DNA from: Candidatus Binataceae bacterium
GTDB lineage: Bacteria > Desulfobacterota > Binatia > Binatales > Binataceae
DNA length: 64,000 nt
Reading direction: 5' to 3'
Assembly (NCBI GenBank): GCA_035524095.1
Contig: DATKPK010000264.1
Location: forward strand, 10,546-74,545
The position numbers and the translations under genes are program-made. The notes beneath the pieces were generated by a model. It searched no databases and was not told the DNA's origin. It saw only the letters and a list, made by a program, of their open reading frames with translations. This document shows positions 1 through 64,000 of this stretch, one piece after another (within the stretch, counting starts at the first letter, position 1; each line of letters starts with the position of its first letter).

Positions 1-769
1 GGCACATCCCGGCCCATTCGTCGTCTGACAAGGCGGCCGCCGTGATGTAGCGATCTTGCGTGGCGAAAACGAGGTCTGGACCCTCCTCACCCATCGAAGG
101 ATCGCGTTCGTCGCCCACTAATGTGAGACCCGGCATCGCCTCGGGCCAGAGGAAGGCAATCATCGCGTCGAGCATCGCGAGCCGGACGTGCTGGCCTTGA
201 CCCGATCGTCCGCGAGCGAAAAGCGCGGCGGTAATCGCCTGGGCGGCGGTCAGCGCGGTGACGTTGTCGGCAACAATAGTGCGGACCATGCGTGGCCGGC
301 CCGTTTCTTTATCGGCCTGAATGTCCGCCAGACCGGACATCGCCTGAATCACTGGGTCGTAGGCGCGTTGGGCAGAGTATGGGCCGCTCTCGCCATAACC
401 GCTAATCGAGACGTATACAAGGTCCTTGCGAAGAGCGCGTACCGTCACCTCGCTCAAGCCGATTCGTTCCGCGGTGCCGGGGCGGAAGTTATGCACCAGC
501 ACATCGGCAGTCGGGATGAGCTTGTGCATGATCTCGATGCCATCATGTGATTTAAGATCGACGGACAATGACCGCTTGTTGCGATTGCACGAGAGAAAGA
601 ACGCCGACATCCCATTGCGGCGCAGGCTAAGATGGCGCATCAGGTCACCACCGGGCGGCTCGATCTTGATGACGTCCGCGCCCTGGTCAGCGAGGATCAT
701 TGTTGCGACCGGACCCGCAACCATCGAGGTCAAGTCCAGTACGCGTACTCCGTCAAGCGGTCCTGCCAT
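1..769 (-). CDS. Family III CoA-transferase (CaiB/BaiF family), N-terminal part; C-terminus lies beyond the window start
   Basis: Reverse-complement translation from CAT at 767-769 reads MAGPLDGVRVLDLTSMVAGPVATMILADQGADVIKIEPPGGD.., the typical family III CoA-transferase N-terminus. It runs off the window, so it is absent from the ORF track. Confidence 0.8.
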   Translation of the reverse strand, partial: MAGPLDGVRVLDLTSMVAGPVATMILADQGADVIKIEPPGGDLMRHLSLRRNGMSAFFLSCNRNKRSLSVDLKSHDGIEIMHKLIPTADVLVHNFRPGTAERIGLSEVTVRALRKDLVYVSISGYGESGPYSAQRAYDPVIQAMSGLADIQADKETGRPRMVRTIVADNVTALTAAQAITAALFARGRSGQGQHVRLAMLDAMIAFLWPEAMPGLTLVGDERDPSMGEEGPDLVFATQDRYITAAALSDDEWAGMC

Positions 770-794
770 ATTGCTATACCAATGGAATAGTCAG

Positions 795-1436
795 TTATTG
801 TTTGGCTGGAAAATTACGTTTCAACGCCGCCTTATAGACTGGACGCGAGGACACCCGTTCTCGGTATTGACGGAACGATTCGGGGAGAAGAATCTTCAGT
901 GACAGCGCCCAATCGAGGCAAGTTGTCAGGAGAAGATCGGCTACACTTAAGAGGTCGCCGAACAAATACGGTTTGCTGCTCTGGAGTCGCGGAGCCATGG
1001 CTTCAAGGTTTCTGATGAAATAGTTTTGCGCGCTGGCGACGGCGATCGGCGCATCGCCGTAAATGTCTTTCAATCCCTGGTGGCGGCGGATGATGTAGAG
1101 AGAAGCCGCGTCCAGTTCCGAGATGACGAAATAATTCCATTCGTTGACGGGGGCTCGCTCCGCAGGATTGGCCGGAAGGTAAAAGGCGTTAGGGTTGCCA
1201 AAGGTGTCGGCGAGGTACTGCACGATCGCCGCGCTTTCGGTCAGAACGAACGATCGATGCCGGAGGACAGGAATCTTAAGCCGGGGATTGAGGTGCTCAA
1301 ACTGGTTAGTCAAAGTCTCGCTGCTACGCGGTGGCCAAGGATGGAATTCGTATTCGAGTCCCAACTCCAGCAGCATCCAATGGACTCGCATAGTGCGGCT
1401 GGAGCCGACTCCCCATATAGTCAGATCATGCGGCAT
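795..1436 (-). CDS. Glutathione S-transferase
   Basis: 213 aa. N-terminal thioredoxin-like GST fold (IWGVGSSRTMRVHWMLLELGLEYEF, IPVLRH..LTESAAIVQYL) and C-terminal helical GST domain. The stop is 26 bp upstream of the CoA-transferase start, suggesting an operon. Confidence 0.85.
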   Translation of the reverse strand: MPHDLTIWGVGSSRTMRVHWMLLELGLEYEFHPWPPRSSETLTNQFEHLNPRLKIPVLRHRSFVLTESAAIVQYLADTFGNPNAFYLPANPAERAPVNEWNYFVISELDAASLYIIRRHQGLKDIYGDAPIAVASAQNYFIRNLEAMAPRLQSSKPYLFGDLLSVADLLLTTCLDWALSLKILLPESFRQYRERVSSRPVYKAALKRNFPAKQ

Positions 1437-1454
1437 CAGCTTGTAATCCCGCCG

Positions 1455-2177
1455 CTAGAAATTCTCTTTGAACGGGCGCAGGTCGAGTTCGTGGCTCCAA
1501 ACGCTGCGATCTTGATGCGCGAGGTACCAGAAGGCATCTGCTATAGCCGAAGGCTTCAGAAGATCCTCTTCTTTGGCGTTGGGCCGCAGGTTTCGCAGGA
1601 GTGGCATATCGATGCCGCCATCGACGTTGACATATGCAACGTGAATCCCTTGCGGATGGAGGTCGCGAGCCATCACCTGCGCGAGGCCGCGGACGGCAAA
1701 CTTGGCAGGCGCGAATGCGGCTGAATTCGGCCAGGGCCGAATTCCTGCGGTAGCGCCAGTAATAAGAATTGTACCGGCTCCGCGCGAAAGCATCTCGGGA
1801 ACGACCTCGCGCGACCACAGAAAGGCGCCGAAAGTATGAAGGCGCCAGGTCTCTTCGAAAACTTTCGGCGTGGTTTCCATCAACCGTCCGATGGGACGGC
1901 GTCCGCCGTTGAAAATCAAGATATCGATCGGGCCGAGATCACGCGCGATCCGGTGATGCGCATCGGCGATCTGATCGGCAAGAGTCGCGTCACTTTGGAT
2001 CGGCTGAGCGATGCCACCCGCAGCCGTGATCTCGCTTGCGACCTTCGCGACAACTTCATTGCCGCGTGCGATCAGCGCCACTTTGTAGGCTGAGGCGAAG
2101 CGCTTCGCGAGCGCCGCACCGAGGCCCTCGCCGACGCCCACTACGACTGCAACTCCAGATCTACTTTCAGAAGTCAT
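1455..2177 (-). CDS. SDR-family oxidoreductase (atypical VGVGxGLG glycine motif)
   Basis: 240 aa with a Rossmann N-terminus, AxxxK-type catalytic region and C-terminal ..HQDRSVWSHELDLRPFKENF. Clear paralogue of the 25146-25862 protein. Confidence 0.8.
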   Translation of the reverse strand: MTSESRSGVAVVVGVGEGLGAALAKRFASAYKVALIARGNEVVAKVASEITAAGGIAQPIQSDATLADQIADAHHRIARDLGPIDILIFNGGRRPIGRLMETTPKVFEETWRLHTFGAFLWSREVVPEMLSRGAGTILITGATAGIRPWPNSAAFAPAKFAVRGLAQVMARDLHPQGIHVAYVNVDGGIDMPLLRNLRPNAKEEDLLKPSAIADAFWYLAHQDRSVWSHELDLRPFKENF

Positions 2178-2297
2178 CGGCCTTTCCTTACTGGTGAATA
2201 AGCCTCACTCATCCACTTGAGTGGTCTTTGCACGTCGTTGTCAGTCCGCCGATGCGCCGGGACTAGAGCATCACCGCATCTTTACCAGAATCGCTTG

Positions 2298-2317
2298 TAT
2301 ATGCAAGGAAGCATATA
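2298..2317. promoter_or_regulatory. 20-bp palindrome TATATGCaaggaaGCATATA in the promoter region of the SDR-GST-CoA-transferase operon
   Basis: Perfect 7-bp inverted arms with a 6-bp spacer, about 120 bp upstream of the minus-strand SDR start at 2177. It is the kind of site a dimeric repressor binds. Confidence 0.35.
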
Positions 2318-2620
2318 TCGAACCACAAAGAAAAGCGTGGGATTGCGTGAAGAATGAGGCAGTCGAGGAGGGATCTTCGCTATTTGCTTCGCATAGTGCG
2401 AGCAAACACGAAGTGTAGAGAGTGTCGAGACGAGAAAACGAGCCGGAGTGTTTAGCTGGCGCGACGTGGCCGAGGTGGGATTCGTCGGGATCTGGCGAGA
2501 GGGTATTTTAACCTACAATAGGTGTTCGGCAGCATTTCATAACCCGGCAAGCAATGGGCGTTTGGACTTTGATCAATCGCGCGAAATAAAATCGCGAATA
2601 ACGACCTGAGGTCATTCATG

Positions 2621-3796
2621 TCATGGTAGGTGGACGTTGCCCATGCCTCCTCCGCCGGATCCGCTGGTAGAGTCGAGAATCCGGACATCACGGGAATTCG
2701 AGCCGATGATGCAGGTGGGTCCCGCGCCTCGATCACATCTGGCGCGAGGATTTAGATTCGCGAAGAAGACATCCTCGAAGGATGCCCACGGTCCCGATCC
2801 TCCGCAGATATGTTCGGGATGAATGGATACCAAGGCGCGGATATTGGCGCTTGGATGATCATTTTGAATCTGGCCGCCGTGAAAGTCGACGAATGACCAG
2901 GCATTACAGTTGGAGATATCGAAAACCGGTGCGGAGATGGCAGCGAAGTATTCGATGTAACAACCGAAGCATCGGAAGCCCGCGCCCGTGATGATGGCAC
3001 TGTTGCCGAGTCCGTCGAAGGAAGTCTCATTCATTGTGATGCCGCAGCCGTAACTCCTGACACCGATCTCAGAGTTGAAAATGACGCCCTGGTTGATCGT
3101 AATATTCTCGCCGGCGTTCTTGAGCCCTGCCGGACAATCCACGCCGACGCCAGTATTCCAAATGGACGGATGGTCAATCTGATCCACGAAGGCGAAATTC
3201 CCGAACTGGACGCCTACTCCGAACCCATTAATATCGGGCCGCTCGATCACTGTCTGCCCGGTCTCGATACGTATCCCGACCGTCGCGCTGGAGGACCCCG
3301 GACCAATCAGATGAAGCTCATCCCACGGAACGAGATTATCGCCATAAGGACTGGATGGGTGACTGGAAACAATGGAGATTGCGACGGTCGAAGCAGCGCT
3401 GAACGACAACGCGTGGAAGTCGAGAACGGCGCCATTGCCCCGGATGCCGACGCATGAACCAGGGAAGATGAGCGTCGACTTGACTACACAAGTGCGTCCG
3501 GCGGGGAGACTAATATAGTTTTGATTGGTGGCGTCCTGGCTGGCAGCGATAACGCATTTGGAAGCTGCGGCCTTGATCGCTCGGCCAAGCGCGAGCGTGT
3601 CGTCCGTGCGGCCGTCACACTTTGCACCGTAACGCAGTACCTCAACGCCTCCGCCATTACCAAGCTGAGCGCGGGTTTCGGACGCATGCGCGTTAATCAG
3701 GGCGGCGGCCAAAACTAATAAGAGAAACTTTAAGGCACGCGGTTGAAAAATCAGCCGCGGAAAAGTCTGACGCTTTCGATGATTGCGTTGATTCAA
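2621..3796 (-). CDS. Secreted right-handed beta-helix (pectate-lyase fold) protein, WcaM-like polysaccharide hydrolase/lyase candidate
   Basis: 391 aa with an N-terminal signal peptide (LKFLLLVLAAALINAHA). Gly/Asn-rich parallel beta-helix repeats (GIRGNGAVLDF, NITINQGVIFNSEIGV..). It is the last gene of the EPS operon, analogous to wcaM/pslG-type processing enzymes. Confidence 0.6.
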   Translation of the reverse strand: MNQRNHRKRQTFPRLIFQPRALKFLLLVLAAALINAHASETRAQLGNGGGVEVLRYGAKCDGRTDDTLALGRAIKAAASKCVIAASQDATNQNYISLPAGRTCVVKSTLIFPGSCVGIRGNGAVLDFHALSFSAASTVAISIVSSHPSSPYGDNLVPWDELHLIGPGSSSATVGIRIETGQTVIERPDINGFGVGVQFGNFAFVDQIDHPSIWNTGVGVDCPAGLKNAGENITINQGVIFNSEIGVRSYGCGITMNETSFDGLGNSAIITGAGFRCFGCYIEYFAAISAPVFDISNCNAWSFVDFHGGQIQNDHPSANIRALVSIHPEHICGGSGPWASFEDVFFANLNPRARCDRGAGPTCIIGSNSRDVRILDSTSGSGGGGMGNVHLP

Positions 3797-3811
3797 ATAG
3801 CTACAAGCCGC

Positions 3812-4999
3812 TTAAGTGCGTGCAGCGACGTCGTCTAAAAGTGCTTCCCAGGCTGCGACGGCAGTTCGAGCGCCGCTGTCCGCTAGATCTTCATGCAGAG
3901 AGACTGTCTGGGACAGACGACACTGTCGCTTGTCGATTACTGAGCCGATCGCATCAGCCATCGCTATGTGATCGTCGACTGGCACGAGTAAGCCGTAACT
4001 GCCTCCATCGAGAATCTCGCGCGGACCAGCGACACAGTCAGTGGAAACGATCGGTATTCCCAAGGCTCGAGCTTCCATTAACGCGAGCGGCAGACCCTCA
4101 AAACGCGACGCCAGAACGAAAACATCAGATCGCCGCATTATTGAGTACGGATTCGCCGTGAAACCCGGCATCTCAACGTATCCTTGCAATGATAAATCGG
4201 TCACCAGCTGCATAAGCTTGGAACGTTCCGGTCCCTCGCCAAGGATGATAAGACGGCACCGGTTGCCCCGCGCATGAAGTTCGTGGACCGCCCGGAGCAG
4301 AATGTCGAAGCCCTTTTGTGGCGCGAGTCTTCCAACCGCCGTTAACATGGCATCGCCGCCAGGGTGACCAAGTTCAACGGCCCGATCACCACCGGCAAGC
4401 TGCCGTACGCGCTCATGGTTAATGAAATTGGGGATGAACTCGACTCGCGTGCGCGCGAATGGGATCCGTTTCGCCAGCACTTCATATGCGCGTTCGCATG
4501 GAAACACGCTGGCCGCGAGCCTCGGCTGAACCAGTCTCATCAAAAACCGGTGACGTACGCTATCCATCGGAGAGCCGGGAACGGCGGCATTTTGCACCCA
4601 TCCGATAACTGGCCGGCGTGTGACAATGCCTGCGAGCCAGGCGAGGTAAGTAGTGCGGCATTGCAGGCAGGCGACGATCACGTCAACGGCCTGCGCGCTC
4701 GCGATTAAACGAGGCAAAGGGCTGAAGAAGGCTTTGTCGCCGCTTCTGTCGACGGCATTAGACACTAAGTGTTCAGGCGAAGCTTCTGAGAGCAACGCGC
4801 CTTTATGCTGAAAGAGAAACAGGCAGGGCCGCACGCGATCACGCCCCAGCAGGCGCAATAAATCTAGAGTGACGCGCTCGGCCCCTCCGCCGTCGAGAGA
4901 AGGCAGAACGAATAGTGCGCGCAGTGCTCGGCACATCGGCCTGGAAAGATTACAGGCTCTGCCAGATGGCCAGGCAGCCTGGAGAAGATGGTTGAGCAC
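3812..4999 (-). CDS. Glycosyltransferase family 4 (GT-B)
   Basis: C-terminal GT1/GT4 signature ..ASRFEGLPLALMEARALGIPIVSTDCVAGPREIL... The true start may be an internal Met (MCRALRALFVLPSLDGGGAE). Confidence 0.85.
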   Translation of the reverse strand: MLNHLLQAAWPSGRACNLSRPMCRALRALFVLPSLDGGGAERVTLDLLRLLGRDRVRPCLFLFQHKGALLSEASPEHLVSNAVDRSGDKAFFSPLPRLIASAQAVDVIVACLQCRTTYLAWLAGIVTRRPVIGWVQNAAVPGSPMDSVRHRFLMRLVQPRLAASVFPCERAYEVLAKRIPFARTRVEFIPNFINHERVRQLAGGDRAVELGHPGGDAMLTAVGRLAPQKGFDILLRAVHELHARGNRCRLIILGEGPERSKLMQLVTDLSLQGYVEMPGFTANPYSIMRRSDVFVLASRFEGLPLALMEARALGIPIVSTDCVAGPREILDGGSYGLLVPVDDHIAMADAIGSVIDKRQCRLSQTVSLHEDLADSGARTAVAAWEALLDDVAART

Positions 5000-5036
5000 C
5001 GTCAGTTTTCAGGACAGCTGTCTGAGAGACGAGCTC

Positions 5037-6191
5037 CTAGTTCAACCCTGGGATCAAGCCGCATTCATAACGTTCGCGCCATCGATTTGCGCCAAAACCA
5101 TGACCGAGCAGGACAAAGATCCTTACTTCGCGAGAAACTTTATGGCCGTCGGACACCTTATAGCCAGGATTTCTCAGTAACGAAGAATCGCGCTCCCGCA
5201 ACAGACCTTCGGTCAATTTGCGATGGCGTTTGGCATATCCTTGCTTGGTCAATTCGCCGGTCAGCATGCGACGCTGCGCGCTCTCGACCATAGCGAGACC
5301 TCGGGCGCGATCAGCGCAAAGCGAGTCCACCATCTCGCGCATGGCGTCCGGTGAACCCAACGGAACAAAAGCGATCTCGTCATCAGAGAAATAAGCACGT
5401 AGTCCTCCGGTATCTGTGGCGACGACCGGCAGACCTGAAATGGTCCCTTCAAAAATCACTGTGATTCCTGAGGCGTGGCGATTGTACTTGAGTGGCACGA
5501 CCACGAGATCTGCCCATTGATAGACTTGGCGGACATCTGTCTCGGTCTGCGCTTTAGCCAGTCGGACATTTGAAACATTACGCAACTGCCGTTGAGTCAC
5601 TTGCCGGGACGCGATCATTAATTCGTATTCACTTCGTCCCCCGAAAGCGCGCAGCAAGGTTTTCCAATCGCGATGCATGTCGTTTCCTAGCGCGGCTATC
5701 CTTACAGGGCGATGAATGGGATCTCCGCGCGGTTCAATCATCCATTCGACTGCTCCGCCTGACAAGACGCACGCGGTTGGACGATTCGGAAAAAGAGTGC
5801 GGGCCGCATCAAAGTCTTCAGGTGACTGTGTAGTAATGATGTCCGCATACTTTAGCAAGTAGCGATACAACGCGCGTTTGACCGTTGAGAAATTGCTCCA
5901 ACTGTCGAACAGCCAAACGCATTGAGCCAGCAGTTTCGGCACTGGTGGGTGGCTAAGAGAAAGAATAACGGAGGCTGCCAGATGCTCGCGCTCAGTATGG
6001 GTCCACACGACGTCAGCCGCTCGCAAGGCTTCGCGGTTTCGCCAGGCGTGGAGGAGGTCAAATCCCAGAAGCCGTCCCAGCATTCGACGAAATAGCTCAG
6101 CGAGGAGACTCTCCTCTCCGTCTTCTGAACAAAGGATAGACCATCCGCCGCCTTGGGCGTAGTGATAGCCGTATGGTAAATACGTTTTCAC
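5037..6191 (-). CDS. Glycosyltransferase family 4 (GT-B)
   Basis: GT4 C-terminal domain (..GITVIFEGTISGLPVVATDTGGLRAYF..); 384 aa. Confidence 0.8.
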   Translation of the reverse strand: MKTYLPYGYHYAQGGGWSILCSEDGEESLLAELFRRMLGRLLGFDLLHAWRNREALRAADVVWTHTEREHLAASVILSLSHPPVPKLLAQCVWLFDSWSNFSTVKRALYRYLLKYADIITTQSPEDFDAARTLFPNRPTACVLSGGAVEWMIEPRGDPIHRPVRIAALGNDMHRDWKTLLRAFGGRSEYELMIASRQVTQRQLRNVSNVRLAKAQTETDVRQVYQWADLVVVPLKYNRHASGITVIFEGTISGLPVVATDTGGLRAYFSDDEIAFVPLGSPDAMREMVDSLCADRARGLAMVESAQRRMLTGELTKQGYAKRHRKLTEGLLRERDSSLLRNPGYKVSDGHKVSREVRIFVLLGHGFGANRWRERYECGLIPGLN

Positions 6192-6226
6192 AGTTTTCCA
6201 GTGAGAAAGAGAGATCGTACCGTGGC

Positions 6227-7690
6227 TCAGATGCGTCGGTAAACTGTGTTGAGCGAGGCCGGGTCAAAATCTAGAACAGGCGAGTCGTCGGGCCTCGCGG
6301 CTTCAAAACCCGTTGGTGCAGGCCATCTTTGACGGATTGAAGCTATTAGGATGCCCCACAACAGCCACAAGACTGGATCGCTGATTTCGGCGCCTGACTC
6401 AACGAGTGCGAGCAAATGGGCGGCGAAAGCCACTGCAAATGCGCGATGACAGATTGTTGCAGAGGCTTGTGCGGGGACTGCGCTTTGAACTACACGGCTC
6501 ATTCTGACTAAAGAATACATCAGCCAAGAGAAAAGCAGTACTCCCGCCAGCCCTAGATTGCTCATAATATAAGCCGCCATACTCATCGCTCGGTCGGAGC
6601 CTAATCCAGCGCCAAGCCCGTAGGTGGCCATGAGAGTGTCAAAGCTCCGAGCCACGGTAGCCATACGATGTAGTGACGAGCCCGACTGAGCTTTGTCGAG
6701 AAGGACATCGGAAAGAAGAACTCGGCCTTCGTAGGTTATCAGACACGCAACGGTTACAGCGATCGCAAGCAAGCCGATAGTCGCGATGATTAAAGCAGAG
6801 CCACGCTTTGCTGATAAGTCGATTAATTGACGCCAAAACATCCAGAGCAGTACGACCGCGGTCGTGATGTAGCCAGTCGTCGAAGTAGTACCAATCACCA
6901 CCACGATTCCGGCAAGACCAAAGGCCAAATGCAGCCAACGGCGCCCATCGTGACTGGATGCCAGAGCTAATTCGAAGCCTACCCAAGCCGAGAGAAAAGA
7001 TCCCGCCCCGGAGGATTCGTCAAAGGTTGCGCTGATGCGTGTAGCTCCGTTCAAGTCTTGGCTGGTAAGCTGAGCCCATGCCGGATTACTGTTGAAGAGC
7101 TCTCGTGGAAAAGGCAGTCCGCAATGGCGAGCGACGAACTGATAAGCACCGACCGCGACAACTATTAGGCCTGACAAACAGAACCTCGTGCAAAAGGCTT
7201 GCATGTCTGCAGGGGTTCGACTCGCTTCGACCAAATGAAAAACAACGATTAGATCGAGCAGCAGGTAGCCGGCTTGGCCAGCGTTGCTCAGACTCCAGTG
7301 CAATGGTAGGCGCGTATAGTAAGTGGCATCGGGACCGGCGCGGCCCAGGTCAACTGGCAGGCCGCGAAAGAGGATTGGAAGAATGAATGCCGACAAAACT
7401 GCCCATCCAACAAATGCAGTCACTATCTGAAGGTAGACACGAAGCGGCACGCTCAATCGGACATTCAGTCCATAGTTCAGCCATCTTGGAATCGAGTGAA
7501 GCGCGATCAGAAGAGCGATAAAATAGAAAGGGGCTATTCCCACTGGAAAAGTTCCGCCGCTCAGACTGAATACAGAAGCGGCTGCGAAGACCGCGGCTAT
7601 GATCGCGACTTGCGCGAGTTTATGGGGAGCGAAGAAAAAAAACGCGAGCCCTATAGGTACTAGCGCGATTCCGCTCGGTGGAATTGCCAT
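6227..7690 (-). CDS. O-antigen ligase/polymerase family membrane protein (Wzy-like)
   Basis: 487 aa polytopic membrane protein (more than 10 hydrophobic helices) with a large loop. Sits where the polymerase is found in Wzx/Wzy loci. Confidence 0.55.
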   Translation of the reverse strand: MAIPPSGIALVPIGLAFFFFAPHKLAQVAIIAAVFAAASVFSLSGGTFPVGIAPFYFIALLIALHSIPRWLNYGLNVRLSVPLRVYLQIVTAFVGWAVLSAFILPILFRGLPVDLGRAGPDATYYTRLPLHWSLSNAGQAGYLLLDLIVVFHLVEASRTPADMQAFCTRFCLSGLIVVAVGAYQFVARHCGLPFPRELFNSNPAWAQLTSQDLNGATRISATFDESSGAGSFLSAWVGFELALASSHDGRRWLHLAFGLAGIVVVIGTTSTTGYITTAVVLLWMFWRQLIDLSAKRGSALIIATIGLLAIAVTVACLITYEGRVLLSDVLLDKAQSGSSLHRMATVARSFDTLMATYGLGAGLGSDRAMSMAAYIMSNLGLAGVLLFSWLMYSLVRMSRVVQSAVPAQASATICHRAFAVAFAAHLLALVESGAEISDPVLWLLWGILIASIRQRWPAPTGFEAARPDDSPVLDFDPASLNTVYRRI

Positions 7691-7781
7691 ATCAGAAAGT
7701 AAGGAGCGATATCGGAATTTGCTGATGGGTCTAAGGAAAGCTCAAGCAGTCGCTACCGGAACACCAGCTTGGCGGCTCCCA

Positions 7782-8978
7782 TCAAGTTAGCCATCCGCCA
7801 ACAACTACTCGGCGTGCGGCATTCAATACTGAGTCTATCTGGATTTCCGCCATGCAACGCCCGTAATCAGGATTGGCGCAGCGAGTGGGCACTATATTAC
7901 GATAGCTGTCGACGCAGGGACTGCATTGCGCAGTGGTTTCGTAAACATGCGTTACCCTTGTGCCTGCTGGTGCCCATTGCTCGGCTGAAGTTGCACCGAA
8001 GAGACCGACAGTTGGCGTGCCCATGGCCGCGCCGAGGTGCATCACGCCCGTGTCGTTGCTTACCAGCAAATCGCATTCCTTCAAAACGCTGGCTGTCATA
8101 GTGATTGAATCCAGTCCAGTTCCGTCGATGCTTGGACCCTTGTAAATCGATCGGAACTGAGCAAGCAGCGCACGCTCATGAGGTTGACCGGTCAGGATAA
8201 TCGCCGGGTTGGGATCGCAATGTGAAAACCCGTCGGCCAATGAGGCAAAGTTGAGGAGTGGCCAACGCTTGAAGGGTTGACCACTGCCGCATCCAAGATG
8301 AAAGGCAATCTTGCGCGCCCGCGGATTTGTCACTCGACTCATCAGCCATGAGCGGCCCGCGCGGAGTTGTTCTTCAGACAAGGGTAACGGCAGGGGTACA
8401 AGCAAATCTGGCAGGCGCCTATCGATTAGCCGAGCGATTGCGAGGAATGATTGCCACATCGAAACCCCGCCACGAAAGCCGATCGCGTGGGTCAGAAACC
8501 GTATCTTGGCTCTAGATTCATTGCCTACAAAACCGATTCGAGTCGGAATACCGGTAGCGTGAAGAAAACCACTGCCGGCGAGGGAAGCCTGCTCGAAGTT
8601 TACCAATGCATCGTAAGAGCAAGCTCTGATTTCATGGAGTGTTCGCAAGGCCGAGCGGAGCGTTAGATTCTTTTGACTATATCGATGAAGACGGAAATTA
8701 CCGCCAACCGCGAGCACCTCTTCTGTCGCATCACCGGCCAGGATGCCTAGCGAGAGCGATTCATTTCGACATCGAAGATGTTCGATTGCCGATCGCACCA
8801 AAACAGCGTCGCCCATGCCGTGTACCTTTACGACTAGCAATCGGGAAGGAGGCGATGGCAAGGGCTGTCCCATTACGACCCTAGGAGACAAGGGTAAATT
8901 CCGGAGAAGGCGCTCACAGGTGTGTGTGAGCCACGGCCTGCGGCCAGCTACCAACGGACTTGAGGCAAAACTCCTCAA
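7782..8978 (-). CDS. Glycosyltransferase family 9 (heptosyltransferase-like)
   Basis: GT9 N-terminal motif LVVKVHGMGDAVLVRSAIEHL and C-terminal ..LVSNDTGVMHLGAAMGTPTVGLFGATS... Overlaps the downstream sugar transferase by 4 bp. Confidence 0.8.
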   Translation of the reverse strand: MRSFASSPLVAGRRPWLTHTCERLLRNLPLSPRVVMGQPLPSPPSRLLVVKVHGMGDAVLVRSAIEHLRCRNESLSLGILAGDATEEVLAVGGNFRLHRYSQKNLTLRSALRTLHEIRACSYDALVNFEQASLAGSGFLHATGIPTRIGFVGNESRAKIRFLTHAIGFRGGVSMWQSFLAIARLIDRRLPDLLVPLPLPLSEEQLRAGRSWLMSRVTNPRARKIAFHLGCGSGQPFKRWPLLNFASLADGFSHCDPNPAIILTGQPHERALLAQFRSIYKGPSIDGTGLDSITMTASVLKECDLLVSNDTGVMHLGAAMGTPTVGLFGATSAEQWAPAGTRVTHVYETTAQCSPCVDSYRNIVPTRCANPDYGRCMAEIQIDSVLNAARRVVVGGWLT

Positions 8979-10387
8979 TGAGCACCTTCCGCACGGGTCA
9001 CTGCGCTGACGGTCTTGAGCATGATCTGGAGGTCGCCCCGCAAAGACTGATCGCGGATGTATTCCATGTCTAGCCTGACTCGATCGGCATAATCAGTGAT
9101 CAAGCTGCGGCCGTTGACTTGCCAATAGCCAGTCATTCCGGGTTTGACTGACAAGAGCAACTTAGCGTAGTCGTCGTACTGTTTGATCTCGTCAGGAACA
9201 ATTGGTCGAGGTCCCACGAGACTCATCTCCCCGCTAAGAACGTTGAATAATTGTGGCAATTCATCCAGGCTGAAGGTTCGCAGAAAACGACCTAGCGGGG
9301 TAATCCGGAAGTCATCTTCTGTTGCAAGTTTAAAGTTCCCTTCGCGATATCTGCTATACAGCTTAGTGTCCGCTTTAAGGACGGCTTCTGCGTCAGCACG
9401 CATGGTACGGAACTTAAATATGCGGAAATAGCTGGCGTCTTTACCGAGTCGCTGTTGGCGGAAGAAGACTGGTCCCGACGAAGTTAATTTTACTGCGATT
9501 CCGATCAGACACATCAGCGGAGCGAAGACTAGCAAGGCTATTGCGGCAAGGACAATATCAAAGAAGCGCTTGAGGATCGCTTGCCAAGGAGCCAAAGATC
9601 CAGGTCTTAGGGTGATTACCGGGATTCCTCCCACCTCGCTCACTGAGTAGCGAAACAAGGCACTATCCAGCAAAGCAGGAACTATATGCACCGCGTTGCA
9701 TTGCTTCAGCAAAGACACGATGGTGTCGCCGGTAGGAGTGCTATGGTTTTCGGACGGCATAACGAATACGTCGGTAGGAGGACTCAGTTGAGAATCACTC
9801 AACAGTGACATTTTTGTCGTTCGAGTATCTGTTCTAAGGGCGACTGACTCATAAGCATGCAGGCGCCTGAGTAGATTCAGTAGCCCCATACCAGTTGAGG
9901 GTTCACCCAAGATTATCGCGTTGCGGTAATGAGCCGGGCGGACGAACTGGCGTAACGCGTGATTCTCGAAAAGGCACTTGAGAATCATCGCGAGGGCCGC
10001 AGCCGTCAGAAATCCGAGTGTAAATTCACGACTAAGGCCTCGCAGTTTCAATATGAAGATTGCGACCGCGATAAACCCCAGCCACAAGGTGATTGCGCGT
10101 AGTAAGTGCCGCCATGAGCGTGCCAGCCACACGTCGTCGTCCCACTTGTAGACGCGCAGATAGCTGGTGGTTACTGCCCACAACAGAAGACTCGCGGAAA
10201 GTAAAATCGCGTATGATGAGGGCCAACCGATGATGTCGCCTCGATGGTGTTGTGGCCATATGAAAGCCCCAGACTGCTGCATCCTGGAGGCTGTCTTAGC
10301 TGCGAGCCCGAACGCTGCAACGATACAGCAATAGTCGAGTAGCCGCGAAAGAAAGCTGACGACGGGAGTGCGTGAGTCAAATTGCAT
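8975..10387 (-). CDS. Undecaprenyl-phosphate sugar phosphotransferase (WbaP/EpsB-type priming bacterial sugar transferase)
   Basis: 470 aa with N-terminal TM helices and the conserved C-terminal bacterial sugar transferase domain (FDIVLAAIALLVFAPLM..SSGPVFFRQQRLG..FRIFKFRTM..DELPQLFNVLSGEMSLVGPRP). Confidence 0.9.
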   Translation of the reverse strand: MQFDSRTPVVSFLSRLLDYCCIVAAFGLAAKTASRMQQSGAFIWPQHHRGDIIGWPSSYAILLSASLLLWAVTTSYLRVYKWDDDVWLARSWRHLLRAITLWLGFIAVAIFILKLRGLSREFTLGFLTAAALAMILKCLFENHALRQFVRPAHYRNAIILGEPSTGMGLLNLLRRLHAYESVALRTDTRTTKMSLLSDSQLSPPTDVFVMPSENHSTPTGDTIVSLLKQCNAVHIVPALLDSALFRYSVSEVGGIPVITLRPGSLAPWQAILKRFFDIVLAAIALLVFAPLMCLIGIAVKLTSSGPVFFRQQRLGKDASYFRIFKFRTMRADAEAVLKADTKLYSRYREGNFKLATEDDFRITPLGRFLRTFSLDELPQLFNVLSGEMSLVGPRPIVPDEIKQYDDYAKLLLSVKPGMTGYWQVNGRSLITDYADRVRLDMEYIRDQSLRGDLQIMLKTVSAVTRAEGAH

Positions 10388-10507
10388 CTTGGGTCTCGCC
10401 GCTTGCTAAATAATTGATCGAAACCGCCCCTAAACTCGGCATTAGAGGACGATTGTGCCGACAATTTGCTAAAAAATAGCGATCCGGATTGCTCAAAAAA
10501 GGCGAAC

Positions 10508-11620
10508 TTAGCAGTTCAAGAATCGCGCGCAGGCCTCGCGAACCATTCGATATGGAATGGCCTCCATGCATCGGCGGGGTTTGTGGCGATATTCGAAACC
10601 GAGATCCAGAAAGCCGCAACCCCGGCACGGTGACTCTATGGCGAGCGCTCGCGGACCAATTGGACCCCAGCGGCGTACCGAGGTCGGCCCGTGCAAGGCA
10701 ACGACAGGCGCACCAAGCGCGGCAGCGAGATGCATGATACCGGTATTGACTGAGACGACTAGACTTGCGTGCTCGAGCAATGAAGCAGTTGCATCGAGAG
10801 GTAAGCCGGCCGCGTTCTTAAAGCGTGAGCGAAGCGGCGACTTTATCATTGCGAGGAGGGTTTCGTTGGCACTGAATTGGCCAGGAGCTCCGGTCAAGAT
10901 GATCCGATCGCATTCCGTGATGAGCTCGCTTGCGAGTCGGGCCCAGCGTTCGAGCGGCCATTCCTTGAGTTCAGCCCGCATCCCGCCTGGCCACAAGTGG
11001 AAGACGATCAATTTTTCGGTTTGTCGCGGAGCAGATTCAGACCGACAGTTGACTAAAGGCAGGTGCCAGGCTTCGAGCCCAATTGCGCGCACAAGATTTC
11101 GATGATTGTCTAATTCGTGTACGTCACTACGATGTTCTACGCCAGCGTCGTAAGCGTAGTGGCGATGTTGTTTCGCCGTGCGAAAGCCGACCGTGAAATT
11201 GGCGCCGGCAAGTGCACACAGCACCGCGTTGATCCTCGGCCAGGGACCAAAATCCAAAAGTAGATCTAAACGGTATCTGCGTAACTGTTGGATGGACGCG
11301 GCGAGATTGCCTAGCGAAAGAGTGATTTTGCCGTCGAGACCTGTTAGTAGCCCGGTTGCCTCGGCATTTCCTTTGGCTGAGAAAGCGATCAGCTGAGCCT
11401 CTGGATAAGCTGATCGCAGATCAGCGATCGCAGCACCCATCAAGATCGTGTCACCAATCGCCGCGGTGTTGAGTACACCGATAGTCCGGACTGCTGAAGG
11501 CACTGATCGGCGACGCCGTCCGGCACCCAGGGCCAGCAAAAGCGGAATCCCCGCATACCGGTCCAGCGCATGCAGATGACGGTTGCCGCGTCCGGAAATA
11601 TTTCGGGTCAGCCCGCGCAA
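10508..11620 (-). CDS. Glycosyltransferase family 9 (heptosyltransferase-like), second copy
   Basis: GVLNTAAIGDTILMGAAIADL.. and ..VVSVNTGIMHLAAALGAPVVALHGPTS.. GT9 motifs. Confidence 0.8.
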   Translation of the reverse strand: MRGLTRNISGRGNRHLHALDRYAGIPLLLALGAGRRRRSVPSAVRTIGVLNTAAIGDTILMGAAIADLRSAYPEAQLIAFSAKGNAEATGLLTGLDGKITLSLGNLAASIQQLRRYRLDLLLDFGPWPRINAVLCALAGANFTVGFRTAKQHRHYAYDAGVEHRSDVHELDNHRNLVRAIGLEAWHLPLVNCRSESAPRQTEKLIVFHLWPGGMRAELKEWPLERWARLASELITECDRIILTGAPGQFSANETLLAMIKSPLRSRFKNAAGLPLDATASLLEHASLVVSVNTGIMHLAAALGAPVVALHGPTSVRRWGPIGPRALAIESPCRGCGFLDLGFEYRHKPRRCMEAIPYRMVREACARFLNC

Positions 11621-11669
11621 CGAGTCAACGCGAAAATCTAATTCTCAAAATGTTATCGAGTGTCCGCTG

Positions 11670-12707
11670 TTAGAGAGTGAGCGCCGCTGTTACAGAGCGG
11701 ATATCGTGCTTGTGCAAATAAAACTGGATTGGCGACCTAATTGCCCGGACTAACGAATGAAGCGAACGGTAGGCGCCTCGCAAGGTCTCACCCAACACTG
11801 AGTCAGCGGTCATCAGCGTTAATAGCAGAGGTGCCCTCGACAACGCGAAAGATTCCTTCAAGCAGGCGGCGGCAGCGAGCGCCTGGGTGTTCTGCGATGC
11901 AGCGGCGGCATCGATCGCATTTTTGAGAATCTTACGGCCTATCCAGGCGCGGGCACTTGCAAACGCTTCGCGTGCTTCGCTGTCTATCCACGGCGCGAAC
12001 TCGTATCGGTCGAGAATACGCAGCCAATGACTCGCATGGATGGCAGGGGAATACAGTTGTTTGCTGAGATGATCATGCCCGAGCGTCAAGATAGCGTAAG
12101 GCACAGGACAAACTATCATGCCGCAGTTCACGGCATAGCGGCAGATGAAGTCGAGGTCGATGCCGTGCTCAAAGCTAACATCGATGCTGCCAACGCGGCT
12201 AAGCGCGGACTGACGAAACAAAATCGCATTCCAATCAGGAAAATCGCGGCGGAGAATCTCCATGAAGCCCAGCGGCGCAGGGTAGAAGCGTTCAGGCCAG
12301 CGAACGACTGGTGTTGCGATGAAACTCTGGCCAAAGCGCACTGTTGCTCCCGCGAAAAGGCCTGCCGCTGGGTGCGATTCAAGAGCATGTGTCGCGGTTT
12401 CGAAAAACCCCGGCAAAAGTGCATCATCATCACTTAGAAGATTAAAATAAGGGGTGCTTACTCTGTCGATTCCGTATTTGAAGTTGTTCCAGGCTCCAAT
12501 GTTACTCGAATGGCAATAGTAGCCAACCCGAGAGTCTTCCCGAGCAAACTCCGCGACCACCGCGGAGGTGTCATCGCCTGAACCATTGTCGTAGACGCAA
12601 ATTTGAAAAGCGTCATAATTCTGCGCCAGAACCGAACGTATTGCTCGTTTTAGCAGGCGTGGGCGTCTGAAGGTTGGAATAATTGTGGTGATTTCGGGCG
12701 CCATCAC
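11670..12707 (-). CDS. Glycosyltransferase family 2
   Basis: N-terminal GT-A motif ITTIIPTFRRPRLLKRAIRSVLAQNY..ICVYDNGSGDDT. Confidence 0.85.
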   Translation of the reverse strand: MMAPEITTIIPTFRRPRLLKRAIRSVLAQNYDAFQICVYDNGSGDDTSAVVAEFAREDSRVGYYCHSSNIGAWNNFKYGIDRVSTPYFNLLSDDDALLPGFFETATHALESHPAAGLFAGATVRFGQSFIATPVVRWPERFYPAPLGFMEILRRDFPDWNAILFRQSALSRVGSIDVSFEHGIDLDFICRYAVNCGMIVCPVPYAILTLGHDHLSKQLYSPAIHASHWLRILDRYEFAPWIDSEAREAFASARAWIGRKILKNAIDAAAASQNTQALAAAACLKESFALSRAPLLLTLMTADSVLGETLRGAYRSLHSLVRAIRSPIQFYLHKHDIRSVTAALTL

Positions 12708-12735
12708 GATGTCAAGGCGATGCTGCCGGAGTTGG

Positions 12736-13461
12736 CTAGCTTACCGCACGACCATTAGCCGCAATCCTTGAATGAGAATTCGAGCCTTCCGAATGACATT
12801 GCTGGATGAAGCGCATCGCGTCGTGGAACATCCGCCAATTCTCCATTAGCCAATTCTCGTCGCGGTCCCACCACTTGAATTCCAGTAACTGCTCTACTGT
12901 CTCGGGTGGAAAGCGGTAACGTACTATTCGCGCCGGTACCCCAGCGACGATTGCATAGGGCGGTACATCCTTGGTCACAATCGCACCGGAGGCTATAATC
13001 GCCCCGTCGCCGACTGTGATCCCGTCGCGAATCGCCGCACGCAGCCCGATCCAGACATCGTTGCCAATCGCGGTATCAGCGTATTCTTCTCTACAATCGC
13101 GGTCGGCTAAGTTCCAGTGCTGGTCCGGCTTACGAAGATAAAAGATTGGATGGGTCGAAACAAAAGGCTCCAGCGGATGGCTCCCTAGGCCGATGTAAAC
13201 TTCAGAAGCGATCGAACAAAATTTGCCAATCGCAGCGGCGCTGACGTTGCAACTACGCCCGAGATAAGAATAGTCGCCTATCTGTGCCTTGCGCAGACAT
13301 ACACCAGGTCCGAGCATCACAGCTTTACCAAGTGTCGTATCGTCAGAGATAGAGCATCGCCGAGAAAGGGTACAATGAACACCACGAACGACATTGCGAT
13401 GGCGCAAAGATCGGATCAGAAGCCCAACGTATGCGCGCGTGTTGTTAAACAAAGATTCCAT
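12736..13461 (-). CDS. Hexapeptide-repeat (LbH) acetyltransferase, probable sugar O-acetyltransferase
   Basis: Left-handed beta-helix repeats (IGNDVWIGLRAAIRDGITVGDGAIIASGAIVTKDVPPYAIVAGVPARIV), XAT/CysE/LacA-like. Confidence 0.8.
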   Translation of the reverse strand: MESLFNNTRAYVGLLIRSLRHRNVVRGVHCTLSRRCSISDDTTLGKAVMLGPGVCLRKAQIGDYSYLGRSCNVSAAAIGKFCSIASEVYIGLGSHPLEPFVSTHPIFYLRKPDQHWNLADRDCREEYADTAIGNDVWIGLRAAIRDGITVGDGAIIASGAIVTKDVPPYAIVAGVPARIVRYRFPPETVEQLLEFKWWDRDENWLMENWRMFHDAMRFIQQCHSEGSNSHSRIAANGRAVS

Positions 13462-13504
13462 TAGTGGTAAACCAAAGACAGTAGCCGGATGAGCCGACTC
13501 TTGA

Positions 13505-15037
13505 TCACAACGAAAATGCGTGACGTGTGGAGGCCGCCAATTCTCGAATTTGCTTTCGTATCAAAGGGATCGACAGTGAGGCAGCGCCGAAAGCGAGCAC
13601 TCCATTCAAAAGAGCCAGCGATAGAATTCCCATTCGCGTGGTAACCGTGAAACTAAATCTAGCGACAAGGCAGCTCACGACGACGCAGGCGAACAGCGGA
13701 ATAGCTAAATCATGGAGATACCAGCGTAGGCATTCTCGGCTAAGAAAGCGACGATGCATCAGTTGGACCTGAGTCACTAGGTAACTCACGTTGATCAGAA
13801 GCCAAACGGCGGCGGCGCCTGAACTTCCAAAGCGCGCCGTCAATAGCAACAATAGGGGCACGGTAACGAAAGCCGATGCTAAATTCGTCCAGAAGGCGAT
13901 GGCTGTACAGCCATACGCGAGTTGCAAGGCGTACGGTATACTGACAATACAATTAAAGGCCGTGCCAGCCGTCAAAAGCGAAGCTGCCAGCCAAGTATGC
14001 GCTGCAGTTTGCTGGCTCCCGGTCCATGCGAAGACGAGCTGCCTGGCCAGAAAAATAAAAGTCGTCGCAGCAGGTAAAACTAGGATCGAAATAACTTGCG
14101 CAGCATGGTGATAAATCTCCGTCAGCCTGGGCGTGTCCTGGGCCGTGACGTGACGAGCGAAGGCAGGAAAGAGAGCGGTGAAGACCGGTGTGGAAACGAG
14201 ATAGAGACTCCCCGCGATTTGCCAAGCCAGACTGTAGTATCCGAACGCCTCCAATGAGAGTTGCTTGCTGATGACGATCTTATCTAGTTCCGTCAGTACC
14301 ATTGAGACTATGGTCACCGCAGTGACACCGCCGGCAAAGCGGCGGATGCTGCGGATAAGGCTGAGCCGAGGGATTGGCTTAGACCCCGCGGGCAAACAAT
14401 GCCACAGCAAAACTGCAAGAATGACAGTTTGTATGCTGTTGATTATTAGTTGCCAGGCGAAAAAAGCCCACGTCGTAGGGGACGCCAAAAGGATCACGAC
14501 AGCGGCGCCTAAGTTCCGGGTCGCGGTAAAAAATAGCGATATCCACGAGAGCAATACCTGGCGTTCGAGGCCACTGAGGCCTCCTCCGTAAAAGCTCATC
14601 GGCCATCGAGAGAAAATCAAAAAGCCAATCAAGACTACAACCGAGCGCAAACTGCTCTCCGCAACCGTATTACTGTGAAGCCAGCTCCTAGCAAGAACGG
14701 GTGCGGCTAGCACAATCACTCCGGCCAATATTGCTCCGATGCTCCAATAGCCGAGCTCTAATGTACGGACTAGATCGCGAATATGATCGGCGTTTCCGGC
14801 TTTGCGCGACGAAGCTGCCATTTCGCGAGTTATAGTTGAACTGAGACCAAAGTCTAGAAGATTGGCGAAGGTCTCCAGCAACGCCCAGACACCGATTAGA
14901 CCATAGCCGCTCACGCCGAGAACCCGCAGAAAGATCGGTACACAAGCAAGATTAACTAGGCCTGATAGAATTCTCGATATAAGGTTGGCGGAAAGATTCC
15001 GCCGGACTGAAGTAATTCCGAAAGTTGAAAACCGCAT
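13505..15037 (-). CDS. wzx: Oligosaccharide flippase (Wzx; MOP superfamily polysaccharide biosynthesis protein)
   Basis: 510 aa with about 12-14 TM helices. The N-terminus is typical of Wzx/RfbX flippases (LISRILSGLVNLACVPIFLRVLGVSGYGLIGVW..). Confidence 0.75.
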   Translation of the reverse strand: MRFSTFGITSVRRNLSANLISRILSGLVNLACVPIFLRVLGVSGYGLIGVWALLETFANLLDFGLSSTITREMAASSRKAGNADHIRDLVRTLELGYWSIGAILAGVIVLAAPVLARSWLHSNTVAESSLRSVVVLIGFLIFSRWPMSFYGGGLSGLERQVLLSWISLFFTATRNLGAAVVILLASPTTWAFFAWQLIINSIQTVILAVLLWHCLPAGSKPIPRLSLIRSIRRFAGGVTAVTIVSMVLTELDKIVISKQLSLEAFGYYSLAWQIAGSLYLVSTPVFTALFPAFARHVTAQDTPRLTEIYHHAAQVISILVLPAATTFIFLARQLVFAWTGSQQTAAHTWLAASLLTAGTAFNCIVSIPYALQLAYGCTAIAFWTNLASAFVTVPLLLLLTARFGSSGAAAVWLLINVSYLVTQVQLMHRRFLSRECLRWYLHDLAIPLFACVVVSCLVARFSFTVTTRMGILSLALLNGVLAFGAASLSIPLIRKQIRELAASTRHAFSL

Positions 15038-15116
15038 AGCGATCAGACCAGGGACGTGAGCATCAGTCGGCGACGCTTCGTGAAACGTGCGAACATGGTG
15101 GTTCTGGCCGGCGATA

Positions 15117-15911
15117 CTATTGCTTCAGCCAGAAGGCCCATGGCGCGCTGCCCGTCGCCCAAAGGTCGTTTAGTAGCTTCATTTCGCGATAGGTATCCAT
15201 GCACTGCCAAAAGCCTTGATGCTGATAGACAGCCAATTCGTTGCGCTCGGTCAGACGCATCAAAAGATCGGCCTCGAGATTATCGTCGTCTCCATCGATT
15301 AGTTCGAGCGCTCCAGGTTCGAAAATAAAGAAGCCGCCATTGATCCAACCGTCGGCAACCTGCGGCTTTTCGCGAAACAGTTTGACCAAGCCATTCTCGA
15401 TTGAGAGCTCGCCGAAACGCGACGATGGATGAACTCCGGTTACGGTTGCCAATTTATTTTGAAGGCTATGAAAGGCCAAAAGCTGGTCTAGATTAATATC
15501 AGCGACGCCGTCGCCGTACGTCACCATAAATGGTTGGTTATCGAGGTACTTCGCGATGCGCCGGATTCGCCCTCCAGTGTTAGTCAGTTCACCGGTTTCG
15601 GCCAAGGTCACGCGCCAACCGCATTCCTCATGTCTATTGAGTATCTCGAGGCGCCGCTGGCCTAGAGTCACGGTGAAATCGCTATTGTTCATTTCATAAT
15701 TAAAAAAGTAATCGCGGATCGTGTCTCCTTTGTAACCGAGGCAAACGACAAAATCGGTGTGACCATGAGCTGCGAAAATCTTCATTATGTGCCAGATTAT
15801 TGGCCGGCCACCGATGTCAACCATCGGTTTTGGTCGATAATCAGTCTCTTCTCGCAATCTGGTGCCCAGTCCTCCGGCCAGTATTACTACTTTCACCAGT
15901 ATTACTTCCAC
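15117..15911 (-). CDS. rfbF: Glucose-1-phosphate cytidylyltransferase
   Basis: GTG start. VVILAGGLGTRLREETDYRPKPMVDIGGRPIIWHIMKIF..GYKGD..FGELS.. gives a near full-length match to the RfbF/DdhA family. Confidence 0.9.
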   Translation of the reverse strand: MEVILVKVVILAGGLGTRLREETDYRPKPMVDIGGRPIIWHIMKIFAAHGHTDFVVCLGYKGDTIRDYFFNYEMNNSDFTVTLGQRRLEILNRHEECGWRVTLAETGELTNTGGRIRRIAKYLDNQPFMVTYGDGVADINLDQLLAFHSLQNKLATVTGVHPSSRFGELSIENGLVKLFREKPQVADGWINGGFFIFEPGALELIDGDDDNLEADLLMRLTERNELAVYQHQGFWQCMDTYREMKLLNDLWATGSAPWAFWLKQ

Positions 15912-15976
15912 CGCTTGTGATTGGATGTGACGCTTTTGCCTAAGAACGATAAGAACTTAGTTCGAATAAAAAGCTA

Positions 15977-18298
15977 TTACGAGTAGGTCTTTGGGTTTCG
16001 TTCAGTATAGTAGTTAGAATAACGATAGTAGCGTTTGTGGCTCCTATGCTGCGGACGGTTGAAGTCGACCCGATTGAAGACGAAACCGAGTACGCGCGCA
16101 CCGGCATGAATTAGGCGCCCATACGATTCAACGACAGCTTGGCGAGGAGTATCTTGCCCAATTACAAGAACGACGCCATCGACCATCGTGGATAGCGCGG
16201 TAGTGTCACTAGCACTCATTACTGGGGCCGAATCGACTAGGACGCAATCATGCTGGCGGCTCAGATCCTCTAGTAGAGCGCGCATGTGAGACGACACCAG
16301 CAATGCCGAAGGATTCGGTGTGGATGAACCGGCAGAAAGCAAGGAGAGATTGGTGACCGGAGAAATGACTCCTTCACCTAGCGTGATCTGACCCGCGAGC
16401 ACATCAGTAAGGCCGGCCGTCGAACGGATGGAAAAGAGCTGATGACATCGGGGACGGCGTAGGTCGGCGTCGACGAGAACCGTGCGTGCACCCATCTGTG
16501 CTGAAATCAATGCTGTGTTGGAAACGGTCAGAGTTTTGCCCTCTTGAGGGATCGAGCTGGTGAAGAGTATCGACCGAGGAGAGCCGCCAGCGCGAGAAAA
16601 AAGTAAAGCCACTCTGATCATCCGGTAGGGCTCAGTATAGTTAGCAGAATCAACCGTGTTTAAAGTGATCAATTCCTGAGGCCCGCTGTCATCTGGTTTT
16701 CGGCGCGAGTGCCTCTTGGATGGCCTCCCGGGTTTCAACCTTGAGTAGTCAGGCGCGACCGCAAGGCGAGGCAGATGCAGGACCCGGTCGATTTCTTCAA
16801 CGTCTTTGAAACGGTGGTCGCTGTTCTCAAGAAAAAAGGCGAACCCGATTCCAGTGAGGGATGCGATCAACCCAGTGATTGATATAGTCTTGAAGACCTT
16901 AGGATCAGATGGAGCGCGAGGCGCGATCGCGGGCGTAACGACAGTCTCATTAGATACGGGAGCCTGCTCAGCCACGCCCATCTCCTGCATGCGCTTAAGA
17001 ACGTCCTCGTATAGCTTGCGATTGGTTTCTGCCTCGCGCTCGAGCACAGCATCCTGGAGCGCCGCGTCATTTTGCTCTAGGTCGCGTTCCTTTTCCTCGT
17101 CAACGGCTTGGCGCAACGCGTGTTCACGGCTAAGAGATTCCTGATATTCGCGGTCGATGCCTTTCGTGACATTAGCGATTTCTCCGTTGAGCCGTGCTCG
17201 CGATTCGTTTAGCTGGGCTTTGAGTTTCGCCATATCCGGCCACTGATCAGTAAAGTGGCTAGCCATCGCCGCATATTGGGCTGCCAGCTCATCGGTTTGC
17301 GGCTTTAGGGCCTCAATCATTGGGTTGCTGATCACTGGAGGCAAGGAATCATAGTCACCGCCGTGAATGAGTTGCATTTCGGCTTCGAGCCTGATGCGGT
17401 TGGTTTCCGCGTCCGTCAACGCAGTGGAGAGCGCCGCCATGCGGGTTTCGGCGATCTGCTCTTTGTCGTCACTTGTGAAGTATATGATGCCTTTGGCGTG
17501 ACGATAGCTGTTCAGCGCGGCTTCAGAGGCTTCTACTTGTTGCTTGATCTCTACGAGTTGATTGCGGAGAAATAGCTGCGCACGTGCGCTAGCCTGATGA
17601 CGTAGGTCCAGGCCCCAGTCGATATAGCAGTGGGTGTGTGCGTTAGCGATTCGAGCGGCTAGCGTTGGGTCGGTAGTAGTAAACGAGACGGTTACCAATT
17701 GTGTCCCCAGGACCGGTGTAACGGAAAGCATCTTAAGGTAGTGCGTTATAGCGTCAGAACTGGCGCCGAGGTCGGCAGTATCCGGAAGAGAAGCTGCAAA
17801 GTTGGGGTGAAAGATGCTTAGTAATCGTCCTGGCCATTGACGAACAAGCTGCACAAGCTCAAAGTTTCCTTTTGGTCCAAGCAAAGGGATGCGATCAAGA
17901 GCCAGACTGCGGATGACTTTAGCTGCGAGTGCTGGACTCTGCAGCAGATTCTCTTGGGTCTTGTAAAAATCGTGCTCATCGCTGTTTGGCGTCGTCGCGA
18001 CCAACTGTGTGACGTCGAGTATCTGTGGAATTGAGGGTTGAATCAGTAACGTCGCTGTCGCCGTATAGCGCGGCGTCTGCACTAGAATAACTATTAGGGC
18101 TACGATCAAAGCGCCGGCGACAGTACCGAGCAATAGTACGAGCCGCTTGCGGAGGGTCAGCCAGCATTCCCAAAGACCCAGGCCATGCTGCTCGTTGAAT
18201 TCCTGTCGATAAAGTTCTGCGTGTGGCCGGTCTTGCGAAGACGGGGGAATGATCGGAGCGACTGGCAAACCATCTGGCTCGGACATTGGGAGGTTCAC
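15977..18298 (-). CDS. wzc: Polysaccharide co-polymerase/tyrosine autokinase (Wzc-type BY-kinase, PCP-2a)
   Basis: 773 aa. N-terminal TM and Wzz-like periplasmic domain with coiled coil. C-terminal P-loop (IPQEGKT), Walker A' (VLVDADLRRP), Walker B (DCVLVDSAPV) and a Tyr-rich tail (KRYYRYSNYYTE..TYS). Confidence 0.9.
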   Translation of the reverse strand: MNLPMSEPDGLPVAPIIPPSSQDRPHAELYRQEFNEQHGLGLWECWLTLRKRLVLLLGTVAGALIVALIVILVQTPRYTATATLLIQPSIPQILDVTQLVATTPNSDEHDFYKTQENLLQSPALAAKVIRSLALDRIPLLGPKGNFELVQLVRQWPGRLLSIFHPNFAASLPDTADLGASSDAITHYLKMLSVTPVLGTQLVTVSFTTTDPTLAARIANAHTHCYIDWGLDLRHQASARAQLFLRNQLVEIKQQVEASEAALNSYRHAKGIIYFTSDDKEQIAETRMAALSTALTDAETNRIRLEAEMQLIHGGDYDSLPPVISNPMIEALKPQTDELAAQYAAMASHFTDQWPDMAKLKAQLNESRARLNGEIANVTKGIDREYQESLSREHALRQAVDEEKERDLEQNDAALQDAVLEREAETNRKLYEDVLKRMQEMGVAEQAPVSNETVVTPAIAPRAPSDPKVFKTISITGLIASLTGIGFAFFLENSDHRFKDVEEIDRVLHLPRLAVAPDYSRLKPGRPSKRHSRRKPDDSGPQELITLNTVDSANYTEPYRMIRVALLFSRAGGSPRSILFTSSIPQEGKTLTVSNTALISAQMGARTVLVDADLRRPRCHQLFSIRSTAGLTDVLAGQITLGEGVISPVTNLSLLSAGSSTPNPSALLVSSHMRALLEDLSRQHDCVLVDSAPVMSASDTTALSTMVDGVVLVIGQDTPRQAVVESYGRLIHAGARVLGFVFNRVDFNRPQHRSHKRYYRYSNYYTERNPKTYS

Positions 18299-18334
18299 TT
18301 GTTGTAGAAGCAGACGCCGTGGAGTGGCTCGCCC

Positions 18335-19498
18335 TTATGGGATCGGTATCGCGAGCCCCGGCGAAAAGCGGCCCAGGATGGAGTAGACTGCATAAGGAAC
18401 CGCGCCGACAACCGAGCGATCGACTATTACAACATCGCCAGCTTCAAGCGGTATGTCGGGCGACGCTCCTGACCGGATCGCTGATAGATTAACTGACAGC
18501 TTGGCTCTTTGGTTTCCCGAGCCTGAACGGAGAATCCTGGCGTTCGAGCTGAAAAGTGCCCCTCCTGCAGCCGCGATCGCACCTAATACGGTCATTCCGG
18601 GGGTGAGATTTACTGCGCCTGGGGTGTTGACCCATCCTTCAACCGTAACGTTCCCAGCGACGGGCACGATTACGGTATCCCCAGGCCGCGCAGGCAGCTC
18701 GAGGCAGCGGCGCTCGTTATCATCATGCATGTTCATAACGATCGGCGAGGGTACCCCATCGGTATGCGACGCCGGCGCAAGTAATTCACCATCAGATGAA
18801 TCACTGTGAATGGGCGTGTCGCCCTTTACACTGCGCCCGGAGGTCTCGGGAGACGCCTTAATGGAATAGGTACTCGAAGCGGAGAGACCGCCTATACGCA
18901 GGCCGGGCCGCCATGCCGACCCTGGAATGAACAAGACACGCTGAGACGCATCATCGCGTAGGCCTCCCGCTTCCGCAATCGTGTCCATAATCGTTTCGTT
19001 CTGGCTCGAAAGAACAATCAAACCGGGTTTATTCACCAGGCCCATTACGCGGACGGTGCGGCTCTTATCTTCTTCGTTGAAAACGCTCACTTCGGGATTA
19101 CGAATGTACTTGCTGAGCCGCCGTTCGAGTTCGCGCTCAAGATCATCGTCGGTCATATGCGTCACGGAAACAGTTCCGGCAAAAGGAAAGGCAATCGTGC
19201 TATCGCCGCTCACGCGCACCTCAAGTTTCTCCAACTGATCGACACCCACGACGGTGATGCGGAGCAAGTCACCTGGACCAATCGGGTAGTCGGTTTGACT
19301 GATCTGAGAGCTGCGGCTGTTCCAGAGTTGTCGAAATTCGGACGAAGTCCGGCAGTCTGATATGGAGCTCGCTACATCGGCAGCCGGTGGCAGATAGGAT
19401 GACTCATCTCTCAATGCAGATTGGCCGTTGGCAGTACGGCAAATCAACGACTCAACAGCAGCGAATAGTAGAAACAAAGGCAGAATAAGCCTAGCCAT
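18335..19498 (-). CDS. wza: Polysaccharide export protein (Wza/OPX family)
   Basis: Signal peptide (MARLILPLFLLFAAVESL). PES motif region (IGPGDLLRITVVG..) and SLBB repeats typical of OPX exporters. First gene of the operon. Confidence 0.85.
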   Translation of the reverse strand: MARLILPLFLLFAAVESLICRTANGQSALRDESSYLPPAADVASSISDCRTSSEFRQLWNSRSSQISQTDYPIGPGDLLRITVVGVDQLEKLEVRVSGDSTIAFPFAGTVSVTHMTDDDLERELERRLSKYIRNPEVSVFNEEDKSRTVRVMGLVNKPGLIVLSSQNETIMDTIAEAGGLRDDASQRVLFIPGSAWRPGLRIGGLSASSTYSIKASPETSGRSVKGDTPIHSDSSDGELLAPASHTDGVPSPIVMNMHDDNERRCLELPARPGDTVIVPVAGNVTVEGWVNTPGAVNLTPGMTVLGAIAAAGGALFSSNARILRSGSGNQRAKLSVNLSAIRSGASPDIPLEAGDVVIVDRSVVGAVPYAVYSILGRFSPGLAIPIP

Positions 19499-20761
19499 CG
19501 GAGTAAGTAGTCTTGAGAGGATAGTGGTAGTACGCTGCCAGATTCGATTCAGTTGTTATCGTTGACTATCGATCCACGCGTCCGCCATCCCAGAGCTGTT
19601 GGGTAATCGAGCGGTGGTCCGATTCCGGCGCTTCAGGAGCTGCGAAAGACGACTACGCGCGGAATCATCGAGCGAGATTCATATTTACTCAACATGGCCG
19701 ATCTTCAACAAGATAGAGCCACGCTACTTCGTGTAGGATAGGTCCGGCAAAGGGTGAAGAACGCGAAGCGTGCAGCAGGTTCAACTGCTATTTTGCAACT
19801 CGATCGGGAATAGCGACCTTAAGCTGAGCCTTCAATACGATGTTAAGTTGTTGTCAATACTGTGCTTTGAGGTGAGTTACAATTTAACCTTGCCTGGAGA
19901 CACACCGTCATGGAGATCGTCGTGACTCGAACGATTCGGAGAGGTTGCATGCGATCTAGATGACGGAATCGTACGGATGCGATCCGAACTGGACGAAATG
20001 ATCGGCCCTTAATGATTGATTAGTCGAGCAAAGGAGTCTTGAATGCAAGATTAATCCGATTTGGCATGTCTGAGGTCGGTTTAGAGGAGACTAGCTTGTG
20101 CGCGGAATGACTCCTCCGCAAACTATCGCGTGTCGATCATCAGCCGAGGCTTGGTTCATCGAACTTTCATCATAAAAACCACCGGAAATTTGCCACTAGC
20201 ATCTGGCCAATAAACGTCAGTACTCCGTATAGTGGCGTCGTGACTATGTCTCTCAACGCGATCCCAGTCCGTGACCTTTCAAGTTGCGTTGCTGCGGATC
20301 GGCCACGCTCATCTGAATCTGCTCAGCGACTATGTCTCGAAGCGACACATAGTCGTCCGACGAGTCGTCTCACCTGACTATCGCTCTCCTTGAACAGCGC
20401 TAAGGGCTTCTCGAGCCCTCGGCCGTCTTTGTTTCGGCTATCTTCGCCGCGAAGGTTCGTAGGACCTCGCAGCAGAATTCCATCGAGACAGCGAAAGCCG
20501 ATTCTACAGTCTTTGGAAGGTTGCATGATTCACGACAAACCGAGGCAGGCAGTGAGTCAATTAGGTACAGACTCTGTGCTTTAGCCAGATGAGTCAAAGA
20601 CGGCTGATGAGTTGATCCCTTCTAGGAGGAGACGCTCAAAACGGCGACAACGACCAGCGCGAATCTGGTATCGGGTTTGCTCACGATCTTTCTCTTCGTG
20701 ACAGACGCTCGCGTCAGTCATTAGTCAATGAGCGATCGGTCAACGAGCGTTTCGCTGAGGA
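19499..20761. promoter_or_regulatory. 1.26 kb lower-GC non-coding divergent-promoter/leader region between wza and the regulator gene, with a repeated motif array
   Basis: The six-frame track shows no ORF above 67 aa here. TGACTATCG/TGACTATGTCTCTC-type copies sit at about 19563, 20241, 20327 and 20375. An inverted copy at about 20344-20355 forms a 9-10 bp hairpin with the 20327 copy. A GACGAGTCGTC palindrome lies at about 20359-20369. Confidence 0.6.
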
Positions 20762-21961
20762 GTGAAGGTACAAAGTAGTATGGAGCCTTTCGCGCGTATC
20801 GCACTTGGTAGAGGAGCTCCCGCCGAACTCGCACACCGCTTGGCGGCGATCGGTCTCGAATCGGTGCCGGAACGCAACTGGCATCTGGCCGACTTCGCGG
20901 TTGAGTTCGATGGCGAGGTGGGGCAGCGCAACACTGGAGTACCGATAGCCCGGATCGCGATGCGCGCCATCCCTAACGATGCGCTGCCCGCTGATTTCGC
21001 TTCGCCGAGCGTTCATGCTGTGGCTTGCTTCATTCTTTCCCGGGCGCTTTGCCTATCTGCGCCTTTTCTCACTGCTGAGGCGAGCGTGTTCGAAGTCGTT
21101 CGCTCAGTGCTAACACTGACGCGCGGACCGGCGCGCTTGGTGATTGAAGGTGAGACTGGGGTGGGTAAGCAAGCGCTAATTCGTATTGTCTTGGCCGCGG
21201 CAGGCACCGGCCAAATTGTGCGCGTCGATTGTGCTTCGTTTGACGAGGCTTCCGCCGACAAAGAATTTTCAGCGGCGATTAAAGTCCTCGCGGGCACTGG
21301 TTCCGATGTCATATCAGGGGAAGCCGCCCACGGCGGGATTCTCTTCCTCAATCGGGTCGACGAATTACCACTTTCGGCTCAGCGGCGATTACTCAACGGG
21401 ATCCATTCCGCGCCGGTGATACGCCCGCGTATCCGTTACCTTGCAACCTCAACGCAACCGCTTGGCGATCTAATGGCGCGCGGGTTGTTCGTTCCTGAAC
21501 TGCACAATCTCTTCGAGGTCGCAGTTGCGCTTTCGCCATTGCGCGAGCGTCCTGCAGACGTGGCGATGTTGGCTTCGTATTTTCTGCGCAATACCAATCC
21601 TGCGCTGGCATTGAGTGGCGGAGCTCTCAAAACTCTGACCGACTATCCTTTTCCGGGTAATGTCCGTGAGCTGCAAAATCTGATTACCAGACTCGCGATT
21701 GTGCCGCTGGCTTCCGAGAACACGGTCATTGGACGTCCGGACATCCTGGGTCAGTTAGTAGCCTCCAGTACTGGACGCCTGCGTTCGGTGCCGCAGATGG
21801 GGCGTACGGCGCCCCGCGCGCGGCCACGATCTAACGTAGTCGGACCGCCCGCCGCTGCTGGTCCAGCCGGAACGCGTAACAAAGAGAATTCTCCGTTGCG
21901 GCTGACCCCGTCTACTGTTCGGCGTCCGCCTAAGCCGCCCAACGATCCTCGTCTCAGCTGA
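20762..21961 (+). CDS. Atypical sigma54-interaction-domain (NtrC-family AAA+) regulator-like protein; GAFTGA loop degenerate, no receiver domain, no HTH
   Basis: Walker A (EGETGVGKQALIR), Walker B (GGILFLNRVDELPL), arginine finger region and sensor II (FPGNVRELQNLI) are present. The ESELFGHEKGAFTGA region is replaced by ..SADKEFSAAIKVLAGTGSDVISGEAA... The C-terminal 80 aa are Pro/Arg-rich and disordered-looking. The start may instead be the ATG at 20780 (MEPFARI..), which has a GGAG-like RBS. Confidence 0.7.
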   Translation: MKVQSSMEPFARIALGRGAPAELAHRLAAIGLESVPERNWHLADFAVEFDGEVGQRNTGVPIARIAMRAIPNDALPADFASPSVHAVACFILSRALCLSAPFLTAEASVFEVVRSVLTLTRGPARLVIEGETGVGKQALIRIVLAAAGTGQIVRVDCASFDEASADKEFSAAIKVLAGTGSDVISGEAAHGGILFLNRVDELPLSAQRRLLNGIHSAPVIRPRIRYLATSTQPLGDLMARGLFVPELHNLFEVAVALSPLRERPADVAMLASYFLRNTNPALALSGGALKTLTDYPFPGNVRELQNLITRLAIVPLASENTVIGRPDILGQLVASSTGRLRSVPQMGRTAPRARPRSNVVGPPAAAGPAGTRNKENSPLRLTPSTVRRPPKPPNDPRLS

Positions 21962-22142
21962 AACACGAATCATTGTTCAGACCTTCAGTCAAGCTTATAA
22001 TTTGCGAAAGTATTACGATTTAGTTTATAAATCTTGAATTCCTCAACCTCGAGCGCTCTGATTAAGGAATGACGCAGGCTGCCCTTGGCGGCACCAAACG
22101 CGTTCAACCCCGCCGGAGGCCGTCTCTATAGAACAAACCGAG

Positions 22143-22370
22143 GTGCAAACAACGGATAGGAAGCGGCGAGCAACTCGTTCGACCCACTGGCTATTCAACT
22201 TAGGCATCGCTATCGCGATGGCCGGACTGGCAGGGTGTGCAGCGGCTCCAGCAACGCCCCCATCGCAACGAATTGCACTGGTCACGCCTCAAAACACTCA
22301 AACTCCCAACACCGAAAGCTGGGCGAGGCTTCACAACAGTACCAGTTATTCGTGGACAAACTGGTTCTGA
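22143..22370 (+). CDS. Candidate small lipoprotein (75 aa)
   Basis: GTG start. n-region with KRR, hydrophobic h-region and lipobox LAGC (MQTTDRKRRATRSTHWLFNLGIAIAMAGLAG-C). Lies in a 470-bp convergent intergenic gap. No homology was recognised. Confidence 0.3.
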   Translation: MQTTDRKRRATRSTHWLFNLGIAIAMAGLAGCAAAPATPPSQRIALVTPQNTQTPNTESWARLHNSTSYSWTNWF

Positions 22371-22433
22371 AGATAAAGCTGGCAGCCGCGATCATCGCAG
22401 CCGCCCGCCAGCTGAACAGGCATAGGCTCGGCG

Positions 22434-23564
22434 CTAATTCAGCGCGTAATAGCGCTTGGCTCCCCCGGCCAGTACGTTAGCCTCAATCGCAGGCGGCATC
22501 CCCATTGCCTTGATCATTTTGGGCGCGTCGGGAAAGCCATCCAAATGCGGATAGTCGGTCGCCCAAAGGATGTTGTCTGAACCGATGTAGTCGGCGAGCA
22601 ACGGCAAAGAGCCCTCGACCGGCTCGAATGAGATAAAGCATTGGCGCCGGAATATCTCAGACGGCCGGGTGTTAAGCCGGGTATCATTCATGCCTTGATC
22701 GTCGAAATGACGATCCATCCGGTCGAGCCATCCCGCCATCCAGCCGCCGCCGGACTCCAGCAATGCGATTCTGAGGTTCGGAAAGCGATCGCAGACGCCG
22801 CACATGATTAGGCTGGTCGCCGCAGCCATCATCTCGAATGTATGCGCTACGCAATGCCGTACCGCACCGCCGCGAGTGAAACGATCCATCCCCAGCGTCG
22901 GCTGGCCGCTTTCAGAACCGCCGTGAATCCCTATCCCGAACCCTAGCGCCTGAGCCTGTTCCCATAACGGGTCGTTGGCGGGGTCATGCAACGCCCGCCC
23001 GTTATAAGGATTCGGGCGAATGAAACCGGCACGGAAGCCCAGTTCGTTGACTGCGAAATCCATTTCCTCGATGGCGTACTCCACGCTTTGCATCGGCAGC
23101 ATCGCCGCGCCGAACAGCCGCTCTGGATACGAATGACAATAGTCTGCGAGCCAGCGATTGTAGGCACGGCAGGCGGCTGCGGCAAATACTGGCTCTTTGA
23201 TCGAACCCAGGAACAGCCCCAGGCTTGGATAGAGGAAGGCCGCATCGACGCCCTCGGCATCCATGTCCGGGATGCGCGCGTGCGGATCGAAGCCGCCTTT
23301 CCGGCCTTCGCTATAAGGCATCTTCGGAGAGGTTTTGCCGTCGCGTGATCCATAGGCGCCGACAGCGCCGAAGCTGACGCGTTTCTTACCACGACTCAAG
23401 TCAACCGCGTCGTCGTACTCGACGCGAAAGATTTCAGCGCCATTCTCGAGTACGATCAGCTTGGGGCATCCTTCGCGGAACTTGGGCTCCATGTAGCGTT
23501 CCCACAAATCGGGTGGCTCGAGGATGTGCCCATCCGCGTCGATGACGTTGTAGGTTTGGGCCAT
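22434..23564 (-). CDS. Amidohydrolase-2 family metal-dependent hydrolase (ACMSD-like)
   Basis: MAQTYNVIDADGHILEP.. N-terminus (His-x-His metal site) and ..WATDYPHLDG.. C-terminal motif. Start moved to the internal ATG at 23564, which has a GAGGTG RBS. The track ORF extends to 23627. Confidence 0.8.
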   Translation of the reverse strand: MAQTYNVIDADGHILEPPDLWERYMEPKFREGCPKLIVLENGAEIFRVEYDDAVDLSRGKKRVSFGAVGAYGSRDGKTSPKMPYSEGRKGGFDPHARIPDMDAEGVDAAFLYPSLGLFLGSIKEPVFAAAACRAYNRWLADYCHSYPERLFGAAMLPMQSVEYAIEEMDFAVNELGFRAGFIRPNPYNGRALHDPANDPLWEQAQALGFGIGIHGGSESGQPTLGMDRFTRGGAVRHCVAHTFEMMAAATSLIMCGVCDRFPNLRIALLESGGGWMAGWLDRMDRHFDDQGMNDTRLNTRPSEIFRRQCFISFEPVEGSLPLLADYIGSDNILWATDYPHLDGFPDAPKMIKAMGMPPAIEANVLAGGAKRYYALN

Positions 23565-23818
23565 AGCGCACACCTCTGCATTCTTGAATTTGATAGAATC
23601 AAAGCACAGCGGCATTCGTCCCGACAAGCCGTCAACCTCGCTTGGGGCCTGACATTCCTTTCCCGGCTCGGATCGAAGGGAATCGTTCGCCGACGTTACT
23701 CGAGGACCAGGGAAGACGGAGGGTCATCCTCTGGCGCAATCTGCGCGACGCATGATAACAGAATTGGTTCGCGGCAAAGCCAGTCACAGGCGATAGCGAT
23801 GCTGCAGGAGTTTGAAGT

Positions 23819-24601
23819 ATGAGCCTCAGGCTTGATGGGAAGAACGCTCTGATAACTGGAGCCGCGAGCGGTATCGGCCGCGCCTCCGCGATCCGCTTTG
23901 CCGAAGAGGGCGCGAATGTCGCGGTTGCGGATCGCAATCAATCTGCCGCTGAAGAAACGTCCGCCGAGGTGCGCAAACTTGGCCGTAAAGGGATCGCACT
24001 CGAGGTAGACGTGAGCGATCCCGCGCAAGTCAATGCGATGGTCGAGCGAACCCTCAAAGAACTCGGCGGAGTAGATGTCCTGCTGGCCGCCGCTGGCGTC
24101 TCACATGCTCGCTACGGCGAGGGTCAAGTCAAGCACAAGCTGCTGCATGAGTTATCTTTTGAGGAATGGCGCCGCCTGATGGCGATCAACCTTGACGGCT
24201 GCTTTTTGACCTGTCAGGCAGTGGCTCGCGAGATGATAAAGCAGAATCGCGGCGGACGCATCATCGCGATCGCCTCAGGAGCAGCCAAGGTTCCTATCAA
24301 AGGATCGGGCGAATACGCAGTCAGCAAGGCGGGCGTGTGGATGCTGATGAAAAACATGGCGCTCGAACTCGGCCGTTACAACATCACGGCCAACGCGATC
24401 GGTCCAGGCGTGATCGATACGCCGATGACTAAGGATCTGCAGAGCAGTCGCAATTTCGAGAGGATGATCGGCCAGGTTCCTCTGCGCCGGATGGGTCAGC
24501 CGGTCGATGTCGCCAATACGGCTTTATTTCTCGCTAGTGAGGAAGGCCGCTACTTCACCGGTTCGATTCTCCATCCCGATGGCGGCTTTGTCATGCAGTA
24601 A
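23819..24601 (+). CDS. SDR-family oxidoreductase (FabG-like)
   Basis: ALITGAASGIGRASAIRFAEEGANVAV, NAA..G motif and YxxxK catalytic region (YAVSKAG). Confidence 0.85.
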   Translation: MSLRLDGKNALITGAASGIGRASAIRFAEEGANVAVADRNQSAAEETSAEVRKLGRKGIALEVDVSDPAQVNAMVERTLKELGGVDVLLAAAGVSHARYGEGQVKHKLLHELSFEEWRRLMAINLDGCFLTCQAVAREMIKQNRGGRIIAIASGAAKVPIKGSGEYAVSKAGVWMLMKNMALELGRYNITANAIGPGVIDTPMTKDLQSSRNFERMIGQVPLRRMGQPVDVANTALFLASEEGRYFTGSILHPDGGFVMQ

Positions 24602-24642
24602 AATGAGCGCCTCGAAATCCGTTTCCGCACAGCGGAATAAGA

Positions 24643-25140
24643 ATGGAGTGTAGTTATTTGCCATTGAAGCGGTGGGCCCGACTCATTGTAGCTATCAGCC
24701 TGATAGCGCTGATCGGCCTCGTGATTCCGGCGGGTGGTCGCGCTGTTGCCCAAGACATGAACATGGATTCCAGTGACTCGGGCAGCATGATGCTGCCGCC
24801 ACCGGGAGCCGGGTCAGCACCGAATCCAACGCAACCACCGCCGATGCAGCCGATGCGCATTATGCAGCCGATTACCGGCTCGATGGCGGTGGCGCCGCCG
24901 TATGGAGTTGCGCCCTTGAAGGTCGGCTTCTTTGTGTTAGCGAACGATCCCGAAGGAATTGGCTTTCTTACGTATTCATGGAATTTCGGCGACGGCACCG
25001 TCTCGTCGTTACCGCCCGAACTGTATATCTTCCACACCTATAATAGTGCAGGAACCTATGTCTGTACGCTGACGATCAAGACGGTTGACGGTCGCTCAAA
25101 GACCTTCGTCCAGGGTGTAGACGTCCAGGCGCCTGCTTGA
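24643..25140 (+). CDS. Secreted PKD-domain protein
   Basis: Signal peptide/TM and a Pro/Met-rich linker. PKD signature ..YSWNFGDGTVS..HTYNSAGTYVCTLTIKTVDG... Confidence 0.7.
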   Translation: MECSYLPLKRWARLIVAISLIALIGLVIPAGGRAVAQDMNMDSSDSGSMMLPPPGAGSAPNPTQPPPMQPMRIMQPITGSMAVAPPYGVAPLKVGFFVLANDPEGIGFLTYSWNFGDGTVSSLPPELYIFHTYNSAGTYVCTLTIKTVDGRSKTFVQGVDVQAPA

Positions 25141-25145
25141 ACGCG

Positions 25146-25862
25146 CTAGAACTTTTCTTTGAAGGGCCGCACTTCGAGCTCCATCGTCCAAGCACTGCGG
25201 TCCTGATGAGCCAGGTGCCAGTAAGTCTCGGCAATCGCATCCGGCTTGAGTAAGTCTTCGTCTTTGACGTTCGGCAGACGCTCGCGCAGACGTGGCAAGT
25301 CTATGATGCCATCAACATTGATCCACGCTACGTGAATGCCCTTTGGACCGAGGTCGCGGGCGAGCGCCTGCGCTAAGCCGCGCATCGCGAACTTCGCGGG
25401 CCCAAACGCGACCGATTTCGGCCCAGCCTTAACCCCGGCGGTCGCGCCAGTAAAGAGCATTACGCCATGGCCCCCCGCGATCATCGGAGAGGCGACTTCC
25501 TTCGCCGCGATGAATGCTCCGTAACTGTTCACGCGCCAGCTGGTCTCGAATTGCTCGGGCGAAATCTCCAGAACAGAGCCCCAGGTCCCGGAACCGGCGT
25601 TGTAGAGCAATACTTCAGGATCACCAAGGCGATCGCGGATTTGGCGGAAGGCCGCTTTGAGTTGCACGCTATCGCCGACGTCCGCCGGTACGGCAAGCGC
25701 AAGTTCACCTGAGGCTTTGACATCGTTCGCTAGCGACCTTAGGTAATCGCCGCTACGGGCGACCATCGCGACGTTGTATTGCTTGGCGAAGCGGCGTACT
25801 AGCGCGGCGCCGAGCCCTGGTCCGACTCCGGTAACAACTGCTACGGGCTTGCTCTCAGCCAT
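25146..25862 (-). CDS. SDR-family oxidoreductase, paralogue of 1455-2177
   Basis: 238 aa, collinear with the 1455-2177 protein and roughly 50% identical by eye (AVVTGVGPGLGAAL.., ..HQDRSAWTMELEVRPFKEKF). Confidence 0.8.
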   Translation of the reverse strand: MAESKPVAVVTGVGPGLGAALVRRFAKQYNVAMVARSGDYLRSLANDVKASGELALAVPADVGDSVQLKAAFRQIRDRLGDPEVLLYNAGSGTWGSVLEISPEQFETSWRVNSYGAFIAAKEVASPMIAGGHGVMLFTGATAGVKAGPKSVAFGPAKFAMRGLAQALARDLGPKGIHVAWINVDGIIDLPRLRERLPNVKDEDLLKPDAIAETYWHLAHQDRSAWTMELEVRPFKEKF

Positions 25863-25938
25863 TCTCTCCTCACTTCAGGCGCACCCTCTTACGAGCGTGC
25901 GCTTGGTTTCCCTCTAAGATCTACCCGCCGACCCGGCG

Positions 25939-26640
25939 TCAGTTTCCGGCGATAGGCAGAACGGTCACCTTTCCGCTTGCCAATGCATAGCGTGCCGCAA
26001 CGATCTTTAGCTGGCCGCTCTTTACCAATGGCGCAAATGAGGTCTCAGCAGCAAGCTGTTTCGCGATCAACTCGGCATTAACGTTGATCGCATTGTTCAG
26101 AAGATCGCCGCTCATCCCCTTGGCCTCTCGCACCGCTGGATAGATATTCTTCAACATCGTGCCCGCCATCCGCTCAGGATACGAGCTAATCGCCGCTTTG
26201 ACCGCGCCGCACTGATCGTGACCCATCACAACAATCAGCCGTACGCCCAGATGCATGACCGAATAGGCCAGGCTTTCCAACACAAGGTTGTTGTAGGTAT
26301 TGCCCGCGACCCGTGAGACGAAAATCGTCCCAATCCCTTGATCAAAGATAATCTCAGGCGGAACCCGCGAATCTGAGCAGGATAAGATCGCCGCAATCGG
26401 ATGCTGATCCGCCGCCGACGGTCGCTGATCCGGATGTTCCGCAGCGTTACTCACATAGCGCCGGTTGCCATCGAGCAGTTGTTGCAGGGCCTTGTCCGGC
26501 GGAACCGACGGCGCTGATGCGTCAGGCAGCGCTGAAGTTGCGACCCCCATTACCATTACCAGCGAAAGTACCGAACCCAAAATTCCAACTAGCATCATGC
26601 CTCGCGTCCGTCTCACGACTTGTTTCCGATAATCACCCAT
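25939..26640 (-). CDS. Beta-class carbonic anhydrase with N-terminal signal/anchor
   Basis: CSDSRVPPE and GHDQCGAV zinc-ligand motifs; N-terminal hydrophobic segment. Confidence 0.85.
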   Translation of the reverse strand: MGDYRKQVVRRTRGMMLVGILGSVLSLVMVMGVATSALPDASAPSVPPDKALQQLLDGNRRYVSNAAEHPDQRPSAADQHPIAAILSCSDSRVPPEIIFDQGIGTIFVSRVAGNTYNNLVLESLAYSVMHLGVRLIVVMGHDQCGAVKAAISSYPERMAGTMLKNIYPAVREAKGMSGDLLNNAINVNAELIAKQLAAETSFAPLVKSGQLKIVAARYALASGKVTVLPIAGN

Positions 26641-26691
26641 CAGCCTTAACCCCCCTGTACCATCTCACTGAAAGTAGCCGACCCGCGCACG

Positions 26692-27231
26692 GTGAGCCAA
26701 CAATTGACTCAGTGCGGCCCGTTTCCGCTAACCTGTAAGAGCATGCGGACGCCGATATCTCAGCGGATGGCTTCGATCGTTTTGTTGACCGTCGTTGCTC
26801 TCACAGGATGCATGCAGAATCAAATTGACGCCAACAATCGTCAACTTGAGGCTGAGCAAACTGAACTGGATCAGCTCAGACAGCAGGTAAAGGTCCTACA
26901 GAACCAGAGCGGTCAAGGTTCCTACACAACTCCGCCGATCGCCCCCAATGCTTGCGACTCCGATGTGATGAAAGACGCCACCCGTAAGGGTGGTGAGCGG
27001 ATGGCTTCGGGCAATCCCGCGGACGCGGTTGGTTACTATCAGGACGCGGTGACCGCGTGCCCGGGCAGTGCCGAGGCACAGCTCAACCTCGCCCATGCTT
27101 ATGAGATCACCGGTGACAATCCTGCCGCCCTTCAGCACTATCGGCTGGCCGCCGCCGCATCGGGACCGAATGCCAATCCCGCAGCCGTAAAGAAGGCTCG
27201 CGACGCCATTACTCGCTTGAGCTCCTCCTAA
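26692..27231 (+). CDS. Lipoprotein with coiled-coil and TPR-like repeat
   Basis: Lipobox ALTGC after a hydrophobic stretch; Q/L-rich coiled coil; TPR-like AEAQLNLAHAYEITGDNPAALQHY. The start may be the internal Met (MRTPISQRMASIVLL). Confidence 0.55.
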   Translation: MSQQLTQCGPFPLTCKSMRTPISQRMASIVLLTVVALTGCMQNQIDANNRQLEAEQTELDQLRQQVKVLQNQSGQGSYTTPPIAPNACDSDVMKDATRKGGERMASGNPADAVGYYQDAVTACPGSAEAQLNLAHAYEITGDNPAALQHYRLAAAASGPNANPAAVKKARDAITRLSSS

Positions 27232-27370
27232 TGGAACTTCCGCTGTCGGCGGGAACCAAACTTTAGTTCCGCCGTTTACCGATCGAGCTAGTTCGGCGTG
27301 AGACCCTTGGGTGAGCTTCTGGGGAGAGGCGCACCGTGATGGAGGGACCGAGCCGCTAAGGGGATAGAGC

Positions 27371-27805
27371 ATGAGTTCGCGACTGTGTTCGGTGTCGTCT
27401 GAAGCGGCCGGCCAGGCCGGCGAAGCTGGGGTGATTCTGCCCTGCCAGTACCATGACCTCTCGGGCGGAGGTTACCGGCTAACCGGTGAACAGCGGCTGA
27501 TGCTGGCGCTGCTGGCCGATGCGATTAATGTCTATCAGAAAGGCGCACTTTCCGGAGCGTTGCGGGCCCGGAGGCTCTACGCCGACGCTGAGCAATGGAT
27601 TATGACCGACCGGCCGGGGCTGTGCGGGCTGGCCTTTCCCACCGTATGCGAAGCGCTCGGGATTAACGCTACGCGCCTGCGCCGACGCCTGCTTGACTGG
27701 AAGTATTCACTGCGCCATCAGCATGGCGATCGCTCGGCATTGCACTTCCAAACGCCCCATCGGGAGCGCCGCCCCCTCGCACCGCGCCAGATTTCAAGCA
27801 ATTAG
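27371..27805 (+). CDS. Hypothetical protein; C-terminal region resembles a Fis-type HTH
   Basis: 144 aa ORF with no recognised family. The segment FPTVCEALGINATRLRRRLLDW resembles HTH recognition helices of the Fis/NtrC type. The real start may be an internal Met. Confidence 0.35.
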   Translation: MSSRLCSVSSEAAGQAGEAGVILPCQYHDLSGGGYRLTGEQRLMLALLADAINVYQKGALSGALRARRLYADAEQWIMTDRPGLCGLAFPTVCEALGINATRLRRRLLDWKYSLRHQHGDRSALHFQTPHRERRPLAPRQISSN

Positions 27806-28046
27806 GTATCGCTCAAGTAGATTCTCGGCGCCTCGCAAGGAAGAAGAGCGCGGAAGTTGTCAGAAACAGATTGTGTCGGGTCCCCTCGGTCTGCGCAGTG
27901 GCGTGGATCTGTCTCATCCGCTGACAGACAAAGCACTCTCGTTGCGTTTGGTCATTCCCTCTGCGGTGCGGTAAATCAAGGCGATGGCTGAGCATTCGGT
28001 TTGATTAGCCAGTCTTTGAAGTGTCCGAGGCAGGAGGATTTTCCAC

Positions 28047-28847
28047 TTGAGCAACGTTAAGGACGTATTCAGCGTCGCCGGCAAAGTGACGGTCATCACC
28101 GGTGGCGGCACTGGAATCGGTATCGCGATCGCCCGTGAATTCGCGTTGCGCGATGCGCCGGTTCTAATCGCGAGCCGTAACGCCGAGCACCTCGAGCCGG
28201 TTCGCGACGAGATTCGCAAGCTCGGCGGGAATTGCGAGATGACTGTCTGCGACGTTCGTGACGCGGCCCAATGCGACGCGATGATTGCCGAAGCTGTGAA
28301 GCACTTCGGGCGACTCGACGTGATGATCAATAACCATGGCGCGAGTATAACTGCCCCGAGCATGAAGCTCTCAGCGAATGCTTGGCGAACGGTCGTCGCG
28401 ATCAATTTGGATGGCACTTTCCATTGCTCTAAAGCGGCCGCGCGCCAGTTTATGGAACAGAAGAGCGGCGGTTGCATAATCAACTTGGGTTCTACAGCCG
28501 GAGTACGCGGCTCGGCCACGATGCTTCCCTATGCCGCCTCGAAGGCTGCGATCGCCAAGTTGACGGAGTCGCATGCGGCGGAATGGGGACGTTATCAGAT
28601 CCGCGTCAACTGTATCGCGCCAGGACCGGTCACGACCGCCGGAGCCGCTGAACGCATCTGGCCTAACGAGGCGGTCAAGAACAGCCAATTGCGAGCGCGG
28701 GCGTTAGGCCGATTCGGAGTCCCGGAGGATATCGCCTATCCTTGTCTCTTCCTCGCCTCCGAGGCCGCCTCCTGGATGAACGGCGCGACGATGGTCATTG
28801 ATGGCGGCGACATCCGCGATTCCGACGCCGTCTCACTCGGCCTTTAA
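28047..28847 (+). CDS. SDR-family oxidoreductase
   Basis: VTVITGGGTGIGIAIAREFA.., NNHG, YAASKAA catalytic motif. Confidence 0.85.
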   Translation: MSNVKDVFSVAGKVTVITGGGTGIGIAIAREFALRDAPVLIASRNAEHLEPVRDEIRKLGGNCEMTVCDVRDAAQCDAMIAEAVKHFGRLDVMINNHGASITAPSMKLSANAWRTVVAINLDGTFHCSKAAARQFMEQKSGGCIINLGSTAGVRGSATMLPYAASKAAIAKLTESHAAEWGRYQIRVNCIAPGPVTTAGAAERIWPNEAVKNSQLRARALGRFGVPEDIAYPCLFLASEAASWMNGATMVIDGGDIRDSDAVSLGL

Positions 28848-28970
28848 GTGTCTGAGCGCCATCATTCGCTTGTCGGAAGAGACTCCGCATGGTATCCGAA
28901 AACCCGCAAGCGTATTGACGGAGCGCCTGAATTCAATTGCGCATTGGCGGCGCAAGGAGTGTGATTCAGC

Positions 28971-30101
28971 TTGGATTTTGGATTCAGCGAAGAGCAGGAG
29001 ATGCTGCGGCAGAGCGCTCGCAGCCTGCTGGAAAAAGAATGTCCGAGCACACTGGTCCGCCATCTGATGGAAGACGAGCGGGGCTATGATCCAGCCTTAT
29101 GGCAGAAACTTGCTGAACTCGGATGGCTCGGTTTGGTCATTCCGGAAGATCACGGCGGCGCGGGCCTTTCCTATGTTGATCTGGTTCTCGTGCTCGAGGA
29201 GATGGGCAGCGTGCTGCTGCCCTCACCGTTTATCTGGACGGTGATGTTTGCCGAAGCGATCAAGCGTGCTGGAAGCGCCGAGCAAAAACGCTCTCTCCTC
29301 CCTGAAATCGCAGGCGCCAATCTGATTGGCACCGTCGCATGGCAGGAACCGTCAGGATCATGGAGTGCGGACGGCATCGCAATGGCTGCACGTCCCGTAG
29401 GCGGTGGTTTCGCGCTCGACGGCGTCAAACTTTTTGTCAATGACGGTCATGTCGCCGACTATATTCTGGTGGCTGCGCGCACCAGCGGGCATGGTGAGGA
29501 CGGCATAACCCTATTCGCCCTCGACTCCGAGCGTATAGGAATCTCCGCGACACCGCTCAAGACCATGGACCAGACTCGCAAACTCACCGAGCTAAAATTC
29601 AGCGGTGTCAAGGCGGCTGCGGATGACATCGTCGGCAGCGTCGATACTGGATGGCAAACCCTCGCCGCGGTACTGGATCGCGGCAAGGTGATGCTCGCCG
29701 CTGAGATGATGGGGGGCGCGCAAAAGGTCCTCGACATGACGGTGGACTACGCCAAAGTACGGGTCCAGTTCGGACGCCCGATCGGCGGCTTTCAAGCGGT
29801 GCAGCACAAGTGTGCGAATATGATGGTGGATATCGAGGGCGCCAAGTCTGCGGTCTACTACGCATCGTGGGCGGTGAGTAACGACCATCCGGAGGCGGCG
29901 CTGGCCGCCTCGGTCGCGAAGGCGGCTGCGTCCGACGCTTATCGGCGTGTTTCTGCGGAAGGCATCCAGCTTCATGGCGGCATCGGCTTCACTTGGGACC
30001 ACGACCTCCATCTCTATTTCAAGCGCGCGAAATCGGCCGAATTCACCTTCGGCGATGGTGCCTGGAATCGCGAACTGGTCGCCCAGGCGATTAATCTCTA
30101 A
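28971..30101 (+). CDS. Acyl-CoA dehydrogenase
   Basis: Classical ACAD N-terminus (FSEEQEMLRQSARSLLEKE..), middle beta-barrel and C-terminal helical domain (..GGIGFTWDHDLHLYFKRAK..). Confidence 0.85.
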   Translation: MDFGFSEEQEMLRQSARSLLEKECPSTLVRHLMEDERGYDPALWQKLAELGWLGLVIPEDHGGAGLSYVDLVLVLEEMGSVLLPSPFIWTVMFAEAIKRAGSAEQKRSLLPEIAGANLIGTVAWQEPSGSWSADGIAMAARPVGGGFALDGVKLFVNDGHVADYILVAARTSGHGEDGITLFALDSERIGISATPLKTMDQTRKLTELKFSGVKAAADDIVGSVDTGWQTLAAVLDRGKVMLAAEMMGGAQKVLDMTVDYAKVRVQFGRPIGGFQAVQHKCANMMVDIEGAKSAVYYASWAVSNDHPEAALAASVAKAAASDAYRRVSAEGIQLHGGIGFTWDHDLHLYFKRAKSAEFTFGDGAWNRELVAQAINL

Positions 30102-30171
30102 TAACTACGACTTTGGATGGCCCCGGCAATAAGTAAGCGCGTGGGCGCGTGCAGGCAAGGAAGATAGCTCA

Positions 30172-30630
30172 ATGGCAATCGACAAGAGTCTTGTAGGAAA
30201 GACCGGCAAGCCGTTCACGATGCCGATCGAATGGAGCAAAGTGCGCGAGTTCGCCCGCGCGATTCGCGACCCCAATCCGGTCTATTTCGATCCTGAACTC
30301 GCAAAAATCGAGGCTGGCGGCATCCCAATACCACCGACCTTTTTGCAGGTCGCCGCCTTTTGGCAGGACAGCGAGTCGGTGCCGACCGCGCAGTTTGATA
30401 TCCGGCGAATCCTCCATGGCGAACAGGAATTCGAATTCTTCAAACCGATCTATGTCGGTGACGTGCTGACCGGAACCGCCCGCATTGCCGATGTGTTCGA
30501 GCGCGAGGGCGGTCGCGGCGGCAAGATGACCTTCATGGTCACCGAAATTGAATACAAGAATCAGAAAGGCGAGAAAGTCGCCGTGGCGCGCGGCACCTTG
30601 ATCGAGACCGGCCAGGCGGTCACTGGCTAA
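30172..30630 (+). CDS. MaoC N-terminal-like hot-dog domain protein (hydratase alpha subunit, ChsH1/HadA-like)
   Basis: VREFARAIRDPNPVYFDPELA.. hot-dog fold lacking the catalytic hydratase motif. It is followed 57 bp downstream by a MaoC dehydratase. Confidence 0.7.
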   Translation: MAIDKSLVGKTGKPFTMPIEWSKVREFARAIRDPNPVYFDPELAKIEAGGIPIPPTFLQVAAFWQDSESVPTAQFDIRRILHGEQEFEFFKPIYVGDVLTGTARIADVFEREGGRGGKMTFMVTEIEYKNQKGEKVAVARGTLIETGQAVTG

Positions 30631-30686
30631 CGACCCGCTTCCTTGATTCGATTTGTTGCTGCTGAGCCAGCGATGAGGAAATAAGC

Positions 30687-31109
30687 ATGGCATCCAAAAT
30701 TAAATATGACGCGGTTAAAGTTGGCGACGAGATACCGGCGATTGTGATCGATCATGTCGCGCGGCCGGACTTCGTCCGCTATGCGGGCGCATCAGGCGAT
30801 TTCGTTCCCCTTCATTACGATCAGACGTTTGTCGAAGCCGCCGGTATTCCCACGGTCTTTGCCCAAGGGATGTGGACGGCAGGGTGTCTCTCGCGATGCC
30901 TCACCGATTTCGCCGGCGCAGGCCAAGTCCGCCGCTTCAAGGTTCGCTTCGCACGCCAGGTGTGGCCGGGGGATACGTTGACGTGCCGTGGCAAAGTTAC
31001 CTCTAAGAGCGACAAGAACGGCGAGAAATTAATCGAAGGCGATCTCGAGGTGGTCAATCAAAAGGGCGAAGCGACCGTCAAGGGCGCATTTGTCGTGACT
31101 GCTGCCTAA
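30687..31109 (+). CDS. MaoC-like (R)-specific enoyl-CoA hydratase (hydratase beta subunit)
   Basis: ..ASGDFVPLHYDQTFVEAAGIPTVFAQGMWTAG.. MaoC dehydratase signature. Confidence 0.8.
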   Translation: MASKIKYDAVKVGDEIPAIVIDHVARPDFVRYAGASGDFVPLHYDQTFVEAAGIPTVFAQGMWTAGCLSRCLTDFAGAGQVRRFKVRFARQVWPGDTLTCRGKVTSKSDKNGEKLIEGDLEVVNQKGEATVKGAFVVTAA

Positions 31110-31335
31110 TTCAGATTCAAGTCGGCTATATGGCCGAAGCATAGCCGCTTATTGCGTGCAATTAGCCACGCAATTTGCTCGTACACTTGATTGCTGCATC
31201 GCGCTGGCATAACCGCTATACCAGACCTGTCACTAGTGGTTATTCGCGCTTGGCAAGAACGGGCTGGCTTTTCGGGCCGACCTTGTCGGCGCGTAATCAA
31301 CTTTCAGAGTCCCGGCGCGACGGTTACGGTACGGA

Positions 31336-32790
31336 ATGGACCAGCCACGCTATGTGATCATACACGGCCACTTTTATCAGCCGCCGCGCGACAGCCCTTG
31401 GACTGGCCTGATTCTGCCCGAAGCCGGCGCCGCGCCATTCGCTAATTGGAACGAACGCATTCTGAGTGAATGCTACAATGCCAACGCCCGCGCCCACGTG
31501 ACGGCCGACCGGCTCGTCCGGATCTGCAACAATTACGAGGCTCTTAACTTTGACCTCGGGCCTACTCTCGCAGGATGGCTGGAACATCACGGGAAACTCG
31601 CCTATCGGGCTTTCCAGCGCGGCGATGAACTCAGCGTCGAACTTTACGGCGGCCACGGCAACGCCATCGCTCAGTCATATAGCCACTCGATCTTGCCGCT
31701 GCTGAATGACCGCGACCGCGCAATCCAAATCGAGTGGGGTATCCGCGACTTTCTCTACCGCTTCAAGCGCCGTCCGGAAGGAATCTGGCTGCCGGAGTGT
31801 GCCGTCGACGACGCCACTCTAGCTTCTATCGCAAACGCTGGCCTTAACTTTACGATTCTCGCGCCGGAGCAGGGCCACTTCGACTCAAGTATCAACTCGA
31901 TCCATACCGCCGGACCATTTCTGTGGCAACGCGGTGGCGAAGAAGTTGCCATATTCCGATACAGCCGGGAGCTTTCGGCTCAGGTATCCTTCGGTGAAGC
32001 CCTGAATGACGGACTCGCTCTGGCCAATAAGATCGCTGCCTGCGCTGCCGATCTGGCTCCGGGCGCCGCACTGATGATTGCCACTGACGGCGAAACCTTC
32101 GGTCATCATAAGCGGATGGGCGCGGCGGAACTTGCGCGCGCGGTTGCAACCTTGCAGGAACGCGACGGGATTGTTCTGACGAATTGCGCGCAATACCTGG
32201 TCACGCACCGGCCGTCCGGTACCTTCACGATAGACGGTGCATCTTCGTGGAGTTGCCCCCATGGCGTCGATCGTTGGCGGAGGGATTGTGGCTGCCGAAT
32301 AGACGCGGTCACTACCCAGCACTGGCGCCAGCCACTCCGCGAGGCGATGGAGTTCGTCAAGTATCACTCGTCGGACGTCTACGATCGGTTCGCCGCTGAA
32401 ATTGTTTCAGACGCTATGGCCGCGTTGATGGAATCGATGCGCGTTATGGTAAATCCTGACAGCGTCATCAGCGATGGCTTCTTCAAGCAACATAAGGTTG
32501 CCGGCGAGGAAAAGCAGATTCGCCTGATGCGTTTGTTTGAGATGGAACGAGCGGCGCATGCGGCAATGACTAGTTGCGCATGGTTTTTTGACGACTTCGG
32601 CGGGCCGGAAGGTCGCGTGGCGCTAAAGTGGGCGGCCCGCGCAGTGGAACTGGCCGCTGAAGTCGCGCCAAGTATTGAAAATGAACTGTTGGCGCGGCTG
32701 CGCGCGATCCATTCGAACCGCCGCGAGGTCGGCGACGCCGCTACATTGTATTTGAGTCTGAAGACGCGCGAAGCGCGCGGGAGGGTTTAG
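31336..32790 (+). CDS. Glycoside hydrolase family 57 protein
   Basis: N-terminal [15 protein letters not shown] motif characteristic of GH57 alpha-glucan-active enzymes; 484 aa. Confidence 0.65.
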
Positions 32791-32794
32791 TTCG

Positions 32795-34756
32795 ATGGCT
32801 TCCAACGATGGCGCACATGAAATTCAATCTATGCTCCGCGAAGAGCGGAAGTTCCCGCCTCCCGCCGATTTTGTCGGTCACGCCGAAGTCAAAGGGCTCG
32901 ATGCTTATGACGAATTGCAGCGCCAGGCCGACCGCGATCCAGAGGGCTTCTGGGCTGAACGGGCTAGCGAATTGGCGTGGTACAAGCCTTTCAATCGTGT
33001 GCTGGAATGGAAGCCGCCCTTCGCCAAATGGTTCATAGGTGGCGAACTTAATGCTTCCTACAATTGCCTCGATCGGCATCTCAAAGGACCGCGCCGAAAC
33101 AAAGTAGCCCTGGTTTGGGAGGGCGAGCCCGGCGATTCGCGGGTGCTGACCTACCAAATGCTAGCCGACGAGGTTTCGCGTTGCGCCAACGCCCTCAAAA
33201 GCCTTGGTATCCAGGACGGAGATCGCGTCGCTATCTATATGCCGTTGGTGCCCGAGGCCGTAATCGCGATGCTGGCGTGTGCGCGGATCGGTGCGATCCA
33301 CTCGGTCATTTTTGGTGGTTTCTCATCGGAAGCGCTGGTTGATCGCATCAATGACGCTGAAGCTAAGCTCGTCATCACCGCTGATGGCGGATGGCGCCGT
33401 GGTTCAATCGTCGATTTGAAGGATAACGTCGACCAGGCACTAAAACGCTGCCCAACCGTCGCGAAGTGCGTCGTCTTGAAGCGCACCGGTAACAAGATCG
33501 ATATGCACCATGGACGCGACGTTTGGTGGGATGAACTGGTCTCCCGCCAGAGTCCGAATTGCGAACCGGTCGCGGTCGATTCTGAGCATCCGCTGTTCAC
33601 GCTTTATACTTCTGGCACGACCGGCAAGCCGAAAGGCGTCGTCCACACCACTGGCGGTTACCTTGTCCACGTTGCCGCGACGATGAAGTGGGTATTCGAC
33701 ATCAAGGAAGATGACATCTACTGGTGCACCGCCGATATCGGCTGGATTACCGGCCATAGCTATGTCGCCTACGGACCGCTGGCCGCCGGTGCAACAGTTA
33801 TGATGTACGAGGGCGCGCCGAATTTCCCCGAGAACGATCGCTTTTGGGCGATTATCGAAAAGTACCGCGTCAATATCCTCTATACCGCCCCGACCGCCAT
33901 CCGCACTTTTATCAAATGGGGCGATTCGTGGGTCAAGAAACATGACCTTTCGACCCTGCGGCTGCTGGGCACCGTCGGTGAGCCAATCAACCCGGAGGCC
34001 TGGATTTGGTACCACGAAACCATTGGTGGCAAACGTTGCCCGATCGTCGATACCTGGTGGCAAACCGAGACAGGCGGCATCATGATCGCCCCAGTGCCGG
34101 GAGCAATCGCCACCAAGCCGGGCTCAGCGACGCGCCCGCTGCCTGGCATTGCCGCTGATATCGTCACGCGGGAAGGTCAATCGGTCGGCCCCAATGAGGG
34201 CGGGCTGCTTGTGGTCAAGCGGCCATGGCCCGGGATGCTGCGGACCATATTCCGCGATCCAGAGCGCTACGAAAAACAATATTTCAGCCAGATTGAAAAT
34301 ACTTACTTCACCGGCGATGGCGCCCGGCGTGACGACGATGGCTACTTCTGGATTATGGGTCGGGTCGACGACGTAATTAACGTTTCCGGTCATCGGCTGG
34401 GCACGATGGAAATCGAAAGCGCCTTGGTGTCCCATCCGATGGTTGCAGAGGCTGCGGTGGTTGGACGGCCGGACGATATGAAGGGGCAGGCGGTGGTTGC
34501 CTTCGTAACATTAGAGGGCGGGCGCAAGGGTGACGGCAAACTGCGTGACGAATTACGCCAGCACGTCGTCAAGGAGATTGGCGCGTTGGCCCGTCCCGAC
34601 GATCTCCGCTTCAGCGATGCGTTGCCCAAGACGCGCAGCGGCAAGATCATGAGGCGGTTGTTGCGCCAGATTGCTTCAGGGGATCAGACGCTCGGCGATA
34701 CTACAACGTTAGAAGATCTCTCCGTACTCTCGAAATTGCGTGAGGATGACGAATGA
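32795..34756 (+). CDS. acs: Acetyl-CoA synthetase
   Basis: 653 aa, collinear with Acs across the full length (..[12 protein letters not shown].., ..WWQTETGG.., C-terminal ..[14 protein letters not shown]..). Confidence 0.95.
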
Positions 34757-34963
34757 GGTCTTGAGATCGATGGGTGATAATCCCTGCGTGCCTTCCGGAC
34801 TTGGTAACGAGTCGGATGCCTGTCCGGAAGTCGGGCGGCCTACGAATGACTTTGCGCAAGACATGTTGAGTGCATCAGCGCCAAGTGGTCATTAGTTACG
34901 AGCTTTAACATGTCGTTGCATCGGTGGCTTGTGGGCGCGCGCATGCGATGATAGTGTTTCGGA

Positions 34964-34988
34964 CGTGGGCTGATGCCCACTTTTTTGT
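34964..34988 (+). terminator. Rho-independent terminator downstream of acs
   Basis: GTGGGC-tgat-GCCCAC stem-loop followed by TTTTTTGTT. Confidence 0.6.
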
Positions 34989-35060
34989 TGGTTCGCTGCC
35001 GTTCCCGGGAAAATCAATGGTTATGAGACGCCCGGCGGGGGACCGGCGGAGATAACGTCT

Positions 35061-35546
35061 GTGGCGATAGTGTTGCAGTTGAGTCCGGTTGCAAAAAAGG
35101 TTGCAGAAACGCTTGAGCCCCATATCGAACGGCAGGGATATGAGTTGGTCGGCGTTGAGTATCGCAAGGGCACTCGGAGTTCGCTCCTGCGCCTGCTGGT
35201 GGACAAGCCAGAAGGCGGAATTGCGCTGAGCGACCTCGAAGTTCTGAGCCCGATGCTCGGCGATCTGCTTGACGTCTATGACCCGGTCGAAGGACGCTAC
35301 ACACTTGAGGTCTCTTCACCCGGAATCAACCGGCCACTGACTAAACTCGACCACTTCCAGGCTCATCGGGGGCGCCGCGTAAAAATTCGGTCTTACCAGC
35401 CGCGCGCAGGGCGCAAGGTTTTTGTTGGCATTCTGGCGGCGGCTGATGCGGGCGGCGTCGAAGTCGAGGAAGAAAACACTCACACCCGGGAGAGATTTTC
35501 ATTCGGCGAAATCCAGGCGGCGAACTACGAGCATAAATTCGACTGA
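35061..35546 (+). CDS. rimP: Ribosome maturation factor RimP
   Basis: ..GYELVGVEY..LLRLLVDKPEG.. and ..YTLEVSSPGINRPL.. motifs. Sits immediately upstream of nusA. Confidence 0.85.
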   Translation: MAIVLQLSPVAKKVAETLEPHIERQGYELVGVEYRKGTRSSLLRLLVDKPEGGIALSDLEVLSPMLGDLLDVYDPVEGRYTLEVSSPGINRPLTKLDHFQAHRGRRVKIRSYQPRAGRKVFVGILAAADAGGVEVEEENTHTRERFSFGEIQAANYEHKFD

Positions 35547-35632
35547 GTTCCAACGTAAACCGAAGGCGGTCCCATTAACAATGGGATGCCAAAACGGTAG
35601 CGGCGCGGTCATCCGCGCTTTCGGAGGGTGAA

Positions 35633-37066
35633 ATGGCGGTCGATCTGAATCGCGTAATTGATCAGGTTTCCAAAGAAAAAGGCATCGACAAAGCGATCGT
35701 GGTAAGCGCGATCGAAGAGATGATGCATTCGGCGGCGCGCCGCACCTTTGGCCAGGATCGCAATATCGAGTCCCGCTACAACCCCGATCTCGGCGAAGTC
35801 GAATTATTCGAGATCAAAACGGTCGTCAGCCATGTCACCAACGCTGCATCCGAAGTTGATGTCGAAGAAGCGCATAAGCGCTACGATCCCGAGGCCCAGG
35901 CCGGCGACGAAATCCTGATCAAGCTTGATACCGCCACGATGGGCCGAATCGCTGCGCAGGCGGCGAAGCAAAACCTCATCCAGCATATCCGCGACGCCGA
36001 GCGCAAGCAGATTTATAACGAGTTCAAGGATCGAAAGAGCGAAGTCGTCTCCGGCATCGTGCAGCGTTTCGAGCGCAAGAACATGATCGTTAACCTTGGC
36101 CGTACCGAGGCGATTCTGCCTGAAAAAGAGCAGATTCCGCACGAACGCTATCGTCAGGGCGACCGTATTCGTGCCCTGATTCTTGACGTCGACCTCTCTG
36201 AAAAGGGACTCGCGATTATTCTATCGCGCACCTCGAACCTCTTCCTCATGAAATTGTTCGAGCAGGAAGTTCCAGAAATCTACGAAGGAATCGTCGAGAT
36301 TCGGCAATGCGCCCGTGAGCCCGGAGGCCGCGCCAAGGTCGCAGTGTATTCCAAGGATAACGACGTCGATCCGGTCGGTGCATGCGTTGGCATGAAGGGT
36401 ACGCGCGTCCAGTCGGTCGTGCAGGAGTTGCGTGGCGAAAAGATCGATATCGTCCCGTGGACCGATGATCAGGCAGAGCTAGTATGCCGAGCGCTGGCTC
36501 CTGCAAAAGTCTCTAAGGTCATAATCGATGAGGACGAGCATGCGATGGAAGTGATCGTCCCTGATGATCAGCTTTCACTCGCGATCGGCAAGCGCGGCCA
36601 GAACGTACGCCTCGCCCATCGCCTATCCGGATGGAAACTCGACGTGCGCAGCGATTCTGAAGCCGAAGAAGAGGCGCGCGCCGCTCGAGCTTCGCTCAAC
36701 GCGATCCCCGGTATTGGCGACATCAACGCCGAACTGCTCTACCAATGGGGCTATCGTTCGGCCGAGCAGTTGTCTGAAGCCGACGAGGAAAACTTCGAGG
36801 TCGAAGGTATCAGCCCTGAACGCGCGCGCCAGGTGGTCCATGCCGCCCGCGAGTGGGTCGAGACCAAACGCACGCGCGCGCTGGCCGCCGCCGCTGACGA
36901 GGAAATTGAGGATGGGAACGGCGAGGTCGCGAATGAAAACGAAGTCGAAGAATTAGAAGCTAGTGAGGGAGCATCGCTGCCGGACGATGCGGGCGAATCC
37001 GATTCAGCGGACGGTGAGCATTTGGCATCCGAGACCGATAGCGCCAACGGCGCCGTAACCAAGTGA
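35633..37066 (+). CDS. nusA: Transcription termination/antitermination factor NusA
   Basis: N-terminal domain, S1 and KH domains (..GACVGMKGTRVQSVVQELRGEKIDIV..) and an acidic C-terminal tail. Confidence 0.95.
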   Translation: MAVDLNRVIDQVSKEKGIDKAIVVSAIEEMMHSAARRTFGQDRNIESRYNPDLGEVELFEIKTVVSHVTNAASEVDVEEAHKRYDPEAQAGDEILIKLDTATMGRIAAQAAKQNLIQHIRDAERKQIYNEFKDRKSEVVSGIVQRFERKNMIVNLGRTEAILPEKEQIPHERYRQGDRIRALILDVDLSEKGLAIILSRTSNLFLMKLFEQEVPEIYEGIVEIRQCAREPGGRAKVAVYSKDNDVDPVGACVGMKGTRVQSVVQELRGEKIDIVPWTDDQAELVCRALAPAKVSKVIIDEDEHAMEVIVPDDQLSLAIGKRGQNVRLAHRLSGWKLDVRSDSEAEEEARAARASLNAIPGIGDINAELLYQWGYRSAEQLSEADEENFEVEGISPERARQVVHAAREWVETKRTRALAAAADEEIEDGNGEVANENEVEELEASEGASLPDDAGESDSADGEHLASETDSANGAVTK

Positions 37067-37084
37067 GATCGACCCAAGAGTTAG

Positions 37085-37125
37085 GTGATCGCGCTACTTG
37101 CGCGATCACTCGCTATCTATTTTGA
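37085..37125. terminator. Bidirectional terminator between convergent nusA and recA
   Basis: Perfect 10-bp inverted repeat GTGATCGCGC-tactt-GCGCGATCAC followed by a T-rich tract. Confidence 0.55.
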
Positions 37126-37181
37126 AGGAATCGTTGACGCGTTTTGGTTTCTTGCGTCGATGGTCTGGCGACTGCTTGCTC

Positions 37182-38261
37182 TCACCCTTTGCGCTTGGAC
37201 GTGGGGGCAACGGGAGCTTGTTCGGCTTCGTCGTTGTTAACATCCGCGCCATTGGGAACGGGTGCGATCTTGACGGCGAGCTTGGCTCGTACCTTCGCCT
37301 CGACCTCTTCTGCGATTGCCGGATTTGCTTTCAACAAATCGCGCGCATTCTCACGGCCTTGCCCGATCCGCTCGCCGCCGTACGAGTACCATGCGCCCAA
37401 CTTCTCGATGATGTTATGTTCGGAAGCCAGGTCGACCAGTTCGCCTTCCTTGGAAATCCCCGAGCCATACAGGATGTCGAATTCGGCTTCACGGAAGGGC
37501 GGTGCGACTTTATTTTTAACGACCTTGGTCTTCGTGCGTGAGCCGATGATGTCGGTGCCGCTCTTGATGGTACCTATACGGCGAATGTCGATGCGCACCG
37601 ACGAATAAAACTTCAGCGCATTGCCACCCGTAGTGGTTTCAGGATTGCCGAACATCACGCCGATCTTCATGCGGATCTGATTGATGAAAATCACCACTGT
37701 ACGCGAGCGCGCAATGATCGAAGTCAGCTTGCGCAATGCTTGCGACATTAGGCGCGCCTGCAGCCCCATCTGCGGCTCGCCCATCTCGCCTTCGATTTCG
37801 GCTCGTGGTACCAGCGCGGCTACCGAGTCGATCACCAGTACATCGATTGCACCCGACTGCACTAGCGTCTCCGCGATTTCAAGCGCCTGCTCGCCATTGT
37901 CGGGCTGCGAGATCAAAAGATCCTCGACAACCACGCCGAGCTTCCGAGCGTAAGCGGCATCGAGTGCATGTTCGGCGTCGATAAAAGCTCCAATACCGCC
38001 CAGCTTCTGTGCTTCGGCGATACATTCGAGCGCCAGCGTAGTCTTGCCCGACGATTCAGGCCCATAGATCTCGATCACCCGGCCGCGCGGCAATCCGCCA
38101 ACGCCAAGTGCCAGGTCGAGGCCGAGCGATCCTGTGGGAATCACGGCGATATCGGTCGCGATCGCTTGCTCGCCCAGTTTCATGATTGAGCCCTTACCGA
38201 ACTGCTTTTCTATCTGGCTGAGAGCCAGATCTAATGCTTTGGTCTTAATTTCCTGCGCCAT
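37182..38261 (-). CDS. recA: Recombinase RecA
   Basis: ..[12 protein letters not shown].. Walker A and full-length RecA collinearity (359 aa). Confidence 0.97.
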
Positions 38262-38444
38262 CGATGTCCCCGCATTGCGGGCCTAGGGTGCCCCGTGCCG
38301 ATCTTGCCACAAACGGAAGGGCTTAGCGCTATGGCCGATGACATTAAGCTGACAGCCAGAGCAGCTCTACAGCGCTTATCAACAGATCAGAATCGAAAAG
38401 CACCGGAAGCCAATCGCGTTCTGTGCAAAATAGCCACAAACCTT

Positions 38445-39026
38445 CTAACTGTCGCCGAGGTTCCAACGCTTTAGCTCGATATATTTCGGTCCAGCCGCTC
38501 CGACCACGCTGCGAAAAAGCGCCATCGAAGCGATCTTTGATAACCCAAAGTTGCGCTGGTGCGCGTCCTTTAGAATGGCGCGCAAACTGGTCAATCTTTT
38601 GGGATCTCGCACGCGAGCGATCGTCAGATGGGGCGCATAAGGATAATCCTCATCGCCGAAGCCAGCACGCAACGCAGCAGCGCGCACTTCGGCGGCTAGC
38701 TCGATCAATTCATCACTCTTTAAGCCAATCCAGATCACACGCGGACGAGCCAAGTTTGGAAAACCGCCGATTCCCTCCGCAATTATCGAGAACGGCTGAG
38801 TTTCCTTGGCGACGATGGCCAACTTGGTGGCCATCGTCGCCAACTGCGCCAGCGGAGCTTCGTTGCCGAGGAAGCGGAGCGTCAAATGGAGGTTGGTTCG
38901 TGACACCCATCGCACGCCATCGTAGATAGATCTAAGCGGATCGATGAATCGTTCAATTGCCGCGTCGGTCTGAGTGCTCATCCGTAGCGCGACGAACGCC
39001 CGAATTTTATCCGGAAGCGAATTCAC
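38445..39026 (-). CDS. thpR: RNA 2',3'-cyclic phosphodiesterase (2H phosphoesterase ThpR/LigT)
   Basis: Two H-x-T-x motifs (HLTLRFLG and HLTIARV), 193 aa. Confidence 0.8.
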   Translation of the reverse strand: MNSLPDKIRAFVALRMSTQTDAAIERFIDPLRSIYDGVRWVSRTNLHLTLRFLGNEAPLAQLATMATKLAIVAKETQPFSIIAEGIGGFPNLARPRVIWIGLKSDELIELAAEVRAAALRAGFGDEDYPYAPHLTIARVRDPKRLTSLRAILKDAHQRNFGLSKIASMALFRSVVGAAGPKYIELKRWNLGDS

Positions 39027-39058
39027 CCGACGGTTGGCGGCAGTCCCACCTTGAAAGT

Positions 39059-39673
39059 CTAATGACTATGCACGAGCGAATGCTCCACCAATGGCAGACG
39101 GTCGTTACCGAAGAACATCACCCCATCGACGAAGATCGTCGGCGACCCAAAACCTCCACGCTCGATTAGTTCGGTGGTGTTCGCTTTGAGCATATCCTTG
39201 TATTCGGACGCGGTGATTTTTCGGAAGTATTCGGCTTCTTCGAGGCCGCTGCCACGCACAATATCGCGCAAAACCTCGTCCTGGCTGATATCACGATTGG
39301 CGCCCCAATAGGTCTCGAAAACCAGCTTGGAGTAGGGTGCGATCTTGCCATGCTCTTGGGCCACAAACGCGCCACGCATCGCCTTGACGGAATTAACCGG
39401 GAAGACGACGAGGTCGTTCATATCGGTGATCTTCAGGCCATAGAGATGCGCCCAATCCTGCAGATCCTTCTTCATGTAACGCGCTTTTATCTTGACCGGA
39501 TTGGCGCGTTGCTCGTACACGGAAGGATTGACCGCGTTGAACACTCCGCCGACAAGAATCGGACGCCAGATCAAATCAGCCTGATGGCGCATCGCGACCT
39601 TTTCGATCTGGCTGAATGCCAGGTAAGTCCATGGGCTGGAGCAATCGTAAAAGAATTCAAGTTTTTTGCCCAT
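39059..39673 (-). CDS. DsbA-like thioredoxin-fold protein (2-hydroxychromene-2-carboxylate isomerase / GST-kappa family)
   Basis: MGKKLEFFYDCSSPWTYLAF.. N-terminus typical of the HCCA isomerase family. Start chosen at 39673, which has an AGGAGA RBS. The track ORF extends to 39733. Confidence 0.7.
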   Translation of the reverse strand: MGKKLEFFYDCSSPWTYLAFSQIEKVAMRHQADLIWRPILVGGVFNAVNPSVYEQRANPVKIKARYMKKDLQDWAHLYGLKITDMNDLVVFPVNSVKAMRGAFVAQEHGKIAPYSKLVFETYWGANRDISQDEVLRDIVRGSGLEEAEYFRKITASEYKDMLKANTTELIERGGFGSPTIFVDGVMFFGNDRLPLVEHSLVHSH

Positions 39674-39755
39674 CGCGGCTCTCCTATCGGACAAAGCTTT
39701 GGCGACCATAGCACGATCCGGCGACAGGCTCACGCTACGACGTCAAAAGTTGGCA

Positions 39756-40811
39756 TTAAGGAGATGGTGCAACAGGCGTCGCGTCCGATGGATTTGCATC
39801 ATTGCCAGCATCCCCGTCCGGATCAACCGATTGTGAAGCACCAGCCGTCTTCGAACCCTTGGCCTCGACTTTAACGAGTTCGACGTAGATGTAGCCGAAG
39901 TAAACATCGGCTGCCATCTGCACCGGCAGATGACGGCCATCGTCCGTTACCCAGATCGTCGTCTCCCTCGCCTGGCTGCGGAAATTCCCTTGGCTGAGCC
40001 ATATGACTGAGGGTTCGATCTTGAGCGTATTGAAGGTGCCCAACGGCGTCGTGATCCGCTCGCGGTCGATGACGTTGAAAGCAAAGACATAGCGATTGCC
40101 GCCGCTGAAAACGTCAAAAGTGAGATCATCGCCGGGTTTGAGCGGCTGCGAGAGCGCCATCATCGCGCCCGAAAATGGTCCCAGCGGATCGCCCCCACTG
40201 AACAGGCGCTCGGTGATCTCGCCCCGCCGGTTCCGTTTGATCGCGGTGATCAGGCGGTCTTGATGGTCGAAGGTTGTATGCCATTCGTCGAAGCGCTTTT
40301 TTTCGTGCTGCTGGATATAGATATTGTCGGGTTGGTAAGAATCGCGCGAGAAGTCCTCGCGAAAGTAGTCTCGCATCCGATAGACCAGATCTACGATCGG
40401 GCTGCTCGTGATCCACATCTCTCCGCGCCACCATTCAGGATGCGACCGGTTATGGCTGACAATCACGCGTGCTGACGCAGCAGGCGCGCCTAGCCAGGTG
40501 GCATTGTAGAATAAGGTCTCACCATCGTGAAAAGTTGGCGGACCCGGAGGATATGTGGGGATCTTTAGACTGTCAGGCAGTGGCATCGGGGTCGGCGAAG
40601 CTTTCGGATGCTCGTGATTAGGCATGGCGGCGTGAGCACCCGATAGACGTACAAAAGGACTGCTAGCAGCTATTGTCGAGAACAAGGCAAGCGCAAGCAG
40701 AATTAGAACCGCCATCGCCTGTCTAAGAGATGGCCCAAATCGTGTTGAAACCCTCGCCACCCCTTTACCTGCAATCCAGATCGAATACACTGGCCCATTG
40801 ATTCTGCCCAA
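39756..40811 (-). CDS. Secreted hypothetical protein (possibly DUF3108-like)
   Basis: Signal/anchor segment (AVLILLALALFSTIAASS) and Pro-rich linkers. Family assignment is tentative. Confidence 0.4.
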   Translation of the reverse strand: MGRINGPVYSIWIAGKGVARVSTRFGPSLRQAMAVLILLALALFSTIAASSPFVRLSGAHAAMPNHEHPKASPTPMPLPDSLKIPTYPPGPPTFHDGETLFYNATWLGAPAASARVIVSHNRSHPEWWRGEMWITSSPIVDLVYRMRDYFREDFSRDSYQPDNIYIQQHEKKRFDEWHTTFDHQDRLITAIKRNRRGEITERLFSGGDPLGPFSGAMMALSQPLKPGDDLTFDVFSGGNRYVFAFNVIDRERITTPLGTFNTLKIEPSVIWLSQGNFRSQARETTIWVTDDGRHLPVQMAADVYFGYIYVELVKVEAKGSKTAGASQSVDPDGDAGNDANPSDATPVAPSP

Positions 40812-40822
40812 TCCGGGAGGCC

Positions 40823-41599
40823 GTGGGAATGTTACGAAGCCCTCAGGTTGCTGCGATCGCCGCTGTTATAGCTGCGCTCGCGCTCGCCAGTCCGGCACTC
40901 GCTCAGATGGGTGAAGGCCGCGGCATGGCGGCCGCCAACAGTCCCCTTTCGCTCCAAAGTCTTGAGAGCTCCGGCAACCGGAAGCAGGGAGAAAAAGACG
41001 AGGACGTTATCAAGGACGCGAAGCGGGACATCGACGATGCCGATCCACGTGTGCGCGTTCAAGGCCTTGAAAAACTGCGCTACGTGCAAAGCACTGATGC
41101 TAACGATCTGCTCTTTCGCGGCCTCGTGGATTCCGACGTGCGCGTACGAATCAAGGCTATTGATGTTCTCGGTGCCCGCAGCGTTAACGACGCAGTTCCG
41201 GCTATGTCCCAGGAGTTGTTCTTGCGCGAAACGCCCGCCGTCGAGAAGCTTCATCTGGTTGCAGCACTGGGTCGGATTGGCGACCAGCGCGGGACCATGC
41301 CAGTAATTGAGTATTTGAAGGAAACCCAGGACTCCGATAGCCGCGGCACCGCGGTATTCGCGCTTGGCGAGATGGCCGATCCGCGCGCCAACGATACGCT
41401 GATCCAAATCGTTGATAATGATCCTAATGCGACCGTGCGGAAGCTTGCGCAGGAAGCCCTTGAAAAGATTGACGGCGAGCTGCCGAGCAATCATCAAGCA
41501 CAAGTCGAAGCCGCTCGCGATCAAGCTCTCGAACCGACCGACGAGAAGCTTGCGAAGATGCGCCAGATAGACGAAGAAATCCAGAAGAATAAATATTGA
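40823..41599 (+). CDS. Secreted HEAT-repeat (PBS-lyase-type) protein
   Basis: Signal peptide. Repeated ..D.D..VR..A...LG.. HEAT-like units (DADPRVRVQGLEKL, DSDVRVRIKAIDVLG, DPNATVRKLAQEAL). Confidence 0.7.
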   Translation: MGMLRSPQVAAIAAVIAALALASPALAQMGEGRGMAAANSPLSLQSLESSGNRKQGEKDEDVIKDAKRDIDDADPRVRVQGLEKLRYVQSTDANDLLFRGLVDSDVRVRIKAIDVLGARSVNDAVPAMSQELFLRETPAVEKLHLVAALGRIGDQRGTMPVIEYLKETQDSDSRGTAVFALGEMADPRANDTLIQIVDNDPNATVRKLAQEALEKIDGELPSNHQAQVEAARDQALEPTDEKLAKMRQIDEEIQKNKY

Positions 41600-41634
41600 T
41601 AAAATCCGAAAATCTCGGCCGCTCTGAACCGAAG

Positions 41635-42924
41635 CTAGATTCGAAGCAATCCGTTCACGTTTCCGCTGTCAGACGGATGGTCGGGGAATACCAGACTGAT
41701 CTGCTGGGCAGGCATGCCCATATGTGATCTCAAGACATTGCCAATAGGCTCGCGAAAATCCGTGGTCACGGGTACATCGCGTTCCTGATAAAGATCTTCC
41801 GGAGCCAAGCCGTTCCAGCCGGCGTACACCCTTGCTCCACGGATCGGACCGCCCATCACCCACATCACATTGCCATGCCCATGGTCGGTTCCGCCGTTCC
41901 CGTTTTCATGAACGGTCCGGCCGAATTCTGAGATCACGACAATAACCGTGTTTTCGTACGCCGGTCCAAGCTGACTGGCGAAACTCGCCAGGCCGTCCCC
42001 GAGCGGCTTCAGATGGTTGGCAAGTTGGCCTTTGAATGATCCCTCGTTGACATGAGTGTCCCATCCGCCAACCGCTAGAAAGGCAAGTCGGATGCTCGGA
42101 TCGCGCGCTATCAGGCGCGCCAGGCGGCCGGTATCGTCCGAAAAGCCGTCTGCTGGCGGCGCTCCCGCGTCTGCCTCCGTCATGTCTTGCTGTAATTCCG
42201 CGAGCAGCCGCTTGCGCGCGGCCTGCCCGTCGCGAAAGGTCGCGCTTAGTTGATCGGTACCGCTGTAGAGTTGGTCGAAAGCGTCCTCGATTTGAGGATT
42301 ATCGAGCGGCAATGGACGTGCGGCTGCGCGCCCCTGCAGGATATTCGCTACCGCCATACGACCCGAAAGAATCCGCGGCACGGTGGCGCCGATACTCACT
42401 GCTTCCGTTGGGCCATGAAAACCGGGAAGAGCGGCCAGTACACGGTTCATCCAGCCGTCTGGCGTTGTTCGCACGCCCGGCGTGCCGCTTTCCATGAAGT
42501 CTTGGGCATCGAAATGTGATCGGGTCGGATCCGGTGAGCCACATGCATGAACAAAGGCGAGTGTACCATCGCGCCATTGCGGCATCAGTGATGCAAGTGC
42601 CGGATGCAATCCGAAATGGCCGTCTAAATCGATTGCTGCGGCATCCCCACCGCCGGGCCGCGGAATCGCGATATTCGGTCGCTGCTCGTAATACTGCGAA
42701 TCGCCATACGGCACGACCACGTTCAATCCGTCGACTGCCCCGCGCATGAATACAACAACGAGCCGTCGATTGCCGCCGCTGTTTCCGAAGCTTGATGCGG
42801 CCCATCCATGGCTTCCGATCAGCACAACACCAGCCGCCGAGAGCGTCGCCGTAGCGCGGAGGAAATCACGCCGCTTGACCTCGTTGGCGGTCATCGAATC
42901 GCAAAGGTCGTCCGCTGTTGCCAA
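41635..42924 (-). CDS. DUF1501 family protein (Tat-secreted, sulfatase-like fold)
   Basis: Twin-arginine signal RRDFLRATATLSAAGVV; 429 aa; typical partner of DUF1800. Confidence 0.75.
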   Translation of the reverse strand: MATADDLCDSMTANEVKRRDFLRATATLSAAGVVLIGSHGWAASSFGNSGGNRRLVVVFMRGAVDGLNVVVPYGDSQYYEQRPNIAIPRPGGGDAAAIDLDGHFGLHPALASLMPQWRDGTLAFVHACGSPDPTRSHFDAQDFMESGTPGVRTTPDGWMNRVLAALPGFHGPTEAVSIGATVPRILSGRMAVANILQGRAAARPLPLDNPQIEDAFDQLYSGTDQLSATFRDGQAARKRLLAELQQDMTEADAGAPPADGFSDDTGRLARLIARDPSIRLAFLAVGGWDTHVNEGSFKGQLANHLKPLGDGLASFASQLGPAYENTVIVVISEFGRTVHENGNGGTDHGHGNVMWVMGGPIRGARVYAGWNGLAPEDLYQERDVPVTTDFREPIGNVLRSHMGMPAQQISLVFPDHPSDSGNVNGLLRI

Positions 42925-43201
42925 AGATTATCTCCGATCGGAATTTCTGGAGTCCTATTGCAGTGGAAACGTCAACTCGGCCATTGCTCAGTTGTGATCG
43001 CGATGCGCAATCGTCATCGCGAGACGCATCCGCTCGGTTTCGATCAGACTTGCGATCGCTTTGCGGATAGCGATCTGGCGGAATATCCTGCGGCCTTCAA
43101 GGCTGAAGAGTTGGTGCATATAGTTTTGAATCATCGATCGCATTCTTGCTATGCCAGAGCGCCGGGCCATTCCCTTAAATTGATTACTCATAGTCATTTC
43201 C

Positions 43202-44845
43202 TTAACGCATCATGAACTCAGGACTACCCAGTATAAGTGGTGCGCGCAGATTGGGTGGCGCGCCCTCGATCACCTCGGCGGTCCGTGGCGAGAAGAGGTC
43301 GCCGAGAGTTATCGCGAGTTGCGCCGGCTCGGGCGCAGAAGTTTCGTCTGTCGCAAATGCGGCTGTCCTGAAACTCGGCATTCGAGTTTCCGGATCAACC
43401 GGGTGCCCCAGTTGCAGGCGGCCCTTGCCGAGCGCTGTCGCGAAGCTGAGCCTCAGCATCATCGCATCGGGATTGAGCCACGCTTCGGTGGTGTTCTTGT
43501 AGCCGTCGGGAGTTTGGCAGCCATAGAGCGGCATGCCGAGAGCGGCCATCGTGCCCGCCAGTGGATTGACGTTGAGCACCTGCGCGTCGGTCGCACGCGC
43601 GGCCGAGATTACGTATTCGTAGGGCGTCTTGAACTTGTTACTGTAGTTGCGTTTATCCCAAAACTCGCCGCTGCCGAAAACAACTTCCAGCACGTCCCGG
43701 ATATTTCCGTCGCTTGCGAGATAGCGCGCTGCCATTCGCTCAACAAGAGCGGGCGGCGGATCGTCGGCGACGAAATACTGCGCGAGTTCGTAACTAAGAT
43801 GATTGGCGGTCGCTTGGCTTCGCGCGAGTATGTCGAGTGCTTCCTCGCCTTCACCCAGGCCGCGTCCTTCAATCTCACGGCCAAGAAAAATCTTGTCGCC
43901 AAAGTCATGACGCCGGCCGTAAAACATAAAGCCATACTGGCCAGCCATATTCTGCATTTGCTCCGATCTTGGACGTGATCCACCCTGGGCTTGACCCTGA
44001 TGCCGCCGTCCCGCACCAGCGAATCGGAACGGACGGATTCCAAATAGCTTCGGAAACATGCCACTGAAATTGCTTCGATGCGGGTGTGGCGGAGCACTTT
44101 CGCCTACCGCTGTTCCCTCGCGCTGAATACTCCAACCGGTCAGGATATGCGCCAAGGCGATCACATCTTGTTGCGTATAACCGCCGTTCACGCCGAGTGT
44201 GTGAAGCTCCATTACCTCGCGCGCGTAATTCTCATTTATGCCATCGAACTTCCCGTGGCTTCCGGGTGCGTCTGGCGCTGTGTTCTGCCAATTATCGAGA
44301 TAGAACAGCATTGCCGGATGATGGGCAGTTGCACCGAGCAGATCGCGAAAGCGGCCCATCGTATGCGGTCTGATCGCCTCCTCTTCAAATGCGCCGGTCC
44401 AGATTGAGCAAAGGCCTTTCCATGCGAAGATGTTGAAATGATTGAACCAAAAGGCCGCCATCACTTCTTGTAATTGCCGCGGCCCGTACAGGGCGCGAAT
44501 AATCCGCGCCTGCACCGCTTCCATCATCACTACCTTGGCCTCGCGCCGCGCCTCCTGCTTGGCCACCGTGTCGCCCTTCTGAATTTGACGAATCGGCTGC
44601 TGGAACTCTTGAAATAGCTGAACCGGAGTCATCCTGAGAGTTGGCATCGCATCGATCCGCTGTTGCAGTTCCGGTGGCTCGGGAATTGATGCCGGATCGA
44701 GCTGGCGCTCGATATATGCCTGGACGCCCATATTCCCTATCACGTCGCTATCACCCGGGCGTGGTCCGAAGCCGATTCGATTCAGCAGATGGATCGCCCG
44801 TTGATTTTCGGCGATCGGATTTGTGTATGTCTGCTCGGTGGCCAA
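43202..44845 (-). CDS. DUF1800 family protein
   Basis: N-terminus ..AIHLLNRIGFGPRPGD.. characteristic of DUF1800; 547 aa; adjacent to DUF1501. Confidence 0.75.
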   Translation of the reverse strand: MATEQTYTNPIAENQRAIHLLNRIGFGPRPGDSDVIGNMGVQAYIERQLDPASIPEPPELQQRIDAMPTLRMTPVQLFQEFQQPIRQIQKGDTVAKQEARREAKVVMMEAVQARIIRALYGPRQLQEVMAAFWFNHFNIFAWKGLCSIWTGAFEEEAIRPHTMGRFRDLLGATAHHPAMLFYLDNWQNTAPDAPGSHGKFDGINENYAREVMELHTLGVNGGYTQQDVIALAHILTGWSIQREGTAVGESAPPHPHRSNFSGMFPKLFGIRPFRFAGAGRRHQGQAQGGSRPRSEQMQNMAGQYGFMFYGRRHDFGDKIFLGREIEGRGLGEGEEALDILARSQATANHLSYELAQYFVADDPPPALVERMAARYLASDGNIRDVLEVVFGSGEFWDKRNYSNKFKTPYEYVISAARATDAQVLNVNPLAGTMAALGMPLYGCQTPDGYKNTTEAWLNPDAMMLRLSFATALGKGRLQLGHPVDPETRMPSFRTAAFATDETSAPEPAQLAITLGDLFSPRTAEVIEGAPPNLRAPLILGSPEFMMR

Positions 44846-45054
44846 TGTAATGAAGGAACTCGAAGAGTAGCTACTAACTAAGATACTAACTGGCTATTGA
44901 TTGGATAACGGTTCTATCGGATTTCCAGACGGTCGCTGCGAAAAAAAGCGTTGATACGGTGCCATGATCGCACATCGGCGTTTCAGTGCTCGTCGCAGTG
45001 TCTTGCTCCATCGACCTTCAAGCCAGCTCATCATCTATCGGGCCGTTGCGAGGC

Positions 45055-45459
45055 TTAGCGGCACCAACGATGATGAACGTTGTCCCAGCGCTGATGATTG
45101 AATACATACTCATCATGCACGAAGCCGTTGGGATGATCCCTGAACGAATCAGCGACGCGTGGATGTGCCCATATGTACTCGCGGAGTCCCGGATGAGCCG
45201 CTAGATAACCCGGATTGTCGATCAGGCGGGGATCGGCCGAAAGTTGTTGCCGTATTTCCGGGTGACTATCGAAATAATTATTGAAGTCGGCAACGTAAGG
45301 ATGATTATCGGCGTATCGAACAGGGTAACCATTTGGCGGACGGTAGAAACGGTAACTGGTGGATTGCGGCCATGTCTGCATAAAGCCCTGCGCCATCGCG
45401 GGAAGAGCGAGGCTTCCAGTAAAAAGCGCCGCCGAAACGATTGTGAACAAGCGTTTCAT
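45055..45459 (-). CDS. Small secreted protein with HP-containing short repeats
   Basis: Signal peptide (LFTIVSAALFTGSLALPAMA). Five xHPxx motifs (NHPYVADF, SHPEIRQQ, AHPGLREY, AHPRVADS, DHPNGFVH). Confidence 0.5.
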   Translation of the reverse strand: MKRLFTIVSAALFTGSLALPAMAQGFMQTWPQSTSYRFYRPPNGYPVRYADNHPYVADFNNYFDSHPEIRQQLSADPRLIDNPGYLAAHPGLREYIWAHPRVADSFRDHPNGFVHDEYVFNHQRWDNVHHRWCR

Positions 45460-45594
45460 TTCAATGACCTCCTATCATTTGATACGCAGCAGCAACCAGG
45501 GGGTTTCAGTCTGAAGCCCGTTCGGCACCCAGTCCCCTCGTCAGTCGTCCGGACAGGCTTGCACGCCAACGGCAAAAGGTTAGGCTGAGTCCGG

Positions 45595-46041
45595 ATGCCT
45601 GCGTCAAAGCGCACATACCCTCAGCAGGTTGGAGGAGCGCTGCATGGAATTCTTGCCCAACTCGATTCTGGCGGACGCTTCGACCTGATCCGGCTGATCA
45701 GAATCTGGCCTGAAACGGTTGGCGATGTGATCGCTCGACGCACCGAAGTAGCGAGCGTCAAATTTCACACCGCCGTTGTCAAAGTCAGGGGCGCGATGTG
45801 GATTCAGGAACTCAACCTGATGAAGCCGCAAATTCTCAACCGGCTGCGCGAGGCCCTCGCTGACGATTCGGTGCGCGATTTGCGCTTCGTGATGGGCAAG
45901 TTGAGCCGGCGCGAGCATCCTCGTCTCCGCGCCGTCCCGCGCGCTCCCCGGCACGCCATTGAACTACCCGAACTCAAGGACCCTGAACTTAGGCGAGCGT
46001 TTGCCAATCTCATTGAAGCGTGGGGCCGTGCCTGCCGCTAG
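45595..46041 (+). CDS. DUF721 (DciA-like) protein
   Basis: ..IWPETVGDVIARRTEVASVKFHTAVVKVRGAMWIQELNLMKPQILNRLRE.. matches the DUF721 core pattern. Confidence 0.55.
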   Translation: MPASKRTYPQQVGGALHGILAQLDSGGRFDLIRLIRIWPETVGDVIARRTEVASVKFHTAVVKVRGAMWIQELNLMKPQILNRLREALADDSVRDLRFVMGKLSRREHPRLRAVPRAPRHAIELPELKDPELRRAFANLIEAWGRACR

Positions 46042-46450
46042 ACCGGGCTTTTCCTGACATCGCGTTCCTTCTCCGTCCGAAGGGCCGGCAAAAGCAGAGA
46101 GTGGACCTCGTGACCGAGTAGCCTGATAACCGGTCTGAGAACCACTATTCTCCTCGGTCACATCTGCCGAAATAGATGGTTGTCCACAAACCTTAACGGC
46201 AGATCGGATTCAAACCTCGCCAAGCTGGTGCCCACCTCGGGTGCACAAGCCCCACCATGGCGTCGATCCCGCGTTCAGCCACGCGCGTGATTTAGCTCAG
46301 AATTCAAGACGCTGCGGCTGTTGCGGTGCGTCTGCATAGCTAGGTTTGAAATAGTTAGAATGAATCAGGCGAACATTAATAGAAAAGCCGTCAACAGCAT
46401 GATATGTTGTTATGAACAGGCCCGTCCACACTACCCATAGTATGTCGTGC

Positions 46451-46479
46451 TTGACACATTCAGCTCTCCGGTAATACTT
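46451..46479 (+). promoter_or_regulatory. Candidate sigma70-type promoter for nrdJ (TTGACA-N15-17-TAATACT)
   Basis: Perfect -35 hexamer and a near-consensus -10, about 60 bp upstream of the nrdJ start. Confidence 0.4.
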
Positions 46480-46533
46480 GAAAGCCACTAGGCACACATC
46501 AATTGCAAGCGGCGGTGGGGAAGGGGCGACCAA

Positions 46534-49371
46534 ATGGCGCAGAGCATCGAAAGACCAGAGATTCGCATAGGGACGGAGGCTCGAGGCCAGGACCGCGAGG
46601 GTGGGCGTCAGCAAACGATTACGGCAGGCCGCGGCCTCACGATCGAGCGCTACTTCACTCGGCCGGGCGTCGATCCGATGGCCGAAGTGGAATGGGATTT
46701 ACGCTCCGCCCTAATCTCTGGTGAGGACGGCCGTGTGGTCTTCGAGCAACGCGACGTCGAGGTGCCTCGGATTTGGTCGCAGACCGCCACCAATGTGGTC
46801 GTATCGAAGTATTTTCGTGGCCCTCTTGGCAGTCCTCGTCGTGAAACCAGCGTGCGTCAGCTTATCGCCCGGGTCGTCGATACGATCAGTGCATGGGGCG
46901 AGCGCCAGTATTATTTTGCTTCCGATTCCGATCGCGAAAGCTTCAAGGCCGAACTAACCTATCTGCTCCTTCATCAGCAGGCCGCCTTCAACAGTCCGGT
47001 CTATTTCAACGTCGGTATCGAATCGAAGCCGCAATGCTCGGCCTGCTTCATCCTCAAAGTTGAGGACAGCATGGAATCTATTCTCGGCTGGTATCGCAAT
47101 GAGGGGATGATTTTCAAAGGCGGCTCCGGCTCAGGAGTGAATCTGTCGGCCTTGCGTTCGTGCCGGGAAAAGCTCTCGGCCGGCGGCACCGCGTCCGGAC
47201 CGCTATCGTTCATGAAGGCCGCTGACGCCTCAGCTGGCGTGATCAAGTCGGGCGGCAAGACCCGCCGGGCGGCCAAGATGGTGGTCCTTAACGCCGACCA
47301 TCCGGATGTTAAGGAGTTTATTACCTGCAAGGTCGACGAGGAAAAAAAAGCCTGGGCGCTGATCGAAGCGGGCTATGATGCCTCGCTGGACGGTGCGGCC
47401 TATAGCTCGGTCTTCTTCCAGAACGCTAACAATTCCGTTCGCGCCACCGACGACTTCATGCAGGCGGTGGTCGATGATGGCAACTGGCGCACTCACTTCA
47501 TCAAGTCCGGCGAAGTCGCCGAGGAATTCCGCGCCCGTGATCTGATCAAGATGATTGCTGAAGCGGCGTGGGCCTGCGGCGATCCGGGGATGCAGTTCGA
47601 TACCACTATCAATTTGTGGCATACCTGCCCAAACTCCGGCCGGATCAATGCGTCGAATCCATGCAGCGAGTACATGCATCTCGATAACTCGGCCTGCAAT
47701 CTGGCGTCGCTCAACCTGCTGACTTTTCTCGACGACAGCGGCGAATTCGATGTGAAGTCGTTTCGCCATGCTGTGGACGTGATGATCACGGCCCAGGACA
47801 TCCTGGTCGATAATTCCTCGTATCCGACCGACGAGATCGGCCGCAACGCCCGCGATTTCCGCGAATTGGGCCTCGGCTACGCCAATCTCGGCGCCACTCT
47901 AATGGCGCTTGGGATGCCCTACGATTCCGATCAGGGCCGCAGCTACGCTGGTGCCATCACCGCTCTGATGACTGGCGAGGCCTATCTGCAGTCGGCGCGT
48001 GTCGCCGAAGCAATGGGTCCCTTTGAAGGTTACGCGCGCAACCGTGAGCCAATGCTGCGCGTGATCGAACGTCATCGCGAGTACGCGCATAAGCTCGAAA
48101 CCGCTTATGTGCCGTTGGACTTGCTGCGGGCGTCACGCGAGGCGTGGGACGACGCGCTCAAGCTTGGCCAACGCGCCGGTTATCGCAATTCGCAAGCAAC
48201 GGTTATCGCGCCGACCGGCACCATCGCCTTCATGATGGATTGCGACACCACCGGTATCGAACCCGACATCGCCCTGATCAAATACAAAAAGCTGGTCGGC
48301 GGCGGTATGCTCAAAATCGTCAACAACACGGTGCCGCGGGCACTCAAACGGCTCGGCTACGATTCGCGCGAGGTTCAGGAAATCGTCGAGTATCTCGACG
48401 AGCATGAGACGATTGAGGGCGCGCCCCATCTGCCAGATGCGCATCTGGCGATCTTCGATTGCGCCTTCAAACCGCGCTCCGGCTCGCGCACGATTCACTA
48501 TCACGGCCATCTCAAGATGATGGGCGCGGTCCAGCCGTTCATCTCAGGGGCTATCTCCAAAACCATCAACATGCCCGCCAGCGCCTCAGTTGAAGAAGTC
48601 GCCGAGGCCTATCTGACCGCATGGCGGCTAGGGCTGAAGGCGGTAGCAATCTATCGCGACGGCTCCAAGCGGACCCAGCCACTCAATACTGGCAAAGCGG
48701 CCGAAGCTGGCGATGCGCAAAAGAACGCGCTCGCGGCCGCAGCGATCGCCGCAACTGACGAGTTCCGGCCTTATCGTCGGAAGCTGCCTGACGAACGCCG
48801 CTCAATTACCCACAAGTTCGATATCGCCGGCCATGAAGGCTACTTGACAGTTGGGATGTATGAAGACGGCACGCCCGGCGAGATTTTCGTCTCGATGTCG
48901 AAACAGGGTTCAACAATCTCCGGGCTGATGGATTCCTTCGCGACAGCAATCTCGTACGCGCTCCAATACGGTGTGCCACTACAGTTCCTGGTAGACAAAT
49001 TCGCCCACATGCGCTTTGAGCCGTCGGGCTTCACTAAGAACCCGCAAATCCCGTACGCGAAGTCGATTGTTGACTATTTGTTTCGATGGCTCGCCTCGAA
49101 GTTTCTCGACGAACAGGCCAAACAGGAAGTGGGTGTAGTTGCCCCGCTATCTACCCTAGCCGAAACTCCAGCGCCGTCGCGCATGGCTCTCGCGCCTGCA
49201 AGTAATTCGCTCAGCGGCGATGATAACGGCAAGAGCTCTGAAGCGAGCTTGCGCGCTGCGTTTATCAATCAAGCGGACGCACCGCCGTGCCCGGACTGCG
49301 GATGCATCATGGTGCGTAATGGCACCTGCTACAAATGCATGAATTGTGGAGCAACCAGCGGATGTTCGTGA
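46534..49371 (+). CDS. nrdJ: Class II (adenosylcobalamin-dependent) ribonucleotide reductase
   Basis: 945 aa. ..NPCSEY.. active-site region, ..ACNLASLNL.., C-terminal CxxC..CxxC zinc ribbon (CPDCGC..CYKCMNCG). Confidence 0.9.
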   Translation: MAQSIERPEIRIGTEARGQDREGGRQQTITAGRGLTIERYFTRPGVDPMAEVEWDLRSALISGEDGRVVFEQRDVEVPRIWSQTATNVVVSKYFRGPLGSPRRETSVRQLIARVVDTISAWGERQYYFASDSDRESFKAELTYLLLHQQAAFNSPVYFNVGIESKPQCSACFILKVEDSMESILGWYRNEGMIFKGGSGSGVNLSALRSCREKLSAGGTASGPLSFMKAADASAGVIKSGGKTRRAAKMVVLNADHPDVKEFITCKVDEEKKAWALIEAGYDASLDGAAYSSVFFQNANNSVRATDDFMQAVVDDGNWRTHFIKSGEVAEEFRARDLIKMIAEAAWACGDPGMQFDTTINLWHTCPNSGRINASNPCSEYMHLDNSACNLASLNLLTFLDDSGEFDVKSFRHAVDVMITAQDILVDNSSYPTDEIGRNARDFRELGLGYANLGATLMALGMPYDSDQGRSYAGAITALMTGEAYLQSARVAEAMGPFEGYARNREPMLRVIERHREYAHKLETAYVPLDLLRASREAWDDALKLGQRAGYRNSQATVIAPTGTIAFMMDCDTTGIEPDIALIKYKKLVGGGMLKIVNNTVPRALKRLGYDSREVQEIVEYLDEHETIEGAPHLPDAHLAIFDCAFKPRSGSRTIHYHGHLKMMGAVQPFISGAISKTINMPASASVEEVAEAYLTAWRLGLKAVAIYRDGSKRTQPLNTGKAAEAGDAQKNALAAAAIAATDEFRPYRRKLPDERRSITHKFDIAGHEGYLTVGMYEDGTPGEIFVSMSKQGSTISGLMDSFATAISYALQYGVPLQFLVDKFAHMRFEPSGFTKNPQIPYAKSIVDYLFRWLASKFLDEQAKQEVGVVAPLSTLAETPAPSRMALAPASNSLSGDDNGKSSEASLRAAFINQADAPPCPDCGCIMVRNGTCYKCMNCGATSGCS

Positions 49372-49407
49372 ACTTTTCTTTGATTCTGGCGAATAGGGGG
49401 AAAGCGC

Positions 49408-49725
49408 ATGATCGAAGCAGGAGTGAAACTGGCCGAGACTCGCAGACGCTTGCGTGAATGCGAAGCTTTCGCGCTGCAAGTCAGGCTCGGCCACGATCTC
49501 AAAGACGGACCGATTCTAACCTCGGTCACCGATCAGCCGTTCGAGATGAGTTTCAAATGTTCGCGATGCGGCGTGACGCTGTGGTTTGAGGATAAAGGAT
49601 CGCAACGATGGCGGCTGCACGCGGAATCGCGCGAGCACGGTGCGCAGATTTGCCGAGGACGCATCGTCGGCGAACCGATTGATCACCCGATAAGCACGGC
49701 TGTTGCCGGTGCCTCGCGACGTTGA
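49408..49725 (+). CDS. Hypothetical small protein downstream of nrdJ
   Basis: AGGGGGA RBS 8 nt upstream; contains one CxxC (KCSRCG). No family recognised. Confidence 0.4.
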   Translation: MIEAGVKLAETRRRLRECEAFALQVRLGHDLKDGPILTSVTDQPFEMSFKCSRCGVTLWFEDKGSQRWRLHAESREHGAQICRGRIVGEPIDHPISTAVAGASRR

Positions 49726-50025
49726 AAGTTCGGGTCAGAGATGACGGGATTAGTGAAGTTCGGGATCGGCTTAAAGACTCAGGGCCTCGGAGGAGTGCCG
49801 TCGAAGGGGCGGATGGAGCGGCGGTCTGGCATGCGGAGGCGGTGACGGAATGGTGAGTGGGGCGGTTTAACGAGGTTCAAAGAGGTTGAGGCGGGCACCT
49901 CCTGGTCCGCTTTAACGAGTGTGGTGCGGGGCTGGCGGATGCGGGGATGGCAGGGGGCTGGGACCTTCCCAGCCCCCAACTTCCTTAGTAAAGAAATCTG
50001 CCACAAAGGAGATTTTCAAAAATTG

Positions 50026-50502
50026 ATGCGCATTCGGTGGCCGAGCGGGATGGAACCTGAGCATGCGCTGGTCCATGTGCACAATGAGATCGTAACTACT
50101 GCATCACCTGAACGCATCTGGCGGTCTCTTTGTCGAGCAAGCGCTTGGCCGCAATGGTACAGCAACTGTGCATGGCTCAATTTCCCCAACGGCGATGGCC
50201 CGGACCTCAAGCAGGATACTCATTTCGTCTGGAAGACTTTCGGCGCCACGGTGCGCAGCACGGTCGCGGTCTTCGATCCGATGCGAGAAATCGGCTGGGA
50301 CGCTTATGCTATTGGCTTACGCGCCTTTCACGGCTGGCTGATCGAGCCGCTCGATCAAGGCGGTTGCCGTATCGTTACCGAAGAAACTCAAAACGGCTCG
50401 CTGGTTTGGATCGCGCGATGGTATCTGCGCCGCGCGCTTTCCCGCCAGCACCAAAAATGGCTCGAGAGCCTCAGTAACGTCGCCACTAAAAGCTCATATT
50501 AA
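50026..50502 (+). CDS. SRPBCC-family (polyketide cyclase/AHSA1-like) protein
   Basis: Start chosen at ATG 50026, which has an AAGGAGA RBS. Ligand-binding-cavity-type fold (..IWRSLCRASAWPQWYSN..). The track ORF (49921-50502) extends upstream into a G-rich hairpin region. Confidence 0.55.
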   Translation: MRIRWPSGMEPEHALVHVHNEIVTTASPERIWRSLCRASAWPQWYSNCAWLNFPNGDGPDLKQDTHFVWKTFGATVRSTVAVFDPMREIGWDAYAIGLRAFHGWLIEPLDQGGCRIVTEETQNGSLVWIARWYLRRALSRQHQKWLESLSNVATKSSY

Positions 50503-50607
50503 TAGCCGCCACTTCGCGAGATTCCCAAGCGAAGCCCAACTGGCCGGCCGATCCGCACTATATCTTCGACGACCACCCTACTTCGAGATAATCACGATCA
50601 TTTGAAG

Positions 50608-51585
50608 TTATCGTGTGAAGTTATCGTGCAATGCACGCTTGAGCGCGTTGTCGCGGTCGGCCTTGAATTGCTTTGAGACCTTCGCTGAAGGAGCGAACAG
50701 GTCAAACCCATGGAACGCCCCTGGATAGACGTGGAGCTCAGTCGGCACGCCCGCCTGAATCAAGCGCTGAGCGTATTCGATATTCTCGTCGACAAACAAA
50801 TCAAGTGCGCCAACCGGAATGTAAGCCGGTGGTAGCTTGCTCAAATCGGTAGCCCGCGACGCTGCTGCGTAAGGCGACACGTCCGCGCCGCCGCCGTCAC
50901 GTCCCAGATACGCCTTCCAACCGAGTCGATTGCTCTCGCGATGCCACATTCGCGGGTCAGTAATCGCATAACTGGCTGGGGTTACATTGCGATCATCGAT
51001 CATCGGGTAGATGAGCAGTTGGAAAGCGACCGGCACTTCGCCGCGATCGCGAACCATCAGTGCCAGTCCCGCAGCCAGGCCACCGCCGCCGCTGGCGCCG
51101 CCGATCGCGATCCGCGACCGCTCAACGCCGAGTTCGTCGGCGTGCCCGAACAGCCATTTCAACCCGGCATAACAATCCTCCACCGGAGCAGGAAACGGAT
51201 GTTCCGGCGCTAAACGATAGTCGACCGATACTGCCACGCAACCGATTCTACTCACCAGTTGCTTCATGAGCCGGTCGTCTTGCTCGATATCGCCCATTAC
51301 GTAACCACCGCCATGAATCCATAACAGAGCGGGAAGCTTGCTCGGCTGATCGATTGGCCGATAGGAGCGGACCCGAACCGCAGGGTCGTCCTTTCGTGAA
51401 CCGGGAACGAAATGATCCTGGCTGGTTACACCCTCGACCGGAGGCATAGACGCCAGCAGCGAGGTCACCATTTTATTCATCTTGATCCGGGCCGTTGGAA
51501 TGTCATTGAGATCGAGAGGACGGTCAGTCGGCAACTTGTCCACTACAACTCGCAGCTCAGGGTCTATTTGGTCTACGAAATTCAT
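50608..51585 (-). CDS. Alpha/beta hydrolase fold-3 esterase/lipase (HSL family)
   Basis: HGGG oxyanion motif (LLWIHGGGYVMG) and GxSxG nucleophile elbow (GGASGGGG). Confidence 0.8.
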   Translation of the reverse strand: MNFVDQIDPELRVVVDKLPTDRPLDLNDIPTARIKMNKMVTSLLASMPPVEGVTSQDHFVPGSRKDDPAVRVRSYRPIDQPSKLPALLWIHGGGYVMGDIEQDDRLMKQLVSRIGCVAVSVDYRLAPEHPFPAPVEDCYAGLKWLFGHADELGVERSRIAIGGASGGGGLAAGLALMVRDRGEVPVAFQLLIYPMIDDRNVTPASYAITDPRMWHRESNRLGWKAYLGRDGGGADVSPYAAASRATDLSKLPPAYIPVGALDLFVDENIEYAQRLIQAGVPTELHVYPGAFHGFDLFAPSAKVSKQFKADRDNALKRALHDNFTR

Positions 51586-51802
51586 CGTCCATCTCCCTCA
51601 CACGCTTCGATGACGTGGCCGAGTTTATGCCACGATTCGCGCAGGATATAAACTCTAAGGGTCGGCGAAATAGCATTGGGGCGGAACCAACACGGAAATC
51701 TGCAAGGGATGTTTCACGTGAAACATCTCTTGCAGATTTCTTGTTCTATTTTGGGAGCGGTTCCTTCGCTGTTGGGGAAGAATTTCCCCCGGAGCAAGCC
51801 TG

Positions 51803-52957
51803 TTACTTCATTTTGCTGAAGAATGTCCGGATGTCGTCTGCCAGCAACTTCGGCTCTTCCATCGCCGCGAAATGGCCGCCACGCGGCATCACCGTCCATT
51901 GCTGGATGTTGAACGCGCGTTCGGCCCAATCGCGCGGCGGCTTGCCGATTTCGCGCGGGAATAGCGCGGCAGCGGTTGGCGTCTCGATGCGCTTCGTCTT
52001 ATCGGGGCGCCAAGGATGATGCCGCGCTTCGAAATAGAGCCGCGTTGACGAATTAATCGACTGGGTGATCCAATAAATCATTACGTTGGTCAACAACTGG
52101 TCTTTGGTAAAACGTGTCTCGACGTTACCGCCGCAATCCGACCAGGTGCGGAATTTTTCGACGATCCACGCGGCGAGGCCGCTTGGTGAATCGTTCAGGC
52201 CATACGCCAAGGTCTGTGGTTTGGTGCCCTGAATCCCCTGATAGCCGCTTTCCTCCCGCTGGAAATGATCCATGTCAGCGAGGAATAACTTCTCTTCTTC
52301 GGTCAGTTCCGCAGCGCGATCGCGGCGATTGCCCGCAAAAATCAGATTGACGTGGATGCCGTAGAGGCTATCACCATGTGCTTCGCCCAATCTCGACGTA
52401 ATCGCCGAGCCCCAATCGCCGCCTTGTGCGCAATAACGATGATAGACGAGGACTTCAGTCATCAGCTTGTGAAAGATCTCGGCGATGCCCTGGACGTTCA
52501 TCCCACGCATCCGCGGATGATCCGAAAATCCATAACCGGGTAATGACGGTGCAATCACCGTGAACGACTGATTGGGATCGGCCCCGTGAGCGCCCGGATC
52601 AGTCAGCATCGGAATGATCTGCATGAACTCGTAGATTGAGCCGGGCCATCCATGGGAGAGCAGGAGCGGCTTGGGATTGGGTCCACGGCCTTCCTCGCGG
52701 ATGAAATGGATGCCGAGGCCGTCGATAGTCGTGCGGAAATGCTTGAAGCGGTTCAACTCGGCTTCGTGTTTGCGCCAATCGTATTGACTCCGCCAATACT
52801 CGACCAGCTCGCGCAAGTAGGCGAGATTAGTGCCGTATTCCCATCCAGTGTCGGGCACTTCATCGGGAAAACGCGTGCGGTTAAGACGCTCGCGCAGGTC
52901 CTTCAAGACCTCGTCGCTGATGTTGATGGTAAACGGTTCAATCTGCGCCTTGGCCAT
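51803..52957 (-). CDS. Epoxide hydrolase (microsomal EH-like N-terminal domain plus alpha/beta hydrolase)
   Basis: ..IEPFTINISDEVLKDLRERLNRTRFPDE..WEYGTNLAYLRELVEYWRSQYDWRKHEAELNRF.. characteristic EH N-terminal domain. Confidence 0.85.
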   Translation of the reverse strand: MAKAQIEPFTINISDEVLKDLRERLNRTRFPDEVPDTGWEYGTNLAYLRELVEYWRSQYDWRKHEAELNRFKHFRTTIDGLGIHFIREEGRGPNPKPLLLSHGWPGSIYEFMQIIPMLTDPGAHGADPNQSFTVIAPSLPGYGFSDHPRMRGMNVQGIAEIFHKLMTEVLVYHRYCAQGGDWGSAITSRLGEAHGDSLYGIHVNLIFAGNRRDRAAELTEEEKLFLADMDHFQREESGYQGIQGTKPQTLAYGLNDSPSGLAAWIVEKFRTWSDCGGNVETRFTKDQLLTNVMIYWITQSINSSTRLYFEARHHPWRPDKTKRIETPTAAALFPREIGKPPRDWAERAFNIQQWTVMPRGGHFAAMEEPKLLADDIRTFFSKMK

Positions 52958-53148
52958 CGCCCAACCTCCGCAATGCGTATCCAGCGAATGTTACGCTGAT
53001 ATATGCCGTGCGGTGTTTTGCTACAAGCAAAAGTGCGCGGCCGTCAATAGCGTACGTGACGCGACGGTTAAATCGAACGCGGACCGCTTTCGAGTTCCTC
53101 CGGCCAACGCGACGGCGCGCCTAGCGCCTTGATTCCCGCTTCTCTCAA

Positions 53149-53532
53149 GTGGGACAATTGTTCATGCCACGCAGTGCCGACGGTTTCGAGGCGTTTATCA
53201 ACCTAGGCGACAGCCTGAACGAGCTCGAGTTGATTGTCGGCCCCATGGCGCGTCCATTCATAGCGGAGGTGCGCGAGGGTCTCGCGCAGGCGGCAGCGAA
53301 AAGGCATGCGGGCGATCCGGATGGCGCGCTCATCCTAATCCGCCAATCAATGGAGAAGTTGGCGGTTCTTGGCAGTGAAGTAGATGCGCAGGAGGGAGCG
53401 ATGATGCGATTTATCGCCGAACGCTTCGCGCAATCACTTAGCGCTGGTGATAAAAGCGCCGCTAAAGAGGCCGTCGGTGTCATGCGGCATAAAGCAGGCG
53501 ACCCAAAAGACGAACCCGGCAGGGGCTGGTAA
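53149..53532 (+). CDS. Hypothetical protein
   Basis: Helical-looking composition. A competing antisense ORF (53145-53744 minus) is Ala/Ser/Cys-rich and judged spurious. No family recognised. Confidence 0.35.
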   Translation: MGQLFMPRSADGFEAFINLGDSLNELELIVGPMARPFIAEVREGLAQAAAKRHAGDPDGALILIRQSMEKLAVLGSEVDAQEGAMMRFIAERFAQSLSAGDKSAAKEAVGVMRHKAGDPKDEPGRGW

Positions 53533-53628
53533 CGTGCGAGCACGTTCTGCCCATGACGGACAAGTCTAACAGCGTCTGAGGCGACACAGGTAGAAGTTCG
53601 AGCCTCAGCGACAAATAAAAGAGCAAAT

Positions 53629-55671
53629 TTGTACGGAGCGGCGGTGGCGACTGTACCTAAATCAGACTTAAAAGATTCCAATCTAGACTTGCTCTGCATC
53701 AACTCGATTCGCGTGCTTGCGATCGATGCGGTGCAGAAGGCCAATTCGGGCCATCCCGGTATGCCGATGGGGATGGCGCCAATAGCGTATCTGCTGTTTA
53801 CACGCTACCTCAGGCACAATCCGAAAAACCCTCATTGGTATGGACGTGATCGCTTCGTCTTATCGGCGGGGCATGGCTCGATGCTGCTATACGCGTCGCT
53901 CTATCTGTCGGGCTATGACCTTTCGCTAGATGACATCAAGCAGTTCCGGCAACTTGGCAGCAAGACACCCGGCCATCCTGAATCGGAACTCACGCCAGGC
54001 GTTGAGACCACCACCGGTCCTTTAGGCCAGGGAATTGGCAACGGGATCGGGATGGCGATCGCGGCGAAGCACATGGCGGCGAGGTTTGCCCGCGGCGACA
54101 CCAGCATTTTCGAGCCGCGCATTTTCGGCATCTGTGGTGACGGCGACAACATGGAGGGCGTAGCCAGCGAAGCTGCTTCGGTTGCGGGTCATCTGGGTCT
54201 CGGCAATGTCATCTATCTATATGACGACAATCACGTCACGATCGATGGCCATACTGAAATCGCTTTTACGGAAGACGTCTGCAAGCGCTATGAAGCTTAC
54301 GGCTGGCACACGCAAGTCGTCGAAGACGCCAATGATCTTGGCGCGCTGATTAAAGCTATCGATGCCGCTATCGCCGAAACCGGCCGTCCCTCGCTGATTC
54401 GGGTTCGCAGTCACATTGGCTATGGCAGCCCTCATCGGCAGGACAGTTCCGAGGCACATGGCAAGGCCCTTGGCGTCGAAGAGGTCAAGCTGACCAAACA
54501 GTTCTACGGATGGCCGACCGAGCCTGATTTCTACGTTCCCGACGTTGCGCTTGCGGAGTTCCGCAAATGTCTCGAGCGCGGTGCTCAATTCGAAGCGGAT
54601 TGGATTAAGCGTTTCGAAAGTTACGCCAAGGCCAACCCAGCAGATGCGGCCGAGTTTCGCTCGATAATGGCGCGCGAGCTGCCCCCTGGATGGGACAGCG
54701 ATTTACCCGTATTCACGCCCAAGGACGCACTTGCAACGCGCGAGTCAGCCTCGCGCGCTGAGCAGACCATCGCGAAAAAGATGTGGAGTATGTTCGGTGG
54801 CGCGGCAGATCTGAATGAATCAACTTTCACGGACATAAAGGACGGCGGCAGCTTCGAGCGGGGCAGCTATGAAGGCCGCAACTTGCATTTTGGTATTCGC
54901 GAGCATGGCTTGTGCGCGATCCTAAATGGGATAGCGCTCTTCGGTGGTTTCATTCCGTTCGGTTCTAGCTTCATGTGTTTTACGGACTACTGTCGGCCAT
55001 CGATACGTCTGGCGGCATTGATGGGGCTGCAGGTCATCTTCGTCTTTACCCATGACTCTATAGGACTTGGCGAGGACGGCCCGACCCATCAGCCGGTTGA
55101 ACATCTTTCGAGCCTGCGGGCGATTCCAAACCTCACTTTGATCCGGCCGGGTGACGCGAACGAAGCGGCTGAAGCCTGGCGCACCGCAATTCTTCATCGT
55201 CACGGACCAGTTATGATGGCGCTTTCCCGCCAGAAGATGCCGACCTTCGATCGCACGGTAATGGCGCCGGCTTCTGGAGTGCAAAAGGGCGCTTATATCT
55301 TGACCGAAACCCCTGGCAAGACTCCCGAATTGATCTTGATGGCTACCGGCTCGGAGCTAAGTCTAGCCGTCGACGCCAAGCAAGAATTAGAGAAGCGCGG
55401 TCACGCGATCCGCGTCGTTAGCATGCCGAGCTTCGAGCTGTTTGAGAAACAGGATGCGGCTTATCGCGAGACCGTTTTACCGCCATCGATCAGGCGCAGG
55501 CTGGCGATCGAGGCTGCCGTTCCGATGTCGTGGTATAAGTGGGTCGGACTTGACGGTGGGGTCGTGGGCATGACGACTTACGGCGCGTCCGGGCCGTCGC
55601 AAAAGGTTCTAGATCATTTCGGATTCACGGTGGCGAACGTGGTTGAGCATGCACTGAAGTTGTTGGCGTGA
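53629..55671 (+). CDS. tkt: Transketolase
   Basis: ..[18 protein letters not shown].. ThDP-binding N-terminus and full-length collinearity (680 aa). Confidence 0.95.
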
Positions 55672-55736
55672 CGCATCGTTCGGGCACGCGGCTGTTGCCG
55701 AATACCGATGACAGAGATCCAAGGAGCTAACCTCCC

Positions 55737-56867
55737 ATGAGTACAGAAAATCCCCTCAAGCGGCTAAGCCATTTTGGTCAGAGTGTATGGCTCGATTATA
55801 TCCGGCGTACTCTTCTGCCCTCACCGGAATTTCAACGGTTGCTCGATGAAGACGGGCTCGACGGGATGACGTCAAACCCAACCATCTTCGAGAAAGCGAT
55901 CGACGGTTCCCACGACTATGACGCCCAGTTTGTAAAATTAGTCCGCGCTGGAGGTGATATTGACGCCGTCTACGAGGCTCTTACGACGGATGACATCAAG
56001 GCTGCCGCTGATCGTTTGCGGCCGATTTACGAGAAATCAAATGGTGTCACCGGCTATGTAAGCTACGAAGTGATGCCGACGCTGGCTCATGACACCGAAG
56101 GTACGATCGCGGCAGCACATCGCTATTTCAAAATGATCGATCGGCCGAACCTGATGATCAAAGTTCCCGGGACGCCTGAAGGCCTACCGGCTATCGAGCA
56201 ACTGATTAGCGAAGGCCACTGCATCAACGTCACCCTGATGTTCTCGATGAACCATTACGAGGCGGTCGCAAAGGCGTATATCAGCGGACTTGAAAAGCGC
56301 GCAAAAGCAGGGCAGCCGCTCGATCGGATTGCATCAGTTGCGAGCGTCTTCGTAAGCCGCGTCGAGACCCTCGTCGATAAGCACATCGATGAAAAGCTAA
56401 AATTGAAGTCCGACCAGGGTCTCGCAGCGTTGCGCGGTTCTGCTGCGGTCGCCAACTCGAAGCTGATTTACGAACGCTTCAAGCAAATCTTTCATGGCGA
56501 CCCTTTCAAAGCGCTCGCGTCGAAAGGCGCTCACGTCCAGCGGCCTTTATGGGCCTCGACCGGTACCAAAAATCCGGCTTATAGCGACATCAAGTATGTG
56601 CAGGAACTGATTGGTCCCGAGACGGTCAACACCATGCCGCCGGCGACGATGGATGCGTATCGCGACCACGGTGACCCCAAGCCGACCCTCGAGGCGGGGA
56701 TCGATCAAGCGCACGGAATTGTCGATCGGCTACGGACCTACAGCATCGATCTGAACGAGGTCGGCGATGATCTGCAAAAGGAAGGGGTAGATCTATTTAT
56801 CAAGTCGTTCCAGGAATTGATGGGGACGATCAAGAGCCGTCGCGACGCGATGGGCTCGACGCCGTAA
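55737..56867 (+). CDS. tal: Transaldolase (long form)
   Basis: ..GQSVWLDYIRR.. and ..GMTSNPTIFEKAI.. motifs; 376 aa. Confidence 0.9.
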   Translation: MSTENPLKRLSHFGQSVWLDYIRRTLLPSPEFQRLLDEDGLDGMTSNPTIFEKAIDGSHDYDAQFVKLVRAGGDIDAVYEALTTDDIKAAADRLRPIYEKSNGVTGYVSYEVMPTLAHDTEGTIAAAHRYFKMIDRPNLMIKVPGTPEGLPAIEQLISEGHCINVTLMFSMNHYEAVAKAYISGLEKRAKAGQPLDRIASVASVFVSRVETLVDKHIDEKLKLKSDQGLAALRGSAAVANSKLIYERFKQIFHGDPFKALASKGAHVQRPLWASTGTKNPAYSDIKYVQELIGPETVNTMPPATMDAYRDHGDPKPTLEAGIDQAHGIVDRLRTYSIDLNEVGDDLQKEGVDLFIKSFQELMGTIKSRRDAMGSTP

Positions 56868-57096
56868 CGGCGCCACTGCAAGACGTGAGTTGTGGGCCAC
56901 AGTCAGCCGATAGCATGGATTTGTTGTTCTGAGTGAGACGGAATAGCCCCGTCACCTGCGGGACGTTGCAAAACAATCGCTGACGGGCTATCGAGCTTCA
57001 TGTCCCGGCGGTCCTGGACTAGCCGCGAGCTAAGCCATTTCGAGAGGGATTTTGCGCTTTTCCAATGGATCAGCCACGTAGATAGAAGCCTGAGGT

Positions 57097-57831
57097 ATGA
57101 GCGAACCAAAGATCATCGTGCTTGACGACGAACAGGCGCTGCATATGCGCGCGGCTGAAGAAATAGCCCATCTTAGCGGCGAAGCAATCTGCACCCACGC
57201 CGAATTCACTTTTTGCCTGTCGGGTGGATCAACCCCAGCGGCAGTCTACGAATTACTAGGTTCGCGTTTTCTCTTGAGTGTGGATTGGAACGAAGTGCAC
57301 TTCTTCTGGGGGGACGAGCGCTGTGTACCACCGGATGACCCCATGAGCAATTATGCGATGACGCAGCGGACGATGCTGTCCAAGCTGCCGATCAAGCCGT
57401 CACAGGTACATCGAATCCGCGGCGAAGAGCCACCCGCCGCGGCGGCGCAGGCCTACGAAGTGGAGATCGCCAGTCATTTCGGTGGGGCGGGCTTCCCTCA
57501 CTTTGATCTGACTTTGATGGGGCTGGGCGACAATTCCCACACCGCATCGTTGTTTCCACATAATCCTGCGTTGCATGAAGCCGAACGTGTTGCACTCGCA
57601 GTCGAGGTCGACGATCCCACCCAGCGCCATCGCGTGACCCTAACGGCACCCGTCTTCAATAATGCTGCGAATGTCATCTTTCTCGTGAGCGGCGCCGGTA
57701 AGGCTCAAGCCGTATGGAACATTCTGAAGGGTCCACACAATCCTGACGAATTCCCGGCACAACTGATCGCGCCGGCGAAAGGTGAGTTAATTTGGCTGCT
57801 GGATCGCGCTGCCGCCAGTAAAATCAGCTGA
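57097..57831 (+). CDS. pgl: 6-phosphogluconolactonase
   Basis: ..FTFCLSGGSTP.. and ..VHFFWGDERCVPPDDPMSNY.. motifs. Confidence 0.85.
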   Translation: MSEPKIIVLDDEQALHMRAAEEIAHLSGEAICTHAEFTFCLSGGSTPAAVYELLGSRFLLSVDWNEVHFFWGDERCVPPDDPMSNYAMTQRTMLSKLPIKPSQVHRIRGEEPPAAAAQAYEVEIASHFGGAGFPHFDLTLMGLGDNSHTASLFPHNPALHEAERVALAVEVDDPTQRHRVTLTAPVFNNAANVIFLVSGAGKAQAVWNILKGPHNPDEFPAQLIAPAKGELIWLLDRAAASKIS

Positions 57832-57876
57832 TGGAATCTCGAAGGCGGCGCGCGTTCTGATATCGGACGGGCGGCA

Positions 57877-58551
57877 TTGCCCGAGTACAGTGGCCTGCTT
57901 AACACTTCGAGCCGCGATCGTCACAATGAACGGATGGCCCGCCTAGCTCTCCGCCACTGGACCGCGATTCTGATAGCCGTTGCCGTCGCCGCGTGGGCGA
58001 TTTTCTACGTCCCTCAAACGCCTTCGTGGACGATCTTCCAACTGAAGCAAGCAGTTGACGCGCGAGATGGCGTGGGTGCCGCTCGTTACGTCGATTTTCA
58101 ATCCGTGGTTCAAAATGCCGGTTCTGAAATGGTCTCCGATCAGAACAGTTCTAATGGGAGCGCGGGTAGCTTGCTGGGCGCCCTGGTCGGGAACGGCGTC
58201 GTGAGCCTGCTTTCTGGACCGATGGCTTCATTACTTAAGTCGTGGGCAATCCAACAGGTCGACAACGGAGCGAAGCAAGTGCAGATTCCGGCCGCTGCGG
58301 CAGCCGGGGCGATCGCACTGCTCCATCGCAACGGTGACGCCGCCTACACCCGCTGGACCGATAACAAAGGTCAAGTGTGGGAGGTGCGGCTCGGACGGGA
58401 GGAGGGCGGCTGGAAGATCGTTCAGGTGAAAAATGTCAAACAGTTGCTCGAAAAACTCCAGCAGCAGCAGGAAAACCGAATCAACGAACCGGCACCCGGA
58501 GCGTTGCCGCCCGATACCGGTTCGGCTGCACCGCCATCTTCGGGTCCCTAG
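57877..58551 (+). CDS. Membrane-anchored hypothetical protein
   Basis: Single N-terminal TM helix (WTAILIAVAVAAWAIFYV), Gly/Ser/Ala-rich middle and a Q-rich coiled-coil C-terminus. Confidence 0.45.
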   Translation: MPEYSGLLNTSSRDRHNERMARLALRHWTAILIAVAVAAWAIFYVPQTPSWTIFQLKQAVDARDGVGAARYVDFQSVVQNAGSEMVSDQNSSNGSAGSLLGALVGNGVVSLLSGPMASLLKSWAIQQVDNGAKQVQIPAAAAAGAIALLHRNGDAAYTRWTDNKGQVWEVRLGREEGGWKIVQVKNVKQLLEKLQQQQENRINEPAPGALPPDTGSAAPPSSGP

Positions 58552-58661
58552 CATTGCAGAAGAATCAACGGCTGGTTAAATGGAAACAGAATGCCGCGGG
58601 GTAGGTCGCCCGTAATACAAGGTGCGTTTACTCTGAGGTCTGCTCCCGGTACACTGTTGCC

Positions 58662-58690
58662 AGCGCGGCCCACCACAGGCCGCGCTTTTG
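58662..58690 (+). terminator. Rho-independent terminator/attenuator immediately upstream of typA
   Basis: AGCGCGGCC-caccaca-GGCCGCGCT followed by TTTTGG; ends about 20 bp before the typA start codon. Confidence 0.5.
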
Positions 58691-58708
58691 GTATTAAGAA
58701 CGTAAACG

Positions 58709-60556
58709 ATGCGACGTCCGGACATCCGCAACCTTGCCATTGTTGCCCATGTAGATCATGGGAAAACCACGTTGGTTGACGCTTTACTGCGTCAATCCGG
58801 CGTTTTTCGCGCCAACGAACAGATGGTCGATCGTGTGATGGATTCCTTCGCGCTTGAACGTGAGCGTGGCATCACGATTATGGCCAAGAACACATCGATT
58901 GTGTGGGGCGAAACGCGCATCAATATTGTTGACACGCCCGGCCATGCGGATTTTGGTGGCGAAGTCGAGCGCACGCTCTCGATGGTCGATGGCATCCTGC
59001 TGCTGGTGGATGCATGTGAGGGCCCGCTGCCGCAGACGCGCTTTGTGCTTAAGAAAGCGCTCGAGGCGCGGCTGCCGGCTATCTTGTGTATCAACAAGAT
59101 CGATCGTGCTGACGCGCGTGCACCCGAAGTTCTAGACGAAGTTTACGACCTGTTTATCGACCTCGACGCGAGCGAAAGCCAACTCGACTTCCCGGTGCTC
59201 TACACCAACGCACGCCGCGGGACCGCGGTAACCAGGCTTGGCGATGAAGGCGTGGACCTCCGTCCGCTGTACGAAACTATCATCTCGCATCTTCCAGGAC
59301 CTGAAGTGGATCCGGACGCTTCCATCCAGTTTCAGGCGAACAACCTTGATTACGACGATTACGTTGGACGGCTTGCGGTTGGCCGTCTCATTGCCGGGGT
59401 AATTACGGCAGGCAACAGCTATTCGCTGTGCCGGGCTGACGGTAGCCGGACGACTTGTAAGATTGCGCGGCTCTACGGCTGGCGCGGACTCAAGCGCGTT
59501 GAAATCGATGAGAGCCGGGCGGGCGATATCGTAATGATCGCCGGTATCGAAGATATCGAAATTGGCGACACGATTGCCGACCTTGAGAATCCGCGGCCAC
59601 TGCCGGTTATCCGGATTGACGAGCCGACGGTCGCAATGACTTTTCTGGTCAACAATGCGCCGTGGGCAGGACGCGAAGGCGAATTTGTAACCTCGCGTAA
59701 ACTTGGCGAGCGTATCCTGTTCGAGTCGCGTCGGAACGTCAGTATTCGCATCGAACAGCTGAGTGCGGATTCGTGGCGCGTGATGGGCCGTGGCGAACTG
59801 CAACTTGCGGTGATCCTCGAAACGATGCGGCGCGAAGGCTACGAAGTTCAGGTCTCCAAGCCAACCGTATTGACCCGGCAAGTCGATGGCGCGATCCACG
59901 AACCGATGGAATTTCTAGTCGTCGATATTCCCGAAGATTATATCGGCACAGTCACCCAGCTTTTGTCCGCCCGCAAGGGTAAGATGCGCACGATGGTAAC
60001 GCATGCGAGCGGACGCGTGCGTCTGGAATACGACGTCCCGGCGCGCGGACTGATCGGGTTTCGTGGACGTTTTCTCGCCGAGACGCGCGGTTTGGGCGTG
60101 CTCCATTCGATCTTCAATGGCTATGGTCCATGGGCTGGGACGATCCGCTCGCGGCAGAACGGTGCGATGATCTCTGATCGTGAAGGCGTCGCCAGCGGCT
60201 ATGCGTTATTCCATTTGCAAGAACGAGGGCGCTTCTTTATCGGCGCAGGCGAGCCAGTTTACGAAGGCATGATTGTTGGGGAATACTCGCGCGAGACGAA
60301 CCTGCCGATTAACGTCTGCCGTGAGAAAAAGCTCACGAATATACGTGCCGCCGGTCACGACGAGGCGATCAGGCTGACGCCGCCCCGCGTGATGACGCTC
60401 GACACCGCGCTTGAATGGATCGACGATGAAGAACTGGTCGAGCTGACGCCGAAATCGGTGCGGATACGCAACCGGATTCTTCGCACAGCGCTGCGAAGCA
60501 AGCATCGCGCGGGTTGGAGCGACGCCGCTCAGCCTGAGATCGCTGAAGGCGAGTGA
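58709..60556 (+). CDS. typA: Translational GTPase TypA/BipA
   Basis: ..RNLAIVAHVDHGKTTLVDALL.., ..DTPGHADFGGEVER.., ..NKIDR..; 615 aa collinear with BipA. Confidence 0.95.
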   Translation: MRRPDIRNLAIVAHVDHGKTTLVDALLRQSGVFRANEQMVDRVMDSFALERERGITIMAKNTSIVWGETRINIVDTPGHADFGGEVERTLSMVDGILLLVDACEGPLPQTRFVLKKALEARLPAILCINKIDRADARAPEVLDEVYDLFIDLDASESQLDFPVLYTNARRGTAVTRLGDEGVDLRPLYETIISHLPGPEVDPDASIQFQANNLDYDDYVGRLAVGRLIAGVITAGNSYSLCRADGSRTTCKIARLYGWRGLKRVEIDESRAGDIVMIAGIEDIEIGDTIADLENPRPLPVIRIDEPTVAMTFLVNNAPWAGREGEFVTSRKLGERILFESRRNVSIRIEQLSADSWRVMGRGELQLAVILETMRREGYEVQVSKPTVLTRQVDGAIHEPMEFLVVDIPEDYIGTVTQLLSARKGKMRTMVTHASGRVRLEYDVPARGLIGFRGRFLAETRGLGVLHSIFNGYGPWAGTIRSRQNGAMISDREGVASGYALFHLQERGRFFIGAGEPVYEGMIVGEYSRETNLPINVCREKKLTNIRAAGHDEAIRLTPPRVMTLDTALEWIDDEELVELTPKSVRIRNRILRTALRSKHRAGWSDAAQPEIAEGE

Positions 60557-60604
60557 AGCCTGCCGAACGGGCGATATTCGTAAGGCATCCGCAGAGGGGA
60601 TCGG

Positions 60605-63600
60605 ATGAGAATTGTCCGCATTCTCCTTGGCAGCATTCTGGTTCTGGTCATCATTGCAGGCACGGTCGTCGGCCTCGTTTTCCACAATGAAGCTGCATTA
60701 GTCCAACTTGTCCTCACCCGAATCGACACTAGTACCGGCTACAACATCGTCCCGGCTGGCGTTCGTGTCAGATTTCGCAGCCATCTTGAAGTAACGCTCG
60801 AACAGCCGCGCGTCTATCAGAGCGGTAGCGAGATTGCCCGCTTGGACGCGATTAGCGTACTCGTCAGCTACCACCGTATGCTGACGAGCAACGGCTTGCC
60901 GCTGCGCGAGATTCGTATCGTTGGACTAAAGGGACACGTCCCCGCCGGTGCTGCGGTCGCCGCCGGATACGCAATCCCGCGGCCGGGAGTCGCCGGGATG
61001 CACACGGTGCTCCGCGTCCTTGACGCGATCGGCGCCTTTTCGGGACGTATCGTTCTGGACAACGCCAAGATCAATGACCCATCTAATCATACGATAATCG
61101 AAGATTTCGATTTGGTTGCGGCACGCGAACATCGGGGGGTCGCGAATTCACCTTGGTTAGTCAGTTACGACGGAGACTGGCGCTATGCCCCGCTCGGTAG
61201 CTTTCGCCTCTCTGGTACCGCTCATCTGGAAACCGCAAAGCAGGCTATAACCGGCGTTCTCTGGAGCGGCGAGTTAAGGTTCTGGGGCGTGAATTTGAAT
61301 AATTTTGCCGCGCTGCACGGCGTCGCGGCCACCGGCACGATGCAGGGTCAGCTGCAGACGGTGCTCAATCCCGACGGTACGCTGGAGGGCCGTGGGCAGG
61401 CCGAGGTGACCGATGGGGTGCTGGATGGTACCGCCCTGGTTCATCCAATCACGCTGGGTAGCTTTTCGTTGAGCGCGAACTATTTGGTTTCGGAGACTTT
61501 ATTCCGGTTCGATAAAATCGAGGTGACCGAAGCACAGCGATCTGTCGCTGCCGGATGGTGTTCGGTTACGAATCCATACGATCCGGCGCGCCGGGCCGAC
61601 CTGAGCATTAGCGGCATAAGAATCACTCTGACGAAGCTTGCGTCTTACCTGGGGGCGATCCGCGCGGTGCCAGCCGTGCTGATTACTGATGTGAAAAGGT
61701 TCAATTCGGGTAGTGTATCAATTGCGCAAGCGTTATTCGGACCGCCCGTGCCGATCAACGATTGGAGCGTTGCGGCCATTCGCGACAACCTGAAGGTCGG
61801 CGCGATTATCAGCGACGTGGGCTTCGACCTTAATGATCCGCGCCTGCCTGACGTCCCACCGCTTCGCCATCTTGACGCCGCCGTGAGGTATGAGGATGGA
61901 ATGCTTCAAGTCAGCCAAGGGTCGGCCGCCCTCGGCAAATCGTCAGTGACCGGCATCAGCGCGCAAGCGCGGATTACTCATGCCCCCCGTTCGCTGCCGT
62001 ATAGCGTGCACTTCAAGAGCGTCCTTGATTTGGGAGAGCTCTATGCCGTCGGCGGGTCAATGCTCAAGCAAATCGATCCGCGAATATCGGACCGAATCGA
62101 AAGCTTGCAAGGCAGCGCGGCTTTGAGAGTGCAGGCTTCAGGCTCGCTTAGCGATCTGAAGTGGTCAGCTCCCCACGAGTACGAGGCGCTCTTGGCGCCC
62201 AACCAGATTCAGCTGGGAATCAGGGGACTTCGCCAGCATTTATCACTCGCTAGCGGGTCATTAATTGTCATGCCGGGGCAGGTGCGGATCGATCAGTTGC
62301 TGATTGCGCCTTCCAACCCCAACAGCGGTAACGTTGTTATCAACGGAACAGTACTTAGCGGCTCGCCAATGCCGATTGTTCACAACGTGAGCGTGGAATT
62401 GCACCGGCTCAGGGCGGAGGACTGGATTCCGCTAGTGGTTTCCAGCGACGATCTGGCGATTGAAGGTGAACTAGGCGGCAAGCTCATCGCCAACTCCGAT
62501 CCTTCGGGAAAAGAACCGCCGGTGGTAACCGGTGTCGTAACACTGGCGAACGGCAAGGTTGAACCTGGCTTCATGCGCTCGCCGATGGTCGTTACCGCAG
62601 GCTCGTTATCCCTCAATGGCAAGGGACTGGTCTTCGATCTGCCGGCCGCGACGCTGCAGGGTCATGCAATCACTTTCAAACTGACGCTCGCCGACTTCAC
62701 TCATCCTGCCTTGCGCATCGACGCCACCGCGAGCGACTTCGACTTTGAAGTCCTACGTTTCATTCGCCTGCCATGGTCGCCCAAGACGCCGGTGCATTTC
62801 TTCCCCTTGCCGATCGGAGGTCATATCGAAGCGACGCACGCCAACTTTGATAAATTGCAGATGACTACTGTCAGCACAGACTTCAGCCGCGCGCATGAAC
62901 ATTGGATCGTGACCAATTTCAACGCGGACACCTTGGGCGGCCATGTCAAGCTGGATCTTACGGGTCGTTCGGCGAATGAATGGATTAACGCTCATGGCAC
63001 TGTCGACAACGTTGACACGGCTGCGATCTGCACGCTCCTTGGCGAATCCAAGCCTGCACTGAGCGGCAGGATGCATTCTGATTTTGATATCTGGGGCAAT
63101 ACGGATACTAATTTCTTTCAGACCCTGGACGGCACTATCAGCCTGCATCTGACGCATGGATTGGTCCGCCGGCTTGCGCTGCTGAGCCGTGTTCTGAGTC
63201 TGATCGATCTTAAGAACTGGCTGACTGCGCATTTGCCTGACCCGCGCATCGCGGGTGTTCCCTACGACACTATAACCGCTGAGTTCAAAGGCCATGACGG
63301 GATTATGTACACGGATAATTTCCGTCTGGATGGGCCGGTGCTGGTGATCACGTCGAAGGGTGATTTGAACCTCGGCAAAAACACCATGAATATGGAGCTG
63401 AGCCTGATTCCGTTCGACACGTACAATTGGCTGCTTACCAAAATCCCGATCGTCGGGAGCCATATTGCGGGCGGTACGAACGATCTGCTCGCTGCGTACT
63501 TCGACGTTTACGGGCCGATGACGAATCCAAGAGTGATTCCAAAGCCGATCACTTCTGTTGCGGCATTCGTGGCGAAGACCTTGAGCATCCCCATCAATAT

Positions 63601-63628
63601 AATTCGGCCTAACACAATAAATCCCTGA
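60605..63628 (+). CDS. AsmA-family outer-membrane biogenesis protein (AsmA/TamB-like)
   Basis: 1007 aa. N-terminal TM anchor (ILLGSILVLVIIAGTVVGLVF) followed by a long beta-rich periplasmic domain. Confidence 0.6.
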   Translation: MRIVRILLGSILVLVIIAGTVVGLVFHNEAALVQLVLTRIDTSTGYNIVPAGVRVRFRSHLEVTLEQPRVYQSGSEIARLDAISVLVSYHRMLTSNGLPLREIRIVGLKGHVPAGAAVAAGYAIPRPGVAGMHTVLRVLDAIGAFSGRIVLDNAKINDPSNHTIIEDFDLVAAREHRGVANSPWLVSYDGDWRYAPLGSFRLSGTAHLETAKQAITGVLWSGELRFWGVNLNNFAALHGVAATGTMQGQLQTVLNPDGTLEGRGQAEVTDGVLDGTALVHPITLGSFSLSANYLVSETLFRFDKIEVTEAQRSVAAGWCSVTNPYDPARRADLSISGIRITLTKLASYLGAIRAVPAVLITDVKRFNSGSVSIAQALFGPPVPINDWSVAAIRDNLKVGAIISDVGFDLNDPRLPDVPPLRHLDAAVRYEDGMLQVSQGSAALGKSSVTGISAQARITHAPRSLPYSVHFKSVLDLGELYAVGGSMLKQIDPRISDRIESLQGSAALRVQASGSLSDLKWSAPHEYEALLAPNQIQLGIRGLRQHLSLASGSLIVMPGQVRIDQLLIAPSNPNSGNVVINGTVLSGSPMPIVHNVSVELHRLRAEDWIPLVVSSDDLAIEGELGGKLIANSDPSGKEPPVVTGVVTLANGKVEPGFMRSPMVVTAGSLSLNGKGLVFDLPAATLQGHAITFKLTLADFTHPALRIDATASDFDFEVLRFIRLPWSPKTPVHFFPLPIGGHIEATHANFDKLQMTTVSTDFSRAHEHWIVTNFNADTLGGHVKLDLTGRSANEWINAHGTVDNVDTAAICTLLGESKPALSGRMHSDFDIWGNTDTNFFQTLDGTISLHLTHGLVRRLALLSRVLSLIDLKNWLTAHLPDPRIAGVPYDTITAEFKGHDGIMYTDNFRLDGPVLVITSKGDLNLGKNTMNMELSLIPFDTYNWLLTKIPIVGSHIAGGTNDLLAAYFDVYGPMTNPRVIPKPITSVAAFVAKTLSIPINIIRPNTINP

Positions 63629-63667
63629 CGGCTTGGAGCGTATCGATGGCATCGCTAGATTGTGCTG

Positions 63668-64000
63668 ATGGCTCTGGCGACGAAAACGCGCATCATCTTC
63701 GTGATGGCAGCCAATGAAGAAGAGGCTTCCATGATCGCACGAACGTTGGTCGAGGAGCAGTTGGCTGCATGCGTGAACATAATCTCGCCAGTCCGCTCGA
63801 TCTATCGCTGGCAAGCAAAGATCGAAGAAAGCGGAGAATGCCTGCTGCTGATCAAAACCTCTACCCGCAATTACGCCAGACTGGAGCGGCGCGTAAAGGA
63901 TTTGCACAGTTACGATGTCCCCGAGATAATCGCGATGACATTGGCGCATGGCTCGTCCGACTACCTGAAGTGGATAGCGGAATCGACTGGCGGGCCTGCT
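63668..64000 (+). CDS. cutA: Divalent-cation tolerance protein CutA (runs to the window end, no stop seen)
   Basis: MALATKTRIIFVMAANEEEASMIARTLVEEQLAACVNIISPVRSIYRWQAKIEESGECLLLIKTS..YDVPEIIAM.. is the CutA1 signature. Absent from the ORF track because it reaches the window edge. Confidence 0.8.
   Translation, partial: MALATKTRIIFVMAANEEEASMIARTLVEEQLAACVNIISPVRSIYRWQAKIEESGECLLLIKTSTRNYARLERRVKDLHSYDVPEIIAMTLAHGSSDYLKWIAESTGGPA

Follow-up and report, generated by a model that had tools for sequence, protein, structure and literature searches.

The 1.26 kb of lower-GC DNA between a wza-like gene and a gene for a protein resembling bacterial enhancer-binding proteins (EBPs), in a Candidatus Binataceae metagenome genome, raises the question of which of the two genes it serves, and by what kind of element. 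A first-pass annotation had described it as one long non-coding leader of a capsule or exopolysaccharide (EPS) operon with a repeated 14-mer, and proposed operators for the EBP-like protein, an antitermination element, or a cis-acting RNA structure as its contents. Positions 19499–20779 of the window, i.e., the whole 64 kb stretch of DNA that was analysed, do constitute a real divergent intergenic region, and comparison of related loci supports the view that it is regulatory and adjoins an EPS operon. The low GC content was also described correctly (about 0.47–0.53 over most of the gap vs 0.55–0.62 in the flanks). On the left, the gap is bounded by wza (18335–19498, minus strand), which encodes a polysaccharide exporter of the outer membrane (Pfam Poly_export and SLBB) with sub-threshold matches to PEP-CTERM/EpsE exporters in NCBIfam, and which is the first gene of a minus-strand EPS operon of roughly 17 kb that continues with Wzz/GNVR, NTP transferase, flippase, and glycosyltransferase genes. 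On the right, the proposed edge at 20761, in front of a GTG at 20762, had to be corrected: because the homologues of the EBP-like protein all begin with MEPFAR, the start of its gene (20780–21961, plus strand) is the ATG at 20780.

No credible ORF had been noticed between the two genes, and none is conserved. An all-against-all comparison of stop-to-stop ORFs, taken in six frames from six orthologous regions, yielded no conserved peptide, since the ORF matches sit only within DNA-conserved blocks and are mixed with respect to frame and strand. The suggested covariance search (Rfam, 19000–21300, both strands, E ≤ 10) returned no credible family, the best E-values being 4–9 for snoRNA models. 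Neither intrinsic terminators nor a sigma-54 promoter facing wza were found in the interval.

Two modules and a non-conserved spacer

The reading that we prefer, with a probability of about 0.7, is that the interval holds two independent cis-regulatory modules, placed back to back and joined by an unconstrained spacer of about 290 nt, with the roles proposed below. Comparison with some 15 related loci (referred to by L numbers) delimits three conserved segments, 19562–19888, 20176–20230, and 20502–20779, and two segments without conservation, 19889–20175 and 20231–20501. The first conserved segment represents the wza module (19499 to about 19890, minus strand), the predicted leader and promoter region of the EPS operon as defined by alignment of seven wza loci, and is 68–75% identical at the nucleotide level to L024, L031, and L032. 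The EBP-like gene module occupies 20180–20779 on the plus strand, and the spacer that separates the two (19889–20175) has no BLAST-level similarity to any orthologous intergenic region.

Six lineages (the window, L019, L024, L029, L031, and L032) have the two genes side by side in divergent orientation, and in others the modules dissociate doubly. In L030, wza is accompanied by its leader and the 13-mer GGCGGACGCGTGG, but there is no EBP-like gene next to it and no block 1, dyad, or sigma-54 site (discussed below). The converse holds for L018, L021, L026, and L027, in which all three of these elements occur and both wza and the 13-mer are missing. The modules are therefore independent, and the motif cluster with its hairpin travels with the EBP-like gene, not with wza. 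The gap is 100% identical in the same-strain contigs L013–L016, so that the five sampled populations are uninformative on constraint. Overall, the interval consists of ordinary regulatory DNA of known kinds, with the addition of one attractive candidate lead, ops-like antitermination, and one conserved block.

The wza leader and its ops-like element

A candidate sigma-70-type promoter for wza (CTTGTTG ... TGAGTAAATAT; 19681–19712, minus strand) has boxes that are conserved in six to seven wza leaders; the consensus scan called no sigma-70 promoter for this gene. If this is the wza promoter, as we infer from the alignment, the 5′ UTR would be about 175 nt long. The blocks TCCTACACAAAGTAGC, TTCTTCAC, and GAGTTGCAAAATAGCAG (19723–19801, minus strand), conserved in the seven-leader alignment, could be activator sites or an alternative promoter. 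We picture the wza module as the promoter of the EPS operon that wza heads, followed by a transcribed 5′ leader no shorter than about 165 nt, the RNA of which would form two small conserved helices. One is a 7-bp helix (consensus TCGGCGC ... GCGCCGA; 19625–19663, minus strand) that closes a loop of about 25 nt, identified with RNAalifold and by pairing count. The other is a small hairpin, CCCA-N7-TGGG (19589–19603, minus strand; RNAalifold helix, columns 115–118/127–130), which is directly upstream of the ops-like element and is a candidate pause hairpin; its changes include one compensatory U-A and one U.G pair, and 93% of its cells are paired. For the leader helices, 93% of cells are paired vs 30–40% in slid controls. 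Every one-sided change in the 7-bp helix produces a G.U pair, and does so on the wza sense strand only; because of this strand specificity it is probable that the leader is transcribed.

The 13-mer GGCGGACGCGTGG (19574–19586, minus strand), which would follow immediately after the second helix, is identical in all seven wza leaders, from lineages with Wza identity down to 61%, and is missing where the EBP-like gene occurs without wza. Read in the sense direction of wza, GGCGGACGCGTG at 19575–19586 matches the E. coli ops element GGCGGTAGCGTG (PMC5995543) in 10 of 12 positions, and the earlier statement that the interval has no ops/JUMPstart element is partly wrong. The differences are T6 to A and A7 to C, and C3, G8, G2, T11, and G12 are retained. 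Of these, G2, T11, and G12 are the pause positions of ops (PMC5995543), and the element accordingly agrees with the elemental pause consensus (G-10, Y-1, G+1). T6 is the base that RfaH flips into its pocket and reads (PMC5995543), and the RfaH-type 12-nt consensus GGCGGTAGnnTG, which includes T6, is not matched. Sequence likeness to ops is not significant when taken alone, because matches of at least 10/12 number 12 in the window vs 7.4 expected. The location appears appropriate, i.e., a conserved site on the non-template strand in the predicted leader of a long operon, with its 3′ end 76 nt upstream of the wza ATG, and with the preceding hairpin ending 13 nt before the predicted pause position. 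A tblastn search with E. coli RfaH and NusG gave no match to a NusG/RfaH paralogue in the window or the Binataceae loci, and as a control found RfaH in the Marinobacter locus L008. An element of the antitermination type, one of the contents originally suggested, is plausible: at GGCGGACGCGTGG, RNA polymerase may pause and, as at ops, recruit a specialised elongation factor of the NusG family, or may at least make a programmed pause, which would help it through the 17 kb operon.

The EBP-like gene and its upstream elements

The EBP-like gene encodes a degenerate protein with REC-like and AAA+ domains and a disordered tail rich in Pro/Arg, as judged from Pfam (partial Sigma54_activat and AAA_lid_14), an AF2 model (pLDDT 76), and Foldseek matches to NtrC1, VpsR, LuxO, and FleQ. 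Among the hallmarks of bacterial enhancer-binding proteins, i.e., Walker A, a Walker B Asp-Glu pair, the GAFTGA loop, and a C-terminal HTH, only Walker A is present (GETGVGKQ). Walker B reads LNRVDEL, with DE replaced by NR, GAFTGA is replaced by VLAGTG, and the disordered tail takes the place of the HTH. A scan of GTDB species representatives with the EBP-like protein returned no close relative, with at most 35% identity. Because of the degenerate Walker B and the lack of GAFTGA and HTH, it is unlikely that the protein itself binds operators, and the proposal of operator sites for the adjacent EBP-like protein is unlikely on the same grounds.

A sigma-54-type −24/−12 promoter for this gene, TGGTATCGGGTTTGCT (20666–20681, plus strand), was assigned from consensus match and conservation. 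It is the sole exact match to TGGYAYN5TTGCW in the 64 kb window, and the spacing between the −24 GG and the −12 GC is canonical (TGGCACG-N4-TTGCW). Each orthologous locus, even where protein identity falls to 39%, has exactly one sigma-54 site at the corresponding position. The site is invariant across all 13 lineages, counting TGGTACCGGGTTTGCT in L029 and TGGTATCGCCCTTGCA in L026/L027, and in the close family its distance to the downstream ATG is 108–121 nt. The ORFs of the window that were scanned include no rpoN. The EBP-like gene would be transcribed from this promoter, which, given the degeneracy of the gene product, would have to be fired by a true activator from elsewhere in the genome. 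The likely activator-binding site is a UAS-like block, TGATT(T/C)(G/A)CGACAAACCGAGGC-N5-GTGAGTCAATTAG(A/G)TACA (20525–20569, plus strand), about 134 nt upstream of the promoter and held at 133–136 nt from the −24 element in 9 of 11 loci. Comparisons with IHF sites and the FleQ box gave partial matches only. Between the promoter and the start codon, the predicted 5′ UTR (20699–20779, plus strand) is conserved in an eight-locus alignment as TCGCGTCA..ATTAGTCA.TG.GCGATC and AGGAGTGAAGGTACAAAGTAGT.

At the other end of the module is block 1, CACCGGAAATTTGCC-N15-ATAAACGTCAG (also written GGAAATTTGCC-N15-ATAAACGTCA; 20180–20220, plus strand), a 41-nt element made up of two invariant boxes and a variable spacer of 13–15 nt. 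All 11 loci with sufficient upstream sequence contain block 1, also those in which the homologue has 39–42% protein identity, at 468–526 nt upstream of the sigma-54 site (about 486 nt in the window). The left edge of block 1 coincides with a synteny break, and block 1 would mark the distal end of the EBP-like module. In a metagenome scan, it was found solely upstream of EBP-like homologues, apart from one chance match (L028). The 41-nt block is better conserved than the accompanying EBP-like protein. An att site or direct repeat was considered and rejected, a second copy being absent from the window; sigma-70, sigma-54, ECF, sigma-28, and sigma-32 promoter consensus sequences do not fit the pattern of spacing and conservation.

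About 150 nt from the start of block 1 is a hairpin (20327–20355) with the conserved dyad core ATGT-N11-ACAT (20332–20350). The stem-loop noticed initially is real, with 13-nt arms that are 92% complementary and a local fold of −21.3 kcal/mol (z = −3.3); the corresponding z-scores in orthologues are −1.9 to +2.0. The long stem is therefore strong in the window strain only, and the part that is conserved in the 11-locus comparison is the TGT/ACA core. TGT is found in 11/11 loci and ACA in 8/11 (variants ACG, ATA, and GCA), with N11 spacing throughout, at a fixed distance of 150–157 nt from the start of block 1 and 311–376 nt upstream of the sigma-54 element. A NifA-type UAS, TGT-N10-ACA at about 100–200 nt upstream of −24/−12, differs in both spacing and position. 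For the dyad, the most likely role is that of a second site for protein binding, distal and of the Fis-type-HTH kind, but since its three changes are all G.U-compatible on the plus strand, an RNA hairpin fits as well. A GCGAC half-site shared by the dyad and the UAS-like block is significant in L026/L027 (7 vs 1.9, P = 0.003), and is not significant in the window family. RNAalifold finds no consensus structure for an RNA between block 1 and the dyad, where z-scores are near zero.

As for the 14-mer, which was reported to recur at 20241 and 20327, the only exact copy is TGACTATGTCTCTC at 20241–20254 (plus strand); the sequence at 20327 is CGACTATGTCTCGA, an 11/14 match. The variant copies TGACTATCGCTCTC (20375–20388, plus strand) and TGACTATCGATC (19563) are present as described, and so is the palindrome GACGAGTCGTC (20359–20369), the sequence of which is not conserved; several orthologues have a different small inverted repeat there. 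Allowing up to three mismatches, the whole window contains seven 14-mer matches vs 3.4 expected, a number reached in 5 of 100 shuffles, and four of the seven are within 150 nt, a clustering that the background rate does not account for. The AGTCA/TGACT core occurs six times in 20180–20779 vs 0.97 expected (P ~0.006, mononucleotide shuffles), and AGTCA is enriched in several orthologues too. Lack of conservation in orthologous leaders had been named at the outset as evidence that would count against the motif, and the repeated 14-mer is indeed not conserved. What survives in orthologues is the TGT-N11-ACA core and, in part, the 20375 copy, which is represented by TGACTATCG in L024 and L029, and by TGATCATC in L018, L019, L031, and L032. 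The cluster lies in the least conserved part of the EBP-like module, and most of the direct TGACTATGTCTC-type copies are elaborations, peculiar to this lineage, of a short AGTCA/GACTAT core. Conspicuous as it is, the repeat array is for the most part specific to this strain.

Alternative readings and known systems

If the whole 1.26 kb were one long wza 5′ leader, with the TGACTATGTCTC-type repeats as operators for the EBP-like protein, the clustering of copies beyond chance and the divergent arrangement of the genes in six lineages would be accounted for, and very long leaders containing ops do exist, e.g., the 1.6 kb leader of hlyCABD (PMC6775461). However, where wza lies elsewhere, the cluster, the dyad, and block 1 remain with the EBP-like gene, and none of the three precedes wza in L030. 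Conservation is also lacking for the 14-mer copies and for the roughly 290 nt between the modules, and no DNA-binding domain can be recognised in the protein. The single long leader of the first-pass annotation hence appears largely refuted by the comparative data, and is very improbable. The odds are even, on the other hand, that the copies at 20241 and 19563 and the long hairpin stem have no function and arose neutrally when DNA was duplicated locally in this strain. Orthologues with 72–86% protein identity lack them, the segment that contains them is the least conserved one, the window alone has a strong extended stem, and the identical populations carry no information on constraint; enrichment of the AGTCA core in several orthologues and the conserved positions of the 20375 copy and the dyad core argue against such a neutral origin. 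Block 1, finally, might be the promoter for an unidentified sigma factor that produces a plus-strand sRNA, or a long leader of the EBP-like gene, with the hairpin at 20327–20355 acting as RNA. Its two invariant boxes with a 13–15 nt variable spacer do resemble −35/−10 elements, the only two sigma-70-like matches of the consensus scan overlap it, and the hairpin follows at the fixed distance given above, with 76.6% of cells paired vs 19–58% in slid controls, and with the three changes in core pairs all on the 3′ arm and keeping G.U on the plus strand. Nevertheless, block 1 fits none of the sigma consensus sequences tested: the spacing is too short for sigma-70, the ECF spacing is 25, and for sigma-28 the GCCGATAA part is variable and the spacing is off by 2–3. 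The missing RNAalifold consensus also speaks against an RNA, as do the single-sequence z-scores (−1.8 to +0.9 over 145 nt) and those of the local hairpin in orthologues, the inner pairs, which are C.A as often as U.G, and the absence of a terminator and an Rfam match, and a block-1 promoter is therefore unlikely.

For the wza module, GGCGGACGCGTGG might be a site for an RNA-binding regulator of the CsrA/RsmA kind, or a DNA operator based on the ACGCGT palindrome, rather than a pause site. CsrA-type control of EPS leaders is well known, GGCGGACGCGTGG has two GGA within 13 nt and a perfect 6-bp palindrome, and the ops likeness is open to the objections already mentioned (not significant alone, T6 lost, no NusG paralogue found locally). 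Yet there are 76 nt between the end of the site and the start codon, with the ribosome-binding site left clear, all 13 positions are invariant, also outside GGA and ACGCGT, and the G-10/Y-1/G+1 match occurs together with a hairpin that ends 13 nt before the predicted pause, as in ops/opsX. We regard such a regulator site as possible but not probable. The two-module reading can be extended to a more specific scheme, in which ops-type read-through of Binataceae EPS operons would depend on a pause at GGCGGACGCGTGG after the hairpin and on a NusG paralogue that reads A6/C7 and not T6/A7, and block 1 would be the site of an undescribed regulator or sigma factor tied to sigma-54-transcribed pseudo-EBPs since before their divergence to 39% identity. 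This extension is speculative, and rather improbable as a whole. If true, it would extend ops-like recruitment to an uncultured phylum, and an ops-like site in an EPS leader, if real, would broaden the spectrum of signals known to recruit NusG paralogues.

With the RfaH/ops (JUMPStart) leaders of enterobacterial polysaccharide, haemolysin, and conjugation operons, the Binataceae leader shares an invariant 12–13 nt element on the non-template strand and a long leader, but the element has A and C for T6 and A7, the host is not a member of the Proteobacteria, the 39-bp JUMPStart context is lacking, and the available sequence gave no RfaH homologue. In Bacteroides capsule operon leaders, where UpxY acts with opsX, a pause hairpin precedes an ops-like pause (PMC11685472), and a small nascent-RNA hairpin before a consensus-type pause is common to both systems. 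The Bacteroides operons, however, begin with the gene for the NusG paralogue, whereas here wza is first and no paralogue is nearby, and the sequences are unrelated. Our literature search on gene regulation in Binatia and Binataceae returned MAG surveys only. The lineage is uncultured and widespread in soil and sediment, several strongly conserved elements described here are so far undescribed for it, and they constitute concrete candidates for study.

VpsR and FleQ, atypical EBPs that control exopolysaccharide genes, have in common with the EBP-like protein the REC-like and AAA+ domains, a full-length structural match, and the association with EPS loci. VpsR and FleQ bind DNA; in the protein of the window, GAFTGA, the Asp-Glu pair of Walker B, and the C-terminal HTH are all missing. 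A sigma-54 promoter that drives a pseudo-EBP suggests a regulatory cascade or a decoy subunit. Similarities to sigma-54 promoters with NtrC/NifA-type enhancers are the canonical spacing of the −24/−12 GG/GC and a conserved block about 110–150 nt upstream. NifA recognises TGT-N10-ACA and TyrR TGT-N12-ACA, and the TGT...ACA dyad resembles both themes. It departs from the NtrC/NifA type in its N11 spacing and its distance of about 335 nt, there is an extra invariant block some 486 nt upstream, and the regulated gene itself codes for a degenerate EBP. At these distances from the sigma-54 promoter, both block 1 and the dyad are unusually far away for a UAS.

The intergenic interval and its division into two control regions

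On its left, the interval is bounded by a wza-like gene (18335–19498, minus strand; Poly_export and SLBB domains), the first gene of a minus-strand EPS operon of ~17 kb that also encodes Wzz/GNVR, NTP transferase, flippase and glycosyltransferase proteins. The right edge is the ATG of a sigma-54-EBP-like gene (20780–21961, plus strand), and since every homologue starts with MEPFAR, position 20780 is the true boundary. The first-pass annotation had described the gap as lacking a credible ORF and as lower in GC than its flanks; both points are borne out, with no gap ORF conserved and a GC content of 0.47–0.53 across most of the gap vs 0.55–0.62 in the flanks.

Four same-strain contigs show 100% identity over the gap and hence are uninformative. 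No difference separates the five copies of the 1281-nt intergenic region (100% identity), including that of one same-strain contig (L014) in which the EBP-like protein (7541–8719) carries one amino-acid difference (99.7% identity). A Candidatus Binataceae MAG has an annotated protein identical to the window Wza. A scan of GTDB species representatives found no close relative, and orthologous loci were obtained by protein searches followed by contig look-ups (59–86% identity for the EBP-like protein, 61–73% for Wza); a metagenome pattern scan gave two more loci, in which the EBP-like protein is just 39–42% identical.

Conservation at the BLAST level is confined to 19562–19888, 20176–20230 and 20502–20779, and is absent from 19889–20175 and from 20231–20501, where the previously described motif cluster is located. 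The conserved wza and EBP-like parts are also found apart from each other. One locus (L030) has wza and its leader without the EBP-like gene, the distal element here termed block 1, or the sigma-54 site, while L018, L021/L022, L026 and L027 carry the EBP-like gene, block 1, the dyad at the hairpin core and the sigma-54 site without wza, and have different left neighbours (NUDIX, Kelch). Because the two modules occur separately, the motif cluster is part of the EBP-like gene's control region and not of a wza leader, and the proposal of a single wza leader spanning the interval is not supported. The interval is of an ordinary type, consisting of two divergent bacterial control regions, and the earlier observation is confirmed, and its interpretation supported, only in part.

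On its right, the EBP-like gene is flanked by a block encoding amidohydrolase_2, SDR, PKD-domain, SDR, beta-carbonic anhydrase and TPR proteins (21962–27231; L017–L023) that is conserved in most relatives, whereas the left neighbour varies, which places the EBP-like gene with the right-hand block and not with the EPS locus. The start of a rimP-nusA operon at 35061–37066 is housekeeping and has no bearing on the interval.

The wza leader and its ops-like element

Seven wza leaders can be aligned over ~390 nt. All seven contain an identical element, GGCGGACGCGTGG (19574–19586, minus strand, in the wza sense), which ends 76 nt before the ATG and matches the E. coli ops sequence GGCGGTAGCGTG at 10/12 positions. 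C3, G8 and the pause positions G2, T11 and G12 (PMC5995543) are retained, but T6A7 is replaced by AC, so that T6, the base read by RfaH (PMC5995543), is lost. A small CCCA...TGGG hairpin with one compensatory change immediately precedes GGCGGACGCGTGG, and a 7-bp helix lies farther upstream; pairing over both helices amounts to 93%, vs 30–40% in slid controls. Wherever just one side of a pair has changed, G.U results on the wza strand, a pattern that argues for transcription of this stretch as part of the wza leader RNA. The same layout, with an ops-like pause after a pause hairpin, has been reported for Bacteroides capsule leaders (PMC11685472).

With 12 ops matches of at least 10/12 in the window vs 7.4 expected, the resemblance alone proves nothing, and GGCGGACGCGTGG could alternatively be a CsrA-type RNA site or a DNA operator. 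No NusG paralogue was detected by tblastn in the window or the Binataceae loci. The Marinobacter bryozoorum locus L008 served as positive control for the searches, which detected its RfaH homologue (~14100–14560; 38% identity to E. coli RfaH); a GGCGGNNGCGTG site is also present there (5586–5597). Taken together, an ops-like function for GGCGGACGCGTGG is possible but somewhat doubtful. The first-pass annotation, which reported no ops/JUMPstart element, overlooked this plausible candidate for an ops-like one. A candidate sigma-70-type promoter, CTTGTTG ... TAAATAT (19681–19712, minus strand), is conserved in the wza leaders; it was not called by a consensus promoter scan.

The EBP-like protein and its predicted sigma-54 promoter

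Upstream of the EBP-like gene, TGGTATCGGGTTTGCT (20666–20681, plus strand) has canonical GG/GC spacing and is the sole exact TGGYAYN5TTGCW match within the 64 kb window. Every orthologous locus has exactly one such site at the equivalent place, 108–121 nt from the ATG in the close family, making this a well-supported candidate for the sigma-54 promoter of the gene. A UAS-like block containing TGCGACAAACCGAGGC and GTGAGTCAATTAGATACA is found in 9/11 loci at a fixed 133–136 nt upstream of the -24 element, where activator sites are commonly located.

In the encoded protein (AF2 pLDDT 76), a REC-like N-domain is followed by an AAA+ core and a disordered tail. Over its full length it matches the structures of NtrC1, VpsR, LuxO, FleQ and NtrX, and its fold is that of REC + AAA+ regulators such as VpsR and FleQ. 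Walker A is intact, but Walker B reads LNRVDEL instead of Asp-Glu and the GAFTGA loop is replaced by VLAGTG. The protein is a member of a degenerate EBP family, in which the Walker B Asp-Glu is replaced by NR, DR or DQ and GAFTGA is missing; in the close family a conserved disordered Pro/Arg tail, ending in RRPPKPPNxPR, takes the place of the Fis-type HTH retained in 37–42% homologues. Judged from these substitutions, the protein on its own could hardly activate sigma-54 or bind operators, which speaks against the suggestion that the repeats are its operator sites. Given the predicted sigma-54 promoter upstream of its gene, another, intact EBP would have to act on the region.

Block 1, CACCGGAAATTTGCC-N15-ATAAACGTCAG (20180–20220, plus strand), occurs in 11/11 loci whose sequence extends far enough, and its conservation exceeds that of the accompanying EBP-like protein. 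Within the window it is single-copy, has no Rfam match and contains no ORF, and none of the promoter consensus sequences compared fits it. It is strongly conserved and matches no explanation considered.

The repeat array and the TGT-N11-ACA dyad

The 14-mer TGACTATGTCTCTC, said to recur at 20241 and 20327, is exact only at 20241; the 20327 copy, CGACTATGTCTCGA, has 3 mismatches. The variant at 20375 (2 mismatches) and an inverted copy (20342–20355) were found as described. The window holds 7 matches at ≤3 mismatches vs 3.4 expected, and since four of the seven lie within 150 nt the cluster is not due to chance. Among the orthologues the 20241 copy is absent, while that at 20375 is kept in part (TGACTATCG in L024 and L029, TGATCATC in four other loci). 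A short AGTCA core occurs more often than expected in the window (6 vs 0.97) and in some orthologues. The array is mostly specific to this strain.

The stem-loop reported at the cluster does exist in the window, with 13-nt arms that are 92% complementary and a local fold z of -3.3. Its conserved core is TGT-N11-ACA, at a fixed 150–157 nt downstream of the start of block 1, with TGT in 11/11 loci and ACA in 8/11 (ACG, ATA and GCA once each). An RNA hairpin would account for the position of all three core-pair changes on the 3' arm, where G.U pairing is preserved on the plus strand, and for the 76.6% of cells paired, vs 19–58% in slid controls; its covariation score was reached by 28/500 shuffles. 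However, C.A is as frequent as U.G among the inner pairs, RNAalifold gives no consensus structure, folding z-scores over 145 nt are unremarkable, and the local hairpin is strong in the window but not in the orthologues. What is kept is the TGT/ACA sequence and not the pairing, and an RNA hairpin is therefore unlikely. We prefer a protein-binding site, with a probability of about 0.5, because in L026/L027 the dyad (TGTCGC-N5-GCGACA) and the UAS (TGCGACA-N5-TGTCGCA) have a half-site in common, GCGAC/GTCGC, that is enriched upstream of the EBP-like homologues (7 vs 1.9 expected, P = 0.003).

The half-site regions are at 5156–5376 in L026 and 1633–2174 in L027, both on the minus strand. In these distant homologues the perfect TGCGACA-N5-TGTCGCA palindrome lies ~92 nt before the sigma-54 site, and is plausibly an autoregulatory operator of the HTH-bearing homologue. 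Elsewhere in the window, the inverted pair TGAAACATCCCTTGCA / TGAAACATCTCTTGCA (51701–51734), between minus-strand genes at 50608–51585 and 51803–52957, resembles a palindromic operator.

Follow-up and report, generated by a model that had tools for sequence, protein, structure and literature searches.

The window (the whole 64-kb stretch of DNA that was analysed, from an uncultured Binataceae bacterium) contains an open reading frame on the plus strand (20762..21961) that codes for a degenerate protein of the enhancer-binding protein (EBP) clade and lies divergently to wza, the first gene of an EPS operon. The preliminary description placed the start of the gene at GTG 20762, which gives the longest open reading frame, but all database orthologues open with MEPFARI and in the alignment ATG 20780 and the codons after it do not change across the orthologue loci, so that ATG 20780 is the likelier start. 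The features referred to below are as follows.

18335..19498, minus strand: wza (Poly_export plus SLBB), first gene of the divergent EPS operon (2621-19498); context, and a candidate target at most
19575-19586, minus strand: ops-like element GGCGGACGCGTG in the wza leader
20180..20220, no strand assigned: block A, CACCGGAAATTTGCCACTAGCATCTGGCCAATAAACGTCAG, a non-coding element of ~40 nt at the left edge of the conserved regulator module
20327..20355, no strand assigned: block B, conserved palindrome CGACTATGTCTCG aag CGACACATAGTCG (inverted repeat I4)
20525..20569, no strand assigned: block C, −141 to −97 from the TGG, containing GATTYRCGAC; candidate enhancer/operator
20666..20681, plus strand: predicted sigma-54-type −24/−12 element TGGTATCGGGTTTGCT, 99 nt upstream of the ATG
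20780..21961, plus strand: coding sequence of the degenerate EBP-like protein, 393 aa plus stop
20780..21064, plus strand: family-specific N-terminal alpha/beta domain (aa 1-95), beta-alpha-beta-alpha-beta-beta...alpha
21065..21769, plus strand: EBP-clade AAA+ core plus lid (aa 96-330), Walker A and sensor-II kept
21149-21169, plus strand: Walker A (G124-K130), intact, GETGVGKQ
21350-21355, plus strand: Walker-B position (N191-R192), degenerate
Residues V238 and L244: the arginine-finger positions, both Arg gone
21665-21667, plus strand: sensor-II R296, in the intact motif FPGNVRELQN
21770..21958, plus strand: disordered Pro/Arg-rich tail (aa 331-393), pLDDT below 50, ending in conserved SPLRLTPSTVRRPPKPPNDPRLS

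The Pfam profile Sigma54_activat matches the protein with 41.5 bits (cut-off 20.2), which places it in the EBP clade of AAA+ proteins although only profile positions 5-120 of 168 are covered, and AAA_lid_14 is also found. Its closest solved relatives are NtrC1 (E 5e-18), ZraR, FleQ, PspF and VpsR, and VpsR is among the top structural matches returned by Foldseek. As in the canonical EBPs NtrC1, PspF, ZraR and NorR, Walker A, the PLRER motif, the sensor-II GNVREL and the lid domain are present. Unlike these proteins, however, it carries VLAGTGS (aligned segment KVLAGTGS) in place of GAFTGA in L1, GGILFLNR where they have GGTLFLDE at Walker B (Asp to Asn and the catalytic Glu to Arg), FVPELHNLF in the window clade for the arginine-finger segment FRxDLYYRL, and an L2 (pre-sensor-I) segment of 23 residues against 31 in four canonical EBPs, with an eight-residue gap against NtrC1. 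Four EBP-defining features (GAFTGA, the Walker-B Glu, the arginine fingers and a full-length L2) are absent at the level of sequence, which predicts that the protein does not activate sigma-54 promoters by ATP hydrolysis. The preliminary description was right that this is a degenerate EBP-family AAA+ protein with sensor-II FPGNVRELQN retained and GAFTGA missing, and the decay goes further than was stated there; its claim that both Walker motifs are kept holds for Walker A but not for Walker B. The same losses extend through the family. When 29 members were aligned to canonical EBPs, neither the Walker-B Glu nor GAFTGA was found in any of them, and 47 further representatives have no GAFTGA either; the Walker-B site reads LFLNR in the window clade and NH, SR, DQ or DR in relatives, and the second arginine-finger Arg is retained only in the P0024/P0034-37 subclade.

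The regions on either side of the core bear out what was first described. The N-terminal residues (about 95) match nothing in Pfam, NCBIfam or the PDB sequence families, in agreement with the earlier view that no signalling domain is recognisable there, and the absence of a receiver likewise stands, as Response_reg is not found by Pfam. A receiver was also considered by sequence using hhalign against receiver domains and was rejected (probability 0.5%); the domain has no conserved acidic pocket and no conserved Asp or Lys. It is nevertheless predicted to fold (in blocks of ten residues the AF2 pLDDT is mostly 83-96, falling to 65-69 in two loop blocks), and in Foldseek comparisons REC-AAA+ proteins co-align over the full length (~380-400 columns), this alpha/beta domain included. 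At the other end, HTH_8 is absent from the window protein even at E up to 1 and the C-terminal 63 residues form a Pro/Arg-rich tail that is predicted to be disordered, so the description of such a tail in place of a Fis-type HTH was correct. HTH_8 is found in P0019 (25.1 bits) and P0024 (22.6 bits), falls below the cut-off in P0034, P0021, P0029 and P0036, and is not found at E up to 1 in P0009, the window clade being without it. As these distant members retain a Fis-type HTH, and their '...GISPRALLRLTTAAVPRSRRPRGG' aligns with the window-clade tail, the alignment shows the tail to be what remains of the final HTH helix after HTH loss, together with a basic extension. The (L/H)RL(T/V)-basic motif at the C-terminus is kept family-wide and is under constraint. 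The relatives with an HTH probably bind DNA, so some affinity for DNA might persist in the window-clade basic tail.

Every orthologue is a full-length open reading frame, and comparison of the orthologues gave dN/dS values of 0.08-0.22 for the whole gene and 0.03-0.15 for the AAA+ core; in the C-terminal part the values were 0.05-0.56 for the last 28 aa against 0.22-0.98 for the linker, and purifying selection is seen across all three parts of the protein. From the whole-gene values we conclude that the gene is functional.

The exact pattern TGGYAYN5TTGCW occurs once in the 64 kb of the window, about 100 nt upstream of the gene. Its −24/−12 core is invariant in all orthologue loci while the flanks have diverged, and all 16 family loci that were examined in full have one exact match each, on the gene strand and just upstream of the family gene (the element is likewise found upstream of the family genes in L109-L111 and L011), whereas the background rate, taken from 1.43 Mb of other loci, is 0.013 per kb. 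The element is missing upstream of the two genuine EBP genes (L014 and L077) that served as controls. Because the element is perfect and phylogenetically invariant, transcription of the gene is predicted to be sigma-54-dependent. Only the exact pattern is informative: a scan relaxed to 2 mismatches found 23 sites where 30.8 would be expected, and no intergenic one on the wza strand. A predicted −24/−12 promoter of the kind raised in the preliminary description is present in the window, but it would drive the regulator gene itself and none faces wza. A scan of 19400-22100 for sigma-70 promoters and terminators returned hits at chance level, none of which could be assigned as a promoter to wza or block A, and the predicted 5′ UTR (20693-20800) is no more stably folded than shuffled sequence (z = −1.0).

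Further upstream are the three conserved blocks. Block C is conserved in the alignment, and its 10-mer GATTTGCGAC or the reverse complement lies at about −60 to −140 in L001, L004, L105, L007 and L010. The ATGT...ACAT arms of block B are retained in the orthologues, with L001 altered on both arms. Of the six window-clade loci scanned, five match block A with 0-3 mismatches and L004 with seven; the distant loci L007, L010 and L106 have 2-6, and block A is further diverged in L110 and L111. The module from block A through to the promoter accompanies the regulator gene and not wza, and the wza leader has a conserved ops-like element of its own. No Rfam family matched 19300-22500 at E up to 1, and the hexamer GCGACA/TGTCGC is weakly enriched upstream. 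The region had been called a repeat-rich leader, which is not borne out: in its 1.5 kb there are just two direct repeats of two copies each (12 and 17 nt), besides five inverted pairs of 13-17 nt.

Comparison of the neighbourhoods bears on the proposal that this protein is the prime candidate regulator of the EPS locus. The divergent neighbour is wza in four of the seven informative close orthologue loci (the window, L001, L110 and L111), one of them with a protein of just 59% identity; a role connected with EPS is therefore possible. The expectation that orthologues are always divergent from wza-wzc nevertheless fails, as wza is not the divergent neighbour in L105 (83% identical protein; Hydantoinase_B and NUDIX upstream), in L005/L006 (Kelch and PqiA/MlaD neighbours) or in L004, and EPS genes are missing beside the orthologues with 83% and 64% identity. 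An RND efflux operon (MFP plus ACR_tran) lies opposite the family gene in all five loci of distant members on long contigs, whose proteins share 30-44% identity with the window clade; in three of these loci Y_phosphatase3 is present as well. Since the pumps are 73-83% identical to each other, the five represent one orthologous arrangement and are not independent. With linkage to wza partial, relatives that face an RND operon and no −24/−12 element towards wza, the proposal does not hold in the form in which it was made; a divergent position seen in one genome is an unsafe guide to which operon a regulator controls.

Transcription by sigma-54 depends on EBPs as its obligatory motors. The gene described here is a functional pseudo-EBP gene, whose product keeps the EBP-clade fold, the P-loop and the sensor-II Arg and has lost the catalytic, sigma-54-contact and HTH parts. 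Our preferred reading, held tentatively and with a probability somewhat short of even, is that of a sigma-54-induced, nucleotide-binding but non-hydrolysing pseudo-EBP that acts via protein partners and is not a dedicated, self-sufficient EPS regulator. Because the gene has its own conserved, predicted sigma-54 promoter, a non-catalytic modulator of a sigma-54 circuit is likelier than a dedicated polysaccharide switch. If transcription is sigma-54-dependent, a genuine EBP encoded elsewhere would have to switch the gene on. The product would bind nucleotide without hydrolysis (the change of the Walker-B Asp to Asn could weaken Mg-ATP binding) and on its own would neither remodel the sigma-54 holoenzyme nor bind an enhancer, so that it would have to work through protein–protein contacts, as an output or feedback element of the circuit. 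Most probably the product would assemble together with a genuine EBP by way of the conserved AAA+ interfaces and, having neither arginine fingers nor the sigma-54 loop, would damp or re-tune the resulting ring; alternatively, some other partner may be contacted by the N-terminal domain or the C-terminal motif. The earlier suggestion that the protein must act through a partner was a reasonable inference, because the gene is under purifying selection and has lost the HTH and the loop.

As to known systems, the protein is best read as a variant of the atypical EBP class, the members of which (VpsR, TyrR, PhhR, HupR, HsfA and NtrX among them) have an AAA+ core in which GAFTGA is lost or altered (PMC6158489). 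The window protein has such a core; the DNA-binding domain that also belongs to this sigma-54-independent class, whose members work at sigma-70 promoters, is lacking, as the window clade is without an HTH. It resembles VpsR of Vibrio cholerae in having an EBP-clade AAA+ domain without GAFTGA, a Walker-B Asp changed to Asn, a lost catalytic Glu and an association with polysaccharide genes. Unlike VpsR, which has a receiver, a C-terminal HTH and its own DNA binding, it has neither receiver nor HTH by sequence, both arginine fingers are also gone and its own gene lies behind a predicted sigma-54 promoter. To our knowledge TyrR, PhhR, HupR, HsfA and NtrX all keep a DNA-binding domain and a recognisable sensory domain, and we know of none among them that combines loss of GAFTGA, the Walker-B DE, the arginine fingers and the HTH. 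A second comparison is with FleT of Rhodobacter (Cereibacter) sphaeroides, which is without an N-terminal domain or HTH, is made from a sigma-54 promoter activated by FleQ and hetero-oligomerises with FleQ (PMC10084136, PMC7277832). Like FleT, the window protein is an EBP paralogue without an HTH whose gene lies behind a sigma-54 promoter (here predicted from sequence and conservation); unlike it, the window protein has an N-terminal domain, and whereas FleT is a working sigma-54 co-activator, co-activation of that kind is unlikely here as GAFTGA and the catalytic residues are gone. In a mixed ring it would be only passive or inhibitory, the loop and catalytic residues needed for activation having been lost, and inactive RedR subunits do inhibit their active partner in mixed oligomers (PMC10084136, PMC7277832). 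HrpR/HrpS and RedR1/RedR2 are the precedent for paralogous EBPs in mixed rings (PMC10084136), although unlike the window protein these keep the full catalytic and sigma-54-contact equipment and the HTH.

Other explanations were weighed against the preferred reading of a partner-dependent pseudo-EBP. Direct control of the divergent wza-wzc genes at a sigma-70 promoter by a VpsR-like atypical EBP, perhaps responsive to c-di-GMP, would account for the position of wza in the window, L001, L110 and L111, even at 59% protein identity, and for the place of VpsR among the structural matches; VpsR itself, with no GAFTGA, a Walker-B Asp-Glu changed to Asn-Asp and no ATPase, activates polysaccharide genes with sigma-70 (PMC6158489). 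We nevertheless think such control distinctly unlikely: VpsR has the HTH that the window clade lacks, the EPS neighbour is missing beside the 83% and 64% identical orthologues and replaced by an RND operon beside distant members, the module from block A to the promoter moves with the regulator gene, and the wza leader has its own conserved ops-like element. The RND neighbourhoods lead instead to a trans-acting factor of an RND efflux/envelope regulon, the second tier of a sigma-54 cascade, contacting DNA by the remnant recognition helix and the basic tail. The five-of-five divergence from MFP plus ACR_tran (three with Y_phosphatase3), the retention of HTH_8 in several of these RND-facing members and the constrained C-terminal motif are in its favour, but the 64-kb window has no RND operon, the five loci amount to one arrangement, and ~25 residues of disordered tail make a weak basis for sequence-specific binding, so that we regard this as unlikely, though conceivable.

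The remaining alternatives give the protein either a purely receptive role or none. As a stand-alone receptor for a nucleotide or second messenger (ATP, c-di-GMP or another), it would signal to a non-EBP partner via the N-terminal domain, which is conserved and confidently folded in the AF2 model; the P-loop and sensor-II arginine are kept despite lost catalysis, and the AAA+ domains of FleQ and VpsR bind c-di-GMP (titles of PDB 5exx and 7v2b). No conserved neighbour gene points to such a partner, however, and we consider a receptor of this type highly unlikely. The number of catalytic and interaction motifs that have gone, and the fast divergence of the family (its proteins are 35-40% identical beside RND pumps that are 73-83% identical), could be taken as signs of a decaying, functionless EBP relic, but full-length reading frames in all orthologues, the dN/dS values for gene and core, the invariant promoter and the conserved upstream blocks make decay barely credible, and it is already disfavoured.

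The preferred pseudo-EBP reading has a more specific form, which we regard as doubtful, in which the protein would join or cap the ring of its activating EBP as a dead, sigma-54-blind subunit and so be a dominant-negative feedback brake, with block A as the shared enhancer. We know of no description so far of a dominant-negative pseudo-EBP brake as a mode of sigma-54 control; if true, it would be a natural example of a pseudo-ATPase subunit in the EBP AAA+ clade, and modulation of a genuine EBP would add a protein-level feedback layer to enhancer-dependent transcription. Known atypical EBPs have lost the sigma-54 loop and kept DNA binding, and those relatives already known to have no DNA-binding domain still work as motors. 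The present family has lost both the motor with its sigma-54 contact and DNA binding, yet it is under selection and, to judge from its predicted promoters, lies downstream of sigma-54 at each locus examined. A search of the literature on sigma-54 in Binatota returned nothing.

Exhaustive searching with the N-terminal profile gave 57 clusters at 50% identity among 1.84 billion representatives, and the named members are Binataceae, so the family is apparently rare and Binatia-specific. A word-indexed search with the same region gave nine short proteins (70-182 aa) that are probably fragments. In metagenome contigs L091 was the sole close locus in a single-protein scan, and in genome contigs the family-alignment scan, which was keyed on Y[PR]FPGN[VI][RL]E, a pattern common to generic EBPs, had one true family locus (L011) among the matches listed. 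In L011 the stretch immediately 5′ of the family gene holds a truncated REC-AAA+ gene and the 3′ end of a histidine-kinase gene, both abutting a peptidase S15 gene that is truncated as well; a rearrangement or an assembly junction seems to lie here, and the arrangement was given no weight as a sign of a linked activator. No GAFTGA-bearing gene is present within the window or any family locus. Automatic annotation names these proteins 'sigma-54-dependent/interacting transcriptional regulator' or 'DNA-binding NtrC family response regulator', and both labels are misleading for the window clade.

The preliminary description placed an open reading frame at 20762-21961 (+), and this is present, but its start is more likely the ATG at 20780: MEPFARI is the N-terminus of all database orthologues, and at the orthologous loci the DNA is invariant from this ATG on while the 18 nt preceding it vary. 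The gene is therefore taken as 20780-21961 (393 aa). In Pfam the window protein matched AAA_lid_14 and, over positions 5-120 of a 168-position profile, part of Sigma54_activat (41.5 bits), with no match to HTH_8, bearing out the reported lack of an HTH, and none to a receiver; NCBIfam returned only sub-threshold matches (PrpR, NorR, AtoC, NtrC and others) confined to the AAA+ region, in keeping with an N-terminus in which no signalling domain had been recognized. Among proteins of solved structure the nearest in sequence are NtrC1 (E 5e-18), ZraR, FleQ, PspF and VpsR, and the close homologues with a named source are from Candidatus Binataceae MAGs (phylum Binatota). The database copy P0001, given as 100% identical across 98% of the query, has GNFRELQN in place of the window's GNVRELQN (21656-21673), so that the window is a close variant of the P0001 contig and not an identical copy.

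The window protein was aligned with 28 family members and four canonical sigma-54 enhancer-binding proteins (EBPs), from which the motifs were tabulated.

Motifs of canonical EBPs and of the window protein
Walker A: canonical GESGTGKE; window GETGVGKQ (intact)
GAFTGA loop: canonical GAFTGA; window KVLAGTGS (absent)
Walker B: canonical GGTLFLDE; window GGILFLNR (Asp to Asn, Glu to Arg)
Pre-sensor-I segment: canonical 31 residues; window 23 residues
Arginine fingers: canonical FRxDLYYRL; window FVPELHNLF (both lost)
Sensor II: canonical GNVREL; window GNVREL (kept)
PPLRER motif: canonical PPLRER; window SPLRER (kept)

The absence of GAFTGA noted earlier is thus borne out, but Walker B, which had been described as kept, has both acidic residues replaced. 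The PspF Asn that pairs with the Walker-B Glu (the 'glutamate switch') aligns with window Asp150 (VDCAS). As read from the alignment, the catalytic machinery has been taken apart at a number of independent sites and the nucleotide-binding elements survive. In an alignment-based AF2 model (pLDDT 77.8, pTM 0.75) an N-terminal alpha/beta domain, for the most part predicted with confidence (residues 1-90; beta-alpha-beta-alpha-beta-beta...alpha), is followed by a standard AAA+ core with lid and then by a disordered tail (residues 331-393). Foldseek gave full-length alignments of about 380-400 columns to the REC-AAA+ proteins NtrC1 (4l4u), VpsR (7v2b) and LuxO (5ep0), a hint that the modelled N-terminal domain may be receiver-like in topology; profile-profile comparison with receiver domains gave a probability of 0.5%, the domain has no conserved Asp or Lys, and its profile matched no PDB sequence.

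The family is rare: an HMM of the N-terminal domain, searched exhaustively, recovered 57 cluster representatives among 1.84 billion. GAFTGA is found in none of the 47 newly found representatives and the Walker-B Glu in none of 29 aligned members, so that the loss of catalytic and sigma-54-contact elements is family-wide and a solid observation; one subclade retains the second arginine finger and has 'DQ' in Walker B. The Fis-type HTH is kept in distant members (30-44% identity), HTH_8 reaching the Pfam cut-off in P0019 and P0024 and falling slightly under it in P0034, P0021, P0029 and P0036. Because the alignment pairs the window tail '...NSPLRLTPSTVRRPPKPP' with '...GISPRALLRLTTAAVPRSRRPRGG', we read the tail as what is left of the recognition helix, its last turn, followed by a basic extension that is kept across the family whether or not the HTH survives. 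Pairwise dN/dS was calculated for six orthologues.

Pairwise dN/dS by protein part
Whole gene: 0.08-0.22
AAA+ core: 0.03-0.15
N-terminal domain: 0.15-0.36
Last 28 residues: 0.05-0.56
Linker 331-365: 0.22-0.98

The linker looks to be under relaxed constraint. The window gene is not a pseudogene, as selection acts on all parts of the protein.

A search for a -24/-12 promoter, proposed in the preliminary description, did find one exact site, but unexpectedly it lies 5' of the pseudo-EBP gene itself:

20666-20681 (+), TGGTATCGGGTTTGCT, exact sigma-54 consensus TGGYAY-N5-TTGCW, 99 nt 5' of the ATG

No other exact match occurs in the 64-kb window, and the TGG...TTGC core of this one is invariant in seven aligned orthologous upstream regions whose surroundings diverge (mean column identity 63%). 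Each family-gene locus examined has an exact match on the gene strand about 75-140 nt 5' of the start (exceptions: L007, about 230 nt; L011, about 45 nt), including loci of members only 30-40% identical, L109-L111 and L011, and none of the 16 loci that were scanned throughout has a second exact match, against a background of 0.013 per kb (1.43 Mb, other loci). The N5 spacers differ by locus (CGGGT, CGACT, CGCCC, CTGCC, TCGTA, CCGCC, CCCCC), in line with a -24/-12 element, and the site is missing 5' of two genuine EBP genes taken as controls (L014, L077). Because of this conserved upstream match, expression of the degenerate EBP gene is predicted to be enhancer-dependent too. Its product cannot activate it, and as no GAFTGA-bearing gene occurs in the window or in any family locus the activator would be encoded elsewhere. 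The sole place with part of a genuine EBP gene near a family gene is L011 8039-9274, on a 987-kb MAG contig, where a histidine-kinase 3' end and a REC-AAA+ gene broken off soon after Walker A lie against a truncated peptidase S15 gene directly 5' of the predicted sigma-54 promoter; either a rearrangement produced this junction or the assembly did.

The EPS cluster (Wza/Wzc type) is a minus-strand operon at 2621-19498 comprising wza, a 773-aa Wzz-GNVR-ATPase protein, nucleotidyltransferase, flippase, acyltransferase, GT2, two GT9, Bac_transf, two GT4 and a pectate-lyase-like protein. A 487-aa ORF within it (6227-7690, -) has no Pfam match and may be a Wzy-type polymerase from its position among glycosyltransferases and flippase. 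Neighbours were compared for close orthologues (59-86% identity).

Upstream neighbours of close orthologues (identity to the window protein)
Window: wza, divergent
L001 (74%): wza, divergent
L110 (78%): wza, divergent
L111 (59%): wza, divergent
L105 (83%): Hydantoinase_B and NUDIX
L005/L006 (64%): Kelch propeller, DUF4396, PqiA/MlaD
L004 (66%): unrelated gene

The downstream side is syntenic in all of them (Amidohydro_2, SDR, PKD, SDR, carbonic anhydrase). All five distant members on long contigs are divergent from an RND pair (MFP and ACR_tran), three also having Y_phosphatase3:

L007 4541-8934
L008 3254-7584, peptidase S15 gene between family gene and RND pair
L010 4902-9247
L106 5089-9382
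L107 1554-6037, peptidase S15 gene likewise between

Between these loci the pumps are 73-83% identical and the regulators 35-40%, which argues for one old arrangement with a fast-evolving regulator and not five independent associations; the window has no RND operon. The linkage to polysaccharide loci expected of a prime candidate EPS regulator is thus frequent in the immediate clade, but it is not universal there and is absent from the wider family, and the case for such a role is weakened.

From the loss of the catalytic and sigma-54-contact elements and of the HTH we infer that the protein would hold nucleotide without hydrolysing it, would neither engage sigma-54 nor find DNA by an HTH, and would have to act through protein contacts; it would be made only when some genuine EBP fires the predicted promoter. 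A subunit that lacks the arginine fingers and the GAFTGA loop would either stay passive in a mixed ring or inhibit it, and by analogy the protein may be such a subunit giving feedback on its activator, a reading to which we give somewhat less than an even chance. The closest working precedent is FleT, HTH-less and driven from a sigma-54 promoter: FleQ transcribes its gene and the two form hetero-oligomers, while in RedR1/RedR2 an inactive subunit inhibits its active partner inside mixed oligomers (PMC10084136, PMC7277832). An EBP without a DNA-binding domain is already known in FleT, and 'atypical EBPs' without GAFTGA are an established class (TyrR, PhhR, HupR, HsfA, NtrX, VpsR; PMC6158489), but in the literature we found no family that has lost the sigma-54 loop, Walker-B pair, arginine fingers and, in this clade, the HTH, yet is selected and has a sigma-54 promoter, and nothing on Binatota together with sigma-54.

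The remnant helix and basic tail could instead serve a trans-acting factor for an RND or envelope regulon, which seems unlikely. A VpsR-like EPS regulator is a still more doubtful proposition: VpsR also lacks GAFTGA, has the Walker-B Asp to Asn change and shows no ATPase activity, yet it carries both a REC domain and an HTH (PMC6158489). The surviving nucleotide-binding elements might make the protein a stand-alone nucleotide or c-di-GMP receptor, which we regard as improbable, and that a gene under such selection is a functionless relic is scarcely credible.

Besides the sigma-54 element, three non-coding blocks 5' of the gene are conserved:

20525-20569, block C, 45 nt, contains GATTYRCGAC
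20327-20355, block B, palindrome with 13-bp arms
20180-20220, block A, about 40 nt, non-coding, CACCGGAAATTTGCCACTAGCATCTGGCCAATAAACGTCAG

None has an Rfam match or a recognizable promoter reading. In some distant loci the block C 10-mer is found again at comparable positions 5' of the family gene, in one orientation or the other. Block A, the left edge of the stretch conserved with the gene, is kept near letter-for-letter even in L007, L010 and L106, where the family proteins are only 35-40% identical, and lies at -297 to -523 relative to the sigma-54 element; it may be an enhancer.

No EPS-operon promoter could be assigned in the wza leader. On the wza-sense strand, 19586 to 19575, GGCGGACGCGTG is identical at 10/12 positions to the E. 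coli ops element GGCGGTAGCGTG (PMC5995543); GGCGGNNGCGTG has a single match in the window (0.35 expected by chance). GGCGGACGCGTG is conserved in 4/4 wza-linked loci and adjoins a small hairpin (19589-19592 / 19600-19603) with compensatory changes in L111. Both mismatches are at sites whose substitution reduces or abolishes E. coli RfaH recruitment, so the likeness is only a lead, and the element may recruit a NusG paralogue (RfaH/UpxY-like) to the EPS operon. Such an antitermination signal would explain the 1.1-1.5-kb wza leaders without the pseudo-EBP. The wza-proximal leader (19600-19900) also holds short blocks conserved in the four EPS-linked loci, e.g. GCTATTTTGCAACTCGA and GAGTTACAATTT.
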